Origin: Enoplolaimus lenunculus
Taxonomy: Eukaryota
NCBI GenBank assembly: GCA_030248215.1
Contig: JASANG010003752.1
Span: 310,001 to 374,000 of the forward strand
Direction: 5' to 3'
DNA length: 64,000 bases
Part shown: piece by piece, positions 1-64,000 of the stretch
Layout of the letters: each line of letters starts with the position of its first letter
Position numbering within the stretch: position 1 is the first letter of the stretch
Notes under the pieces: generated by a model
Told to the model about the DNA's origin: nothing
Databases searched by the model: none
Seen by the model: the letters and a program-made list of their open reading frames with translations, nothing else
Program-made: the position numbers and the translations under genes

Positions 1-489
1 TTTCTATATTAGCATTATTTCTATATGAATATAAAGGGAAACAGACACCAATGTCTGGTTACACCCAGTTGTCGGTCCTGAAGACCTTGTGTTGAACCAG
101 ATGTTTATGGACAGCCATTTGAAGGTGTATTTTTGAAAGCTGATATTTAAGTTTTTGCTTTGATAAAGGCTATAAAGTAAGTCACATATGTTTATCATTT
201 GATCGTACATGTAAGCATGTCACACATGCTTGCCCGTTATTTACACATGCAATGTAATGCAGTGCACTGTATCTATGCTAGCTGCCACCATACGGTCAAC
301 ATATAATCGACGATAGAAGCAGTTGGAGAAAACTGCTAGTTCGAAGCCACCTGCAACCCGCTTTTACAGCTGCGAAAGTTCTGTATGTGAAGTCCCTGTT
401 TTTACCTTTAGTTCCAGTAGAGAAATAGCGTAGCTAGTAAAGCTCGCTCTCTAAAAGTGCTGTATGACCAAAAAAGTACATTATGTTAA

Positions 490-758
490 GCCCTATTCAC
501 ATGTACGAGTTTTTGCTGCGAGAACTTGCAGCTGCATCTTGCACTTGCAAGCTTTGCTTAAAATACTATTCGAAAAACTTGTACCTGTAAATAATCCATT
601 AATAATAATAGCACGGAAATTAGCTCACGTGTGAATAACCATGCAAGTTCACTGAATTTATTGCTGCCGCTTTCTCATTTGCTGATCAAAAATGCAAGTT
701 TTCGTGCAGTTTGAAGCTGTAATTTCTCGCAGGAAAAACTTGCACGTGTGAATAGAGC
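490..758. mobile_element. Palindromic MITE upstream of the ANT gene
   Basis: Imperfect terminal inverted repeats GCCCTATTCACATGTACGAGTTTTT / AAAAACTTGCACGTGTGAATAGAGC, flanked by TTAA / TTTA. Superfamily not assigned. Confidence 0.65.
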
Positions 759-959
759 TTTAGGTTTCATTCCACATTCTTCAGCCATTACCTTTTCATC
801 CAGTTCTAGTACAAACCGCACTTCCGTATATAGAGTTCTGTTCTTCATTGTATATGTAATAATTGAGATGCAATTTTAGACAATTTGAGCTTTTTGTATA
901 ACTGGCAAGTTACAGATAACACATACGTAGCGTCGTTCATCAGTACTCAAATATTCATC

Positions 960-3900
960 ATGAGCGATAAGAAGGGCTTTGATCCAACAAAGTTTTTCAT
1001 AGATCTTGCTAGCGGTGGAACGGCGGCTGCCATCTCAAAAACAGTCGTAGCTCCCATTGAGCGAGTGAAGTTGTTGTTGCAAGTTAGTTGCCTAAATCAT
1101 CTATATTTCTAATTAGTCACTGGCTGTTTAATGAAACCAAGACCAGCGATGATAGTCTGAATGGAGAAGTTGAGACTGAAACAATCTTAAATGCTTTACG
1201 CCTGAGAATTGAAACATTGGTGAAAGTCACCGAAATGTTTTGCACCAATACCGAAACATTTCAGAAAAATTATAAATCAATAATTCTGAAGGTCCTTTTC
1301 TGATCGAAAAACGTTAATAGTATAAGAGTGAAAAATGAAACAACGTAAAATGCGGTATATTCATTCATTTGGTACTATGTTGTGCAGACCGTGTAGTTCC
1401 AACAATCCACTTTCTATTTGCATACTAGCAGCTGTGTGATCAGTACAATTCTTCAATCAAACGCAGTTTACATTTCAGTATTTGTTTGGGCTGCCCGAAC
1501 AGCAATTGTCGTTTGTGACATCCCAGTTATCAACTGGGGCAAATAGCTATTTTTGGGCACGACATATATACAATATTTTCGGCTGGTTCTACCTTAAAGG
1601 ACAATGTGTATAATATAGGTGAAGTAAACTGTCTGCTGATTAGAGTTATCTGTCAATTTCAGGTGCAACATGCGCAGAAAACAATAGCAGCAGATCAACG
1701 TTACAAAGGCATTATCGATGTGCTCATTCGTGTACCAAAAGAGCAAGGATTCTTTTCCTTATGGCGAGGCAATTTGGCGAACGTCATCCGATATTTCCCG
1801 ACACAGGCGTTAAACTTTGCATTTAAGGACACTTACAAAAAGATGTTTCTCGATGGCGTCGATCGAAAGAAACAGTTTTGGAGATTTTTTGCAGGTAACC
1901 GCAAAGGCTGAAATTAATTTTAAACGATGCATAGTAAAGTTGCAAATGATATACTATCAGGGTGCAACCGGAATTCCGGTTCCGGCATTTTTTCACCTTC
2001 CGGTTCCGGTTCCGGTAAATCTTTACCGGATTTAAAAATTCCGGTGTTATAATTTGGCCGTTTTCTTAACTTTGCTAATTTTTAAGAATCTCTTTTGAAA
2101 GCCACTTGTACTCCAAATATAAGCCAATGATGGTGGATTTCACTTCAGTCGACGACGAAAATCTAAAATACAACAAATAAAATAAATACCTATGTTCGAC
2201 TAAGGTTATTTCACAAATAATAGAGCAAAAAATAAGAATAAAATGAAATTTTTGGCGAAATGCATTTTTCACTTTCCGGTTCCGGTTCCGGTAAAATTTT
2301 CAAATTCCGGTTCCGGTTCCGGTAAATTGTAATTCCGGTTGCACCCTGTATACTATATACAAAAGGATGCTTTGAAGTCTTATTGAAGATTCGATTTTGG
2401 ATCAACTCACCAAAACAGGTAGCACAAATCGTTTTGGTTCCGTTATAATTTTCAAATTGTTCCGTGATGAAATCGATAACGTTACAGAAAAATCTGCTAA
2501 CTTTATTGCGTTAACTGGTCGCTCATCAAATATTACGCGACAAGTTTTCAAATGCTACCTATGTCTAGTTTCTGTACATGATTTCAAATGCTGATAATAA
2601 AAGAAGCTAATTGCTTTAGGAAATCTTGCTAGTGGTGGTGCAGCTGGCGCAACATCGTTGTGTTTCGTGTACCCGCTTGATTTTGCTCGAACCCGTCTTG
2701 CAGCAGATGTTGGCAAAGGTGCCAACCGAGAATTCAAGGGTCTTGGAGATTGTCTGATAAAAATAGCGAAAAGTGACGGCGTTGTTGGTTTGTACAGGTA
2801 TCAATTATGTTCCAATCACGTGTGTAATTACTGTATGTTTACTGCTTTTCTATATTTGACTGATTGTAAATTCCGCGTTGAATACAATTTGCTTATTTTA
2901 CTCACATTTAATAAAGTCAACTTTTTAAAGCAAAATGTGCTTTCGGTTTTTTGTAACTTAAATGTTGTTAATCAGGAGATGCTCAATTGTGAAAAATGGA
3001 ATTTTCGTTTCAGAGGTTTCATAGTTTCTGTCCAAGGCATCATCATCTATCGTGCCGCATATTTTGGTGCTTTTGATACTGCTAAAGTATTGGTCGCGAG
3101 TGATCCGAAGAACTTGAACTTTTTCGCTGCATGGGCTATTGCTCAGGTACATTTATGCTAGTTTCAAGAGTCATATTATCAAAGTACAATTGATATGTTT
3201 CTCAGCTCTTGTAATGGGTGACCAATAAGAGCGTAGGCATGTAACGAAATATATCTGACGTATCAAATGGTTCTGGTGAGGCTTAGCAAGCCATATACCT
3301 CTGTATGACAATCTTATGTAGTTATATATTGTTTTACCACTAAGTCAACCAAATGAGCACTGTAGGTTATTGTTAGATTTACAATCAATAACAAGACGTT
3401 TTATGTTCTCTGTCCCTTTCGGAAGTTGAACGATTGAACTCACGTCTCCAGCTTGCTCTATCTAGCACATTTTGCCCTCTGAGCCCAGCAATTCACGTGT
3501 CTTTGTATGCCAGTTCTTCTTGTCTCCCTCTTGGTTTGCTACACTACCTCCGTTTCTAGTCTGGTATCAATGAACAGATTTTCTCTTCGAGTCGAGAGTC
3601 CGTACAATCCTAGTCAATGTTTCCTTAGAGCGTCGCCTATTCCGCAAAGGCCAGAACGCCGTAAACATTTTTACGTCGGCGGTCGCCTATTCCACAAAGG
3701 CCAGAGCGCCGTAAACATTTTTACGTCGGTGCGCTATTGCCAAGGTCCCAACAGGAACTAATCTTGCCGGAACAGGAACAGGAACCGGAATTTTAAATAA
3801 TTTCCATTATCGAATAACTGTTGGACTTTTTCAAAAACTGCCGAAAATGGCTTAAACAAAGCTTCAGCTATTTTATCATCAAGTTTTGCGTAAACACAAC

Positions 3901-4625
3901 AAAACCAGTGCACGTGGAAATAACAATTTGTCAAAGACCAAGTTTCCAGTGTTTGAATGATTATGATCCTGCATCTTTGTATGCAGGTACAGGAACATGG
4001 TTAGGAATGGGAATGGAATTTTTGCAGGATATCCTGCCGTAACAGGAATTTCGTTTGAACCCTGGTATTACTGTTACTCTAACTCTGGAGTCAATTTCCA
4101 AGTTTCGGCTCAAAAAGCAATGCTGGTCGATTTTTCAGAGGTATATATGTCGCTGGGGTCTAGTACTACAGTAAGAGCGCGCTACTTACCCACGACCGAG
4201 GTTCCGCTGTTACTTAGAATGCCAATATACAGGACACTGGAAGTCGTATCCACATCCTGTACGTTTGCTAGCACTTCTGTATTGTTCGAGGACGGTATGT
4301 GTAGACGTTGTGTAACTATAGATTTACAACATGTTTTTGTCTCTGATTTTACAGTTTTCTCATTTGTGTATGTAACTGTTTACAGGTGGTAACAGTATCA
4401 AGTGGTATCGTATCTTATCCGTGGGACACCGTTCGTCGACGCATGATGATGCAATCTGGACGCCAAGACATTCTCTACAAAAACACTCTCGACTGTTGGA
4501 AGAAGATTTTACAACAAGAAGGTCCAACTGCATTCTTCAAAGGCGCTCTGTCCAATGTCTTCAGAGGCACAGGTGGTGCGCTTGTGTTGGCAATTTATGC
4601 TGAAATTCAAAAATACATTTACTAA
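960..4625 (+). CDS. ant-1: Mitochondrial ADP/ATP translocase (adenine nucleotide translocator, SLC25A4/5/6 family), 5 exons, 301 aa
   Basis: Exons 960-1082, 1663-1894, 2620-2797, 3014-3146, 4386-4625; all introns GT-AG with consistent phases; 906 nt in total. Carrier motifs [20 protein letters not shown] and YPWDTVRRR, the ANT signature RRRMMM, and [23 protein letters not shown]. Confidence 0.97.
1958..2348. mobile_element. hAT-type MITE in ANT intron 2
   Basis: TIRs CAGGGTGCAACCGGAATT...AATTCCGGTTGCACCCTG, perfect 8-bp TSD TATACTAT, internal (CCGGTT)n subterminal repeats. Confidence 0.88.
3633..3729. repeat. Tandem duplication of a ~50-bp unit
   Basis: TCGCCTATTCCRCAAAGGCCAGARCGCCGTAAACATTTTTACGTCGG occurs twice in tandem. 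Confidence 0.85.
3741..4064. mobile_element. hAT-type MITE (CAGGAA-repeat family) in ANT intron 4
   Basis: Homologous to 31820-32203 at both ends (CAAGGTCCCAACAGGAAC...GAACCCTG); TSD degenerate. Confidence 0.7.
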
Positions 4626-6507
4626 CCACTGACTAAAAGAACATAAGACACTTGTCTGAAATTTATTTATCTCCAGTTGAGTATTGTAGCACTCTGAACT
4701 GAATGCATTGATGGTTGATGGTTGTATTTCCTAGATGTACTTCTATTATTGAATTATACGAAATGTAACGGTCTCCTAGCGTAACAGCAAAAATTGTATT
4801 TTAGCAGGCGAAACTCAGAAAATATCTCTATTCTGGCTGATCCTTTTGGCTTAAACCGTTTATATTATAAGAAAGTAAACGAAATTTCGCTTCGTGGCGA
4901 CCAAATTTACCTAATAAATAAAGTTCAAGCTGGTTTATGTTTGGTTTGTGGGCTTGGTTTCAAAGCACTAATCATTTTGGCGTCTTGTACGCGTACAAAT
5001 TGAAAATTAAATGTTTCTAATTAGCGAAAGGTATACATTTTCATATTTTTAATGGTTTAGTTGTGTTAAATGGCGGTAGATACTTTTTGTTCGCTGTAAA
5101 TTCTTGTTGTCATTTTGAGATAACTGCTGTAAAATGCTTCATCCGACCCAAAATGACTAGTTTCATAAAAGATTAGGTTAAGTTTAGCGTTTGGCTTATG
5201 CAGGAGAATAAACTGTAACGTTTGGGGACTTTGCCTTCTGTCAGATTAGCACTAGTGTGGGTGGAAGTAAATAAGTACCGCTAAGTTAAATAGTATTTTT
5301 GCTGACATACGGGAGCGCACTGTAAGACGGGATTTGGGGCACACAATCAGGAAGGTTTTGGGAAATGACGCATCGTTCGTAATAAACCCTACCCTAGCGC
5401 GTGTTACAAAATGCTCTGTAACATGTATGTGGGTACGGCTGTGTCATGTTCTAGGGTAGGGTTAACGCAAATTTTGCGTTTCTGCAAGAGTTAACGCATG
5501 ACAATTTTGAAAATTGACACGTGTTAACCCTACCTTATAGAGTTTTTGGTTGCAAAATGAAATTTTTTATAGTGAACGATGCATTACTACTGCGATATAG
5601 TTATCTCAAAAACTGATTGATTAGAATTTACTGTGATTTTCGGTCATCTAGTCATTGTTACGATTATATTTTTGATGTTTTATATACGGTTAGATTTGTT
5701 ATGTCAAGTTTATCAATAAAACACTCATATTGTGGAAAACGAAGAAAATCAATATTGTGTATCGGGCATTTATTACATATAACGGTGCAGCCTAAGGGAA
5801 AAATAGCGAATACGAAGTTCCATCAAACTGTAGTAGAGCAGGAGGCCTGCTTTCGAGCCTTGGGTCCCGGTGTCACTTCATTTCTTCTCCGAATGTTAGT
5901 TTATAAAGAGAACTTCCACCCAAAATTATTCATGACAATTGCTTCACCGTCGCCGTACGAATACTCCCCATGATAAGTCTTTTTCGGGACTTTTACGACC
6001 GTTTTTCTCTGTTTCTCGTGCTATTTATTTCCTCTATGTGGCGTAGGCGTGCAAAGCAACGTGAGATAATAATTTCAGGATTTGTTTCAGATTGAGACAA
6101 AGTTGACAGTAAGATACTAGTAGTGAAAGTGACTCTGCTCGCTGATTGCCAGGGTGTAAACTGATAGTAAAAATAACGGAAATGGTGAATGACTGTTTTG
6201 GATGTGAACAGATATGAAGAACCTGTTCAGTGCACAGCCAAGATCTCGTAAAACTTAAGGCGTAAAATGGAATAATAGTATGAGAAGCAACAAGAGGAAC
6301 GGTCGTGAACAATACAGTTCTGAGCAACGATTTTTGCGGGGAAATATTTTCGTCCTGTGACGAATGGGGGAAAGTGTCCTGAATAAGTTTTGGGGAGAGG
6401 AATAATTGGCGGCAAATTAATAGGGAAGCTTCGTATTTTGTTGTGCCTTTCAGTGAGCTTCCTGGCTCAGGATTTCCGATTGTTCCTTTTGCATATTTAC
6501 TGCTTTG

Positions 6508-6705
6508 CAGGGTGTAACCGGACATCCGTTTGTGGTAAAATTCTGTATCGGTTTCCGTTCTACCGGAAAATTGTTTATTTTTATGTTCAAACCCGGTGAA
6601 CATTTGCACGTTTCAATTGTGTTGGCAGAAAAATGAAACCTATTTGAAATTTATATACTTCAATATCCGTTTTCCGTTTCCGGTATTTGTACTGTTTACA
6701 CCCTG
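6508..6705. mobile_element. hAT-type MITE
   Basis: CAGGGTGTAA...TTACACCCTG TIRs with perfect 8-bp TSD CTGCTTTG. Confidence 0.85.
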
Positions 6706-8682
6706 CTGCTTTGCCTTTGTGCGTAGTAATTTTCTTATCGCGTTTTAGTTTACGCAATTATGTTTATAGTTTTCTATTGCATACACTAAACCATACACCG
6801 TTTGTGATACGTCAATCTCTTTTTCAATATCTTTTCGACTTTTAAACAATTTATCTGTTTCTTCACTGCGTATTTCTATTACACATTTGCGCACTGCACA
6901 TAACCGTTGGTGCAGGGGGTTAACAAGCAAAAAATGTGCCGTGAAATTAATATCGGTCGTCTGTTTTCAGCAAAATGTGCTTTAAAAGGGAGCGTATAGT
7001 GTGCGCACAGTTTGCCTGCAATTTGTTTGAAAAAGTGAGAAAAAAATAAATTTGCAGTGTTGTTTGTGCAATATGCGTAAACGGCAACAGAGCTAACGCT
7101 TGGAATTCAGTTGTGTTTAAAACAACTAATTGTATATACAAGATGGACGCGCAAGAGGTAAGTTACGTGTTGCAAATATATATACCAGCTGTTTTAAATA
7201 AGGTTGGTTGACGCGTAAAATTTTTTAAAATTTATTTGTAAAATTCTCAATCATCGGTTCAAAATTGAAATGTTTCTTTAGGCGAAAATCAACAGATGAA
7301 AGCATTCTAGTGCAGATTATAGATTGCAAAAACGTTTAAACATTTGGTGTGTTAGCCAGTTTAAAGGTTTACGTTCATATTCATATCTTGGATTGTATAA
7401 AAAGGCGCAAAAACTAAGCGTATTTTAGGTGTTTGGAAACATTATGGAGGTGAAATAAAAGCAGGTATCTGGGTGTAACCGGGTATCTGTTTCCGGTAAA
7501 AATATTAAAAATTTCGATGCATCCACCATTTTTTCTCTGAAATCTTTGAATGTGTTGGTAGAAAAAAACATTTTTGAAACTTATACTTAAATATCGGTTT
7601 TGCGTTTCCGTTATTTTGATCACTATCCGTTTCCGTTACTTTTGCTATCCGTATATGAGGGTGCAACCTGATATCCGGCTCCGGCAAAAACTCGGCATCC
7701 GGCTCCGGTATTTTCAATTGCCGGATATTATTTTTAAAAAACTTCAAAAAATTTATACCATCATTCGTATATATATATGCCAAGTACCATCAGAGTGACG
7801 GACTTTCTTTTAACATATTTTTTCTGTCACACATGTATCATAGATAGTAAAAATTGAAAATTTTTCGCAATAAATATAGTAATGCACCGTCCACTTTATT
7901 TTGCGTCCATGCTGTGAAAATGTGAATCCTCCTATCCCAAGTAGTAAATGGCGGTTTTATGTTTTCAACATCAAGTCGGAAATTGAAAACATATTCCTTA
8001 ATTTAAGAGCTCCATTTCCCTTGTATTATTAAACTTTGTATTCAATTTCCAACTTGAGATAAAGGTCAAAAACAAAAATTACTACGTGTATTCAGTTGAA
8101 AATTTTTCGCTTAAAGACATAGTAAATTGAAACTTTTTTCCTTAATGTAGAATTTTGAATGTGATGGGTAACAATAACGCTGAAAAATCAGAATCACGTT
8201 ACTATTACTCCTAAGGCTAAGCCTAAATTCAGCGTAAAACTGGGTCTGTAAATAAGTAAGCAAAATTAATAGCTCGTTTTTCAGCCAGTGATAGGCACAG
8301 ACGGGAAATGAAACGTTTCTGTCTTGGTCAACTTTTGATCATTACCGAAAACCATAAAATTTTCAAAAGAAATTATTTCTAGAGTCGATTTCAAATCACA
8401 GAGAATCAAGAAACCGAGAAGTGCTAAATACCGAGACTTGCTGAGACTGAGACCCTGACTCCAATCCCTAATCTTACTCACCTCTGACTTGCAGAAGCGG
8501 GATACCCTTAAAAGGAACATGAGCCAAACGAATATTTCAACTGAACGCAACGCTACCAAAAGATAGAATAGTATAATAGAGTCGTTGTTAAAGTGTTAGA
8601 AATGCATCTGTATGAAATGTTAAACTGTCACGTACTGTAGTGACCCGAATAATGCGTCATCCATTTTATTGTGTGCCCCGCA

Positions 8683-10228
8683 TGTAGAATTTGGCGACGC
8701 CAATTTCCAACTTGAGTTTGGAAAAAGGCTACAAATAGGAAATTGAAAACAGAAAATGCGACCGAAAGGCTTAACGGACCCGACCAAAATGTATTGATAA
8801 GAATGTTAGATCTCAACATGCCATGGTCGGCCATTATTTTCTTGATTTGTTCAGAACCGTCCCTACAACTCTCAGGGGCCTCGCTTTTTCGCATAGAAAT
8901 AAAAGAACCTGTAACTCTAGAGCGTATTCCGTGGGTTACCCAAAACACTCTCTATTCTCGAATACCACTATCTAAATCACCAAACTTTATACTTCACTAA
9001 GAGCAGTATACTTCGGCTCACAAAAAAATAAAATTTTCACACACAGCTACGTGTCAGACCCAGGAGTTCTCAATAAAACAGGATACACAAACTTTTCCAC
9101 AATTGAAAAATAATACTCCGACAGGATGTTCAAATACGACACAAAAAACTCCACTGATTACTGAGTAAATTTCGTTGAAAAATTCGTAGTCACTACTTGT
9201 ACCAAACACCACAAACCTCTACTAAGGCCACACAGGCCACCAATTACTACTGCACACAGCAACGAACAAAACTAATTTACCAATAGGCAATGAATGAGTG
9301 AAACGGCAGTGTGTCCTTAAGGACAAACCAAACTCTGCTATTTTCTATAAACTACTTATCTGCGGTCTATACTTCCTTGGCCCAAAAACACTGTCTTCTG
9401 AGACTTTTCCGGAAATTTGACCAAAAATTTTCAGACTTGGGGTTTGCAAACACATCGTAATTCACCCTCAGGGCTTCACCAAAATCAAGACTTAGACCGC
9501 AAAGTATCTAAACAAAACTGCAATATTTTGCACACAGCTATATAGCAATTCCTAACACTAGCACACTTGTGCTATAACCAAGCAAATACAGCCAAGTAAA
9601 CTCCGAAGCTAATAAACGTCAATACGTAATAACAACCGGCGACAACTCTGCCGCGATACACAACTGAAACCCCCTCTCCTCGATGCAAGCGCACGACCCT
9701 TTTATACTCGTAAAATTAAAGGGCAGCATGAACTTTATCGACTTCACAAAACTCTAAAGAATTTCCGAAACTTAAATGATTAATTTAATTTATTAATCTT
9801 ATGGGTTTTTCTAATAGATTTCTAGCAAAAATTTACCACAAAATTATACAAAAAACTTATTTTGACGTAATACTTGGGTTTTTAGAACAAATTTTGAAAA
9901 TAAAATTTGAACTAAATTCTCCGAATTAAATATTTTGACCGGAATTCCAAGTTTCGAAAACAACCCTGATCTTTAAAATTGCATAAAAAGCCAAAAAAAT
10001 CCCATGTTTTGCCGAACATCCGCAAAATTCAAAACAAAATTTTCGCTAAAATTTACAAAAATTTACCCTAAAGCTAAGCTTGACTAGAATCTATAAATTT
10101 TAAAACAAAATTATTCCGCAAATTTAAGTAATTCCACGAACTAATAAATATTTGACTTCCCTCAGCGTTTAAGGTGCTTTCCAATTCTTAGAATTATCGT
10201 ATTTTAAATCTTCCGAAACGGGGCTACA
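8683..10228 (-). mobile_element. Putative solo or truncated LTR of a second family
   Basis: On the minus strand it starts TGTAGCCCCG (10228) and could end CTACA (8683 or 8636). TATAAAAG at 9706-9699. It has the same T/G-rich sense-strand skew as the neighbouring LTRs. No TSD or PBS found, so the left boundary is uncertain. Confidence 0.35.
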
Positions 10229-10504
10229 TAGCCATATTCGAATTTCAAAATTCTAATTTTAGCTCTCAAGCTTAATATCACACGCTTTGAACTTATAGCA
10301 AAAATGACTATCAGAATCTACGAATTATGTTAAAGTTTAAGTGCGTATTGTTTTCCCTTACACCCCGGTTCATTTTATCCAAGAGGCACACTCTCCTGTA
10401 TAATAATTGTAATCCGTACTCAAGCAAAACTTTAAAACCAGGCACCACAATAAATTATACACATGAAGAAGATACATTCAAATTACAGCACCTAAATACC
10501 ATGC

Positions 10505-11868
10505 TGTTGCGGACCACCCAGTTTGTTTTTTTAGAAAAACTTTCGGCCTAAATTTCAAACTAATGATAACTATGTATATTGTTTGCAAGTTTCGACTTTT
10601 TGTTTAACATTACTCCAATAATAACGTAACAATACTGATATAATTAGCCCATCTACGCAGTTTTTGTGTGTTGAAAACAATCTTTTTCAAAGCAGAACGC
10701 AACATTTTATAGTGTTTACGACACCAATAAACGCTTTAATTTTCACCCGCGTTTAGACGTTGGATTAAATAAACTGACAATGTTTTTTATGTAACAATTT
10801 TGCGAAATTAAAAATATTTAAATTTCGATGCGCATTTGACGTTGTTTATGTCTCAATATTGTGCTCAAAGGCTCGTGTTTCGTTAGTTTTAAGCAAATTT
10901 TTTGTATATTTTAGTTTATATAGGCTGTATGTGTCGTCGTGCCTAAAACGTACCGCAACTGGCGTTAATAATGTTTTTTATCCAAACATAAGTTGTTGAT
11001 TAATAATGGTAAGTTGAAAAAGTGTTATTGAACTAAGTTGGAAAACATTAAAGCCAGCATAAACTGTTTAATTTTTTAAATTGCAGTCCTTGCACTTTTG
11101 ATATTGATTATCCTCATTAGCATTTTAAAGAGTATTTTAACAAAAATTCCAGCAATGTTAATGGTTAACAATTTTAAATAGTAATGATGGTGTAGACCTA
11201 AAATATAAAAATATGTTGATAATTGTAGAGTGTTATAATGGTGTCATTAGTGCAAAATGATCTAAAAATTAATAGCTAAAGTGTACTTTTTCAGTACTGA
11301 GAAAAACATTAAAACTGATTTTTGGTTTTTCTTCATTCAAGCGGAAAAATATGTTAAAATTTAATTGCCTAAGAAGTTTAAAAGGCAAAATTTAAAAATT
11401 TTATTATCTTAGAGGTCTAATGAGCCTATCAATCAGGCTTGGAAACTAGAAATTTCGCACTATAAAAGAACAATTTTCAACTAAAAACGGCAGTTGGATC
11501 TCGAGGCGTGGTTGTTTTAAGTCAATTTTGAACAGTTTTATTGGGCAGTTTTTAGTGTGTGCAAGTTTGTTAATCGTTGACTTGAAATTGCTTTTGTCCA
11601 TTATAGAATTGGAGCGTTATTATTTACAATAACATACACTTGGTCAAGTAGTGATACAAATATTCCGTCAATTGTGGATCGAACTTCATTATCGTGTGAA
11701 TCATCTGAACTGTAAGTCAGGGCTGGCTATAGGAATAATGACCAATGTGTTAGTCTCGTTTGCTTAATGGGCGCTGTACGACATATTACATGATAATTTT
11801 TCTGTGGGTGAACTGAGGAGTCTAAAAATCATTAAAAATTTCATAGTCCCTGTATCTGAATCGTAACA
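10505..11868 (+). repeat. 5' LTR (1364 bp)
   Basis: Begins TGTTGCG and ends CGTAACA (imperfect inverted termini); first ~650 bp about 97% identical to 24017 onward by manual count; followed by the PBS. Confidence 0.92.
11461..11495 (+). promoter_or_regulatory. LTR promoter: TATA box and probable initiator
   Basis: TATAAAAG at 11461 with GCAGT ~30 nt downstream; the same arrangement is kept in the 3' LTR (TATAAAAG at 24854, GCAGT at ~24885). Confidence 0.65.
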
Positions 11869-11870
11869 TT

Positions 11871-11893
11871 TGGAGGTCCCACCGAGATTTGAA
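11871..11893 (+). other. Primer-binding site complementary to the tRNA-Gln 3' end
   Basis: TGGAGGTCCCACCGAGATTTGAA, 2 nt after the LTR end, is the reverse complement of TTCAAATCTCGGTGGGACCT-CCA, the conserved metazoan tRNA-Gln 3' arm (recalled from known sequences). Confidence 0.88.
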
Positions 11894-12017
11894 TCAAAAA
11901 TTTTGGAAAAATTTGACTTTCAAATTTTTCTCAGCGGTGGTAGCAGGTATCAAAGTCGGAGTTATTTTAATTTAGTTCGAAATCGGAGATTGAGGTTAAA
12001 AACTCTTGTTAATTTTT

Positions 12018-13943
12018 ATGAAAAGAGCCAGATCGCTAAGTCCAATTCCGGAAGAACCTGCAAGTAATTATTTATCCTATATTAATATTGAAGAGTTAAT
12101 TCCTATATTAGACGTAAGTGTAAGAACACCTAGACAGCATAGATACGAATTTAGAAACATGGATCAACTTCAACAGGATGTCACACACTTGACACAAAAT
12201 GTGAGACAGCTTACTGATGGTATGGCTCATATGAATTCTGCCCTTGCCCAAACTAGGGTAACTGGTACTACTGATACCGATCTGGTAATACATCCGTTTC
12301 ACGGAGGATTAACGGGCCCTGATTTTAACACATGGTTAGAAAATTTTAATTTAATTTGCGCGGCAAAACTGATAGATGATGAGATGAAATTGCGGGTATT
12401 ACCTGCATATCTTAGAGATATTGCAAAGGATATATACGATGGGCTAGCTACTGAGGATAAACGCAGTTTTAAATCAATTTGCACTGCATTAGAGCGTAAG
12501 CTAGCCTCCCCGGAGTTAGCAGTTTATCATGAAGCTGCCTTACAAGGCCGCGAACAAATGGAAGGCGAATCGTTATATTCTTATTTAAAAGATATTAAAA
12601 GAGCGTGTCGACGAGCCTATGCAGGCGAGTCAGAGGAAACGATCCGCCGTTTTATTATTGGGAAATTCTTTTCGGGAATTCGCTCTTCTGAAATTAAGGC
12701 TCAAGTACTTAATGAAATGCCCATGCATACATTGCAACAAGCAGATGATATTACTATGCGTTTAGATATGCAGGCAATAACTTTTCCGAAAACTCAAGGT
12801 ACCCTGGGGATACAAAATTATCTGCCACAACCACAAAATATTGTTAGTACAATACCAACCAATACAGGGCAACAAAGACAGACCAATAATAAACGCATGG
12901 AGCGTTCCCTGGAACACTTGATTCGCACACAACAGGGTTTAATAAACTCTGTAAACCGGGTGCAAAATAAGATTCAGAAGATGGAGAGAAATCATAACAA
13001 AATACGGGGAAATACACATTTTAATTGCAGACAAACAAACCCGCCTAGTCAACAGGCATATAATAGGTGCATTATTAATAATCCTAGAACTACCACAAAC
13101 TCGCCAAGATGTTATACATGTGGCAAGATTGGCCATACTGCCGCAGGATGTCAGATAGCAAGACAAGTACCATTAGATAGCAGTAAAAATTCATACACTT
13201 CAGCAAGAACTGGGTTCAGACCATCTTATAATACTAGACAACAAGCTCAGACATGGAACCCACGACAAACACAGTATTATTCTAGCTCCGCACCCCAACA
13301 AAGTACACAAATACGCAACATAAGTAATGCTGCGGCAGAAGTCGCAGCAGTTTTTAGAAAAACATCAGATGAAACTACGTTGCGTAAAATTCAGAACGAA
13401 TTAGAAGAAACTAAGAAGAAATTTGACCAAGTAAGCAAGGAAAAAGAAGTATTACTAAAACAGAAAGCAATGTTAGTCGAGAAAATTTATCCTGAAGTTG
13501 TAACTTGTGTTGGAATGGTAGTAATTGGTGAAACTAAGGAAAAACAGATAGACCAAACCATGAAAGAAAATCGGAGTGAATCGTTGACTAAAGGAAGCAA
13601 TTTGAATGATTGTAATTTAAATTGCTTGCCCAAAAATCAAAATTCAATTACGTCGGAGATCGGAATTAGTGGTGGTGATAATTCTCAAACAATAGACGAT
13701 ATTAAAGAAAAGGAATTAAGTGTAGCAAAAATTACGAAGCGATATTGCTCACAACCAGATATAAACAAGATAACTTTTAATATTGCAGTTCCTCAAGAAT
13801 CTGTAGCTCCTAAAAGTAAATGTTTTCAGTTTTATAATATAACGGCAAGCAAAGAAAACTATAAATTTTCTGGATATCGTTGGAACAGCCTTATCAGGGT
13901 TTCGAAAGAGGCTTGCAGATCAAAGTTAGCCTCGCATAAATAA
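12018..13943 (+). CDS. gag: Gag (capsid-like domain, CCHC nucleocapsid, coiled coil, C-terminal extension)
   Basis: FNTWLENF...LPAYLRDIAKDIY, MHR-like LQGREQMEGESLYSY, zinc knuckle CYTCGKIGHTAAGC. First ATG at 12018; ends at a single TAA, after which the same frame stays open. Confidence 0.9.
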   Translation: MKRARSLSPIPEEPASNYLSYINIEELIPILDVSVRTPRQHRYEFRNMDQLQQDVTHLTQNVRQLTDGMAHMNSALAQTRVTGTTDTDLVIHPFHGGLTGPDFNTWLENFNLICAAKLIDDEMKLRVLPAYLRDIAKDIYDGLATEDKRSFKSICTALERKLASPELAVYHEAALQGREQMEGESLYSYLKDIKRACRRAYAGESEETIRRFIIGKFFSGIRSSEIKAQVLNEMPMHTLQQADDITMRLDMQAITFPKTQGTLGIQNYLPQPQNIVSTIPTNTGQQRQTNNKRMERSLEHLIRTQQGLINSVNRVQNKIQKMERNHNKIRGNTHFNCRQTNPPSQQAYNRCIINNPRTTTNSPRCYTCGKIGHTAAGCQIARQVPLDSSKNSYTSARTGFRPSYNTRQQAQTWNPRQTQYYSSSAPQQSTQIRNISNAAAEVAAVFRKTSDETTLRKIQNELEETKKKFDQVSKEKEVLLKQKAMLVEKIYPEVVTCVGMVVIGETKEKQIDQTMKENRSESLTKGSNLNDCNLNCLPKNQNSITSEIGISGGDNSQTIDDIKEKELSVAKITKRYCSQPDINKITFNIAVPQESVAPKSKCFQFYNITASKENYKFSGYRWNSLIRVSKEACRSKLASHK

Positions 13944-16940
13944 GATAAATCAGAATATCAAATCGAACATTTTGCCAATACAGAGATATTAGACGATTAT
14001 GTTGTCAAAAAATTGTCACCTTCGATAAAGATCAGTGACTGTAACAACATATCAGAATGCTTCTTAATTACCAACAAAGCCTACAGTGAATGTTTCATTT
14101 GCCCTATAACTTGTTGTTGCGAAATAATTGATATTGAATTATATAAATTACAGGCAGATCCATTTTATTTGACAGACCGATCAAATCAAACCAGTGAAGT
14201 GGTCAGGTGTGACGTTCAAATCGCATTTTCACCGTCACAACACCTACATCTCATGGAACAACCGCAATGTGAGTATATAAACATTACACCTAAGAAACGG
14301 AATTACATAAAAATCAGATTCTATCACGGGGAAAATTTTAAAATTAAGAAATTACAAACAACAGGTATAGGCCCACCAATGTATACTAATACTGACATAT
14401 TACGATTAAGTCTCACCGACCTTACTATATTAGGCCCAGAGTTGGTGCTGGATAATTTGGTCAAGCGAGCCAAATTTCCAGAACCATATTCAAGTAGTTA
14501 TAATCATGGGATCGGTTTTATAGATAAACTGAATATGTATGGATTGTCATATAATGATTATGTTGATACAAAAAGGAAGTTGTCAAAGGAATTATGTGTT
14601 ATTCAAAAAACATTTTTTGACGAATCCCGGACGCCCCCTAGGAGACCTTCAATTAAATATGATTTAGCAACTACTACTCCTAAAAATTTAGAAGGTACGC
14701 CATTAGTTAAGCCACAAAAACCTATAACCAAATTTATAACACCATGGCTGAGCGTGATATGTTTACTTACCATAATTAATACAGTAAATGCCACGATGGC
14801 TGGAGGTTTAAAGGAATTTCACTCCCAAATTTTTCCCGGAGTAGGAATGGGCATAGTGCCTAGCGGTATCCTCCTTACGTCAGAACGTTCAGAGTATGTC
14901 CCGATCATGTTGCATATGCAGCATAGCTTTTACAACTTGAGTGAACCCCCCAGGCTCATTAATCATTCAGACTGTCCTGGTCGCTTCAATTTCATTGAAT
15001 TTACTCACCGATATTTGCAAAAATTTGATTTAGAATTTTCCCAAACCTTTGACCCCAGATTTTACGAAGAATTGTTGAGAGGCGTTTGTCATGATAATCA
15101 AAATATTTGCACGTTTCCAAAAGCAGAACGAAGCAAACGTTTTTTGCCCCTTTTGTTGACAGGATTAATGTCACTGGCAGGCACGGGGATGGGGATTGCA
15201 AATAGCCTCCAGCTTTCTTATCTTCAGCCAAAAATTAGTGCATTAACGCAAGCGGTACCAATACTTGAACATAAAATTGGAATACAAGCACGAGCCATCC
15301 ACCAACTTTCCATTCAAAATCAACAAATTTATACTTTTACCCATAAAGCAATGACATTTTTGGACCACATGGTTGCACATATTACGTGCGAGTTAAAAGG
15401 GTTTGGTCAAGAAATGCACCAAATTTCCCAGGCAAATTTGTTTGTTATGCAAATAGAACGGTTGGTGAAATCTGTTAGTACCGCAAGCTTAGAGGGAAAA
15501 ATAGATTCAGAAATACTAAGTGCCACCCAGATTACCAGATTAATAAGAGCAGAACCTGCTCTACGAAAAACACTATATGAACACGAACCTAGCCTATTCT
15601 ATCAATTTGTTACGGCATACCCAGTAATAGTAAATATTGCCCAACTAAAATTTGGGATCATTTTAGAAATCCCCAAAATTACTAAAAGAGATATTCTCCC
15701 TTTGTTATCTATCTCTAACGTTGGCTTCAATATACCCGAGAAAAATATTACTAACCGCATTAAGTTTCCTACTTATATGACTTATGATAGTCATCATGGT
15801 GTGAACTCATATCTAGAAGTTGTTCCCTCCCTTTGTAAAAGGCTACCGGGATTATGGTATTGCCCGTTGCAGGCTGTACCTCGTTCAGAAGCTAATGAAT
15901 TCCTAACGGCAATCGCGAGATTTGAACAATGGAGTAAATCATGCAAAGTGCAGGTTACACAATTTCGGCAAGGTAACACCTTAGATACTACTCGAGTTGG
16001 TGTAATGGTCCGTACGAGTGATAGATTTGCAAAAGTCACTACTAACCGAGAAGTCCAATTTTCATCACGGAGCGAGAGACTCGCGATACCGCCCTATGGA
16101 GTTTATTTCTTCCCCCATGAGAAATATTCTTTAATAACTGTTGGTGATAGGATAATCACGTCCACAGTACGTGATATACAACATTTTACTTTCAACATTA
16201 GTAAAATTCCCACTCCAAGTTCAAACTTTTCGGGACTCCCTTCTCCACATTGGATCGATATGCTTGATGCCGAGTATCACACTAATCTTAGTCGGGAATT
16301 AACCCGTAGCCAAATCGACCACACTTTACTACCCGTGACCGCGCAACATTCGTCGTTAATGCATATAATCATTGCATTAATCTGTGCGTTAATTGTAATA
16401 TTGGTAACCACATGTTTTAAGAGACGTGACGATATTTGGCGGGTTGTTAAAGGTATTTGGGATAAAAAGGAATATTGTGAATTTTGTTGCAAGAGGAATA
16501 AAAGTAGGTTTAGATATATTCGGCAGGAGATTGAACCAGAGGAGTTACAAGAATTTACAGCACCCTCGCTAAGTATCGTAAGCGCTGAAGAGATATCTCA
16601 CAAGACTGTAGGAATAAATTGTCCATCAAGCCTTACTTCATCTATAGTGCCTATCCGAGTTCGTCCACCAAGGGTACCAACCCCAATGCCTATATTAGAG
16701 ACAAGATTCTCCAATTTTCTGAATAGTTTTAAGGCTCCAGGAAAAAGTGAGACAACAGGAGAAAATACCCTGATAGGACGTATGCCTAATGAACAAAATA
16801 CTTCAGAACAACCTACATGTTCCAATTTATTATCCGGTGCTGCAGCAGCAGTTACTAGGCATAGATATTTTACGGCACTTGGGTACCATAACAATAAACT
16901 ATGCAAAAAGTGGAGCTTTCATAGAGGGAAACAAAATTAA
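13944..16940 (+). CDS. env: Cys-rich unknown domain plus envelope-like class I fusion glycoprotein (baculovirus F / errantivirus env-like), in the gag frame
   Basis: Internal signal sequence WLSVICLLTIINTVNA (~14745-14792), furin site RSKR (15129-15140) followed directly by hydrophobic peptide FLPLLLTGLMSLAGTGMGIA, heptad region, GKIDSEILS and IILEIP motifs, 6 N-glycosylation sequons, TM helix (16356-16418) followed by KRR. Confidence 0.85.
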   Translation, partial: DKSEYQIEHFANTEILDDYVVKKLSPSIKISDCNNISECFLITNKAYSECFICPITCCCEIIDIELYKLQADPFYLTDRSNQTSEVVRCDVQIAFSPSQHLHLMEQPQCEYINITPKKRNYIKIRFYHGENFKIKKLQTTGIGPPMYTNTDILRLSLTDLTILGPELVLDNLVKRAKFPEPYSSSYNHGIGFIDKLNMYGLSYNDYVDTKRKLSKELCVIQKTFFDESRTPPRRPSIKYDLATTTPKNLEGTPLVKPQKPITKFITPWLSVICLLTIINTVNATMAGGLKEFHSQIFPGVGMGIVPSGILLTSERSEYVPIMLHMQHSFYNLSEPPRLINHSDCPGRFNFIEFTHRYLQKFDLEFSQTFDPRFYEELLRGVCHDNQNICTFPKAERSKRFLPLLLTGLMSLAGTGMGIANSLQLSYLQPKISALTQAVPILEHKIGIQARAIHQLSIQNQQIYTFTHKAMTFLDHMVAHITCELKGFGQEMHQISQANLFVMQIERLVKSVSTASLEGKIDSEILSATQITRLIRAEPALRKTLYEHEPSLFYQFVTAYPVIVNIAQLKFGIILEIPKITKRDILPLLSISNVGFNIPEKNITNRIKFPTYMTYDSHHGVNSYLEVVPSLCKRLPGLWYCPLQAVPRSEANEFLTAIARFEQWSKSCKVQVTQFRQGNTLDTTRVGVMVRTSDRFAKVTTNREVQFSSRSERLAIPPYGVYFFPHEKYSLITVGDRIITSTVRDIQHFTFNISKIPTPSSNFSGLPSPHWIDMLDAEYHTNLSRELTRSQIDHTLLPVTAQHSSLMHIIIALICALIVILVTTCFKRRDDIWRVVKGIWDKKEYCEFCCKRNKSRFRYIRQEIEPEELQEFTAPSLSIVSAEEISHKTVGINCPSSLTSSIVPIRVRPPRVPTPMPILETRFSNFLNSFKAPGKSETTGENTLIGRMPNEQNTSEQPTCSNLLSGAAAAVTRHRYFTALGYHNNKLCKKWSFHRGKQN

Positions 16941-19900
16941 ATTTGGAAAAACAAGCAGGCAAAAAGTCTCATTGCCTGAGAGTATTACAATACCCCCACA
17001 GACGGAAATAATAATACCATGCAGTACAGATGGATTAACAGCAAATGTGGAGCATGTTCTATTTGAGCCGCACATTATGCTACATGCAGAGTACAACTTA
17101 CTTATAGCACCGTTACTATTGTCTAATCAATCAACCATACACATACCGGTACGCATAGTTAACCCATGTAGATATCCGGTGAAACTCTATAAGAATCTTA
17201 CATTAGGACAATTAGAAGCATTGGATAAAAGTTTTATTGTGAATGCAACAGGATACAATGCTAAAGAAGCCAAACTCACTTTTTTGCAGCAGGCAAACTT
17301 TGGTGACCAGCTTTCAATAGAAGATTTAAAACAGTTGGAAAAGCTTTTGGAAGAGTTTTCCGATGTTTTCTCAAAAAGCGAATATGATTTGGGAAAAGTA
17401 ACAGCTGTAAGTCATAAGATTGAAACTTTGGACGCACATCCAATCAAACAACGACCATACCGAGTTCCTCTAAAATTGAAGGAACCGGTTGAATAAGAAA
17501 TTAATAAGATGTTAGACATGAACATCATTGAACCGTCGGTTAGTCCTTGGGCAAGCCCAATCGTTGTTTTACGAAAGAAGGATGGAAAATCACTTCGAAT
17601 ATGTGTAGATTATAGAAGGTTAAATCAACATACAGTCAAAGATTGTTACCCACTACCAAACATAAATGATTTGTTGGATACAATTGGAAAAGCGAAATAT
17701 TTTAGCGTAGGTGATTTAGTATCAGGGTATTACCAAGTACCAATGGAGGAATCTTCCATTGAAAAGACCGCGTTTGTTACACCAATGGGTCTGTTTCAAT
17801 ACAAAACTATGCCGTTTGGGCTCTGCAATGCCCCCGCGACGTTTCAGCGATTATTAGAGGCTACATTGCGTGGACTGCAAGGTCGAGTCTGTACTGTCTA
17901 CATTGATGACATTTTGGTATTTTCAGAAACATTCATTCAGCATTTAGAGCGTCTCCGTCAAGTGTTACAACGTTTGCGCGAAGTAGGGTTAAAATTAAAA
18001 CCGGAAAAATTGCTGTTTTGCAGTACACGAAGTCGAGTATTTGGGGCATATAATATCGAGTACTGGTTTACGGCCAGATCCTAAAAAGACAATACAAGTA
18101 CAGAATTTTCCCATACCGACAGGTTTACGTAGTCTACGAGGTTTTTTGGTTTGGAGGGTTACTACAGACGTTTCATTAAGGACATTGCAAAAATTGCTAG
18201 TCCGTTTCATTGATTACTTAAGAAAAATAATGCTTTTGATTGGAATACAAACTGTCAGCAAGCATTTGAAACTTTAAGAACCAAGCTAACATCACCTCCA
18301 GTGCTTGTCATAGTTAATCCAAACCTTCCTTATATACTTGAAACAGATGCAAGTGGTACTTGCATAGGTGGGGTACTCTCGCAAGAACACGACGGTAAGA
18401 TAAACCCAATAGCTTTCGGAAGTAGAACATTACAAAAAGCCGAAAGAAATTATAGTATAACTGAATTAGAAGCCTTGGCTGTCGTGTATTTTGTGAAACA
18501 TTTTCGAAATTATTTATATGGGCAAAAATTTAAACTTATAACTGATCATTCTGCCTTGAAATGGATTTTAACTAACAAAAATAGTTCAGGTAGGTTGCAA
18601 CGTTGGGCGCTTACGCTAATGGAATATGATTTCACCATTGAGCATAAACCTGGAAAACGCATGAGTCATGTAGAAGCGTTGTCTAGACTTGAAAATGGTG
18701 TTAATGTTGACAGTCATAGTGATACCGAAACCGAAAATATTCATTTCGCTTACGCAATTGGAAAACCATCAACAACACCTTCTAATACTTTAGCAGAAAC
18801 ACAATCAAGGAGTCAAGAACACGATAAGGTTAACTCAGATAGATATGAACGGTTTGCTGAAATGCAGGCAAAGGATCCATATATTAGCACAATATTACAA
18901 TATCTATTGCAAGGTAAATTACCTGATGACGAAAAGACGGCTCGTTATTTAACACTTTCGAGGCCAAGATTTTTCACGCATAATAATTTGTTATATCACC
19001 ATTACCCTACTCTCCGTGCAGGACCTCGGATAGCTTGGGAGCAGTTGGTCGTACCAGAAAATATGAAGCAGGAAATTTTATCGGCTCATCATGATGATGT
19101 TGTCGGAGGACAGCATTCTGGAATCTCCAGAACATACCATAAGATACTCCCAAAATATTATTGGGAAGGAATGTATCAGGATGTCGTCAAATGGTGCAAA
19201 TCTTGTGTTGATTGCTGTACTCGCAAGCATGGACCACATCGGCCTAATGCACCGTTAGTTCCTATTCCTACAAACGAGCCAAACCACACCTATCATGTAG
19301 ATGTTCTAGGACCCTTACCAGAATCATACAATGGCAACAAATACGTTATCATATTTGTTGACCGGTTCACTAAATATCCAGAAGCAATTTGTACCCGAGA
19401 TCAGAAAGCGTTTACTATAGCCAAACTATTTATGACGGAAATAGTATGTAGACATTCTGCACCTTTTGCATTAATAAGCGATAATGCTCCTAATTTTAGA
19501 AGTGAATTATTGGACGAAATTACCAAAATTGCAGGTACTCGAAAATTTTTTACTACCCCCTATCGTCCACAGACCAATGGAGTTGTTGAACGAATTAATG
19601 CCACATTCATGCAAATGATAAGCCAATATGTGGATACAGCTCAACGAACTTGGGATGAGTTTGTGCCATACGCATGCTTGGCTTATCGTATAAGTGTAAA
19701 CGAAACCACTGGATATAGTCCTTTTAGTTTGGTTTATGGCAGAGACCCTAGACTACCAATAGATATATCTTTGCCAGTATCAAACCGAGGTTACATTGAT
19801 GAGGATGACTATGCTAGAGATGTTAGATTGGCTTTATATGATGCATGGCAGTTAGCTGCAGAAAACATAACTAAAGCGCAACAAGTAATGAAGGAAAGAT

Positions 19901-20229
19901 ATGATCAAAAAGCTATTGATCCAAGTTATAAAATTGGCGATAAAGTTTTGTTACATACCCCTTTTTCAAAGAAAGGAAAAACCCATAAACTTGCCCATCA
20001 GTGGCAGGCTCTTTTTGAAGTAATTGATATTAAATATCCAAATGTAGTAATTAAGTCATTAACAGCTAGGCAACCTAAGCCATTGAAAGTTCATGTAAAT
20101 CGTATAAAGCCTTTTTACGATTCACCCTCTCATATTCCTATTGCAGGAACCCTTACTAAGAGTGATAGCCGTGTAGTACACGAAGCAGATCCAAATTTAG
20201 AAGCAGAAATAAGTAATGATTCAGAGTAA
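16777..20229 (+). pseudogene. pol: Disrupted pol: protease C-terminal remnant, spacer domain, reverse transcriptase, RNase H, integrase
   Basis: LLGIDIL; RT motifs SPWASPIVV, RICVDYRRLN, MPFGLCNAPATFQR, YIDD; RNase H ETDAS / ELEALA / TDH; integrase HHCC and D-D-E (HVDVLGP, ISDNA, GVVER). Lesions: TAA 17494, +1 frameshift ~18010, -1 frameshift ~18148, TGA 18211. Confidence 0.95.
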
Positions 20230-20429
20230 TGTTAATATTATAATGTTAATTTTATTTTATTTCAGAATCGTCAACAATCGTCAATCGCTAACGTCGAGCT
20301 CGTTTCAACCTACACCCAGCCCACACCTATAAACAATCACATAAAGTCCAATAGGACGCTTTACTATATTCAATTCTATTGCACAATATACACAACACCG
20401 CACTTTAAACACTTATAGCAAATGACAAC

Positions 20430-23400
20430 ATGGCAACATACACCAAGGACATTCTAGAGTTCGCAGCAACAGTATGCCTTGCGGACATCCTACCGGAAGA
20501 ACAACGAAAAAACTTCCAGAATTGGCATGGAGTAAATGCCTATATTCCAATGGACACTTTAGTAAAATTTGCCCCGAGATATCCAAATAACGTAGAAGCC
20601 ACGATCACTGATTTTATTTCACCGTCCAAAGCCACGTCCTACAGAAACTTTTGTATGGTATGTTTATGTCCGATCCACGATTCGCTACACTTGGTTTCGA
20701 CACGACATCTGTTTATGTCGAGTAGCCAATTGTTCCGCCTGAATGTTACCGACGAACGAAGACTGCTGTTTCAGCAGTGGATAAAAGAGCACGGATTATA
20801 CCATGAGCATAAAGTACTGAAGAATCTGAACGCCGTGTTAACGTTTCCCAAGATTTCCTCCACAACAGCGACCGCTGTTGGGATGCATGCCCAATTATCA
20901 AATCAAGGGTACGATATACCAATTGTCTTTGGAAACTCGGCAACTGGATCCCAAGACCTAACGTTCCATTTGACGATTCGAAACAAAGGTGCCGTTAGCA
21001 TAGAATACATAGGCGTCCATACAATAGTGAACGGTGCAAATGGTAATAAGTTGCGTCCGATATTTGAAATGCCAACGAACTGCACGCACCAAGAAAAAAT
21101 AATGATAACAATCGAATCACAAACACCTGGAATACAATTCTACACTCTCCAAGTATGGGTTGAAGCCAAACAGTTCGGCAAGAACTCTGTGCTATTGCCC
21201 TTATGGTGCGAAGTACGCTGGAACTGGCACGATTACCACTTAGAACACTGTATTGCACGATATCTCGAAGACATTGCCCGAGTTCGACCCAAACAGACAG
21301 ATGGTGTCGCATTATCGTCTATACCAGACAGTCTATTTAATCCACCATTGATACCAACAGGAGAAGGATCGGAACAACGTGTTTGTAAGCCAGCTCGGTT
21401 TACTCAATCGTGTTTTACTCCATACTTCAAGGCCTGGGAACGAAAAGATACAACAATGCGTAATCATAGTGAAATCGCAGTACGCTCAGTGGACATCCAG
21501 TCACATGGTGGTTTCGATGATCACAATGTACAAATAAAAGACATTGAAGCAATTCTAGACAGCGACGCAGTGATTACAAAGGACAACTTAGGACACCGAT
21601 GCTTGGCCGAAGTCATTGGACAAACACAATACGACGAAGATGTTCCTGAACGATGTTCTATAATATCAACGCAAATTTTACCAGAAGACGAAGTCAACGA
21701 CATAGGGACCTTACAATCAGATGAGTCCGCAATATATGTGAGTTCCAAAGTGCCGAGCCGAGAATATCAAAATATTAGAAGTAAATCAATGACAGATCGC
21801 CTTCGCATTGTACATCCACGGTGGGATGCCAAATTACCAGCTTATGTAGTAGGTGAAAAAAACGATGATGATCAAATGGTGACAACCGTGCAATTGAAAC
21901 TTAACGCTGGACTGAAGAAAATCGTAGAATCCATGGTTGAAAGCGAATCGAGGCGAGTTGACACAAATCAGCCGTTCCTAATTCCGATGCCAAGTATAGT
22001 AACTGGATACCTTTTGGCACTGTATAAAATGCTTCTGATCAATGAAGACGATGAAGCAAAAGTAGAGACAGCCTCAGCAAATGTCGAAGATAATACGGAA
22101 ACGTTTCGGGACAAATCTAATGTTAACGACAACAGTATCACAAATTTATCAGAATTATCCGAACCGGATATAACATTAGTCGATGAAATCAATGAAAGTG
22201 AATGTACAGCGTCGATAGAAACATCCGATATAGATAATCCACCACCAACAAAAGTGACAAAATCAAATTTTACAACCGAACGACTACAAGCCTCGCAAGA
22301 TGAAACGATGACCAATGAAGACGACCAATCATCCATCAAAAAACGATTCAAGTACGACCTCAAACGAAGTTGGCACAAGATCATCAATCACATGTTTGGA
22401 CACGATTCACCAGCCAAACAATATGAAAAAAGGACATTACCAACAACAATATACAATTATACCGAACAGTTGGATCCAGAACAAAAACAAATTCTCGACG
22501 CAATAATAAACGGTGATCCGATAATAGCTTGTCAAGCTCCACCTGGTACCGGAAAGACACACGTTATCGCCCTAATAATGGTTTTAATGAACACCGTTTT
22601 TCCAGAAGAGCGATATCTGTGTATAGCTCCGACGAATGCAGCAGCAAACGTTTTAGCTAAGAAGATTCAATCGTATTTTAAGAAGTTGTTTGGTCAAGTT
22701 CCACCACAATCGTTATTACGTATGGTTCGAGAAGGTTACCCAATCGATGAACTGGGCGAATTAATACAACATTCGAATTTCGTGGCTGCCGATACCGAAA
22801 GTAGCGACATACAAGCTGATTCCCGAATACCTGAACACAAGATACTGGTTACAACAGTGGATCTAGCAATTATGAATCTACTTAATCATCGAAAAACACT
22901 CGCAGACGCAGGACTATTCAAACTTCTTGTAATCGATGAAGCTGCTTCGGTGGATCTACCGCGAACGTTGTTAGCAGCCTTATTGGTTTCAAACGGTCAG
23001 ATCGTGATGCTTGGCGATACAAAACAGTTGCCAGCCTACATAACATCGCCAAAACTAAAATCAGTCGCTGGAGACGAATCAGGAATGGAGTTCATTAGCA
23101 GAGCAGCCAGTAAAGCGAAAAGAGTAAAACTTAAAACACTTAAGCGAAATTACCGAAGTGTGGCAAGTATTTTGGGCCCACCAAGCGCAATCATATACAA
23201 AGACGCACCACTGATCGCTGAAAATCATGATCAATTGAGCCAACAAAATGAGCAGTTGAATGACGCTACAAATGGAATGTTAAACACCGTCTTATTTCCA
23301 GCAAGGAATGGCGTATCATTCGTGCATGTTGAAGGAACAATGATTCGGCATGGGAGTAGTTTATACAACATCGCCGAGATCCATCACGTACTCGAAATAG

Positions 23401-23975
23401 TAAATAGAATGATAAAATTAGGGATTCCGCCCCATAGCATCGGAATAGACGCAACGTACGCGGCGCAAAGTAAACTGTTAAAGAAACTGCTAACTAAACA
23501 ACAACCAGAACTACGAATAGGGTGTGCGAACACGTGGCAGGGCAACGAATGTGATTTCATGATCATTAGCCTCGTACGGTCCGACGGATTTTATGATACA
23601 TACGGTCAAGAATGTGATCAAGGATTCCTGCACGATTTCCGACGACTGACAGTAAGCACAACCAGAGCAAGGCGGGGACAAGTGATCATTGGAAATACAC
23701 TGCGATTTCTATATCACCCCTTAATCATGGAAACACTTCGAGCATGTCACGCCTACGATGGATTCATAAACGACTATCAGACTGAAACACCCCAAATAGT
23801 TCAAAACCGAATTCAAATCGCGTTAGCAATCACAAACTACATACATTTACACATATGTGACAGTTGGCAAAAAGATCCGGATAACTGTAACAACGACCAT
23901 ACTGTTGGAGCAGCGGCACAAAACCCCAATCAATACTACTGCACGGATCATACATCGATTCCAGAAAGATTTTAA
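20430..23975 (+). CDS. Superfamily 1 helicase, UPF1/DNA2/NAM7/MOV10-like, 1181 aa, intronless, inside the LTR element
   Basis: Motifs in the correct order: I QAPPGTGKT (~22533), Ia IAPTNAAAN, II VIDEAA (22935), III LGDTKQLP, NYRS, NIAEI, IGIDATYAAQ, V TWQGNECDFMIISLVRS, VI GFL..RRLTVSTTRAR. N-terminal CxxC-x8-H-x5-H. Confidence 0.93.
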   Translation: MATYTKDILEFAATVCLADILPEEQRKNFQNWHGVNAYIPMDTLVKFAPRYPNNVEATITDFISPSKATSYRNFCMVCLCPIHDSLHLVSTRHLFMSSSQLFRLNVTDERRLLFQQWIKEHGLYHEHKVLKNLNAVLTFPKISSTTATAVGMHAQLSNQGYDIPIVFGNSATGSQDLTFHLTIRNKGAVSIEYIGVHTIVNGANGNKLRPIFEMPTNCTHQEKIMITIESQTPGIQFYTLQVWVEAKQFGKNSVLLPLWCEVRWNWHDYHLEHCIARYLEDIARVRPKQTDGVALSSIPDSLFNPPLIPTGEGSEQRVCKPARFTQSCFTPYFKAWERKDTTMRNHSEIAVRSVDIQSHGGFDDHNVQIKDIEAILDSDAVITKDNLGHRCLAEVIGQTQYDEDVPERCSIISTQILPEDEVNDIGTLQSDESAIYVSSKVPSREYQNIRSKSMTDRLRIVHPRWDAKLPAYVVGEKNDDDQMVTTVQLKLNAGLKKIVESMVESESRRVDTNQPFLIPMPSIVTGYLLALYKMLLINEDDEAKVETASANVEDNTETFRDKSNVNDNSITNLSELSEPDITLVDEINESECTASIETSDIDNPPPTKVTKSNFTTERLQASQDETMTNEDDQSSIKKRFKYDLKRSWHKIINHMFGHDSPAKQYEKRTLPTTIYNYTEQLDPEQKQILDAIINGDPIIACQAPPGTGKTHVIALIMVLMNTVFPEERYLCIAPTNAAANVLAKKIQSYFKKLFGQVPPQSLLRMVREGYPIDELGELIQHSNFVAADTESSDIQADSRIPEHKILVTTVDLAIMNLLNHRKTLADAGLFKLLVIDEAASVDLPRTLLAALLVSNGQIVMLGDTKQLPAYITSPKLKSVAGDESGMEFISRAASKAKRVKLKTLKRNYRSVASILGPPSAIIYKDAPLIAENHDQLSQQNEQLNDATNGMLNTVLFPARNGVSFVHVEGTMIRHGSSLYNIAEIHHVLEIVNRMIKLGIPPHSIGIDATYAAQSKLLKKLLTKQQPELRIGCANTWQGNECDFMIISLVRSDGFYDTYGQECDQGFLHDFRRLTVSTTRARRGQVIIGNTLRFLYHPLIMETLRACHAYDGFINDYQTETPQIVQNRIQIALAITNYIHLHICDSWQKDPDNCNNDHTVGAAAQNPNQYYCTDHTSIPERF

Positions 23976-24003
23976 AGGTAAGCCATTGCAGGGCAAAGGC
24001 TTT

Positions 24004-24016
24004 AAGGAGGGAGTGG
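24004..24016 (+). other. Polypurine tract
   Basis: AAGGAGGGAGTGG immediately before the TG of the 3' LTR. Confidence 0.85.
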
Positions 24017-25217
24017 TGTTGCGGACCACCCAGTTTGTTTTTTAGAAAAACTTTCGGCCTAAATTTCAAACTAAAGATAACTATGTATATTGTTTGCAAA
24101 TTTCGACTTTTTGTTTAACATTACTGCAATAATAACGTAACAATACTGATATAATTAGCCCATTTACGCAGTTTTTGTGTGTTGAAAACAATCTTTTTCA
24201 AAGTAGAACGCAACATTTTATAGTGTTTACGACACCAATAAACTCTTTAATTTTCACCCGCGTTTAGACGTTGGTTTAAATAAACTGACAATGTTTTTAT
24301 ATGTAACAATTTTGCGAAATTAAAAATATTTAAATTTCGATGCGCATTTGACGTTGTTTATGTCTCAATATTGCGCTCAAAGGCTCGTGTTTCGTTAGTT
24401 TTAAGCAAATTTTTTGTATATTTTAGTATATATAGGCTGTATGTGTCGTCGTGCCTAAAACGTACCGCAACTGGCGTTAATAATGTTTTCTATTCAAACA
24501 TAAGTTGTTGATTAATAATGGTAAGTTGAAAAAGTGTTATCAAACTAAGTTGGAAAACATTAAAGCCAGCATAAACTGTTTAATTTTTTAAATTGCAGTC
24601 CTTGCACTTTTTGAGATTGATTATCCTCATTAGCATTTTAAAGAGTATTTTAACAAAAATTCCAGCAAAGTGAATTTTATCAGTACTGAAAATAACATTA
24701 AAATTGATTTTTGGCTTTTCGTCACTCAAGCGGAAAAAAAAAGTATACTAAAATTTAGTTGCCTAAGAAGTTTAAAAGTTAAAATTTAAAATTTTATAAT
24801 CTTAGAGGTCTAATGAGCCTATCAATCAGGCTTGAAAACTAGAAATTTCGCACTATAAAAGCAGCAGTTTTTAACAAAATTTAGGCAGTGTTTAGTCAGG
24901 TTTGGGCGTGAAAGTTTCATTTAGTTATTTTTTCTGAAAAGATTTTCCGCTTATTATAGACCGCGGGTCGTTTTACTGAGTGCATCAAGTTGTCAAAGTT
25001 TTACAATTATCACGTCTATGGTTTTCGTTGCGTCTGATCAACGTGTACCGAAATTGAATTGTAAGTCAGGGCGGGTACTAAGTGTAATAGTTAATTGTCA
25101 TGGACTTGTTTGCCTTATGGGCGCTTCACTACTTTTTCTTCGTTTATTTCACAAAGGCTCTACTGCCATAATTAATAAATAAAAAAAATCAATAGCCGTT
25201 ACCTTGTAATCGTAACA
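24017..25217 (+). repeat. 3' LTR (1201 bp)
   Basis: Begins TGTTGCGGACC after the PPT and ends AATCGTAACA like the 5' LTR; lacks ~123 bp present at 11156-11278. Confidence 0.88.
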
Positions 25218-28111
25218 CACCTATGATTAACTGGGTGAAACGTGCTACATACATTTCAAAATACAATCACTGGTCAACCCAAAAATTTTTAAAAATAGAC
25301 TAAAAACTGTCAAACGCAACCAGACTTTGAAAGTTTATGTTTTGAAGTTGTTATATCTTCTAAGCGTAACCCGTATTTAATGACCATATTCTCAAATGTG
25401 TATGTAGGACCTATTACCATTTGGTAAAAGGCACGATGTAAACCGGATATCCGTTTTCGTTTCCGGTAAAAATAGGTGTTCGTTTCCGTTATAGGAATAC
25501 TGGAAATTCAGTTATTAATGCGACGAAAATTAGTTACAAATCACGTGTATATTTCCGCAATTTTTTATTGCAGAAATGGCGCAATAGTTCGAAATGAAAC
25601 AAAAGCCTGGCGAATATATGCACGCCTCAATAGTGTGGCTAAAAATAAAATATCTTTGAAACTTTTAAACTTCAGTATTTGTTTTCCATTTCCGTTATTT
25701 TGGTCACTATCCGTTTTGTTATTTTTACTATCCGTTGACTCCCTGGTGATAGTTCCTGTGACTTTGGACCAAAAATTGTGATATGTTCAAAATTTTGCAC
25801 AGATTTGGTACTGTTTGCAAGCATAACGACGGACAAAATTTTTTCACACATACCAAACAGCGAATCCAATTGTTAAACCCTTTTCCGAAAACTTTAAGGT
25901 AAACTACATTCAGAGCATAACCCGCAGGTATGTTGCATTTTTAAACGCTGCACGATGTACAAAATTGCGCCCGTACAAAATTCGAACTAAAAGTTAATGC
26001 TATGGGTTTTCAACATAACCGGTAAATTAACGGTAAAATTAGTATTATGAGCAAAGTCAATATAATATCACGAAGCCACCACTAGTAAATGTAAGCCTTT
26101 TCTAAGTGCACTTGACCTTAAAGCTTTGTTTAAGCTAAATAAAAAATTCCTGCCCGACCATGTTTAGGACTAAATCGCCGAATGCGGAATTAAATTTATA
26201 CAATGTCACACTTTATATTTTGACAATAACGATTACACCTGAAACTAAACTGATACATTGCATCAATACCCATATATTTTTTGATAGCGCAAGAGCGATT
26301 TTTTGAACGGTGTCAAAATAATTTAATGCATTCTGAAAATTGAATCTAGCCAAATTGTAATGTATTCTTTTCTGAAAACAGATCTCGCAGCCAAGCAACT
26401 AAAAACAACCAGAGCACAACAAAATCTTTCCACACGAATATCAAAACATGCCAAGTTTCAATAGTTGCAAACGAAAACAAGGTAATAATGTTGTTCGAAA
26501 ACTGATAAACCTTCTCCGATAAATATCCTCAAAACAATTGTAAACATAATGTTTTCATAAACAATTTTGTTTCGCAATTCTTTGAAACAATTAGAATTGT
26601 GTTTTCGGCACCCCATACCAGCAACACCTCAAAATCAGGTTTGCAAATGCGAGGCCACCCACCTCGGCTTTATTATTTTTTGGTCTACATATAAATAAGT
26701 AGAAACATTGTTCACATAAGAACTGAATATTAGATTCTGGTTAACGGAGCTCAGAAACATATCCAAATATCCGGTATAGGACACTGCAAATTATCGATTA
26801 ACGTGATTAGTGAAGGTCGTTATTCAAAAGAAAATGGAACAATTAAAATGTCGTCATGCCACATTTCCTAAAATGTAACTGGATCCTATAGCGTGACCGA
26901 CCGCATATTAATAACCGAATACCGGAACCGGGTGAGAACTTTTTCCGGAACTGAATGCTAACCGGATATAATGTGTAAATTTTTGCTTTGTTAGCACAAT
27001 TTATATTTAAATGAACGTTACTTTCTGTGTTAAAAATTTACTGGTCAGCAAAATGTTTAGTATTTTCACATGTGAAAAGCAGTGATATTTTGGAACAGAA
27101 AGAATAGTAAATATTTGGTATTCATACTCACATTCAAATGATACGAGTTTGTTGCTTCAAATGAACCTCTTGAATGCCGGCGCTCAATATAGCTAGTGAT
27201 AACTGATTACGTACACAAAGATATTTTTCAAAACTGCTACCAACCTCAAAAATGTAAACAGATTGATTAAATGACCGTCATTTATATATCAACAATGAGG
27301 TAAACATTTTCGAATGTATTATTTGAGATACTGAAATTGAGGCAAACAATTCTCGAGTAACAAAATTTCTAGTTTGAGAAAATTTATTGTTGTTGAGGGT
27401 TGTTTGTGCCGATGCGAACAATTTACATTTCTGGTTGTATTTGAAGCTTGGAACGGTATGAGTTGAGCAAGCAACTGCTGATTTCGTAAAGATTGTATTT
27501 TTAAACAAGCCGAGCTGAATAATATTTCTGCTTTTGTTATTTTGCGAAATGTTTAGCCTTGGACAACAAAACCAAAATTCTACGTGCATACGTGGAAAAC
27601 ATCCGGAACGTCTGGTAGTGCCTATATGATCAATCGCGCAAATTATTAGAGGTTTACGGCAGCAAAAAGCTTTCAGGAAAATATACAAAAAGAAGTTGAT
27701 CGTAAACATTTCGTACTTGCCAAAATTACTCATCAGACGGCTTTATGGCTACCGTTATGTTTTTAAGTTTTTATTTGAACAAAAGAATTTCATTATTGTT
27801 CATAGCATAAAACTTTGGATATTTTAAAGACAATTTATACATTGCATGTTCAAATGGTAATTCAGCAGTAGTCATATAATACAAAAAGAAATTTAGTCAA
27901 ATTTCTTGATCACGTTAATAGTGAAATTTGCAGAATTACTTTACTTTTTTACTATAGTTTCGTCGCAAAAAATACATTTATTCGTTGCATTCTATAATCA
28001 TTCGTCTGTTATTGACACAGATTAGGGCCCTCACAAGTGTCGACTATTTTCCGCCGTAATCTACTAACCAGTTTGTGTAATATACCATTTAGTAATGTTT
28101 GCTATAATCCT

Positions 28112-28310
28112 GGTCCATGTATAGATCAGGGGCGGACAGTTTTTCGGTAGGAATCCAATAGAGTAAGCTTAAGTTTTAGACTAATCTTTGTTTAGACTCA
28201 GTTTAGGCTTAGGTATAGGCTTTTCCTTGCGCTTAGGCTTGCGCTTAGGATTATGCTTAGGCTTGCAATTTGCTTTTACTACTGTTAAACTGCTGTTCCT
28301 TACATTAAGC
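28112..28310. mobile_element. Degenerate Merlin-like TTAGGC MITE
   Basis: GGTCCATGTATAGATCAGGG start and internal TTAGGC variants; right end eroded. Confidence 0.6.
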
Positions 28311-28975
28311 ATGTGCTATTTACTTCAATATGGGGTAAACATTTTAACATGACAAAAACATTTTTCTGATTTGTGGCTTCTGGCAATGAGAGTGTATCAT
28401 TAGAGATCAGAGTGGGGGTATGGTTTTCCCTCAGGTCTACAACTAAGATAAGTACTCATACATCGTATCTATAACCTAAAACAAATGTACACAACACGAA
28501 AAGTTGCTCATTTTGTAGGTATTTTGCTTGTGTTAGTGTTTGAGCATATACACTTGTCTTGTTTTCACCAGGGTACAACCGAAAATCTAAGGAAATGCGC
28601 CGGAACTTTTTTGGCTCAGTTTGTGCGCAAGCAACGTACCACGAAATCTTTGGTACATCCCAGTTGAAAAAGAATAACAGGCTTTAAGTATTAGCCAACT
28701 ACCCTTTAAGATTAAAATTTATTTTCGGCTCGCTGGTTTCGAGCTAAAACTGTGGCTCTTGTAGTATTTTTCACGTACAGCTTTCGTAAATTTTCAAATT
28801 TATGACGTATGAAATAAAAATTAAATTCACGAAAAGCTTAAAATTTTCGGTCCATCCGCTTCAGCGAGATGTTTCGCAACATTTATTTTTATTCTAAAAG
28901 ACTGTTCTCGACATATATATCGAAGGTTAATCTGCTATTCAGGTCACTGAGCACAGATATGCCGCAGGTGTAAGT

Positions 28976-29601
28976 TGCGTAATATGCCAAGAGATTTTGA
29001 ACCCGGAGAACTATAGTGTGCACCTGTATGCATTTGCAAAACTGTGATTCACCCAACTTGTCAACTGGACTATACCGCTTCGCGTTAGCTATTAAACCAA
29101 GAACCAAAATTCTGCATTTGCCGTGAAACTATTTTTGTTTTAGTAACTAGCGAACTGGAGGACACAACTTTGCCTAGGACCAGTCATTCGGCGTTGACTC
29201 AGTTAATTGATGCTGTAGTCGCTGTATTAGATGACGATTATGTTGACGAAATAACAATTATTAACGATATATGGTCTGGTTATTCAGTGATGATGATGAT
29301 GTAGAAGACGATAGTAACGATGAAGACAACACACCGTAATCAGTAAACATATGATGTATTTTAGACTATTAATATGTCTAATTACATTAATGTATTTGAC
29401 ATTTTCGGCATAAGCAATAACACTATTTATCAACAAAAATTCGCTGTTGGCAGCACCTGTGTTATCTGTGTAGAACATTTCGAAGAAGGACAACTATTAT
29501 GTCTACCAAATTGTTCCTGTTAAACTATCATCCACCCACAGTGCTAGCATTATAATAAAGACCGCCAACAGCTAGGCCAACCCCCTAAACGCAGCATCTG
29601 T
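28976..29601 (+). pseudogene. Decayed intronless ORF with two homologous RING-variant (C4HC3-like) zinc fingers
   Basis: 28976-29121 reads CVICQ/DFEPGEL*CAPVCICKTVIHPTC...EPKFCIC (one frameshift, stops). 29458-29601 reads CVICVEHFEEGQLLCLPNCSC*TIIHPQC*...PPKRSIC. An Asp-rich stretch lies between them. Confidence 0.7.
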
Positions 29602-29792
29602 CAGGAATTGCAAAGGGTAAACCGTAAACATGAAGCGTCCGAAGCACAAACGGTGAATTACCATTTACCATCTGCACGTGGCGGTGATAATATGGTTTGT
29701 TTATTATTATACACTCCTGTTTTCCGTTCAGCTGCGCATGCCATTTCTTCATTATGAAATATAAGTTTCATATAGTTATTATGGCGTGACAC

Positions 29793-30163
29793 CAGGGTAC
29801 AACCGGAAGTCTGCTTCAGGCTGCGGCAAAAAATCCTCCTCCAGCTCCGGTAGAATTTTTGCCGGAGATTCCGGCAATTTCGGTATAGTAAAATTTTGCA
29901 TAATTTTGCAAAATTTATCTGTTTAGCGCGTTTCGTTTTGCTTTTGCCACAATTTTCAGGAAACAATTTCCGAAATTCGCAAAAAATTAGCGTCAAACCA
30001 AACAACTTAACAACATATTGCAGATATTGGCTAAAATTAACTAAGTAACCAGCATTTTTCTATCTATTTCGCCTCACCTCCGGCTCCGGCTTCGGCTCCG
30101 GCAAGTTTCGTTGACCTCCTGCTCTGTCTCCGGTATTTTTTCCCTACTTCCGGTTGCACCCTG
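29793..30163. mobile_element. hAT-type MITE
   Basis: CAGGGTACAACCGGAAGT...ACTTCCGGTTGCACCCTG; TSD CGTGACAC/CCTGACAT (6/8). Confidence 0.8.
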
Positions 30164-30524
30164 CCTGACATCCTAATGAAAACTGTTCTGTTGTCATTTT
30201 TTACCAACTTTGTTGCATCTGTATTTGTAATTCCAATACCGTAACAAGACAAATTATTTCTAAATAAAGTTTTTAACAATACGATTCTAATTCAGCGTTA
30301 AACTGATTTTCATCCAAGACGTCGCATAGCGATTGTTCATGATCCACGGACTACATGTGAGCTGGTGTTGGTCTGAAATGATTGTTGAACAATACAATTA
30401 ATGACAGCGCTACCACCGCCTGCTGTGCCCTAGACATCGTCGTTTGATTTTGAATCATTTGACGATCCAACCTTCTTTTGTACACGGAACGCAGCCAGTT
30501 AAATACTCTTGCCTTAATATGAGT

Positions 30525-30707
30525 GGCCCATGTTACTTCAAGGGGCGTCCAGATTTCTGGTGGGCCTATAAAAGTGTAGGATTTAATTCTATGACATTTT
30601 CTGCTTAGGCTTAGGATTAGGAATACGTTTTTACAACGCTTAGGCTTAGGCTTAGGCTTAGGAATACGCGTAATTCCACAGTTACGCCCCTTAAAGTAAC
30701 ATTGGAC
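30525..30707. mobile_element. Merlin-like TTAGGC MITE (opposite orientation to 51089)
   Basis: GGCCCATGTTACTTCAAGGGGCGT...ACGCCCCTTAAAGTAACATTGGAC with internal TTAGGC repeats. Confidence 0.75.
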
Positions 30708-31700
30708 GACTAATAGGTTCTTGATCAGTATATTTTGTCCAGAGTCTATGTAAAAATATGCCGGGAATCGAATATTGCAGTAAACAAGGCGGATGTTAAC
30801 ACAGGTGGGGCTCTAAAAAGGAGATACAATTTTTTCACATCCACGGAAACATAACATGGATTACTCATGAATACATAAAAATATCAAAGCCCATTTTTAA
30901 TGCATAGAATATACCTGGCTCGTGCCCCAGAATATTGTTTCGTAGTTACAAATATCCGGCACCACGCTGACAGCAATTAAACAGTATATAAGATCGTGTC
31001 TAAAACGTAATGCCACCAAAAACTAAATACGTTTCCTAAGCTGAATTCTTGTTTGCCATTTGGCGGTTTTGTTTGCGCTTGCAACCTTATATTGTGTAAC
31101 TAAAGTTTCTGACGAAGTATTAAAATAGATATCTTAGCTTGGGCTTTAACTGCTAGTATTTCTTTGGGCGCCTATACAGTAGGCTGGAGTTGCGAGAGAT
31201 TTTGCATCGAGGACGGTAACTATATCAGTAATTTGCATTATTGGATTAGATATTTATTTGACTCGTATACAAAGTATTGATGTTGTCACTTTAATTAGGT
31301 TTTCAGTTTTGAATTTTGGGACGGGCCTAATTGATAAATTTTCTGTTTTTTGGCGATTCTATACACTAGAATATGCAAAGAGGAAAATTTTGGCGGAAAA
31401 CTGGTAAGGTCCACCTTACAAAATTTCAATTTTGCGCTATCGGTGCAAATTTTTCTAAATTTGTCATGGTCGGCATTGGAACGTTTAAAAAATTGCACCT
31501 GCAGCGTTGGTTTGCGCTTCATAGAGTTCTCAGTTAGCGATCATTTTCTTCGATTGCAAACGAAATATTCCAAATTAATAAATATATATTACATAAGGTA
31601 AACGAGCGTTGTGCTCTAAATCAATTGGTTAAGACGAGCGCTACTGCGGAAATAATGTGATTACCAGTTCTCCTTTCACTGCGCATGGGTAAGTACAAAG

Positions 31701-32424
31701 CAGGGTGTAAATGGATAGTAAAAATAATCGAAATGGATAGTGATCAAAATAACGGAAGTGGAAAACGAATAAACGTATAAAAAATGTTTTATATTTCTGC
31801 CAACACAATTGAGGCGTGCCAGGGTTCCAACAGGAACTAAATGTTACCGAAAGAAGAACAGGAACAAGAACAGGAACCGGAATTTGAAATGATTTTCATC
31901 ACCGAATTGCTGTTGGACTTTTTAGAATACTTACCAAAAATGGTTTAATAAATTTTTCTGATATTTCATCATCAAGTTTTGCGAAAACAAATCAGGAACA
32001 GTATAATAACAAAATTGAACTAATTGAAAAAACATTAATTTCTACATAAATAATTAGACAAAGATTCCGATATTTAAATGATATGAATAATTTGGCGCAA
32101 AACTGCAAAAATTCCTGTTCCTGAATCTCTAAATGCAGGAACAGGAACAGGAATAAATTTTTGCAGGAATTCCGGACGGAACAGGAATTCCGGTTGAACC
32201 CTGAGGCGTGCATATATTTACCGGTTTTTCAATAATAGTAAAGAAAAAATGGCGGATGCATCGAAATTTTTAAGATTTTGGATGAATGTCGTAATTTTTA
32301 TTTCATTTCAAACAATTGTAGCATATGAGTTAGCGACAAATATATCAGAATTTTCGTTATTTTTCTTACGGAAACGGACATCAATTTTTACCGGAAACTA
32401 AAACAGATGTCTGGTTGCACCCTG
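31701..32424. mobile_element. hAT-type MITE hosting a nested MITE
   Basis: CAGGGTGTAA...TTGCACCCTG with perfect TSD GTACAAAG; body homologous to 58810-59228. Confidence 0.88.
31820..32203. mobile_element. Nested hAT-type MITE (CAGGAA-repeat family)
   Basis: CAGGGTTC...GAACCCTG with perfect TSD AGGCGTGC. Confidence 0.88.
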
Positions 32425-32623
32425 GTACAAAGATAAAGCTTTCAGGGGACGAAAATATCATTACGGGTGGCGTTCACTATCCGCGACCATCTAGAACTCC
32501 CCTCTTGCGCATGTGTGTCTGTAAATATTTGACTTAATATCGTAAAGTTTCGCGTGTAACATTTTAGCAGAACATGTTAATATATATTCGATAATACGAT
32601 ATACGGACATAATTAAAAATATT

Positions 32624-33861
32624 ATGAAGTTCTTATTCTACAATAATAGTTTTCCACCCTGGTACGTTCATAATCACTACGTGACAGTTGAAGAACTTGT
32701 GAACCCGCAACTTTCATACCGGCTACGATTACACCCAAGTTTTTTGCCTCTATTTTATCGTTGCTTAGTTCAATATTTTACACCATTAACAGTAAACGTC
32801 GTTTACTCTGATTTTGCAAATTTAAACACATTTAACAGTACAGGCGCTTTTCTACTGGCACACGACATTAATTTTGCTCCACCAATATGGTTCCTAACAT
32901 ATGGCCGATTTCCATTGGCAAAATGGATCCTGCCCCGATTGCCGACGAAAAAAGCAGCATCTTGATACACCCACATCCTGTGGCGTACACTCTTAATCCG
33001 TTCGCCGTGATTAGCGTTCACGTTTGGATTGCTGCAGTGCTTACAAACAAAGTTTACGCGATTACCATTTATACGATGGATTGCTACTCATCAGGACAGA
33101 TTCGATTTTCTTGCAATCAACTTTGTTATTATTTTGTTAAACTGCATTTTTTAAAATTTTCATTTCACCACCGCATAAGAAATCCACGAAAACTGTTGTG
33201 GGCAAAACAGCTGGTACTGCTGAGTATGGTGCTACACGCCCTGGGAAGTATGATTGGACAAAAGTATTTTAAAAAATCATACTTTAACCGTCTGTCTGAA
33301 ATCGCGTACAATCCGCTTGACAACGTCAACAGCAGAAACGATTTAATTCCATTGACTGAAAATTACAAATTTATCACTGAAAAGAAATCGTTCAAAAGTT
33401 ACAAAGAATTGTTGACCAACAGTAACAAACATCTCTTGCTAGCCAAAACAACTGAATTTCCGTTTATGACACTCGCTAACAAATTAGCAACCACCCCTGG
33501 TTACATAGCGATTGGTGTGACGACAAACAAAGCGAAATATATTCGCGCAACGCATTCTGACATTCATATGAAGCAATTGCAATCGCAAGTGTCAATGTAC
33601 CTTGCGTTTGCACTGTTTCACCATCAACAAAACCTGTCAACAAAGCTGACCAAGTTTAGCGAAGCAATGTTTCAAGGCGGTATTTATGACAAAATATTAA
33701 AGTTGTCTACTTTAGCGGTTGGAATAAAAAAATTGAACAAACACGAAGACGTTGCGCAAGTGAAACCCATTCAGATGATTTCGTTCAGAAATACCTTCCT
33801 CTGTTTCGCCGTCGGATACTTGATTACCGTTTGTGTATTTGTATCAGAAATAACAGGTTAG
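32624..33861 (+). pseudogene. Intronless divergent ionotropic receptor (IR / iGluR-derived chemoreceptor)-like gene with one frameshift
   Basis: Two overlapping ORFs (32624-32965, 32887-33861) join at the C run 32933-32936. S1-like FLTYGRF..WILP, pre-M1 'NPF..ISVHVWI', S2 'YLAFAL...MFQGGIYDK', and the IR-typical terminus 'KPIQMISFRNTFLCFAVGYLITVCVFVSE'. Confidence 0.65.
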
Positions 33862-34101
33862 TGAAATACAGCTGCACATGTTTAATCCGGGACCTGCCCA
33901 CTAGGTGACATAGATACTGTCGGGCTTAGACACTGGGAGGCTTCGGCTTACACTTACGCTTAAGCTTAGAATAAGGCTTATGTTCATGTCAACCAGATAG
34001 ACAGTCCATCCCTGGCCAAACCAAACACAAAAAAGCCATTATTCTGTAAATTTATTTAACGCAAAAATAATACAAAACGATGCCAATTTCACTTTTAAAT
34101 G

Positions 34102-37100
34102 TCACTTGACTTTGAGATCGTTGGGTTTTTCGGTCATCGGCACTTCATTACTGCTCATACGCGGTCGGCATCTTTTACCGTCCGAGTGAGCCGTCCAAGC
34201 TCCGTACTTTGCTGACGGTTCCAAATTTTGAGGCGCCACAGTATCTGTTTCAGGTGATTTTAAGCTCATGCCGAACACTGTCAGATAGCGAACCTGCAAA
34301 TATAATAGTTGCAAAATGTGTTCTCACAATTATTAAACTTGTGATGCGTATATTGAGAGGAGTACTGTATTTTTGCGCGACAGTAGACTAGAGAATGCTC
34401 AAGGTTTTGACTAATTTTTCGGTCAACGCATATCTTTAAGCATAGGTTTAGTCATACGCTTATCCGTGCACTGAGGATTCGGCTTTAGGCTTCGACTGTG
34501 GAATATGTTTATAGAATTGTTACACTTGTCAATGTACTATTGGCCATTTGAGACATAAAATGGTTTATTTTGTGAAGGGTAAATGTTGAAATTGTTTAGA
34601 GGTCACAATTTGTTTCGTGTCATTTTTGTCCACGAGTTGTTCGGAACTTTTCCAGTTGGTAACTCAAAAACTCTTCCAAATGTTCACAGAACAGATTTAC
34701 CCTTATAATATCCTGGTAAGGCATCTGGTTTCCGCTGTGTATTACCAAAAAGTTTAACAGTAGCGCTATACCTTTGATAACATCCGTCGATGTTCTTCAC
34801 CCGTGGACGGCGCAGTACGGCTTACGGACGGCGCCGTACGACAAGTATACTGCAACCCTTAGGTGGTACTTGTTATGAGCATGCAGCACTGTTCACGTTA
34901 ACGTCAATTTCACAAGTCGTTACAAATAAATAAAACATGCGACTTTAAAGCGCAAACTTTGAAGCTTTTTTCGTTAAAAATGTTTTAAGGCAAGTAATTT
35001 TTGGATTTGTACCTAGATTTTATCATATTAATGAAAATGCAATGTTATGACGCTGCTCTGCTGCATCCGTATCCAAGGTTGTTTATTAAGAATGAAATGT
35101 GAACCGCCGGCATCGATTTTCATAGCTTACTATGCTAATTATATTATACTTAGTGGCTAACCAACATACAGGGGTAACAATCGTTAGCACTAATATTTTT
35201 CATGCTCGTATTCCAAATATTGATGCCAATAGTGAGAGCCGTGCCTAGGGTTACCTGGGTCCCTACATGAAACTATTAACTGTGAGCCCTTAGATTAAAA
35301 ATAGATTTGTTTTGCACCATACTTATTAAGCGATTCCGATGTCGATCTAAAATACAAGTATACGGTACATGGATAAAAACGTTTACAAACGTACTTCATC
35401 CAAATTGAGACTGTGATCTTTCCATAGTAAGCTGACTGGCACGCTAATGAACAGTAGAAGTAGCAGACCAAACATTGCGAAAAAGTTCGGTGACAGACCG
35501 TAGATAAATTGAGCTCCTGATAGTGGATTATGCGGATTAGTTGTTGACGTTGTGTCGTTGTAGACGGCAGTGAAATTATGAGTGCAATTTGCGACGCTCA
35601 CAGAAAGCGCATAAGTGTTATACGGTTTGTATATTGCAGAACCAATCGCAATCCAAACGGTCACAACAATGCTGATGAGCAAACCCGTAAACGCACCGTT
35701 TTTATTCGCAAACGGAAAGAAAAGCCCTAAAAAGTGTTGTACTACTCGCTAGAGGTGGCTTCAGCGGCGGTCTATAATGCTCTGAGTGACGGTGCGATAA
35801 TCACAAAATTGTTTAGCAATTCTACAAACCTTTCTACTCGGAAATGCAGTGTTCCATTTGGTTTCTTTTTTTCCATCAAATATTGCCATCAGTAACTGTT
35901 GTAAATGTTTGTAATACAATACTGGCGAATTTAAAACGGTTCACCGTGACTTAGGCAGCTTCAACTCCGAGATTAAAACAAAGATTTTGTATCAAGGTTT
36001 AGCACTAAAATGGCGGTCGGCATCTCGCTCGCGAGTTTTTCACGATATTCTATCTCACACGGTCCTTCATTGATAAATTCAAATATTCGCCATTGATAAA
36101 AAGTATGCGAAAATTACTGAAGTTACAAACCAATCGCCTAACGTAACGTAACGTTAAACTAAACGATTTAGTGAGAGCGTAAAGACTAAGCCTAAGCTTA
36201 GGCTTAGTAGCTTTTTACGATGTTGTCTGCAATCTGATATATATACATCCATATGAACCTGTTTTGCACATAAACATTGCGATAAAGTTCTACGTTTACC
36301 GACAGACTCTATCTGACTAAAAATAGTAGAAATCTAAACTGAATATTAGTTCTGCGACTTTCAAAAAAAGGCAGCGTCTAGTTAAAACATAAAAACTTCT
36401 AACCCAAAATGAACAAGCCAACAAGCGGCCCGCCGATGCTTCCCATCACCGAAAGGCAAGCCTTTAGAATGCCGCCGAGTGGGCCCGCGGCGAAACTCAA
36501 CGCGATTGCGAGCCCACCATAGAAAATGCCAATAATTTTCACAATCCACGTTTTTGAGTTGTCTTCAAGGCGACGAAAGTAGTTTGACGACAGGAAAAAG
36601 TCTTCCCATGTCACTGCTACCATTGAGTTGATACCACTATAAAACACAAAATTTTAATATTCACTGCAACGATTAATCCTTTCTCACATGAATATTTTCT
36701 ATTTCTCCTGAGACCTACTTTTATGCAAGGATTCGAACTCCAGTGACTAGAGTGGGAGGCGTAAACCATCACCATTCAGCTATAGGAGCTCGACGCTCGA
36801 GCCCAACGGGGCTCTCACGTTTTGAGGTGATTTAGTACTATGTATACGTGTTGCAGTTGTTAAACACGGTGCGATATATAATATTTAACGTTTATACACT
36901 GCGCTGAGTTGCCTACAGGCAACTCAATGTGCGAAGGGGTCAATGCTATGTAGTCAAAAATTCGACATTACCATAACATTCGTGAAAACAACGCTCGTTG
37001 ACAGTATTAACTCTGGCAAAACAAATGTCGGCTGTGCCTGCGCCTAGAGTATTTATTTACATCCCCTTAATAAACTTGTGTTAATTGAATTAATTAAACG

Positions 37101-40100
37101 GCAAAAAACTTTCTGTTACATTAGTATTTATTACTGCCTAACTTAATAAGCTTTAGTTTAAAGCCTAATCCAAAGCCTCGGTCTGTTTTATTAATCCGTT
37201 CTGTACTGTAGTTACCCGAACAAGAGGGGGGACTGATATTTATATGGCCTTTTTAGAGGGTATCCTGCAGTTATTCCATACGGACTGATATTTATTTTTA
37301 ACCCGCCCTTCGTTATCTATATATATATATATATTGGGTATTGCAACTATCCGTTGAATTAAACGTTTTTATTTGTCTGTGCTATTAAGTTTGGAACTCA
37401 ACTCTATTCGGTGCTGAAGTCATTTATGCACTAATGCACTACAATTTGAGAGAAATGACATTTATGGACTCTAATTATGGTTTAGGTACTCTACCCGCTT
37501 GCGGACCCTTATTAATGGTACGGACTCATATTAATTGGAACTCAAAATAGAGACCCTCTGATTACCACCCCCTGATTCGGGTCACGACAGTATATTGGTG
37601 GGGGTCCAATCGAAATAATTTATGCCGTGTTTTCCAGTAATTCAAGACGTAAGCCACTGTTTTGGGATATAAATAGGAATTAAAGCATTTAGATTGTTTA
37701 GGTGAAGTTCTGGCGAGTGAAGCGAGCGGACAGCCGGATGCTAGCTTCGTTTTCACTTCCAACACAAATATTTTATTCTTTTTGTGGATTTACATGGGGT
37801 AGTCCATCTCAGGATGCCGCAAATGAACTTGCCAACAAACCAGTAGTATTGATCATTTCATGGAAGAACACATTACATATATGTATATACTGTTCGCAAT
37901 ATACAATTTAGCCGCGCCACCGAAATGTGTCATAGGTGAAAGCTAATAATAAACCGTTAACCGTTCGTTAACAAAAATTTTCCGTTGAACTTACCTCAAC
38001 ACACTACTTACAAACCGATTTGTAACACGCATAAAGTATAGGGTCAACTATTTTGAAACACGCTCAGCGCTGTGATTGAGGTAAAAGTCAATAAGTACAT
38101 TTTGAACCTTCAAAACACGTATAAAAAGCATCAAGAATATAAATTGTTTTAAACCTAAATTTACCTTGACACAGTACTTAGCGTGCCAGAAAACAAGCAC
38201 GCTAGAAAAATGCCAGGAAATCCACGATATGATCCCAAAACGTCAAGTGAATAATGAATGACCAGTTGATCTCGGGATTGAACAAGCTTAAATGTATAAT
38301 AATTGTCATATTTCCTGGTCATGTGCTTTTAACGATTATCAGGGGCGTAAGGGTTCATTGTGTGCCAGTGAACCCCTCTTCGTATTAATACGCCAAAAGT
38401 TTGTTAATATAAAATGGAACGAAATATTTCAAATCGGACGACATTTACCACCATTACTTTTACCACAGAGACGAATACCCTGTGTACACCATTCGGTAAA
38501 ACAGTTGAAAATGTGTTAAATTTTGCAAATATCCATCACTCACATTCGATTTGATTGGATCGCAACCACGTTGAAAATAGTACGTAAACATTACTACACC
38601 GGTTAAATCGGCAAGCGTAGCGAATATCAAATAGCCAGGAATGTTTATTGCGAGGACAGTGCGTGACTTTTTAATGGTCGGAAGGCTTAGGTATCGTTGA
38701 ACGGAAATTTGATTGAATGTCAACAATGTGAACCAAAATCCGACACCACCAAGCGTTGACGTCCACATTGTCATATAATAGAATGGATTTAAATCCCAAT
38801 TGTTTATATCCTGCAAGTAAAATCACATCAACGTGTACTATAGCGCGGTGCTCAAGAGCGAAAAATAAATTACTTTAATGTATACGATATCCGGTATCCG
38901 GTTCCTGTCCCGGTCAAAATTCAATATCCGTACCGGTTGCGGTATCCTACAAATTAATATCCTGGTGAGCTGCGCAGCGCTTAGTTTACAGGGACAGCGA
39001 ATACCGTGCAAAGCACACAAAGACTTCGGTCGGATTTGGGATATGCTTACGGAAAGCTTTACAAAACAATTCCTTCCAGTGAATAGGCAGTCAGCTGTAC
39101 AAAAGTTGACCGACGTTCATGTTTTCTCCAGTTGCTTAATGCTATCGGTTGTTTTACGTACAGCTTACTTGAAATCGATCTTGTTCAATTGCAGTGTTAA
39201 AAGTTTCACCAAAGCCTCCGTTATCCGCAATACCTTTGAAGAAAAGCGCCATGCAGCCAGTCAACATAAAAACAAATTGAAGTGCATCTGTAACATTAAC
39301 GTACATTAAGATATATTCCTTTCAATTTTGAGTTGTAAGTGTTTTTATAATATTTAGCGACTGTGACTATTTGGGCCGACCAATAGAAGGTCTAGTAAAA
39401 CCGTCAGTGCACTTTTCAAAATAATCACGGAAACCGATAGTAATATTTGCAATGAGTAAATTTACGGGGAATCTTAAAATTAACGCTATCCGTGAAGTGT
39501 TTTGAACTAAAAGTACTTAAAAAGAATCAATACAAAACCCAAAAAAATAACAATGGATAATAAGCATTTGTTTATTTGCATATATGCATTATTTTCTGCT
39601 GTTATTATTGAAACTGTATTATTATTATTATTGGTGAATGTAAACTGTGAGGGTAAAACTGAAAAAATTAAGAAACAAGAATTATGTTATGATGATTTGC
39701 GAAATAGTTCGTTAATGGTATAAAATTTGCCTCACTTTTTGACGAAAAATTTTGGGACTCAAGAGGGGCTTTGGAACCTTGAAACAGAATTTTTTCAAAA
39801 CTCAGATCTATGCTTGGAATGATCAAGGCAGGTCAAAAGAACCTCAAATATGCAAAATTTTTAAAATACATCCATTTTTGAGCATCGCCGGCTGGGGGAT
39901 AACAGAAAAGGCACCATTTTTAATTTTCCATTTCAGTTTTTGAATACGCTTAAACGCTAACTAATATGTTGTGCTTGACGCGAATTTTTCCATTTCTGCG
40001 AACATGAATTTCTAAAAAGCTCACACAATTATCGCTACACCATCAGTGCCGAGTTATTTTTAATATTTCAATATTGCATGTCTTATCAATTTAACCACAC

Positions 40101-43100
40101 GGCAGCGTTGTTTAGCTCTCCCAAGATAAAAGATGAAGTACTGCGTGGTATGGTTACGAATACTGTTTGCACAACTCCCGATATCATGCAGGACGGAGTC
40201 GTGAAAAATACAAATTTACTCAGAGGAGCATTTTTCTGGCTTGACGGAACCTCGGACCACATAGCCACGAGCCTGCTTACCCGTCCATACGACAGCTTTT
40301 ATTCCTCCGAATGACGTATACAGTGTGCACAAGACTCCGACAGAAATGAAAAACACGTACGCGTTGATATTTGTGATTTTGCTGAGCGCAATCGACGGGG
40401 CGTACAGTACCTGAAGTAAAAAATGGTTGATTTTGGTGAGAAATATATACCGCAACCAGAATCGAACCGTGAAAATTTTCAACGGGCAATAATTACCAGT
40501 AGCACATTTTTGTCAAGAGTCAGAACATATATTATACTGATGCAGGACCTTGCGAGCAAAGCGAGCAAAAAAGCCAACGGCAATTTTAGTTAAAAATGCT
40601 TTCGTGTCAGCCCGGCAGCGCATCCAATCCGGATACCTGGCACACCTTAGATCTGTCACAAAAGCTAACAAGCGAAGAAATTAGACATAAATGTTGCATT
40701 GAACCAACTCAATCTAGATAGAAAAATATAGTTTTTGTGCGTCAAAACAAAGATACATCCCCTCTAGCAACGCAGTAACTAATACCAGTATTTCTGTAGA
40801 AATGGGGGCGTGCGACAAATAATGGAAAAAACTCGTGAGCGAAGCGAGCGATAAGCCAGTGCAATTTTGTCCTAAGTCTTCATACGAAATCTTGGTTTTG
40901 ACTCGTGTTGGTGACACACAGACAGATGGTATCAACCATTCGACTCCCAAGTAGAAAATATAAAACGCTTCGAGAGAATCAAATAATGGTCAGTACGACC
41001 AAACCATTTATGAATATACGTTTGATGGGCTCGTCCGTAAACCAAAATCAAGGTTTCGTCCATATGTGACGGGTGCTCTAATCAAGACTGGATGAAACCT
41101 TATAGACAAGTGTCTACTAGCTTCTTGTTTAAGCGTGATACAAAATGTACCACAGCGCGCTGCCATTTTTTACCCCCATCAATTTTGCGTGGGGTCGAAG
41201 TTGCGAGAAATAGTAGCAAATCTTGGGTGAAAAATCACAGTTCCTTTTAGAATATACGGAGAGGATTAATTTAGCCTGCATAAAGCCACAACCTGTTTCC
41301 AATTATGAAGCTTCACTGTTTCCAGAAATGGGGAAAGGTCGGTCAAAAACGCAACGCGTGCTGGGTACATTCGTTTCTACACAGAGCGTGGGTTTCTTCG
41401 GTTATAGTTCCGCCAGTAAGCGGTGGCAAAAATGATGCGAGTTTGACAATTTTTTGCATATTTGAGCTTCTCATGGCATCTTCTAGTCACTTCACAATCG
41501 AATTTGAGTTTTTGAAAAAATTCGGTTTCTTGCTCGGTGTTGAGGTACCCATTGAACGCCAAAAATAATTTCTGACACCAATTGTATTTCGGTAAAACTT
41601 GCATGGTTGAGTCGAATGGTGCTTCGCTTTCCACAATCAAACGACACGGTAACGAGTTATAGTTCAATAACTGGTTTGACGCTCTGCCAGCGATCTTGGG
41701 ACCGACAAAAACCGAATTTTTAGAATTAAAATTAAGCAGAAATGTGCAAAAAAATTTAGATTTGGACCATTATTGGGCAAACGGCGGCAAATGAAATAAC
41801 CCAAAATACCCCCAGAAAGCACCCAGTTGCACTGTCTAGACTAAAAGTATCATCCACTCTTGCTCAAGGCTGTTGACAAACTACGCCAAACACCGCTTAC
41901 AATCGCCATGTATGCAGCCATAAACAGCAAATACAAAACAGAGCCGCACAACCGTAGAATATATGAACCGAATCGTTTTTCGAAATATTCATAAACGCTG
42001 ATGGGTTTGATTTTCCAAAATATCGGAAGCACAACAAACATCGCCAGCAGAACTGCGATCGGAGTTCCTGCAAGTCGAGTCACCCACATGAGAACGCCTG
42101 AAGTCAACGAATTAAACCACAGTTCACTATGCAGGTATTTCATACGAAAGTATTTGCAAAACGAACGTGAAAGCGAGAATATTTGTGGATCTTCAAAAAT
42201 ATCCTCAAGGATGTTAAAGGTACAACATTTGGCCCTTTTTTGCATTTCATTGGTCCTACCCGAGTTTAACATTTATTGCTGCCACAATTAGCTTGTTTCA
42301 AAATCCATTATTAACTAGTGACAGGTGCTGCATACATTTGAGAATATGAATCTTAAGAAACTTTAAATCAGGCTTGTAGCCAGAAGGGGTGGCTTAGCCC
42401 CGCACAGATGAATTTTGGAACCCCTAGAAAGTTTTCAACCTTGTTTGTATTCATCGAAAATACTTTAATGCTCCTCCTGAAAATATTTAAACCCCCCTGC
42501 AAGATGACCTGGGTACGGCCCTGATATTAAAATTGAAATTTTTCAAATATAGTGCCAAAAACCCCTTACAGCGTTAGAGAGATTTAAAGTAATGTTTTAG
42601 CACGAAAAGCATGAATTTCTGCTCTATTAAAAAGTTATGCATAAGTATCATTTAGCACAGCGATGTTCTTAGGTTTTTGTGCATATGTCGTGACCCAAAC
42701 AGCAATTTACTCCAGTTGGCAGCTGGATCGACCCAAACGACGGTTGCTGTCCGGGGCAGCCCATACAACTATTGGCAAACAAACTGAATTTGATTGGATT
42801 GATTGCACAAACCAAACAGCTACAGGAGTGTAAACTGTTTGTGATTGGTTGCACAAGAGTTTCGACTATGTTGAGAAAACAGACTTCAAAAGTAATTATT
42901 TGGTTTCACCATATTTGCAAACTATAAATTAAACAAAATTTATATGGGGTGGAAGATTACAGATGCGAAATATCGTTGGCCAATCAAAACAGGATATCTA
43001 TTTAAAACAATATATTTTAGCCGCACTTTTTTGTTCCGTAGCACCTTTGAAATCTATATGCCCGCCCTCTGTGAGAAACTCATGGATCTGTCATTAAATC

Positions 43101-44360
43101 GACAATATATTCTTAAAATATAACCTTTACTATGTTTGTTTCTTCCACTTCTATCTGTCGTAAACGCTCCCCTTATAGAAATTTCTGATCCGTTGCTGTG
43201 CCTCTAACAAGAATAAGAAAGGCAACACAAAATTAAGGCACACGATCACACAGCTTCGTTTGTATGTTGCAATCAAATACAGTTTGCATTCCATTAGCTG
43301 TTTGGGCTATTCCAAACAGCAATTTTGTCATATGAGCCGTCCCAGTTATTTACTTGGGAAAATAGCTGTTCGACATTAAAATATTCGATGAGTTTAGTGA
43401 TACAAACTATAAAACAGTACAAATAGCAGTTTAGCTCAAAGAACCGTTAACATCAACTGCACAAAGACATGTCTTATTTTGCTCAAAAGTTCGAGTCGGT
43501 CAAATATCAGCAATTACCTTTCTGGTACACTTCTGCGGGGAATCCTAGCAAGGATACACCGGACAAAAAACTGACCAATAGCGACAGCGCAGTAGGAATC
43601 ACATGCATCTTATTGTCGCCCATCAATATACTTTCCGGCGACTTTTTCTGCAATAATGAATGACTTGCAATTAATAGCGTTATATAATTGCAAATTATAA
43701 CCGTAATTAATTTTCAAATGTTATAGGCGACCGGTGTCACTGTTTAATACTTTCCGAGTTCGATCATTCACTGAGGACCAAAACTTTAGCTGGGCACGTT
43801 GGTTTTCAAAAAAGCCTTTAGTTTATTGCACTTGTTGAAATTATAATTTACTTTTACTGCTCATAATTAAGATCAATGACACATCTGCTCAATTTGACAC
43901 GGAACCAAAACGATACTTGACACATAAGCTTGACTGACCCTGTTTAGACTCGGTGAATTTCTTGATTTTATAGCTTGCTTCAAACGAAGTGGTGTAACGG
44001 GCACCCACACTGCAAAAATAGTGAGTCAAATTGAATCTCTCCGAAATAGGCTCTACTGGACTACACAACTGAGTCAAATTCGACTCTGCCAGATTCACAT
44101 TCGACTCGCTGAGTCGCACGTTTGAGGTTTGACTGGCATAGTCAAATTTGACTCAGTTTGTATAGTCTCGTAGAGCCTATTTCAGGGAGAGCCAATTTGA
44201 CTCACATATGCAGTGTAACGAACCTGTCTCTAGATCCACTCTTGCATACCTTCTTGACGAATTCATATACTGAAAAGCCCAAACCAATCGCACCAGACGC
44301 GACCATTGTCAGAGCAAATAAGGCGTAGTCAGCAGCCGAAAAAGTCTTTGAATTTGTCAT
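34102..44360 (-). CDS. Sodium:solute symporter, SLC5 family (SLC5A6/A8/A12-like), 10 exons, ~610 aa
   Basis: Exons (minus strand) 44360-44250, 43647-43518, 42097-41901, 40410-40281, 39287-39169, 38810-38544, 38286-38165, 36636-36404, 35726-35395, 34293-34102; all GT-AG and phase-compatible, 1833 nt. Motifs LLGFPAEVY, SVYEYFEKRF, LYAPSIAL, GGIKAVVWTD, NQISVQRYLS, SGTLSTVSSGINS. AATAAA at 34056-34051. The last exon is the least certain. Confidence 0.93.
36677..36939. mobile_element. piggyBac-like MITE containing a tRNA-derived segment, in an SLC5 intron
   Basis: TTAA-TCCTTTCTCACAT...ATGTGCGAAGGGG-TCAA (degenerate TTAA TSD and TIRs). Confidence 0.5.
36724..36790 (-). pseudogene. tRNA-derived (Gly-CCC-like) Pol III head / SINE-like fragment, not a functional tRNA
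   Basis: A box TAGCTGAATGG, CGCCTCCCAC anticodon region, B box GAGTTCGAATCC; acceptor stem cannot pair. Confidence 0.55.
44007..44216. mobile_element. Fold-back MITE in SLC5 intron 1
   Basis: ACACTGCA...TGCAGTGT termini with ~85-bp imperfect inverted arms containing repeated GAGTCAAATT. Confidence 0.75.
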
Positions 44361-45602
44361 TTTTGCATAAAAAATTATGTACAGATGAACAAACTGAGTA
44401 ATAAATACCTATAACATTATAAACAACGTATCCCTTGGCGGCAGTGTTCAAAAACAAATGAAAAATACTAGAATCGGTGGCTAAAAAAATTTGCCACAGC
44501 CGAAAGTGAAGCGAAATTACGCAGTTAAAATAATGTTTAATTTGCTAATTTGATCAAAAATATATTTGTCAAATGTTGTCAAAATATTAGGTTTTAGACT
44601 ATGTTTATTTGTTAAGGAATACCGACCACTCATTCTTTATAATAATTATACCCATTGTTAAAAGCAACAAGTTTCTAACAATGCAATTTTGTGAAACTAT
44701 GAAAAATTTTACTACCGAAATTGCCGAAATTTCAGTCACAAATTCTACCTTAGCAGAATACAAAGGTCTCCTCTTCTGCGGGAGCCGGAGCTCGAGGCAG
44801 ACCTCCTGTTGTACCCTGCTTTGCTGTGTTCTTAGTTTAGTTATTGCAGGGCCGCAACTACGGAAGGATGAGAGGTTGCGTCGCCCATAAGTGTTTAAAA
44901 ATTTTGTTTTAGGAATGTTTACGAGAAATATCAGCATTTAAGGTTTGAAGGCTGATCCAAAATTACAAATAAACTTAGTTACGGAAAGAAACTCTGTAAA
45001 ACTACACAAAGTTCCACTTCCGACATTGCTACAACATTCGGAAAAAATTCTATCGGGGCCGTAGCCGGATGTACGCTTTCTGCTTGAGTTCGGTGGTAGA
45101 CCTCGGGCTGTACTGTGATATCGACGGTTTCTGTTTCCTGAGCCCATTTCGAAAACCAAATGTTTGAGCCCCATAACAACGGCAGATTCACGACCTTTCG
45201 TTTGGTACATACAAGGATGGCCAATCGCGCCGAATTTTGAATCCTAGGAGACTGAGTGAGCAGACTGGGCCAAACCGTTCGCCACTTGTGTACCCATTGC
45301 AAAAGTGCACTACTCTCAACTACACATGATATCTCAAGGGTAAGCTGCAAAAACATGAACACACACACAGACAATGCACACGTTCCGCTGTCCAAAACTT
45401 AAAATTCCAGAATTGATTGTAGTAATCCAAAACGTTAAATTAGAATATTGCACCGACCGATACCGTAAAATACCGATCCTATGCCGACACTTATCATATG
45501 TACCATACCGCAAATCAAGCCAGACTGGCAGGACATAAAAAATTCCCGCGGCAAATGCCGATATTATCCTCGGTTCTGAATTTCAGCATTCTTAGAAGTC
45601 AG

Positions 45603-46068
45603 GGCCCATCTAAATAACAGGGGTGGAACCGTATTATAAGCATATTCCTAAGCCTAAGCCTAAGCCTAAGCCTAAGCGTAAGAATGAGCATATTCCTAAA
45701 CCTAAGCCTAAGCCTAACCGTAAGAATGAGCATATTCCTAAACCTAAGCCTAAGCCTAAGCGTAAGAATGAGAATATTACTAAACCTAAGCCTAAGCCTA
45801 AGCCTAAGCCTAAGCGTAAGAATGAGCATATTCCTAAACCTAAGCCTAAGCCTAACCGTAAGAATGAGCATATTCCTAAACCTAAGCCTAAGCCTAAGCG
45901 TAAGAATGAGCATATTCCTAAACCTAAGCCTAAGCCTAAGCGTAAGAATGAGCATATTACTAAACCTAAGCCTAAGCCTAAGCCAAGCAAAAAAATTAGT
46001 CTAAAGCTTGAGCTTACTCTGTTGTAGCCCCACAGAAAAACTTGCCGTCCCGGATCTTTACATGCGCC
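45603..46068. mobile_element. Merlin-like MITE with an expanded telomeric-repeat minisatellite
   Basis: GGCCCAT...CATGCGCC termini, perfect 8-bp TSD GAAGTCAG, internal (GCCTAA)n array. Confidence 0.8.
45639..45983. repeat. Compound minisatellite: 42-54-bp units of AGCATATTCCTAAACCTAA(GCCTAA)nGCGTAAGAATG
   Basis: Seven full units plus one partial; unit lengths differ by whole GCCTAA hexamers. Confidence 0.92.
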
Positions 46069-47796
46069 GAAGTCAGTAACGCAAGTGGCTGCTGTACAGC
46101 ATTCCATCTACTGTAATTTAATTTCGTTCAACTTTCAAAGATATTAATTGCATGAACCTATCGTAACAATTCGGAAAGGCTTTAGGATTTAGGAATATGA
46201 TTATACTGCTGTTACGCCTATAGAAGTGTAACATTGACCGAAACATTTACATATACTTCACACGTATTTGTCAAAAAATTTAGTATCCCTTGGTTAAACT
46301 AAAGCATGATTCGTCTCTCTTACCGTTTCAGGGGTTGCTTATTAAAGCCAGTCTTATTTCGGTTAAAGCTTCGTGTTTCACAACACAAGCACCCTTACCT
46401 TACAATTTTACCATTACACGATTTCTTGGTGAAAAACTTATAACACCTTACAATTTTTGCGTTTCATAACATTTGCAAGCCCGCCCCCCTGTCAGCAATT
46501 TTTGGATCAGGCTCCGACCCTATGAAATGAGTATATATTTATTATTAGATAGAACGCAATTTATATATTCAACTCAGTTGGTCTGAAAATACAGTAATAA
46601 AGATGTTATCGGTGCATGGCTCTCAAAAAAACCCAAAACTCATACCCTGATGTTGCAGATACCGCTATATCGGCAGAATACTACTGAAAACCACATATCT
46701 CGGCAACCGAGAGTCAATACTTGCAGAGGAGAGGTAGAGCAACGAAAACAGCAATCCGCAATTTTAGTGCTGAATTCGAACGCAAAAATGTGTTTTTGCT
46801 TTTATAACGAGCAAGCGAGAACCGGCCGACGTTTTTGCATTCAAAATCCTCGAAAAAATTTTTTACTTTTGTTCACTGAAAGAGTTTTAAAATTAATAGC
46901 TCTGTCCTTTAGAGGTGGGGGCTTTGTTTCAAGCCGGCCCCTATTAAAGGTTTTGGGGTCGCAATCCACGGCCCTATCAAATTTATTAAGATGCAGAAAT
47001 AGAAAATGGCAGAGAAAAGCTGAAAATATTCTATAACATTTTTACAAGAACAAGTAAAATAGAAAATGGTAGATTCACATGAGAGCATCAGCCTCTATGG
47101 CATGAGTCGTGGCCGACCTACTTATACGCCGTTAACAATAATTTTGGTCAACGGTGCCACAAAATATGCTATATCTCAGGGCTTTCACAAGGTCATTTTC
47201 AAAACGAGCCCGTGACAGCCCAGGGCTACTCTTATAGTCCAGGGCTATCACGTGTCAGCGCCTTCCTCGAAACTCGTGCTAGCTCTCGGCTATCACAAAC
47301 CTTAGGCTACCACGTGCTGTACGTTGTTGGTTGGTTATTTTATAGCCGTAAACCAAACATAATTTTATTTTGAACAAGTCCAACGCCGAATGTACAAAAA
47401 TGGTATCGTTTTGTGGGTTCGGCTTTAACTTTTATTAGCTAAATTCGAAATTGTGCTGAATTACGTCTTGGGCTACAACATTAAAGAATCCAATTGAAGA
47501 AAATCTTTTTTGTGGAGAGAAAATAAAGAAGTTTCAAAAATTTAAACATCGTGTAGTTCAGTTTTACAAACTGCCTCGAATAGTACATATAATTTGTCTA
47601 ACTTTTTGGCAAAACTCTGCGTCCTAAAGGGGGTTTGTTGGGCGTTGAATGATCACGGGAAGTCATGAAATGCTCAAATATGAGAAATTTTTCGAAATAC
47701 CAACCTTTTTGAGTAGACGCCGGCTGGGTGAATGACCGAAATGACCCGTAAACTGTAAGTATAAACTAAAAACATTTTTTGCTTTAATATGTTTAA

Positions 47797-47914
47797 ATTG
47801 TGACGACAAAAACACTACACTCGACATACAATAGAATAAAAGAGAGTATAATAGTATTGTGACGACAAAAACACTACACTCGACATACAATAGAATAAAA
47901 GAGAGTATAATAGT
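47797..47914. repeat. Perfect 59-bp tandem duplication
   Basis: ATTGTGACGACAAAAACACTACACTCGACATACAATAGAATAAAAGAGAGTATAATAGT x2. Confidence 0.9.
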
Positions 47915-47972
47915 TTTGAAACACTAAAGTTTTGAATTACATATGGTAGAAATTTTTAGTTTCAATACTACT

Positions 47973-48147
47973 CAGGGTCGGAGCAGCCACCGTCATACCC
48001 CCATTTGAGGCCCCATTCTAACCGGTTGAAACAAAATCCGTCAAAGTTTTAAAATGGGTCTGGTGTTCTTGCTCGCTTCGCTAGCGAGTTTGGGACCCCC
48101 ATCCTGGAGTTTGTAAAAAGACCCCACCCGTTTCTGCTCCGGGACTG
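47973..48147. mobile_element. hAT-type MITE
   Basis: CAGGGTCGGAGCAG...CTGCTCCGGGACTG; TSD ATACTACT/ACACTACT. Confidence 0.7.
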
Positions 48148-49020
48148 ACACTACTATCGACGCGATGCTACATTTAGTACACGAAACTGTCACTTGTCAT
48201 ATTTATATTTCACTCAAACTGTTTTTTAACTTAAAATTTGCAGCAAAAATACTTTGTCAACAACTTCTGTTTTACTAACCGTCAAAGTGACGTCTTTTTA
48301 TATATGGTTTCGAATTATTTTTGTTATCAGTTGCGTATTTAATCAACAAAACGAAACAAAAAGTACTAAAAAACTACTAAAAGATTACTTTTATTTATCC
48401 TTTTTTGAATTTTTTTTATTTTTTTAATTTTGATGTTTTTTTATTTTTTCTAGAATGTTTATTGTTTTGTAGATGTCAGTCATGCTTGAAGATGAAAACT
48501 GCCGGTCTTGCTCCGGAATTTTTTATCTACTCATGCTATATATCGGCTTAAAATTTAAAAAACTTTAAAAACCAGAAAAACACCGGAGCCGGAGGTCTAC
48601 AAAATGTACTAGCTACACGAAAACTTTACAGTTCTGTAATCCTTTATCAATTTTGCGTTTCTGTAAACTTACACAGTGGCGTACTGAGAAATTTGGATTA
48701 AAAGCCGCATTCAGAACGATAACGGTGTCTAGAGTTCTCCGCCCCCCCAAAGCCAAACAGATCGCTGCAGCAGTCACATGGACCCAGGAGTTTTTTTGGT
48801 GGTCTTAGCCCCCTGAAGTAGTTTAGAGACCAGAGTTCATTGTAAAGGCTCTCTGGATTAACATTGGATGCGTAATTGGACCATGATGAATTTTCCACTA
48901 CCTAAGGATGATTTGAAGGATATAACGCATTGCGCAGCGATCCAAAAGCCTGACACTACTGTTTTAACAATTAAACTTTAAGTAAATTTTAATACCACTA
49001 GAATCTACACGGTATTATAA

Positions 49021-49213
49021 GGCTAATGTTACTATGAAAGGCGTAACAGTAGATTAAGCGTATTCCTAAGCCTAAGCCTAAGCGTTCCAAAAATGAGTTT
49101 CTAAGCCTAAAAGCCTAAGCCTAAGCCTAAATAAAAAAATGTAATCTAGAATCTAAACCTACTCTTTTATAGATCAACCAGAAACCTGGACGCCCCTTAA
49201 AGTAACTTGGACC
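49021..49213. mobile_element. Merlin-like TTAGGC MITE (same subfamily as 51089)
   Basis: Colinear homology to 51089-51268; TSD not recognisable. Confidence 0.75.
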
Positions 49214-51088
49214 ATAAATTTTTTATAGCTTTTCGTATCCGCAAAAATTTCGGGAGAAGAGTCCTTCTATTCCTTGCCTTGTATACGCTCTTACTGTCTA
49301 AAGCTTTAAGTAAGTTGATTTCAGCTTAAGCTAAATCTAGCGGCATTAAATTATGATTCTAGAATAATTAAACTAACAGGTAGGTTTACGCTTAAACTCC
49401 TTTAAAATATCACATTTTTTACTTTAAGCTAAACATAATAAATTCTATGATCCACGTAATTTCTGGGCTGCACTTGTTACTTACTCCAAAAACAAGTTTA
49501 ACTAAAACTCGTGTTCAGCTTAAAAATATCTTAGACCAAGTTAAACGTACAATTCTGGTGTAGTTAGTCGTTCAGCCATTTATGTTTAACTTAGTTTAGT
49601 CAAGCTATAATCTAAGTTTAACGTTTTTAGAGAGTACAGTTGATGTTTGCGTAGCATATTAAGAAATGTTATGCAAACGATAAGCGTTATATACTACAAA
49701 TATCGCATTTTACTAAAATAGTTCAAACTGCACTTAGGGTAGCCATTAAATTTAACAAATTAGAAGACGTTTACGAAGTATTAAAACAATTTTTTGTTAC
49801 GAAAAATATTTTTCCTGCTTTCCTAAAAATTGTCTTGCACTGTGTGCAGTAAAATGTTTGGTTTCAGTGTTGAATGTGTTCATTATGGTTTTACAGCACG
49901 TCGTGAAACGGTGAAATCCTAAACAATCGAAGAATCAAACATATTTCTTTGCTATCGAGCGGATTTATTATATTTGCAGGAACACATAAAACATGATATA
50001 GAACATTAATAGCTTTAATTGTATTTAAAAAATAAACATTTAACTTTTTTGTGGGACTAGCGTCAGCCAGTTTGATTCGTTACAACAAATGGACAATTAT
50101 TACATTTCAGGTTGTCGGGTATATTTAATAATTCTGGTCAAACTTTGAGTAAACAGCAGCTTACAATCGGCAGTCAACTGCTTTAAAATTTGAGACGAAA
50201 TGCCAATATTTAACAAATTCGGCGATTTTAGCATCAAATTACAACTTTTAAAACAGCTGTGTTTTGGCAAAGTACAAAAAAACAGCAGTTATACACTTTC
50301 CCACATTTACGTTTAAACTTAGGTTACACTTAAACGGAGGTTTAGGGGCTTTAGGTTTGGTTTCAGCTGCAAATTTTGGCAACTGTGTTTAATAACTGGT
50401 GTATCAATCTTTTCACGCTCAACTGAACGGGTAAAGATTACTTATGCTGCAAAGCTCATCTTAACCTTATTATTTAATTTTGTAAATAATTGACAATAAA
50501 ATATTGTTTAATAAACCAGTGTAAAACAACAGTATCCATTGTCATGTTGTGTTTAAAACGAACAGCTACAGATGGGTACCGGATATCCAGATATCCGGAT
50601 ATCAGGATACATATTTCTTTTCGGATACTTATTTGGATATGCAGTAGCATACATAATCAAAACTATTTTTACAATTGTATGTTTAACATTCATATCAGAT
50701 TGTGGGTCAGGCTAAAAACAAGTGCTTAAGAAACGAAAATTGACGTACGGAACAACAAAAAAAACAACGTCGAGTTACGGATATCCGAAATAGAAAATTT
50801 ATATACGGATATCCGCATGAATATCCACCAAGAATTGCCGGATATTCGAATATGAAAAAATATACGATGCCCATCTCACTATAAACAACACATGCTTCGA
50901 AATCCACAAATCAGTGTGGTCCATTTTAATATCTCAAAACGTCGTTGTCTGAAAATTGCCGTGCAATATCCGAAATCAATTTCTTAACTTCGTTTAGTAA
51001 ATTAAAAACATCTTTTTCACTTCGAGCCTGTAGGCTGGCAGTTGTTGTATAAAACCCAAAATTTTTATATCTTTTGCAAAATAGTTTT

Positions 51089-51268
51089 GGCCAATGTTAC
51101 TTTGATGGGCGTAACAGTAGATTAAGCGTATTCCTAAGCCTAAGCCTAAGCCTAAGCGTTGCAAAAATGAGTTCCGCATAAGCGTAAGCAAAAATGCAAT
51201 CTAGAAACTAAACCTACTCTTTTATAGACCCGCCAGAAACCTGAACGCCCCTTAAAGTAACATGGGCC
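51089..51268. mobile_element. Merlin-like MITE with internal (GCCTAA)n
   Basis: TIRs GGCCAATGTTACTTT...AAAGTAACATGGGCC with perfect 8-bp TSD ATAGTTTT. Confidence 0.85.
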
Positions 51269-52077
51269 ATAGTTTTAAACAAAACGTTGTTTACACGTAC
51301 GATGAGCCGCGAGTTCAAAATTGCGCCTACAATTTAACGGCTGTTTCGTTCTTACGCATTACCATACAGTCGCACATGTGTTGTAAACAAAATGCTTTGT
51401 GCAATTTAATTTCGATAAAAATACTTTGTCTTCCAAATCATCGCAGTCATATGTTCAAAAATATATTAAACGTTGTCTTGGCAAAATAGGACCAATTCAC
51501 CAATTTATGTTCGGTTGATTACTCATTTATTGTGAGCCGGTTGTATAGCTAACGTTACTTCGATTTCAATTGCTAAAAATTGAAACTCAACATTCCTTGC
51601 GTCTGTCAGTCGAGGTCCGTGGCCAAGGCCAGCTTACCTTGATAAGGGGCTAAAATTGTTTCAGGCGGCATACAAGGATTTTCGATGACTTACAAGCAAG
51701 GCTGAAAATTCTTTAGGATAGGCCAAAATTCCCTTCCTGCTCCCCTCTTAGTTACAAGCCCGTGCCAGACGAAATTTACTTTTAAAGTATATGATTTTCC
51801 AACAGTTTGTTCCAACACCATTGTTGCAACGTTTTTCACAATACATATTTATATCGTTCTACAAAAGAATTAGCAAACACAGGTTGACTGATTGTCTGCG
51901 TAGTATTTAACGAATGCCTTCAAGTTCTGCTTACTATTTCAGATAGCTAACGTGAAAGTGTTTGAAATCTCAGTCCATTATAAAAGTTTGCAACTACGGC
52001 GACTAACTATGTTTTATGTCCTCCAAGAATTGAAATCGGCTTCAAACTGTGTGTATATTAATTTTGTACTACTTTCA

Positions 52078-52153
52078 AACAGAATAACGCGAATTTAAGA
52101 TCGAACAGAATAACGCGAATTTAAGATCGAACAAAATAACGCGAATTTAAGAT
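52078..52153. repeat. 26-bp tandem repeat, ~3 copies
   Basis: AACAGAATAACGCGAATTTAAGATCG x3. Confidence 0.9.
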
Positions 52154-52330
52154 ATTTCTGCTACAGTCATAATGCTAGCGCTGTATTAGATTAAAAGCCA
52201 GCGGTTCACAACCAATAATACTCATTAAATGCCGCGAACAGAAGAAGTCACAATCGAGGCGTTAGCTTTATTTACCAAATCGTAACACCAAATTTTGTGT
52301 CAGTTTAGTGAGGTATTCTCGGGTGCTGTT

Positions 52331-52606
52331 ACACTGTAAATTCCAATGAGTTAATAAACCAATTCAGACGTAAAGTTAATTATTCCTGAGGTAATAAAAA
52401 TATACTTTAACTCACTCTGAGTTGAGGTGATTCTCACTCTGAGTTGAGGTGATTCTCACTCTGAGTTGTGTTTATCCCGGGAGAGTTAACTCATTAAACC
52501 AGAATGAGTTGAATCAACTCAGAAATATGAGTTCGGACAGTCCTAACTCAGACTGAGCGATTCAACTCATTCTGAGTTATAATCAACTCACTGGAATTTG
52601 CAGTGT
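52331..52606. mobile_element. Fold-back MITE with CACTG termini
   Basis: TACACTGTAAATTCCAATGAGTT...AACTCACTGGAATTTGCAGTGTA; internal AACTCA/TGAGTT repeats and a 22-bp tandem repeat. Confidence 0.75.
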
Positions 52607-53507
52607 ACGGGCAAGGACTGTGTAACGCTTTCTTGCAATCGACCGTGAGACTAACCCGTATATATGAGACTGCCTCAAGTGTTTAAACAGGAAAAGTTAA
52701 TTTCGTCATTACGCAGTTATTATATAATGGAAAAATATGGTTATGGCAATATTAATGCGAAATGGTTTGAACTATACCGCCTTTTGCTATGTGTAGTTAA
52801 TTGGTCATGAAACGCTAAAATAATTTTTGCCCGAATATTGAGCAATATGGGTTTAATATAACTAAAAGTCGCTGGCATGGCAAACAGCACGAAGACAAGA
52901 TGAATATTAGCTGAAATGTATCGGTTTTGAGGCCATTTATAGAATGGTCGAAAACCTAGACTTAAACTACCAGCTGCCTCAGCCTAAGATTACGTTTCCA
53001 AGTCCTTGTAGCCCCGCCCGCCTTGTCTCCGAGCGTGCGGCACCAATAATTAACATGGACGGGTCTTGCTCGTTAAGAGCTGGCTGCTTTATATAAGCCA
53101 GCGGGAATGGTTTCATGAATGGCTAATAAAATTTGTAATGTCAGCTAATAAGGAGTTAATAGATTGCATGTGAACAGCACTACTCGTATATATACTTTCT
53201 CCACCACACTGGTGTTAATTTGATAGAATGCGAAACTCTCCGCCATTATTACTGTTTATTGTTTTCCAAGTCTAACCCTGAGTTCAAGCCTACGCCTATA
53301 AGCTCAAGCCTAAACTTCTGCTATTCAAGCCATATTATTGGAACAATTTTTTGTCAGGTGAAAGGAAACAAGTAAAAAGAATTAAATAACTTTTTAACTG
53401 TGCATTTTGCATGCTTAATGACTAGTGCCGATGAAGTCGCCGTGTCAAGATCTATATGACAAACTACTTTTTGTTAGGAATACCGTATACTATGTTATTG
53501 CTAATGT

Positions 53508-53710
53508 GGCCCATGTATAGACCAGGGCCCGATCGTTTTCCAGAGGGGCTATAATAGAGTCAGTTTAAGCTTTAGGCTAATTTTTTTACTTAGGCTTAGG
53601 CTTAGGAATATGCTCATCCATGCGCTTAAGCTTAGGCTGAGGCTTAGGCTTAGGCTTAGGATGAGGAATATGCTTATACTACTGTTCCGGCCCTGTTCTA
53701 TACATGGGCC
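53508..53710. mobile_element. Merlin-like TTAGGC MITE
   Basis: TIRs GGCCCATGTATAGACCAGGGCC...GGCCCTGTTCTATACATGGGCC with internal TTAGGC repeats. Confidence 0.8.
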
Positions 53711-54086
53711 GCTCGCTAATGTTTCCATAAGAATATCCGAACGTCTAGTGTGTTCACTAATTTAGCATAAATAGTTTAAGCTTAAATTTTCTGTCTTAAA
53801 TCGTTATCCTATTAATGTTTCTGTTTTGACTATAAGCATTTTCTGGTTTAAACGATAAACAAATAATCTGGTCGTTACCAAAAATTCTGTACCACAATAA
53901 ACGACTAATGGCTTAGTTGCATGCACTTTAAACTTTTAGAAATTGATTTTTATTTGTTATTATGTTATCGGTAAACCCAAAGTTGTTATAACCACAAAAT
54001 TTCATTTAGCTAAATTTTCATTTATGCCGACAGGCTTGTGAAGAGAACAGAAAAATGCAGCTCAACTTACTTATAATGGTTTCTGC

Positions 54087-54299
54087 GGCCCATGTAACGA
54101 TCTGGGGCGGAACGTTTTTCTGTCGGACTACATTAGAGCAAGCTTAAACTTGAGACTATTTTTTTGCTTTAGGCTTTAGCCTTATGCTTAGGCTTGGGTA
54201 TGTAAGCTCATTCTTTCGCTTTGGTTAAGGCTTTAGGCTTAGGCTTAGGCTGAGGAATATGCTTATACTACTGTTATGGTCTTTTTCTTTACATTGGCT
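54087..54299. mobile_element. Merlin-like TTAGGC MITE; an internally deleted copy follows at ~54335-54443
   Basis: Colinear homology to 53508-53710. Confidence 0.72.
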
Positions 54300-55813
54300 G
54301 TTTGTTCAAACTTCTTGCGTTACATACGAGGGCCGGCCCATGAAAACATGTGGGGTGGAACGTTTTTCTGCGGACTAGAATATAGTAAGCTTTAGGGATA
54401 TGCTTATTATATATGCTGTCCAGCCCCTGTTGTTTGCATTGGCTCATATACGAGTGAAGAAAACGCTTGTTAATCTTTTCATTAATTTGCGTGCTTGATT
54501 GGACTAAATACTAGTAATTCCACCGCAAAGTTGTCCTATAGTCGCCGCGCGCCGACGTGCAGTGTCGAGCATTATGTCAAAAATTTTTGAAACTCGCGGT
54601 GCTGCACACCACAGCGACTCACATATAAAACGTACCCTTATTTGCGCCGAGCAGCGGCGTTGGCCGAATTCGTCGAAGCGCGATGGTTCGCGGCACACAA
54701 AAGTATAGTGTAACCCTAAACCCGGTATTATTGTCATTCTTTCCGGACAGGTGCGTTTGGTGGCATCCGCAGAATTACAGTGGCACACGCCACACAATAG
54801 TAAGCATCGATGTAAAATGTTCCCAAAAGTCCCCAAACAGTTCCCAATTTCCGATAACAATATTCCATGTTTCGTTTTAGTTTTTCATCTAAGCCATTGA
54901 TCACTCATCATCATCATCATCGTCATCATTGTCATATGTGTTGCAGTTCGCGAACCTATTCAAAAGTTGGACCATCCGTAAAATTTATCCATGTTTTCGC
55001 ATGAAACGAAGAAATTTTTACTGACATTTTACCATAACAAGAGGTCAAAAGACGATTCAACGTTCGATGCTTCTATTGGATAATATTTCCCGTTCTCGGA
55101 CCAATTTGCACAACGTACCCTCACCACCATCCAGCGCCACCTTTGAGTTTTTACCGCGGTTTTATTAATTATCAGCGGTGCAAAATTGCTATAAAATCTA
55201 TTTTAATATTTCGGCCGTCCTATCAGAATGGTACGCGTAGCATTTAAAGCCTGCTGTTCAAAAATAATATTACGCTCGATTAAACCGAACTGCGAGTTGT
55301 GAAGTAGTTTTAAAACCTGGAGCCTATTTTAATGCTCACCAAATATGCTGTATTTTTTGTAAAAGTTTCCATAAATATTGATTTTATATTGCTCTGTCTA
55401 ATCCCAGATCAAAATGATACAAAACGATTTGCAGAAGAGGCGTTCCTTCGAACGAAATAGTTCTTTTTACTGCAATTTTGCTAAAAACGTTTTAGGCATC
55501 CATATATTAACACCTGGTTGTATTCCCACCGTTTTGTTCTGTAACAGTATCAGTTATTTGACAAAATTATCGTTTTACGTATTAACAGTCAGGATATTGG
55601 GTTGTGTTAAACGGGCCTCGGCACTGAAAGTTTGAAATGAGAGCCGCTACATGGCGGTAAATTTTGCAATTTCCTTTTATTGCTGCTTTATATATAAAGA
55701 CCAAATTGCACATCGCTGCCATTGCTGATGTTTTTGCTATCGTTGAATGTAGGAAACAATTCAATTCAACTAAACATGACATTATGACGCTACGCCAGTT
55801 TGTTCCATGTATT

Positions 55814-56196
55814 GGCCCGTATAAAGATCATGGGTATAACAACCTGCGGATCCAGAAGGGGGTATGCACCCCCCATCAGAATTCTTTGTGATAAAATGGT
55901 AAGGTCCCCTAACTTACAATTTTTTGGCCTCAGAATTTTTTTGGCGATAGAATAATAAGGTACCTCTACCTTACAACTTTGCGTTTCATAACATTTGCCA
56001 ACCCACCCCCCGTCAGAAATTTTTAGATCCGCCTATGGTTATAACGTTTTTCTTCGGGACTGCAGTAGTGTTAGCTTAAGCTTTAGGTAATTTTATTGAT
56101 TAGGCTTTGTGTTAGGTGTAAGCTCATTTTTGCGCTTAGGTTTAGGTTTAGGAATGTGCTTATACTACTGTACCGCCCATGTTGTATGCATTGGCC
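55814..56196. mobile_element. Merlin-like TTAGGC MITE interrupted by a second MITE (~55841-56037)
   Basis: Outer TSD CATGTATT/CTTGTATT; inner element with GCGGATCC...GATCCGC subtermini and GGTATAAC/GTTATAAC TSD. Confidence 0.65.
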
Positions 56197-58809
56197 CTTG
56201 TATTTTGAAGACCAAAAGATACGCAGAACATGCAAAATTACATAGAACAGCAGGGGGTTTCATTCCACAATATGTTTATCACCTGTTTTTTGAAACCCTG
56301 GTTCAAGGTTCATTTTGTGGTTTATCACTCGATTTGCCACCATTTATACCATAGTCTTCAGTACGAACGTTTAGGTTCTGCTTTCTGCAGTGTTACCAAA
56401 TGCATTAAGTCAATTTATTATTAGGAATGGTAGAGTAAATAACGGTTTAGACGTTACAAGAGTATGCAACTGGGTACATTTTGTATGCATAACATATGCA
56501 AAGCCCTGTTGTTTTTTGGCTTTAACGCAATTTCTGGGGTGCAACTTTATAACTGAGGCATCCCGGAACACGTTTTGTTCCATGTTGATTCGACGTCAAC
56601 GAAAAATTTTGCGATCTGAATAGGGGTTTGTAGACAAAATGTGAGTGTTAATACATGATATTGGCTTACAAATTTCGCATCTCCAGAAATCATCGTATAC
56701 AAAAAGCTATATGTCACATGACACCGAGGAACATTTATGTGAATATCATATGATATTCCGAATTTCTGCCGAGAACCACGTGATATTATGCAGGACAACA
56801 AAAAGCCAAATAATTTGCTGTAAGTGATTTAGAATGCTAAATTAGCTTCCACTTTTCTGTTTCTGGTGAAAGTTCTGCCCAAATATTTGCTTAAGTACAA
56901 ATAATTCAAACTTTAATTTTAGTATCTATATTCTACAGGATATTCAGGCTAGTTTACCACAACCTTGCAGACATTTTCAAACATATCATATGATACTGAC
57001 ATTTTGTACCATGCGAAATCGAGTTTAGTTGTATACTCTTGTTGTAAGGTTAACATTGACTCTAGTTTATATTAACACCTGATATAAGAGTAACTTGAAA
57101 AAGTGTATTTCAGTTCGTTATTGCAATTCTCAGCAAAAACAGTATTTTGTTAATAACGCGTATATTTTTCAAAAGCAAAACTTTTCATAGCAGTCAGGAA
57201 ATTGCTATCTATTCATCCTGTTGTTATTATCAAAGGCTTGCGGCAATAAGGGAATTCTTTTTGACCACCGCCGTGAGCTGCATTTGAGACGGCTTTCTAA
57301 GAAAACCGATATATACAGCCATATTCTCAGCAGTATAATGCTGCTATCATGAGTTAGGTTTTCAAACAAGCGAACAACTTTTATAATTGAAAATCAGAGA
57401 ATTTACACTACATGCTTAACGTTTTAATCAAGTGTATATAATGTGCTAAATTTGTAACGCCTTCGTTCAGCGAGAGAAGTGTGTAAGCTCTTGGGCGAAG
57501 GTACGGAATATTGACCTCCCTGGGAATTCAATAAAAATCGTTCATTTTACAGACTTCGACGCGGTGAGTTCAACTGTGTCATTTTTAGCGCTGCAGAATC
57601 CCCGGTTCTATAGTTATGACCCTTTAAATTTTAACTTTTTACCATACAAAACATGTACAAACAACAATCAAATTAATAGTGTAAAGAATAAACCTGGTTA
57701 AGCTTACATTTTACGAACATGTGAATGATAGATACTTCCTGTTCCAATCTGTACGTGTTTGTACTATAATTTCGACGGCCATAACTTTTGAACCGTTGGT
57801 CATTCAGCCATAAAAATGCTACCGTTCAATTGAGCTCGTCTAGATCGATAGGATGGACCACTTTTTTATCAAAATCCTAGCGGGGTCCAGATTCCGTACG
57901 TCCGCCAACTTTGAAAATAACAGACAAGCGGAAGTTTTATTTTTTATCCGCACCGGGGTCGTAGCCAAGGGAGGGCCAGGGATTAGACGGGCGTGATTCG
58001 CACGCATTATATATACACGCGCAGCATTTCTTTAAGAGTGCAACTATTCCATTCGCTAATTTTTTAAATCGTCATAGAGGCCGTTTCTATTACTAGCACT
58101 TGATGTGTCGGCGTACCAATTTTACTGTAGTTCCAATGCGGAAGTTCCAAATTTAAGGTTATTTAAAGGTTATTTCGGTTTTTAGGTTTACTAACCATTT
58201 TTAACATTCCGTCGCCAGTAATTTGACAACAATTAGATTTTTCATAAGTATTATTGAAAAGTTGAAAAACAGACCAACGGCCATAATCCCTCCAGCTTAC
58301 ACCAAACCTATTTTTGATCTTTTAGTGTATAAAAATGCCTTAAAGCAATTAGCATAATACACTATGTACTCAAATGCAAGGTGTATTTATACTTATCAAG
58401 TAAAATCAAAATCACATATATAAACACACTACTTCTGGAGTTTATGGGCGAATGTATAAAGCAGTGGACTGGCGAGCAGGAGATAAATATTTGGAATGTC
58501 TGTCAATTTCAATTGTTTGGCTGAAGCTTTATTTTTGAACAAAGTTTAAGTCCGTAGCCAGACCAACATGCAAAAGCGGGCCCTGAGAATTTTTGAAGGA
58601 GTACGAAAAGATTTCGGATAACCTGCAAGCGTGGCTTAACCCATTCTGGGGATAAAGGGGCTAAATTTTTCACGATTAAGGAGTGCGTTTATCCTTTCTG
58701 GCTACTGGGCTGATTTATTTTTAAAGCTACAAAAAGTCGCACAAGCAGTTTAGCTGCCATAATCCATTTGGCAAAGAAGCATATTTAATAAGTGCAGTCG
58801 ACTTATGAA

Positions 58810-59228
58810 CAGGGTGTAAACGGATAGTCAAAATAACGGTAACGGAAACGGATTGTGATCATAACAACGGAAACGGAAACTGAAACGGAAAACGGATATT
58901 GAAATATAAAAGTTTCAAAAACGTTCTATATTTTGTGCCACTACAATTGAGGTGTGCAATTATTCATCGGTATTTCAAAAATTTTAAAGAAAAAAATAGA
59001 TGATGCATAGAAATTTTTAAGATTTTGAATGAATTTGGTAATTTTTATTTCATTTCAAACAGTTGCAGCATATCTGTAATCAAAAATTGTGAGATATGCG
59101 TGATTAATAACTAATTTTAAACGTAAAAAATTACAGAATTGCCGTTTTTCTATAACAGAAACGGAAACGGAAACGAACACCGATTTTACCGGAAACAGAC
59201 ACGAAAACGAATACCCGGTTACACCCTG
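58810..59228. mobile_element. hAT-type MITE (ACGGAA-repeat family)
   Basis: CAGGGTGTAA...TTACACCCTG; TSD CTTATGAA/TTCATGAA. Partial relatives at ~7470-7650 and ~25436-25740. Confidence 0.8.
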
Positions 59229-61587
59229 TTCATGAAGCATAAATTGCGTATACCTTAGAAATGTTCCGCTAAAGCTAAATGGTTAACTGCAGCGTGTTTA
59301 ATCTAATTATTAATCGCAAATCCAAAACTGATGTTTCCAGATGAAAATAGGTTACAGAAGCACGCTTATGGAATTTTGTTAAATCATGCCAAAAAGTATT
59401 ACAGCCGCGCCACTTGGTATGATCTGGTCAACTTAAATCTCAATTGGCTGCTACTGCTTAATGGCAATTCTGCGAATTGCCGAATTTCTGGTTAATTGTG
59501 TATTTTGATGTAGAAACCTTTAAAGATTTCTGGAATTCCTAGTTAATTGCTTATTTTGATGTTAAAACCTCGATATATTTCGAGTAACAGTATGGAATAT
59601 TTTAAATAATTCGCCCATATGTTTGTTTTTACCCTGTCTTTGTTGCCGCTTTTAGAGGCTGCTTGTTATACAAAACCTATCACTAAACTGGTAACAGATG
59701 CTATTCACAGCTGAAAATATGGGTTCTTTCCACGAAACAAAACCAAAACTTGAATGCTATAAACGGATGTAGCCCGATTGCTTTCGTATAAAACTATTTA
59801 TTCGTCACAGTAGGTGATTCGGTGCGCAACTTTTTATGTGCATGAACAGCCACAATTGCTATTCCTGAATGTCACTGTGTTAATTCATCCGTGTAAACCA
59901 CTATATTTATTGGCAAACACACGTTATTTTTCAATCTATGTTTTTGAGCATTACACAATGTGAGTTTTATTGATAAGACTGAAAAAAATTATTCGATACA
60001 ACAGTTCCTGGTCCACTGTATTCAGCTCCTACTGAACCAACATTTTGCCCCCTCTCAAAAAATTTATTTTTTTCAACATTATTTGTTAGTCGTTGAAAAC
60101 TCTTGTATACCCATTAATTCAGGAAAAAATTTTAGTCCCACCTAGCAAGGTGAAGTGGCTACGAGCCAGGGTTGAAAAATTCGGAACCGGAGCTGCGGAG
60201 GTGAAACAGAACTCGGTAAATGAAATGACGATGACGTAACAACTGCTAAGTATTGCCCCAAAAACTTGGCTTTTGAACTTTTTCGTTTTGAAAAATTTAT
60301 GCAATTAATAAACTTTTGAAAATTGCCTTAAACTTAAAAGACACTCAATGAATAGCACATTTTGTAAAAACGTAAATTACTTTCAAATTTTCCAAAACTC
60401 TCAGCAAATATTCTACCACAGCTGTAGGGGCGGAAGCAGGCAATCGTTTGTACCTTTGCTGTCATAGGTCATATCATTTGATAATTTTGCGCTCACCGTC
60501 CTATCAGTCGCGTGTAAAGCGATTTTGCGCTGGTATACTCAAGGGTAAAAATATAAAATTGTCTTAACAAGCAAGGTTGAAAATCCTTTATGGGACCAAA
60601 ACTTTTCTAGTGGCCTCAGTCCGCCTGCCTACCCCATGCCCCTTGGTTACGGGCCCGTTATCGGCTAGTTTTACGCTGGTTCAAATGAAGCGTGATACTA
60701 ATATTTATACGTACGTTTTAGCAAAAATTTGGGCCAAAAGATCAACATGACGGCAGTTAAAAATTTAACTGTGAACTAAATATAAGTGTGAAAACCCCAA
60801 CTGAAGCATAAATTCCATGTGGTTCAGACTCGACCTTGCGAGTAAGCTCTAAATTATGCTTCAGCGAAATACAAATTATGATAGAGAAAAATATCAATTT
60901 CCATGTTATACAAACAGTTTTTTTTCTACATAATCTTTGACGTCAGCTACAATGCTCAAAGTTACTCCAACAGTTTATCTTAAATATACATTGCGAACAA
61001 TACCGTAATCAGGATTGTTAAGTTTCGCTTGGAACTGGAAACGTACAAATTCCTGTGAGAGTTACTCTGCAATTTTTTTCACGCATATTTGACACTCGAC
61101 TGGTGGATCTGAGGCAGAGTCAGCTAGACCGTGACCCGTTTAACAGGGATGAAAACCAACATTTTGTATTACGATTTAGTACTAAATTGCGCTTAGTTTC
61201 TCGCTCGGTTCGTTGGATAGCACGTTTCTCTGTTATACTCTGGGCGGTTTATAGCGTCAAAAGGTTCTGGAGCCGGCGCTATCATCGTTCGAATGAACTT
61301 TACTCTCTAATCTTTTGTCGATATATGACACTGAAACGTATGTTGGGCGGATTCCTATACGTTACTATGCAGCAGCTGATAATAGTCTGTTAGGCATTAA
61401 TTTGGTTGACTGACTTAAGTATTTACTGAACTTAAGTACACCGTCAGAGACGGTAAACTGATTAAATAATTGTTTAATAAATATTTAAGGATTAATATAT
61501 TGTATTCTAGAAGGATTTCAGAAATCCAGCCATAGTGGAATGCGCAAACAAGTTTACCGGCGACTGCGGCTTCAGAGAAGGCGTGAG

Positions 61588-62310
61588 CAGAGTTGCACAT
61601 TACCCGCGGGCAACGTGGGTACGGGTAAGAAAATTTTGGCGCGTGTATATCCGCGGGTAAAGAATTTCAAAGCGCGGTTAAAAAGTTGTGATTCTTTACC
61701 CGCCTAAAAATTTTATAAGAAACGGGACGCTAGATGATGTAGAAAAACTTGAATTTTTAACTTACACTCCTGGAATGTGCTGTTAAATCGAAAAAAAATT
61801 GTGGCCTTTTGAAAGGCAGCAACAATATATGGTATTCCATTTGCTCACATTCTTCGCGTTCATATAGAGATTACATTATTCCTTGGCGTGGAACAATATG
61901 CTTACGGTTTCTGAGAGAAGTCTTACGACAAGTTCGAAAAAACCGTAAAAAAGTGTGTGATTTAATCGCTCTTTACAACGATTATGTGCAGACGTGTTGA
62001 TTCACTGATCACCCATTGGTAAACATCCCAGATTTAATTATGATATGTGTATTTTGATTTCAAAGTTAGTGATAAACAGTTTATAACGTAAATCGAGCAG
62101 GTCACATCTATGCACTGTAAAATTACACAATTGTATTGAACGCAGAACAAAAAATAAGGGTATGTGAGATCGGTAGCGGTAAATGAATTTGGTAAAGTCT
62201 GGTAACGGGTAAAAGAATTTTGCGCGGATATACCCGCGGGTAAAAAATATAAATTCGGCGGGTAAAGCGGCGGAACGCGGGTAAAAAAACTTTACCCACT
62301 TGCATTTCTG
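61588..62310. mobile_element. hAT-type non-autonomous element with TACCCGCGGGTA subterminal repeats
   Basis: CAGAGTTGCA...TGCATTTCTG termini; TSD GGCGTGAG/AGTGTGAG; CGGGTA repeats clustered at both ends. Confidence 0.7.
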
Positions 62311-62849
62311 AGTGTGAGTGAGCGTACAGTATTTTTATTTTATTGTCAATTTAAGTTTTCGAAATGTAAGCATCAAACCGGTCTGAACATCGAATCCCCT
62401 CCCCTACCAGAAAATTCCAGGTCTGCCAATGAACATACATTTTAATGAAACAATTTTATTCAACTGAATAGGTTGCGTCCACTTTTGAAATCGTTTTAAT
62501 ACCGCTTTCTGTACGATTATGTTTCGAAATAAACTTAAAATATTAATAACGCCACCGACGGCCTTTTTATATTTATCCAACAAAAGGTTATATCTAATGC
62601 ATAGTGAGAATAAGGTTTGTGTTTTGTCCAGTTTAGCAAGTTGGTCCATTTGAAACAACAACAATCTGGTAGTATGTCTTTACTGTACACGTAGATATAT
62701 TCGTCATATTGTTCACAAAAATGAATCTTCAGACTATTTTGTTAAATAAATTTATTTTCATGCCATTGAATTTTCATTGGTGTGATTTGCCTGTGCGCTC
62801 CAAGCAAACGGTACTGCAGGCTTTTTTTAATATTTTGAAGCCAAAAACA

Positions 62850-63010
62850 AGGGGCCGTAGCCAAGGGGGGTGCAGGTGGGCTCAGCCTCCTGGATAAATT
62901 TTGGCCCCATCAGAAAATTTTCAACCATGCTTGCAACTTTTGAAAACCCTTGAATGCTCCACCTGAAAATTTTTAGCCCAACCTAGCGTGGTGAGCAGGC
63001 TAAGGACCTG
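62850..63010. mobile_element. Short hAT-type MITE (GGCCGTAGCCA family; relatives at ~42369-42523, ~58555-58711, ~63245-63338)
   Basis: Shared start RGGGCCGTAGCCA, internal AAAATTTTCAACC, end ..ACGGCCCTG-like; TSD CAAAAACA/CAAACACA. Confidence 0.62.
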
Positions 63011-64000
63011 CAAACACATGTATAGCATTACTGCGTAATGCTCAAGAAAATACGCGTTGAAATAGAATAAACGTATTTATGGTTTAGCCACAAATTACGT
63101 TTCGATAGTATTTTACCTCATGTGAAACTTTATTTCTGCTTGCATGTTATGTGCGAGAACATGCGAGTATTAATGCTTTTCATTTGATAAATACGTACAG
63201 GCTGGTAAACACATCCGGATTATAAGGATACGGTTGTGAGTTTTGCGGCCTCGTATACAGATAGGAGGCAGTTGCCTAGAAGAATTTTGGCCCCTCTAAA
63301 ATTTTTCAACCTCGGTTGTAAGTCCAGCGAAACCACTTCTATGCCCTTTCTGAAAAATGTTTAGCCTCCTTTAGCTACGTGAGCTGGATACGGGACTGAA
63401 GTTTTGCATGGCGTATCCTGCTATAGAACTGTGTTAAAGGGATCCGTTGTATTAGTCTTTCCAAACGTTTATTATTGAAATGCGTTGCGGACTGACATTT
63501 CCATATGGTCAGGGTCGGATGAAGGTGGTGGAAGGCCCGGGGCCAATACGACCAGGAGGTACGGGGCTCGTATAACTAGGAGGTCCGAGGTACCATATGA
63601 CTAGCAGGTCTTTATATTATCTATAATTATTTTGTACACCAGAGCATAAAATTATAATGTAAATGAAACAAATTGTACCAAAAGTACTGAACAGGAATTC
63701 ACGGCCAAGGGTCTATTCTAGATTTGCACTTAGAGAAGTCACTTACGGTGCCACCGAAGTCTAGAAATTTTTTAAAGTCCAAAAATGGACGGTACGGGCC
63801 CCGTTTTCTTTCTTTTTCTTACCTTCTTGCCCACCATATTTGCCAAAAATTTCATTCAACACACTATAAATGTGGCATCGAATCCACGATTCAACCGAAT
63901 CCGAACCCGACTCCGAATCCACTACTAAACTGAAGAAGTTTCTCAACATTTGGAAAAACGTTTTGTACCCTCTTTTATATAACCGTGCCAAAAAAACGCA

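Follow-up and report, generated by a model that had tools for sequence, protein, structure and literature searches.

Organisation of the element

The window analysed here, a 64-kb stretch of DNA, holds on its plus strand an element of 14,713 bp (10505-25217) with the order LTR–PBS–gag–env–pol–helicase–PPT–LTR. Both LTRs begin with TG and end with CA. The 5′ LTR (10505-11868, 1364 bp) contains a TATA-like box at 11460 and a donor-like GTAAGT at 11712 that is present in both LTRs; the 3′ LTR (24017-25217, 1201 bp) contains AATAAA at 25174 and has a tail that differs from that of the 5′ LTR. The reverse complement of the PBS (11871-11882) is the 3′ 12-mer of tRNA-Gln, and the PPT (24004-24016) adjoins the 3′ LTR; no tRNA gene was found within the window. 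The TG...CA LTRs, the tRNA PBS and the PPT are those of a Ty3/Gypsy (Metaviridae) element. These measurements bear out the original prediction of a 14.7 kb Gypsy element carrying both env and a helicase, with LTRs of 1.2-1.4 kb, env inside gag-pol and an enzyme in the 3′ slot.

The gag frame (12000-13943) encodes a Retrotrans_gag domain (aa 135-219) and a CCHC knuckle (aa 370-384) and ends in a TAA, in frame with env. A Cys-rich, beta-rich region of ~400 residues (13500-14730) extends across this Gag/Env stop; the extra Cys-rich domain foreseen for the element is found there, ahead of the signal peptide of Env and behind Gag. Searches of Pfam, PDB and viral contigs found no homolog of this orphan region, and the ESM Atlas returned only matches of 0.77-0.79 (Preplasmiviricota/Nucleocytoviricota clusters and PF21507), below the lead threshold. 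An origin as a captured polinton/virophage minor capsid was considered but is unsupported by Pfam and PDB, and by PHROGs beyond one unknown family (E 0.01).

The env frame (13944-16940) is open over 998 codons. It is followed by pol (16822-20229), which encodes the C-terminal half of the protease along with RT, RNase H and integrase in the PR-RT-RH-IN order of Ty3/Gypsy and is interrupted by stops at 17494-17496 and 18211-18213 and by frame changes near 18000-18150. Behind pol lie a splice-acceptor-like TTTCAG (20260-20265), preceded by a pyrimidine tract, and an intronless helicase ORF of 1181 codons (20409-23975, ATG at 20430).

Env type and the lineage of pol

Env proper (14721-16412) contains an internal signal-peptide-like stretch, an RSKR furin-type site at 15129, a fusion-peptide-like hydrophobic segment, a long helix and a TM anchor near 16350. 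A structural model of Env (pLDDT 80.0, pTM 0.69) had RSV F (E 1.5e-16) and hPIV3 F as its top Foldseek matches and matched lispivirus glycoproteins at E 2.9e-24, although the model may have been drawn towards this fold by remote F-like sequences in its alignment. A profile from 73 env relatives matched hPIV3 F at 1.1e-18, and one from the 8 closest envs reached no better than E 4e-4 against F proteins. The features that mark class I proteins can all be predicted, from the signal peptide and furin site through the fusion peptide, heptad helix and TM anchor to the F fold, and the window Env does not conform to the HSV/gB type (class III). Env is thus predicted to be an RSV-like, class I F-type fusion protein. 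The Env tail (16413-16940) is broken at 16855/16856, and high-depth run contigs carry a stretch that is missing here; of the 12 listed inter-copy differences between 16450 and 16855, 8 lie at third codon positions when read in the env frame and 1 does so in the pol frame.

A comparable arrangement is found among relatives of env. Among the 30 env matches scanned (of 110), a protease Pfam match was present in 9 and lay behind env in 8 of those; a Gag marker preceded env in 6, and 3 had both Gag marker and protease. One relative, P0014, is a single protein of 2531 aa (Gag-Env-PR-RT-RH-IN zinc finger). In metagenome contigs, the env sub-alignment gave 2 loci among 85 pattern matches; at 2.9 and 1.0 kb these do not extend far enough to reveal neighbouring genes.

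Pol was placed using subsets of the matches (58/123 rows for the RH-IN/pol tree, 37/123 for the RT test; 44/106 for the helicase tree considered below). No starred group in the RT and RH-IN trees takes in the window element, and no named reference RTs were among the matches. The window element and three F-type Env-Pol proteins were not monophyletic in the RT tree, and their monophyly was not rejected (p-AU 0.37). The F-env profile matched none of 120 long pol matches. The best pol matches include P0261 and P0278, both one-ORF Gag-Env(gB)-Pol proteins, and TM-like stretches between knuckle and protease motif occur in 6 of the 42 pol matches that have both. Between the window env and the gB-type envs of these pol neighbours, phmmer detected no similarity (E > 0.2).

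The gB-type pol neighbours and the TM-like stretches would fit membership of the NERV/GAG-ENV-POL lineage, in which a gB-type env was swapped for an F-type one and the helicase is the Upf1-like acquisition of NERVs, serving general RNA handling (unwinding, decay protection) and no counter-silencing. NERVs reportedly have one continuous gag-env-pro-pol ORF, and some are said to carry an additional Upf1-like helicase ORF, as does the window element, but with motifs of MOV10 type rather than UPF1 type. Sacco et al. (2022, doi 10.1099/jgv.0.001739) are cited for an Env placed ahead of pol in a nematode metavirus, and the gene order is alike in the window. The PBS also speaks for this lineage, since the matching tRNA-Gln 12-mer is given for 4 Caenorhabditis GAG-ENV-POL elements among the 36 nematode rows, 8 of which have a tRNA-Gln primer (PMC13524379, supplementary file 1). 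Besides the helicase motifs, the undetectable similarity of env to that of the gB-type neighbours and the pol trees, which were built without named NERV sequences and give the window element no starred group, argue against such membership, and we regard it as unlikely.

The original suggestion of a candidate new lineage was too strong, and the finding it had itself named as refuting, a catalogued family with this gene order, largely exists: GAG-ENV-POL order is on record in nematodes as well as in bryozoans and flatworms (PMC13524379, PMC6431247), and NERVs reportedly add a Upf1-like helicase ORF. The distinctive features are a predicted F-type env, a MOV10-type helicase and the ~400-residue orphan domain; the suggestion had typed neither env nor helicase and had overlooked that the copy is broken and mosaic. 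The catalogued GAG-ENV-POL errantiviruses (Chary and Hayashi, eLife 2026, PMC13524379) resemble the window element in being multi-copy Ty3/Gypsy elements with the same gene order and, in part, a tRNA-Gln primer. However, they are stated there to have ENV of the HSV/gB type and no other, as do 36/36 nematode rows (36/36 from Chromadorea), whereas the window Env is predicted to be F-type. Their LTRs measure ~140-470 bp in the 17 nematode rows of the supplements with LTR coordinates, compared to 1.2-1.4 kb here, and the word ‘helicase’ occurs 0 times in the main text. If the prediction for Env is true, the slot between Gag and protease accepts either fusogen class, contrary to the gB-only statement.

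The planarian giants Burro and GYPSM1 (Arkhipova and Yushenova 2019, PMC6431247) likewise have an in-frame env between gag and pol, extra Gag-Env domains and accessory ORFs, but exceed 30 kb and are described with apoptosis/ubiquitin domains, no helicase being named in that description. According to that paper Burro env has homology to gypsy Env and to the fusion proteins of mononegaviruses, and it may thus be an earlier example of an F-like env in the internal slot. With the F-type errantiviruses (Drosophila gypsy, rotifer TelKA; PMC13524379, PMC5408684) the window Env shares furin site, fusion peptide, heptad helix, TM anchor and a paramyxovirus-F-like fold, the last predicted here. In those elements env is an ORF of its own after pol, whereas in the window env precedes pol and the helicase occupies the 3′ slot; the canonical errantivirus arrangement, gag-pol-env in which the spliced 3′ slot belongs to env, is therefore not that of the window element. 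A literature search, mostly of papers available without subscription, found no LTR element with an F-type internal env and a MOV10-like helicase.

The helicase in the 3′ slot

The helicase consists of an unassigned N-terminal part of ~670 residues and an SF1B core (AAA_11/AAA_12) in which Walker A, DEA, GDxxQL, NYRS and motif VI are intact. Its best solved-structure matches are Upf1 and SMUBP2, and it is an SF1B enzyme of the UPF1-like kind that bears hallmarks of MOV10/Armitage. An N[YF]R[SA] motif is present in 2/2 element rows and 20/20 MOV10-side rows and in 0/84 others (82 Q-type, 2 unparsed). The loop before the motif-VI GF has 13 residues in 2/2 element rows, in all 10 parsed MOV10-labelled rows and in none of 50 parsed others. 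Both hallmarks were derived from the present data set rather than taken from a published definition.

Trees placed the helicase on the MOV10 side, with an SH-aLRT of 98 in one tree, and with 84/95 in a careful tree, where the placement is unstarred and on a long branch and HELZ-type helicases were not knowingly included. The first tree left out 18 of 123 matches in which motif cutting failed. A grouping with five nematode SMUBP2-side helicases was not rejected by the AU test (p 0.168), and profile scores were nearly equal (MOV10 367.6, SMUBP2 352.4). In the N-terminal part, Pfam and profile searches found no match to the MOV10 N-terminal domains (Ig-like, helical, beta-barrel); residues 1-560 had no usable ESM Atlas match, and a single-sequence fold of this part reached pLDDT 33. 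Capture of the helicase from a host gene of MOV10/Armitage/ERI-6/7 type is likely.

One protein, P0128, which is encoded on a contig of 14,749 bp, matches the helicase core far better than any other (42% identity over 96% of the core, E 3e-92; next match E 6e-27), suggesting a separate, long-conserved helicase lineage. The helicase profile matched none of the env or pol matches, and viral-contig and metagenome-contig searches gave no second genome with env and helicase together. For env, the helicase pair and P0125 no relative locus was found among viral contigs, nor was one found for the helicase pair among metagenome contigs.

Retrotransposons of insects that carry viral SF1 helicases offer a comparison (Morozov et al. 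2019, PMC6338049). As in the window, an accessory helicase travels on a retrotransposon, but the insect helicases come from plus-strand RNA viruses and are fused to element proteins, whereas the one described here is of the cellular UPF1-like SF1B kind in its own ORF. Weak silencing suppression is reported for the insect helicases, and they are argued to serve the host. This argument lends some plausibility to a helicase that is a mere passenger, a retrocopied host gene of no benefit to the element or one kept for the benefit of the host. Such a passenger is hard to reconcile with 1181 open codons and a full set of core motifs, with the long conservation implied by P0128 and with its place between integrase and PPT, right behind an acceptor; we consider it improbable. 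The helicase sits in the usual spliced 3′ slot, splicing itself being putative.

The window copy, its family and a model for expression

The window copy is defective and mosaic. It is broken by the gag/env stop and by a stop before RT, the RT-RNase H link contains frame changes and a further stop, and the protease catalytic motif is absent from all frames of the window, only the C-terminal protease half being left. The open frames predicted for env (~1000 codons) and helicase (1181 codons) are indeed there, at 998 and 1181 codons, but the breaks in protease and RT mean that the element is not intact. The first ~650 nt of the two LTRs differ by 14 mismatches in 648 aligned bases and 3 gap columns, and in the alignment of the last ~370 nt 234 positions match, 85 mismatch and 115 are gap columns. 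Directly at the ends there is no target-site duplication of 4-6 bp, and the flanks are unlike; the window copy thus lacks the alike LTR pair and duplication of a single Ty3/Gypsy insertion. A disturbed duplication stays conceivable, as 6 nt of the right flank are matched at 10489-10494, at a distance of 10 nt from the 5′ LTR on its left side.

Contigs from three sequencing runs (two samples of one study, which may be the source of the assembly) had over env, pol and helicase a depth ~10 times that of the flanks. X1 contigs of 480-1700 nt over pol and helicase reached 343-401, against 37.9 for a right-flank contig, and X2 contigs 125-138 against 14.5 for the flank; such depths indicate copy number only roughly. 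The left part of the window copy diverges from the run contigs (11/482, 16/623, 14/608 and 13/550 differences) and the right part hardly at all (1/1117, 0/1176, 0/1015 and 0/524), the change falling inside integrase. The window copy is likely recombinant: its left part would come from an older, decayed copy and its right part from a young one, joined by ectopic recombination or by the assembler.

The absence of an abutting duplication, the unlike LTR tails and the divergence change inside integrase could also be read as misassembly or nesting of unrelated elements, with env-pol and helicase never travelling together. However, a 1702-nt contig at depth 400.6 spans the divergence switch (18250-19951), depth is still high through 19924-20800, and an X3 contig (20067-20498) that is 10% diverged (44 differences in 435 nt) runs from the integrase stop through the helicase start. 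Integrase and helicase are therefore linked in a second copy, and the join itself lies within a gene shared by two copies of one family. The shared ~10-fold depth and the bridging contig show that env, pol and helicase are not separate elements and belong to one Ty3/Gypsy family. Misassembly of separate elements, an outcome that would have undone the original prediction, is very improbable.

The family is likely young and multi-copy, as judged from the run contigs and not from LTR divergence. The original prediction had taken U3 regions ~3% apart as a sign of possible recent activity; the first ~650 nt agree with the figure and the run contigs with the youth, but the ~3% dates no insertion, because the copy is defective and mosaic, has unlike LTR tails and lacks a target-site duplication. 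Dating from LTR divergence was dropped on these grounds.

We favour, at roughly 60%, a model in which the locus holds a broken and probably recombinant member of a Ty3/Gypsy family that is multi-copy and likely young. The family would have gag-env-pol and a 3′ helicase, with an env predicted to be class I F-type and a helicase that is likely a MOV10/Armitage/ERI-6/7 capture and would aid escape from small-RNA silencing. Functional copies would express a single polyprotein, Gag-X-Env-PR-RT-RH-IN. The internal signal peptide would direct the Env ectodomain to the ER and Gag-X would be freed, while the TM anchor would keep PR-RT-RH-IN cytosolic and tied to the Env tail until protease cleavage; because of this tether, Pol would enter particles via Env, not Gag. 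A furin-type cut at RSKR would prime Env for fusion, and the helicase would be made from an RNA spliced from the LTR donor at 11712 to the acceptor at 20265, in the slot that env has in ordinary errantiviruses.

Least sure is the last step, in which the helicase may act as a decoy or RNA remodeller against a host MOV10-type pathway, an idea we hold tentatively. A broader proposal is doubtful: an unrecognised Ty3/Gypsy branch with a class I F fusogen inside the polyprotein, including several metagenome polyproteins, in which this family captured MOV10/ERI-6/7 as a silencing antagonist and a NERV-like layout was reached independently from different parts. In C. elegans, LTR elements and env genes of viral origin are among the targets that ERI-6/7/MOV10 silences (PMC7084138). 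Were the helicase to prove a MOV10-type gene captured and turned against silencing, it would be a clear case of a retroelement making a host restriction factor a counter-defence.

TTAGGC/GCCTAA arrays gave 76 matches, compared to 12 for TTAGGG/CCCTAA (repeat background in PMC10760449), and acceptors are TTTCAG-like; the host of the element is probably a roundworm.

Organisation of the element and its env

The LTR retroelement spans 14,713 bp (10505-25217), with all features on the forward strand. Both LTRs (10505-11868 and 24017-25217) have TG...CA ends; the primer-binding site starts at 11871 and the polypurine tract ends at 24016. Gag (12000-13943; Retrotrans_gag with a CCHC knuckle) is followed in frame by an env ORF of 998 codons (13944-16940). 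Next come pol pieces for RT, RNase H and integrase, which reach 20229, and finally a helicase ORF of 1181 codons with AAA_11 and AAA_12 (from the ATG at 20430). Each LTR retains a donor-like GTAAGT (11712 in the 5′ LTR), and the last base of a TTTCAG acceptor-like site is 20265. The original prediction of an env within gag-pol and a helicase in the 3′ slot, both open, was borne out by these frames. An orphan Cys-rich, beta-rich region (13500-14730) weakly resembled polinton/virophage and giant-virus proteins in the ESM Atlas, a similarity that nothing else corroborated.

Env contains a hydrophobic stretch (residues 260-289), an RSKR at residue 396 with a hydrophobic segment rich in glycine after it, and a transmembrane stretch (798-828). 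A structural model built on 73 sequences (pLDDT 80.0) retrieved RSV F at rank 1 (E 1.5e-16) and hPIV3 F at rank 10 with Foldseek, while lispivirus glycoproteins came top among viral models (E 2.9e-24). A wide env profile matched hPIV3 F at 1.1e-18; a narrow profile (8 sequences) matched F proteins at 4e-4 only. Env is thus predicted to be class I, F-type, and it gave no match to the gB-type (class III) envs of its pol neighbours.

A phmmer search of 1.84 billion representatives returned 110 env matches, each beginning at residue 256 or later. Among 30 of these that were scanned, protease was found in 9 (behind env in 8 of the 9), a Gag marker preceded env in 6, and 3 had both, so F-type Gag-Env-Pol polyproteins occur elsewhere. 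RTs of F-type Env-Pol relatives showed 36-46% identity to the window RT, below the env-less or gB-type pol neighbours (up to 61%); RT trees neither recovered nor rejected a clade of the window with its F-type relatives. In six pol neighbours (P0254, P0257, P0261, P0265, P0278, P0294), an env slot separates the Gag knuckle from the protease; it holds gB-type env by Pfam in two, sequences weakly related to these in two and only hydrophobic remnants in two. P0006 is an Env(F)-PR-RT-RH polyprotein whose annotation assigns it to a bacterial MAG; it probably represents contamination by an animal retroelement.

A broken, mosaic copy of a multicopy family

The window was compared with contigs from three DNA sequencing runs (X1-X3), which were made on two samples of one organism within a single study and are perhaps also the source of the assembly; 40 of 1452 matches were listed. 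X1 contigs of 480-1700 nt over pol and helicase had depths of 343-401 against 37.9 for a right-flank contig, and X2 gave 125-138 against 14.5. Although contig depth gives a rough estimate of copy number only, the roughly tenfold excess over the flank in such long, collapsed contigs suggests about five to ten near-identical copies. The family is real and probably young. High-copy repeats lie on either side of the element (9000-10187 and 25441-25720; summed X1 depth up to 2400 and 6200, respectively).

The window copy is a mosaic. Left of a divergence switch situated in integrase, run contigs differed at 13/550, 11/482, 16/623 and 14/608 bases, compared with 1/1117, 0/1176, 0/1015 and 0/524 to its right. 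Third codon positions accounted for 29 of 57 left-part differences (p 0.005; best-supported rows among those listed), and the left part therefore derives from a sister copy with some selection history. No contig among the matches listed covers the entire element. A 1702-nt contig runs across the switch, however, and an X3 contig (20067-20498; 44 differences in 435 nt) joins integrase to the helicase ORF, so the locus is unlikely to be a misassembly of unrelated elements. Other run contigs represent internally deleted derivatives within 15897-21549, with joints such as 15897-18802, 17186-18805 and 21177-21549. Helicase depth exceeded RT depth in X3, hinting at non-autonomous copies that retain helicase.

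The first 650 nt of the LTRs are identical at 634 of 648 aligned bases. A 124-nt indel follows. Over the final 370 nt the LTRs match at 234 positions and mismatch at 85, with 115 gap columns (alignment score 92 versus at most 16.5 in 200 shuffles). No 4-6 bp target-site duplication abuts the element ends; a 6-nt sequence located 10 nt to the left of the 5′ LTR also occurs in the right flank, probably by chance. Given the unlike tails and the part-specific divergence, the LTRs are not the pair of one insertion, so the approximately 3% U3 difference, previously read as a sign of recent activity, dates nothing; youth of the family is argued instead by the high-depth, near-identical contigs. The far more diverged tails (11470-11868 and 24863-25217), downstream of a TATA-like box, still share the GTAAGT donor and terminal 10 nt, and both fall in multi-copy depth bins. 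Two tail types may exist with one common U3.

The window copy is also broken. A stop codon separates the gag and env frames, the protease catalytic motif is absent from every frame, one stop precedes RT, and the RT-RNase H link contains frame changes and a stop. Alignment of the pol frame to P0014, a retrieved Gag-Env-PR-RT-RH-IN polyprotein, begins only at the final protease residues. High-depth X1 contigs carry additional sequence at 16855/16856 that is missing from the window, and differ from it at the RT breaks; those defects are therefore damage of this copy. Up to the break at 16855/16856, the env frame is the constrained frame (8 of 12 listed differences on its third positions), as expected if env ran on into protease. 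Judging from relatives and topology, functional copies would encode a single Gag-X-Env-PR-RT-RH-IN polyprotein, whose internal signal peptide and transmembrane anchor would deliver the ectodomain into the ER, with Pol staying attached to the Env tail. Since env would already be part of the polyprotein, the 3′ slot, predicted to be spliced, would be vacant for the helicase.

Origin and possible role of the helicase

The helicase is UPF1-like SF1B with intact core motifs. Its closest match (P0128; 42% core identity, E 3e-92; next match 6e-27) is encoded on a 14,749-bp contig. In a comparison of 106 cores, both proteins shared an N-type motif with 20/20 MOV10-side rows and 0/84 others, and a 13-residue loop with 10/10 parsed MOV10-labelled rows and 0/50 parsed others. 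Trees placed the element helicase on the MOV10 side, on a long branch that was unstarred in the careful tree, and an alternative grouping with five nematode SMUBP2-side helicases was not rejected. Profile scores barely distinguished MOV10 from SMUBP2, and the MOV10 N-terminal domain was not found in the element helicase. Taken together, we favour descent from MOV10/Armitage/ERI-6/7 (probability roughly 0.7).

In the available text of two reports, ERI-6/7/MOV10 of C. elegans targets LTR elements and viral env genes for silencing (PMC7084138), and viral helicases on retrotransposons weakly suppress silencing (PMC6338049). Because of these activities, our preferred though tentative suggestion is that the helicase might act as a decoy or remodeller against the ERI-6/7/MOV10 pathway.

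Known systems and other features of the window

The nematode endogenous retroviruses (NERVs) of Sacco et al. (2022) are reported to combine gag, env, pro and pol in one uninterrupted ORF and, in some cases, to carry a Upf1-like helicase ORF. The element acts like a NERV but has a predicted F-type env where gB env is the NERV feature, so it is not classed as one. In the accessible portions of Chary and Hayashi (PMC13524379), the GAG-ENV-POL order is given for elements of Nematoda, Bryozoa and Platyhelminthes, with HSV/gB-type ENV only; the supplement gives ENV_HSV in 36/36 nematode rows and tRNA-Gln in 8/36, and none of its 15 Enoplea assemblies is represented among the 36. The primer-binding site is the same 12-mer as given there for 4/36 nematode elements. 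In the available text of its 2019 description (PMC6431247), the env of Burro sits between gag and pol in the same frame and is said to be homologous to the Env of gypsy and to the fusion proteins of mononegaviruses, which might provide a precedent for an F-like env at this position. The proposal of a new lineage thus holds in part: the gag-env-pol layout is already published for nematodes, bryozoans and flatworms, and the element stands apart as a variant by its predicted F-type env, its orphan domain and a helicase that probably derives from MOV10.

Near the element, an intron-containing ADP/ATP carrier gene (1519-4625, forward strand; Mito_carr), which we take to be nematode-like, has TTTCAG-like acceptors. 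Sodium:solute symporter exons lie at 35383-42272 on the reverse strand (SSF, E 0.006). An intronless 329-codon ORF with membrane-like segments (32872-33861, forward strand) had no match in a Pfam search and is presumably similar to a divergent ionotropic receptor. The window contains 76 TTAGGC/GCCTAA matches versus 12 for TTAGGG/CCCTAA; TTAGGC is described as the canonical nematode repeat in the available part of PMC10760449. Together with the acceptors of the carrier gene, this excess of TTAGGC makes a nematode host likely. A dispersed repeat family with TTAGGC arrays occurs in both orientations (30524-30674, 45553-46068, 49021-49221, 51089-51276 and 53534-53710).

Follow-up and report, generated by a model that had tools for sequence, protein, structure and literature searches.

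A Ty3/gypsy LTR element of 14.7 kb, located at 10505-25217 on the forward strand of the window (the whole 64-kb stretch of DNA analysed), carries a predicted class I, lispivirus-like fusogen in the slot between gag and pol, and this arrangement is common to a clade of unnamed polyproteins as judged from sequence and modelled fold. The element is one decayed member of a multi-copy family with the order gag-X-env-PR-RT-RH-IN, followed by an open reading frame (ORF) for a Upf1-like helicase. Its gene order has been described before; the new part is the class of the fusogen that occupies the slot.

Architecture and condition of the element

The LTRs, primer-binding site, polypurine tract, and gypsy-type Pol order PR-RT-RH-IN place the element in Ty3/gypsy (Metaviridae). 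The 5′ LTR (10505-11868, 1364 nt, with termini TGTTGCG and CGTAACA) forms a direct repeat with the 3′ LTR (24017-25217, 1201 nt), and the pair is about 97–99% identical across the first ~650 nt, with identity falling to 69–79% at the 3′ end. A primer-binding site of the tRNA-Gln type (11871-11888) lies directly behind the 5′ LTR and a polypurine tract (24004-24013) precedes the 3′ LTR, enclosing an internal region of about 12.1 kb. No matching pair of target-site duplications flanks the LTRs of this copy. The earlier note had placed the structure at 12018-17000; that range falls within the element, which extends well beyond it to include the LTRs and the helicase ORF.

The gag ORF (12018-13943) encodes a capsid-like domain (Pfam Retrotrans_gag, E 4.7e-6), a CCHC knuckle at 13110 (zf-CCHC), and a coiled linker. 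It closes with a single TAA at 13941-13943, after which the frame is open for 998 codons (13944-16940), confirming that gag and env share one frame with one stop between them. The comparison with other genomic copies for which the earlier note had called was made with the contigs of three sequencing runs, X1–X3, which derive from two samples of one study. Letters other than those of the window inside this stop codon accounted for a depth of 812.5 of 854.3 in X1, 990.4 of 990.4 in X2, and 79.5 of 79.5 in X3. The gag stop is thus private to this copy, and programmed read-through was therefore rejected. The frame continues into a spacer, X (13944-14720, 259 amino acids, 10 Cys), which is predicted to be cytosolic because no hydrophobic segment lies ahead of it. 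X gave no phmmer match over its residues in 1.84 billion representatives, its best Atlas score was only 0.77, and it did not match the env relatives either.

All of the env-like features that had been claimed were seen in the ORF behind X. Hydropathy and sequence point to an internal signal segment (14721-14792, residues 260-283 of the X-env ORF) with a basic n-region and a hydrophobic core, ending in TVNA, a V-x-A motif that is a predicted signal peptidase site. The predicted F-type ectodomain (14793-16346) contains heptad helices, Cys-containing beta domains, and a single RSKR at residue 396 (15129-15140), with a hydrophobic, Gly/Ala-rich putative fusion peptide starting at 15141. A predicted transmembrane (TM), stop-transfer helix (16347-16412, residues 802-823, hydropathy 2.84) is followed by basic KRRD and, in translation, by a cytoplasmic tail and protease linker that is basic and contains Cys (16413-16855).

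Env lies upstream of protease and reverse transcriptase (RT), as had been stated, and Pfam identified RT, RNase H, and integrase downstream of it. The protease, which the earlier note took as present, does not survive intact. Only its C-terminal half and a spacer remain (16856-17493, in the +1 frame), the profile match is confined to the LLG-D-L segment (E 3.6e-5), and the catalytic half with D-T/S-G is absent from all three frames. At 16855 the X1 and X2 contigs depart from the window, the X2 contig continuing for 255 letters, so that the sequence missing at this gap is present in other copies. We rejected a +1 frameshift programmed between env and protease because the catalytic half is absent and other copies carry extra sequence at this position. 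RT (17497-18213, with YIDD; Pfam RVT_1, E 2.2e-32, and the ORF list) is preceded by a stop at 17494-17496 and interrupted by two frameshifts near 18.0 and 18.1 kb; among the differences listed for other copies are one-letter differences near both positions. RNase H and integrase follow in Ty3/gypsy order (18214-20229; Pfam RT_RNaseH, Integrase_H2C2, and rve). With half of the protease missing and RT broken, this copy is unable to make the polyprotein and is dead.

Downstream of pol, a predicted splice acceptor, TTTCAG (20260-20265), stands behind a T-rich tract and ahead of the uninterrupted helicase ORF of 1188 codons (20409-23975; annotated from 20430). The encoded protein matches Pfam AAA_12 (E 2.5e-31) and AAA_11 of the Upf1-like SF1 helicases, contains Walker A, Walker B, and motifs III and VI, and has NAM7/UPF1 and SMUBP-2 as its best solved relatives.

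Predicted fold and relatives of Env

A profile built from 52 aligned env sequences gave paramyxo-/pneumovirus F as its first match (1ztm, hPIV3 F, E 4.6e-11), while none of these sequences matched Pfam Gypsy or Baculo_F at E 0.01. The Arg of the furin site and several Cys residues are at least 90% conserved across the alignment. An AF2 model of the ectodomain reached a pLDDT of 81, with the fusion-peptide region (residues 122-173) under 50; a single-sequence fold (pLDDT 39) was not usable. When the model was compared with the PDB, the top matches were RSV, hMPV, and hPIV3 F (RSV F, Foldseek E 6e-16; VIA Z 16.2). Among viral models in BFVD, the best match was a lispivirus glycoprotein (Foldseek E 2.5e-25), and the top nine matches were all lispivirus, arlivirus, or related mononegavirus glycoproteins. 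The Foldseek comparison with pneumovirus and paramyxovirus F proposed in the earlier note as a check of a class I fusogen thus returned the F fold, and we predict that Env is a class I F-type fusogen of lispivirus-/pneumovirus-like type.

Relatives of env were found by exhaustive HMMER searching, which resulted in 109 matches; word-index searches returned none at near or longer lengths. In seven of the 109, one ORF holds gag, env, and protease in this order; three have gag only and seven protease only, as scored with gag and protease profiles that were built in part from these same proteins. Independent Pfam matches show that env is surrounded by CCHC, PR, RT, RH, and the IN zinc finger in P0011 and by gag, PR, and RT in P0118. 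In a quick env tree, the window falls in a group of 23 rows (SH-aLRT 99), and fusion to gag or PR occurs in 12 of the 22 other rows inside this group versus 0 of 52 outside. Outside the clade, three of ten env matches that were looked up are named virus glycoproteins (from Hubei odonate virus 10, an arlivirus, and a lispivirus), with 19–24% identity to the window's env. The RT tree did not join the RT of the window with those of P0003, P0011, and P0118 (three changes), and a single clade of these four was not rejected in a 24-row test (p-AU 0.35).

Scans of viral and genome contigs with the relatives or the window's env found nothing on the DNA context of the relatives, and a metagenome scan yielded a single locus, 2.9 kb long and containing only env. 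Contigs of the three runs cover all 30 bins, including env, with deep contigs 97–100% alike. Since none of the contigs reaches from one end of the element to the other, the window's own family yielded no intact copy with a single ORF. The proposal of one continuous ORF accordingly stands, for gag-env-PR, in seven distant relatives and, through the private stop, is supported for the window's family.

A reading in which a gene of a negative-strand RNA virus inserted once, into this copy alone, to give env, or in which the region is an assembly chimera, could draw on the differing 3′ ends of the LTRs, the lack of a target-site duplication, and the fact that the closest named proteins are virus glycoproteins. 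The coverage of the env region by near-identical contigs from three runs and the presence of the same layout in distant relatives stand against it; this reading is largely refuted, and we give it almost no weight.

Proposed membrane topology and its alternatives

We consider it likely that the family makes one Gag-X-Env-PR-RT-RH-IN polyprotein in which a predicted class I fusogen is threaded through the ER membrane. The earlier note had proposed that the chain crosses this membrane twice, and we infer that this is the best reading of the placement of a signal-like segment before and a TM after env in the one-ORF relatives, where both occur in all seven gag-env-PR proteins. Net charge is positive after the TM in seven of eight sequences and before the signal segment in only six of eight. 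N-glycosylation sequons involve 44 of 228 Asn residues predicted to be luminal versus 45 of 379 predicted to be cytosolic (Fisher p 0.017), a weak test given that the sequences are related. P0011 has an additional hydrophobic segment, and the number of membrane passes may therefore vary.

Under the proposed mechanism, Gag and X would be synthesized in the cytosol. About 900 residues into the chain, the translocon would recognize the internal signal segment and take Env into the lumen, with signal peptidase cleaving behind V-x-A. The Env TM would then stop transfer, leaving the tail and PR-RT-RH-IN in the cytosol, and furin cleavage at RSKR would prime fusion. The signal segment would tether Gag-X and the Env tail would tether Pol until the protease of the element releases both, an arrangement that would bring capsid, envelope, and enzymes onto one membrane for budding at a 1:1:1 ratio. 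The helicase, which occupies the slot 3′ of pol that holds a spliced env in other gypsy elements, is probably expressed from a spliced mRNA and may protect or remodel the RNA of the element. The result is a testable model of how a retroelement could make Gag, Env, and Pol as a single chain that passes through the ER membrane two times.

A strict 1:1:1 ratio of Gag, Env, and Pol is unusual for retroelements. It could be avoided if, despite the continuous frame, most Gag and Pol came from a spliced message that skips env, with Env made from a minor full-length or separate transcript and the threaded polyprotein being rare. Donor-like sites at 11947 and 12114, together with one or more acceptor-like sites in the element, would permit such splicing. 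The seven very distant relatives, however, have kept the continuity of the gag-env-PR frame, and each places its signal segment and stop-transfer TM as a two-pass polyprotein requires, so we regard env-skipping splicing as improbable. A more serious contender, to which we give appreciable weight without favouring it, accepts the polyprotein and its topology but sees Env mainly as a scaffold for intracellular budding or for passage to neighbouring cells (soma to germ line), not between animals. In keeping with it, PMC13524379 notes that for most elements of this kind it is not known how they are transmitted. Against a mere scaffold, the conservation of the furin-site Arg and Cys residues is that of a working fusogen; it does not distinguish cell-to-cell from host-to-host transfer.

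Relation to known elements

The gene order, which the earlier note called novel, has already been described for the planarian element Burro (PMC6431247) and for nematodes, bryozoans, and flatworms (PMC13524379). The latter study reports the GAG-ENV-POL order in errantiviruses of Nematoda, Bryozoa, and Platyhelminthes (Chary and Hayashi, eLife 2026) and argues that env rarely changes partners; all 55 surveyed GAG-ENV-POL elements were typed gB-like (class III), with 36 of 36 nematode elements typed ENV_HSV (PMC13524379 supplementary file 1). The window element resembles them in gene order and length, and the first 12 nt of its primer-binding site, read as the reverse complement, equal a Gln 12-mer that the same file gives for several Caenorhabditis GAG-ENV-POL elements. 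It differs in its env, which is F-type in prediction where theirs is gB-like, and in its helicase, a word absent from the main text of PMC13524379. Nematoda endogenous retroviruses (NERVs), as cited in PMC13524379, combine a Metaviridae Pol with env before pol. The window element matches this nematode type in its gag-env-pro-pol order, given a gag stop that is private and extra sequence in other copies at the protease gap, and departs from it in the class of env. NERVs reportedly have a continuous gag-env-pro-pol ORF, some with an extra Upf1-like helicase ORF, which would be a second shared feature beside env-before-pol.

The giant Burro/GYPSM1 gypsy elements of planarians encode one polyprotein in which env stands in frame with gag before it and pol behind it, an arrangement described as the first of its kind (Arkhipova and Yushenova 2019, PMC6431247). 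The Burro env is reported there to match mononegavirus fusion glycoproteins and to show HHpred homology to gypsy Env (96.7%); planarian rows are typed gB-like in PMC13524379. Burro may be a class I precedent, since homology to gypsy Env would point to an F-type protein. It exceeds 30 kb and carries many cargo domains within a 4,873-aa ORF (PMC6431247); in contrast to its internal region of more than 25 kb with apoptosis and ubiquitin cargo, that of the window element contains no such Pfam families. F-type errantiviruses such as Drosophila gypsy and ZAM share Ty3/gypsy Pol and an F-type env with furin site and fusion peptide (PMC13524379), but they encode env separately, in an ORF 3′ of pol, where the window element has the helicase. 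In its predicted class I fold, and in having a furin site with a fusion peptide, Env of the window element resembles the glycoproteins of Lispiviridae and the F proteins of pneumo- and paramyxoviruses. The viral proteins are encoded by genes of their own in negative-strand RNA viruses and carry an N-terminal signal peptide, whereas Env of the element lies inside a retroelement polyprotein. Lispiviridae are present in Trichinella and Trichuris transcriptomes (PMC11445058).

In a search of the openly accessible literature, nothing beyond PMC13524379 turned up on an env of F-type or lispivirus-like class in an element with the order gag-env-pol. An F-type env in this slot would mean either that fusogens of different structural classes were exchanged or that the layout arose a second time, and sequence and predicted fold together tie retroelement envelopes to lispivirus-type glycoproteins. 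We advance only tentatively, as a rather doubtful extension, that these elements form an unnamed lineage of infectious animal retroviruses, with capsid, a lispivirus-derived class I fusogen, and all enzymes in one membrane-threaded polyprotein, an env slot that acts as an exchangeable cassette for class III fusogens, as in known NERVs, or class I fusogens from negative-strand RNA viruses of the host, and, in the usual place of a spliced env, a Upf1-like helicase acquired by the element that protects its long RNA against decay.

The window contains 28 TTAGGC and 48 GCCTAA hexamers, with TTAGGC in repeat arrays. The host genes observed do not point to any particular host, but TTAGGC is the nematode telomere unit, and a nematode host of the element is likely from these arrays.

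Element anatomy and the predicted fold of env

The env gene lies within an LTR element of 14.7 kb in total, bounded by LTRs at 10505-11868 and 24017-25217 with TGTTGCG ... CGTAACA termini; a tRNA-Gln-type primer site is located 3' of the first LTR and a purine tract 5' of the second. The genes run in the order gag (12018-13943), X (a spacer of 259 residues), env, protease, RT, RNase H, and integrase, followed by a helicase in a separate ORF of 1188 codons (20409-23975). The anatomy that the earlier note had ascribed to env was confirmed, with a hydrophobic segment ending in TVNA (14721-14792), a single RSKR (15129) with a hydrophobic peptide next to it, and a TM (16347-16412) with a basic tail.

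Although no Pfam match was found for env, an exhaustive phmmer search yielded 109 relatives, which come from JGI, ENA, NCBI, and Logan records, with every match limited to the env part. The top solved-structure matches of a profile of 52 aligned env sequences were paramyxovirus and metapneumovirus F (best E 4.6e-11). An AlphaFold2 model based on 91 sequences (pLDDT 81; <50 in the fusion-peptide region) matched RSV, hMPV, and hPIV3 F in Foldseek (E 6e-16), with Z 16.2 and rmsd 16.8 over 344 residues against postfusion RSV F and Z 15.2 and rmsd 5.0 over 308 residues against hMPV F. In a viral library, the top nine matches of the model (E 2.5e-25 to 4e-19) were glycoproteins of lispivirus, arlivirus, or related types, and baculovirus F ranked behind them (E 2e-12). 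Fusion_gly clusters were on top in the ESM Atlas (0.96), with a recognition value under the usual threshold. By predicted fold and profile, env belongs to the class I F-type proteins rather than the gB-like ones, in keeping with the fusogenic env proposed earlier, with fusion itself being predicted.

Polyprotein layout and predicted membrane topology

A single ORF with gag before env and protease after it was found for 7 of the 109 relatives, and the ORFs of the others contained gag only (3/109), protease only (7/109), or neither (92/109), as judged with gag and protease profiles partly made from those same proteins. Independent support for the one-polyprotein layout comes from Pfam domains in two env relatives, P0011 (2531 aa), in which CCHC, protease, RT, RNase H, and integrase zinc finger domains flank env, and P0118 (3134 aa, a cluster member), which has gag, protease, and RT. 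In a quick, midpoint-rooted env tree of 75 of 91 rows (the 16 rows with <60% coverage were removed), the window env was placed within a group of 23 rows (support 99). Fusion to gag or protease was present in 12 of the 22 other rows of this group versus 0 of 52 outside it. Named virus proteins fall outside the group, and named virus glycoproteins made up 3 of the 10 env matches checked from there (19-24% identity). Exchange of env between elements appears possible because the RT of the window does not group with those of three env relatives (P0003, P0011, and P0118), though a single RT clade for the window and these relatives was not rejected (p-AU 0.35).

In each of the 7 gag-env-PR relatives, env is preceded by a signal-like segment and followed by a TM, and the charge beyond the TM was positive in 7 of 8 sequences. 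Sequons per Asn were higher in predicted luminal regions (44/228) than in predicted cytosolic ones (45/379; p 0.017, the sequences being related). From sequence, a polyprotein path with two membrane passes is likely. Gag-X would remain cytosolic, Env would enter the ER via its internal signal and be cleaved by signal peptidase, and the TM would serve as a stop-transfer segment, leaving Pol in the cytosol. Env would be primed by furin, and Gag and the enzymes would be released by the element's own protease; with Gag tethered via the signal segment and Pol via the Env tail, all parts could be assembled at one membrane.

P0011 also has an additional hydrophobic segment (521-548) and, ahead of the env signal, a Cys-rich stretch with sequons that could be a second luminal glycoprotein within the polyprotein. 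Approximately 780 residues separate the signal segment from the F domain in the relative P0066, and in P0088 the protease domain (81-174) precedes env (287-830), yet another order. P0003, an env-PR-RT-RH polyprotein recorded under a Nitrospirales MAG, probably stems from a contig of an animal retroelement that was assigned to a bacterial bin.

Damage in the window copy, with two apparently private breaks

The copy in the window is dead, with a stop after gag, the catalytic half of the protease missing, and an RT damaged by two frameshifts and preceded by a stop. The sole match of a profile of 12 relatives' proteases in this copy was to the C-terminal LLG segment and lay in the +1 frame; the catalytic half was not found with it. 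Contigs from three public runs, X1, X2, and X3 (2 samples from 1 study, one run possibly being the window's own source), were compared with the window. The element family was present in all three (30 of 30 bins covered), and no contig in them covered the whole element. Non-window letters inside the gag stop codon had depths of 812.5/854.3 (X1), 990.4/990.4 (X2), and 79.5/79.5 (X3), contig depth not being equivalent to copy number; of the listed pieces, one (an X1 contig, depth 41.8) was identical to the window across the codon. At 16855, the site of the missing protease half, X1 and X2 contigs depart from the window, with 255 extra letters in the X2 contig. Given these depths and departures, the gag stop and the protease gap both look private to the window copy.

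The LTR pair is ~97-99% identical over the first half and 69-79% at the 3' end, and a target-site duplication is absent around the element. Compared with deep contigs of other copies, the window copy differs progressively less, by ~2% in env and PR (10/413 and 9/450 letters), by 1.1% in RH-IN (19/1702), and by ~0 in the helicase (1/1117 and 0/1176). Together, these observations make it likely that this copy is a mosaic, produced by recombination between an old 5' part and a young 3' part. At position 10458, contigs from each of the three runs depart from the left flank of the window into other sequence, suggesting a repetitive flank or a polymorphic site.

Gene order, helicase, and neighboring features

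The gene order, which the earlier note had considered novel, has already been described. In the planarian element Burro, env lies in frame between gag and pol, termed the first case in PMC6431247. PMC13524379 describes nematode, bryozoan, and flatworm elements arranged GAG-ENV-POL, credits Sacco et al. 2022 with nematode elements of flipped order, and states that GAG-ENV-POL elements bear only HSV/gB-type env; 55 of the 55 supplementary rows examined are typed HSV/gB. The window element differs from these in its predicted class I F-type env. Burro env is reported in PMC6431247 to be homologous to gypsy Env and may be a precedent for the class I form; with that possible exception, our literature searches found no class I, lispivirus-like fusogen in the gag-env-pol slot. 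What appears to be new is an element with such a fusogen between gag and pol. Lispiviridae are listed for Trichinella and Trichuris in PMC11445058. A tentative and rather unlikely reading is that the element represents a lineage that is infectious and whose fusogen is an exchangeable cassette.

The helicase is likely translated from a spliced mRNA, since it is Upf1-like with its motifs kept, is nearly identical across copies in the public runs, and is preceded by an acceptor-like site. Its ORF is intact, with ~680 uncharacterised N-terminal residues, and 8 nt upstream of its first ATG there is a short out-of-frame ATG. A helicase in such elements is reportedly known already from Sacco et al. 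2022, who are said to have described a continuous gag-env-pro-pol ORF with an accessory Upf1-like helicase. Viral SF1 helicases in insect retrotransposons are the subject of PMC6338049.

Elsewhere in the window, a minisatellite at 45553-46068 and dispersed repeats scattered over 28-56 kb are built on TTAGGC/GCCTAA; the TTAGGC repeats point to a likely nematode host. An open frame of 329 codons (32872-33861, plus strand), which contains hydrophobic stretches and for which Pfam gave no convincing family, resembles, by eye, part of a ligand-gated or ionotropic receptor. On the minus strand at 35.3-42.3 kb, exons of a sodium:solute symporter host gene have weak Pfam SSF matches.

Follow-up and report, generated by a model that had tools for sequence, protein, structure and literature searches.

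This locus raises the question of whether an LTR retroelement can carry an RNA helicase of cellular type as part of its own replicating genome, and what such a helicase would do for the element. The window, which is the whole 64,000-nt stretch of DNA analysed here, holds a Ty3/Gypsy element of 14.7 kb with a large helicase ORF behind its integrase. The host of the element family is probably a nematode. Outside the element, TTAGGC is found 66 times against 19 expected and TTTCAG 61 times against 32 expected, excesses which we take to be nematode signs.

Element layout and the helicase ORF

According to the sequence features of this copy, the element is arranged in the order LTR-PBS-gag-env(F)-pro-pol-helicase-PPT-LTR, with all parts on the forward strand. 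The 5' LTR (10505..11868, 1364 nt, TG...CA) is followed by a 12-mer primer-binding site of tRNA-Gln type (11871..11882), and a polypurine tract of 13 nt (24004..24016) abuts the 3' LTR (24017..25217, 1201 nt). The gag gene (12018..13943) possesses the Retrotrans_gag domain and a CCHC knuckle, and its terminal stop lies in the frame of env. The protease-region ORF (16777..17496) gave a weak match to Spuma_A9PTase (E 0.015) and is in a different frame from env in this copy. The reverse transcriptase (17497..18084) displays the YIDD motif, with the frame broken towards RNase H, and the region of RNase H and integrase (18214..20229) is of Ty3/Gypsy type, with Ty3 Gag-Pol as its best PDB match (E 6e-57). 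The joint presence of LTRs, PBS, PPT and the pol order PR-RT-RH-IN places the element in Ty3/Gypsy (Metaviridae). One frame holds gag and env and another holds PR-RT, and stops and frame breaks are present in this copy. Searches for tRNA genes and Rfam families returned no matches.

The env gene (13944..16940) lies between gag and pol and is of class I, paramyxovirus-F type. Its best match in the Atlas search is Fusion glycoprotein F0 (score 0.96, 218 of 256 features), and its anatomy includes a signal-like stretch at about 14721-14777, a furin site at 15129, a fusion peptide at 15141-15197 and a transmembrane segment from about 16326; neither Pfam nor the PDB sequences gave a match. The F-type match, the furin site and the fusion peptide rule out an envelope of the HSV/gB type (class III). 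The sequence-only reading had placed the helicase in the slot normally used by env. The position is right, but the helicase is no replacement of env, as the element has its own F-type env between gag and pol.

The helicase ORF (20430..23975) encodes 1181 aa and is uninterrupted and intronless. The spacer between the integrase stop (20229) and the ORF is exactly 200 nt, and the helicase stop lies 28 nt upstream of the PPT, both distances as first read. The intact set of SF1 motifs claimed for it was also confirmed, by Pfam domains AAA_12 (E 2.5e-31) and AAA_11 (E 1.3e-19) and by mapping of the motifs, which start at 22470 (Q), 22533 (Walker A), 22626 (Ia), 22923 (Walker B with DE), 23010 (III), 23148 (IIIa), 23526 (V) and 23640 (VI). 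Motifs Q and I-VI are arrayed in two RecA-like domains, as in UPF1-like SF1B helicases, and all of them are retained against relatives of 33-37% identity. The best PDB sequence matches are Upf1/NAM7 and SMUBP-2.

Ahead of the RecA-like core (aa ~680-1110), the protein has a C2H2-like motif (aa 74-93), a putative stalk and beta-barrel (aa ~387-520) and an acidic linker (~541-640). A probable Ig-like sandwich lies at aa ~148-245, and Pfam gave weak Ig-like hints (E 0.05-0.11). Neither Pfam nor hhalign matched MOV-10 domains in the helicase, and an Atlas search with residues 1-560 gave no match. In hhalign comparisons with MOV10 N-termini, the N-terminal ~620 aa reached a probability of 0.1% and the N-terminus of P0064, a relative described below, 97.5%. 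A low-confidence model built from five sequences (mean pLDDT 41; 32 for the single-sequence model) places sandwich, stalk and barrel in MOV-10 domain order. Foldseek searches with the five-sequence model found SETX, ZNFX1 and UPF1 in the PDB and a giant-virus SDE3-like protein at the top of BFVD; these matches were set aside as evidence because the model is weak.

Lineage of the helicase

The helicase had been called UPF1/MOV10-like and set beside the helicases of nidoviruses. Judged by its sequence, it is of the cellular UPF1-like type, more specifically on the MOV10/SDE3/Armitage side. Profile scores were 494 for MOV10, 400 for SMUBP-2 and 352 for UPF1. In the phylogenetic tree, the clade of the window helicase, P0064 and 18 MOV10-type proteins lie on one side of a branch with 100/100 support, which remained at 100/99 after the two proteins on the longest stem were removed. 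Grouping with UPF1 itself was rejected (p-AU 0.0006), and UPF1_Zn_bind, the N-terminal CH zinc domain, was not matched, which also speaks against UPF1 orthology. The nidoviral comparison fails, since the coronavirus helicase chain scores far lower (E 0.048) than cellular helicases (5.6e-18), and nidoviral origin was rejected. The trees were built from sets other than nematode ERI-6/7 and nidovirus proteins.

Within the MOV10 lineage, the helicase clade is sister to the sampled cellular MOV10s and not nested in them, and all branches are long; core identity to cellular MOV10-type proteins is about 30% at best. P0064 is a PR-RT-RH-IN-helicase polyprotein, in which another Gypsy Pol runs on in frame into a helicase, and it is sister to the helicase clade at 97/91 (94/89 without the two longest-stem proteins). 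The nearest relatives of the window helicase are unnamed single-ORF proteins and this Gypsy polyprotein, not annotated host genes. In the FastTree tree the clade also took in P0032 and P0062, a placement flagged as long branches meeting, and the two later trees were built without these proteins. The pol of the element was matched by three of 288 fetched proteins (P0064, P0163 and P0164); P0163 is remote from the MOV10 side in the main tree, and both P0163 and P0164 are so in the FastTree tree. Searches of loci found generic helicases only, in 78 metagenome and 4 viral loci, with similarity to RT, RH or IN in 0 of the 82. Word-index protein searches gave four distant matches, or long cellular helicases, and no close relative was found among the viral contigs searched.

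The helicase in the element family

The helicase had been taken as part of the replicating genome rather than as an independent nested insertion, and this is borne out. No flanking repeat above chance was found: the two flanking spacers have no common word longer than 6 nt in direct or 7 nt in inverted orientation, and 1620 of 2000 shuffles reach at least 6. A nested insertion was therefore rejected. In sequencing run X1, the two helicase contigs, which differ from the window at 1 and 0 positions, have depths of 343.3 and 399.4, similar to the 400.6 of the pol contig and roughly ten times the 37.9 of a unique flank contig, where contig depth is not a copy number. Summed bins over the IN-helicase junction come to roughly 686 and 684. 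Run X2 gave a depth of 123 for the helicase, some five times the 24-25 of the RT contigs. The family size is roughly estimated at about ten copies. Among the 24 matches listed, with 8061 more existing, no contig bridges the IN-helicase or the helicase-LTR junction. To judge from contig joints, the 3' part seems to survive in copies with internal deletions.

Run X3 contains a diverged helicase contig with 81% identity, in which 638 nt can be aligned with 122 substitutions and 0 gaps. In the non-coding LTR pair, by comparison, a gap event occurs once for every 4-5 mismatches. The gap-free divergence of the contig would count for selection on the helicase.

The copy in the window is defective in gag-env-pol. 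Its LTRs are 97.8% identical over the first ~650 nt, followed by a 124-nt indel and a remainder of about 78% identity, and a matching target-site duplication of 4-6 nt was not found in the element flanks. Because of the unequal LTRs and the absent duplication, this copy is probably a recombinant of two subfamilies. Both features concern this copy, as recombinant or chimera, and not the type of the family. Even if the copy is a mosaic, the helicase belongs to this LTR family, because behind it come the PPT and an LTR that matches the 5' LTR at 97.8% in its U3.

Possible roles and known systems

The reading we favour, tentatively and at somewhat short of an even chance, is that of an accessory helicase of an env-bearing Ty3/Gypsy (metavirus) family, likely an ancient capture from the MOV10 lineage, which clears silencing and decay factors off the element RNA. 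The protein would be made from a spliced subgenomic RNA that joins a candidate donor GTAAGT in the LTR (11712..11717) to a candidate acceptor with T-rich tract and TTTCAG (20260..20265). The GTAAGT is retained in both diverged LTR versions, with its second occurrence at 25061, and the distance from the acceptor to the helicase ATG is 165 nt, with a single weak out-of-frame ATG between them at 20422. Movement in the 5'->3' direction on single-stranded RNA is established for the MOV10 family, and the element helicase would translocate in the same way. On the long, 3'-extended genomic RNA it would compete with the host ERI-6/7/MOV10 pathway and strip host silencing and decay factors, as well as structure, from the element RNA. 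MOV10-type proteins are retroelement restriction factors, and in C. elegans both LTR elements and viral env genes are silenced through ERI-6/7 (PMC7084138). A counter-defence function is plausible. A MOV10-lineage helicase in an LTR element would permit a direct test of dedicated RNA-silencing suppressors in animal retrotransposons, as its one intact ORF lends itself to expression on its own.

A broader proposal, which is possible but doubtful, is that Gypsy elements long ago captured the ancestor of MOV10, a factor which restricts these elements. The resulting helicase clade (the window protein, P0005, P0006, P0017, P0040 and the Pol-fused P0064) would occur in distant hosts and serve specifically to suppress ERI-6/7/MOV10 silencing; here it would do so beside an F-type env that is unreported for nematode gag-env-pol elements.

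With the same origin and family membership, the helicase may instead be a replication factor without any anti-silencing role, co-packaged with the genomic RNA of ~13.5 kb, whose structure it would unwind for packaging, primer annealing or reverse transcription; we hold this to be a possible, though not a probable, account. The intact catalytic motifs are compatible with it as well as with counter-silencing, and the element is long. The sister helicase of P0064 follows the integrase in one reading frame, a fusion which would bring it into particles together with RT. However, the present helicase has an ORF and a candidate acceptor of its own and shows no visible link to Gag or Pol, and related nematode gag-env-pol elements span 10-13.5 kb from LTR to LTR with no helicase mentioned for them in PMC13524379, a study whose aim did not extend to extra ORFs.

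That the helicase is a useless passenger, a host gene such as a spliced ERI-7/MOV10-like mRNA recently transduced into a young family, is improbable. It is intronless, its GC3 (0.38) exceeds the 0.26-0.35 of gag, env and pol and comes closer to that of one ORF outside the element (0.44), and over the helicase the copies of the family hardly differ, leaving little time for neutrality to show. Against this stand the gap-free X3 contig and nearest relatives that are not annotated host genes, and no poly(A) remnant is visible.

Equally improbable is a benefit to the host or the resident family, in which the helicase limits its own or rival elements or aids antiviral defence, as hypothesised for helicase-bearing insect LINEs in the accessible text of PMC6338049. 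The restriction activity of MOV10-type proteins (PMC7084138), the 3' parts apparently kept in deleted copies and an intact helicase beside a broken gag-env-pol would agree with it. However, the window differs from the high-depth contigs at 1 of 2293 nt compared in the helicase, as against 19 of 1702 nt in pol (Poisson p 2e-10). This contrast is more readily explained by recent recombination with a young copy or by collapse in the assembly than by domestication, under which silent sites would still drift. That abrupt fall in divergence, the strongly different LTR 3' halves, the absent TSD and the lack of a bridging contig among the matches listed could also point to an assembly or amplification chimera that joins an element devoid of helicase to an independent helicase-LTR unit, which is very unlikely given the continuous depth across the junction and the PPT and matching U3 behind the helicase.

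As to novelty, the combination of retroelement and helicase had been thought undescribed, which is probably wrong, as a helicase-bearing nematode element was probably described already in 2022. NERVs (non-canonical nematode endogenous retroviruses) are said by Sacco et al. 2022 to possess a continuous gag-env-pro-pol ORF, and some of them reportedly have, in addition, a large ORF for a Upf1-like helicase, interpreted as host-gene transduction. Such an ORF, as reported for NERVs, is a likeness to the present element. A metavirus-type RT and env ahead of pol are further likenesses, both ascribed to NERVs in citing sentences of PMC13524379. The helicase here is resolved to the MOV10 side and the env is class I F-type. 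What appears to be new is the MOV10 lineage of the helicase, possibly a retroelement-borne clade, and the F-type env. Our literature search found no paper on a MOV10-type helicase in a Gypsy element, which is weak evidence of absence because most subscription papers lie outside its coverage.

The gag-env-pol order is common to this element and the nematode GAG-ENV-POL errantiviruses, and the reverse complement of the PBS equals the Gln_UUG_CUG 12-mer of several Caenorhabditis gag-env-pol elements, as given in supplementary file 2 of PMC13524379. In the same file, all 36 of 36 nematode entries have env of ENV_HSV/gB type, and an F-type env in this layout is at variance with what is reported for nematodes. 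The word "helicase" has 0 occurrences in the main text and seven supplements of that paper.

Compared with cellular MOV10, MOV10L1, Armitage and SDE3, the SF1B core groups together with them, and the modelled pre-core beta-barrel and probable Ig-like domain would fit their layout. In contrast to these proteins, the helicase is long-stemmed, intronless and element-encoded, with an N-terminus that is not alignable and without a MOV-10 Pfam match. SF1 helicases are also carried by insect TRAS/Jockey LINEs and a few Ty1/Copia fusions; as far as the accessible text of PMC5563155 and PMC6338049 goes, they likewise represent full-motif RNA helicases as accessory cargo with proposed silencing suppression, for which weak activity of the viral-type helicases is given (PMC6338049). 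However, these helicases have their origin in virga-like RNA viruses and form fusions with ORF1 or ORF2, whereas here a separate ORF of cellular MOV10 type is found in a Gypsy element. In bdelloid LTR elements, the available part of PMC5408684 describes an extra ORF3 that is a DEDDy nuclease, a GDSL esterase or a paramyxovirus-like F env. They share with this element an enzymatic ORF after pol and an F-type env in a non-insect Gypsy element, but their enzymes are different and their env follows pol as an alternative ORF3, whereas here env and enzyme are present together.

The helicase ORF and the element that carries it

The element is a Ty3/Gypsy copy of 14.7 kb (10505-25217), in which 5' LTR, tRNA-Gln PBS, gag, env, protease region, RT, RNase H-integrase, helicase, PPT and 3' LTR follow in this order. 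The gag gene (12018-13943, plus strand) was identified as an ORF and by Pfam, and the RNase H-integrase region (plus strand, ending at 20229) has Ty3 as its best match (E 6e-57). A spacer of 200 nt separates the integrase stop from the helicase ORF of 1181 aa (20430-23975, plus strand), and 28 nt lie between the end of this ORF and the PPT, which abuts the 3' LTR. Pfam finds AAA_12 (E 2.5e-31) and AAA_11 (E 1.3e-19) in the ORF, and the closest solved structures by sequence are Upf1/NAM7 and SMUBP-2. The full set of SF1 motifs is present (Q, I, Ia, II with intact DE, III, IIIa, V and VI). The ORF described in the sequence-only reading is therefore real, and its intact motifs argue for a predicted active translocase instead of a dead decoy.

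That reading placed the helicase in the env slot and overlooked the F-type env at 13944-16940 (plus strand), recognized as an ORF and through the Atlas resource, where its residues 160-730 score 0.96 against clusters of paramyxovirus-type Fusion glycoprotein F0. A signal-like stretch, a furin site with a fusion peptide behind it, and a C-terminal TM are recognizable in the protein, which plain sequence searches of Pfam and PDB had missed. The window copy is defective: a stop separates gag from env, the protease region contains a frame break, a further stop lies 5' of RT, and the frame is broken repeatedly from RT to RNase H.

In the window outside the element, TTAGGC and TTTCAG, which we take to be the nematode telomere and acceptor words, occur 66 and 61 times (19 and 32 expected); the host is thus probably a nematode. 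Host exons encode an ADP/ATP translocase (1519-3161, plus strand) and a sodium:solute symporter-like protein (40216-42272, minus strand). Interspersed repeats rich in TTAGGC, together with a family of short repeats of very high copy number immediately right of the 3' LTR, were observed at 45553-46068, 28138-34463, 49021-56196 and 25441-25716.

Family membership and the mosaic copy

The spacers flanking the helicase carry no trace of a nested insertion: in direct orientation the longest word they have in common is 6 nt, in inverted orientation it is 7 nt, and a common word of at least 6 nt arises in 1620 of 2000 shuffles. An independent insertion was rejected, and the earlier placement inside the element holds.

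Contigs from three DNA runs (X1, X2 and X3) were compared with the element; the runs cover at most two samples of one study, from which the window itself may derive. X1 contig depth, which is not strictly copy number, is 37.9 for unique flank, 400.6 for pol, and 343.3 and 399.4 for two helicase contigs differing from the window helicase at 1 and 0 positions; for pol and helicase this amounts to about ten copies each. X2 disagrees with X1, having a helicase depth of 123 versus 24-25 for RT, and deletion joints in pol. The helicase-bearing 3' part, at about five times the RT depth, hints at non-autonomous copies retaining the helicase, though X2 depth may be uneven since its loose ends resemble what is presumably amplification adaptor. 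Several internal deletions across env/pol, with joints within 15897-19585, were seen at substantial depth.

A diverged X3 helicase contig, compared over 638 of its 813 nt, shows 122 substitutions and no gaps. In the non-coding LTR pair, compared with another aligner, there is one gap event per 4-5 mismatches, and this difference points to putative selection on the helicase reading frame. No contig bridging either helicase junction was found among the 24 pieces listed (8061 further pieces exist). A chimeric pol-helicase junction is highly improbable.

The window copy looks mosaic, because, relative to the high-depth contigs, pol carries 19 differences in 1702 nt and the helicase one in 2293 nt (Poisson p 2e-10), the LTR 3' halves (11154-11868 and 24667-25217) are strongly diverged with a 124-nt indel, and no TSD exists at the element flanks. 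In X1 the contig depth is high for both LTR versions, which suggests that there are two subfamilies; subfamily recombination and an assembly chimera would both explain the mosaic. Whether recombinant or chimera, the helicase is tied to the PPT and to an LTR that shares 97.8% identity with the 5' LTR in U3. The helicase ORF very probably belongs to the LTR family.

Lineage of the helicase

A search of 1.84 billion representative proteins retrieved 8291 hits at E <=0.001 but only two at E <=1e-30, the unnamed ENA proteins P0005 (37% identity) and P0006 (33%). A 171-row FastTree was built, from which a 54-row mixture-model tree was drawn without most redundant rows and the long-branch P0032 and P0062; ERI-6/7 and nidoviral sequences lie outside the row sets. 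The helicase forms a clade with P0005, P0006, P0017 and P0040 in both trees (support 100/99). The 54-row tree shows P0064 as its sister (97/91), and one side of a 100/100 branch comprises this clade, P0064 and 18 MOV10/SDE3/Armitage-type rows, with UPF1, SMUBP-2, SETX-like and HELZ rows opposite. A 36-row tree without P0017 and P0040 retains P0064 as sister (94/89) and the MOV10-side branch (100/99). Grouping with UPF1 was rejected (p-AU 0.0006), and profiles of unequal depth rank MOV10 (494) above SMUBP-2 (400) and UPF1 (352). The former UPF1/MOV10-like label narrows to the MOV10 side. A coronavirus helicase matches only at E 0.048.

Because the clade lies beside the sampled cellular MOV10s and does not nest among them, the capture seems to be old; being unrooted, the trees indicate neither donor nor direction of transfer. 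In profile comparison the N-terminal half of the helicase does not match MOV10 N-termini; the corresponding part of P0064 does. The only features that a structure model (mean pLDDT 41) supports with moderate confidence are a stalk and a beta-barrel, at roughly residues 387-520.

P0064 (JGI) is a single 2875-aa ORF on a 13.4-kb contig. It encodes a Gypsy PR-RT-RH-IN polyprotein that ends in a fused MOV10-type helicase, the beta-barrel region of which matches MOV10 (97.5%), and it is a second link of the lineage with Gypsy elements. P0017 and P0040 (ENA, 29-31-kb contigs) have EE instead of DE in Walker B, possibly with altered or reduced ATPase, and an N-terminal C2H2-like finger. The giant ORFs P0163 and P0164 (ENA, ~4100 aa) combine a UPF1-like helicase, NUDIX and RT, and would represent a separate capture by LINE-like elements because their helicase falls off the MOV10 side. 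P0062, labelled a bacterial MAG protein (2.4-kb contig), fuses a divergent SF1B helicase to a NADAR domain.

Putative role and comparison with known elements

A candidate donor-like GTAAGT at 11712 lies in a block kept within the diverged LTR 3' halves of both versions, and a T-rich TTTCAG at 20265 is a candidate acceptor; splicing between them would yield a subgenomic helicase mRNA, with one weak out-of-frame ATG 8 nt upstream of the helicase start. According to the available text of PMC7084138, siRNAs that target LTR elements and viral env genes depend on the nematode MOV10 homologue ERI-6/7, and a role in clearing 3'UTRs is ascribed to MOV10. Given these functions and the intact motifs, we tentatively favour over all rivals a helicase that would clear host silencing and decay factors off the element's own RNA. 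The further reading, dedicated counter-silencing by a captured restriction factor, is less likely. So is a particle or reverse-transcription helper, which the P0064 fusion favours. A mere passenger, or a helicase kept for host benefit, is quite unlikely.

The helicase-bearing LTR element is a real feature. The combination had been thought undescribed; some nematode elements with env before pol reportedly bear an extra large Upf1-like helicase ORF (Sacco et al. 2022), and so a helicase in a nematode gag-env-pol element is probably already in print. What appears new is the assignment to MOV10, the F-type env and the candidate clade of helicases borne by retroelements. Nematode elements with env 5' of pol are known, and several share the tRNA-Gln PBS; all 36 tabulated in the available part of PMC13524379 have gB, in contrast to the class I F-type env in the gag-env-pol layout here. 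That text makes no mention of helicases, and Sacco et al. 2022 is among its references. In its workings the element resembles a NERV-type env-bearing metavirus, but it lacks the gB env and is therefore not filed as a NERV member. The bioRxiv text on Atlas viruses, as far as available, is without mention of helicases. The accessible portions of the sources describe analogous cases: insect LINEs and a few Copia fusions carry SF1 helicases of viral type (PMC5563155, PMC6338049), and some bdelloid LTR elements have an ORF3 that encodes an enzyme (PMC5408684).
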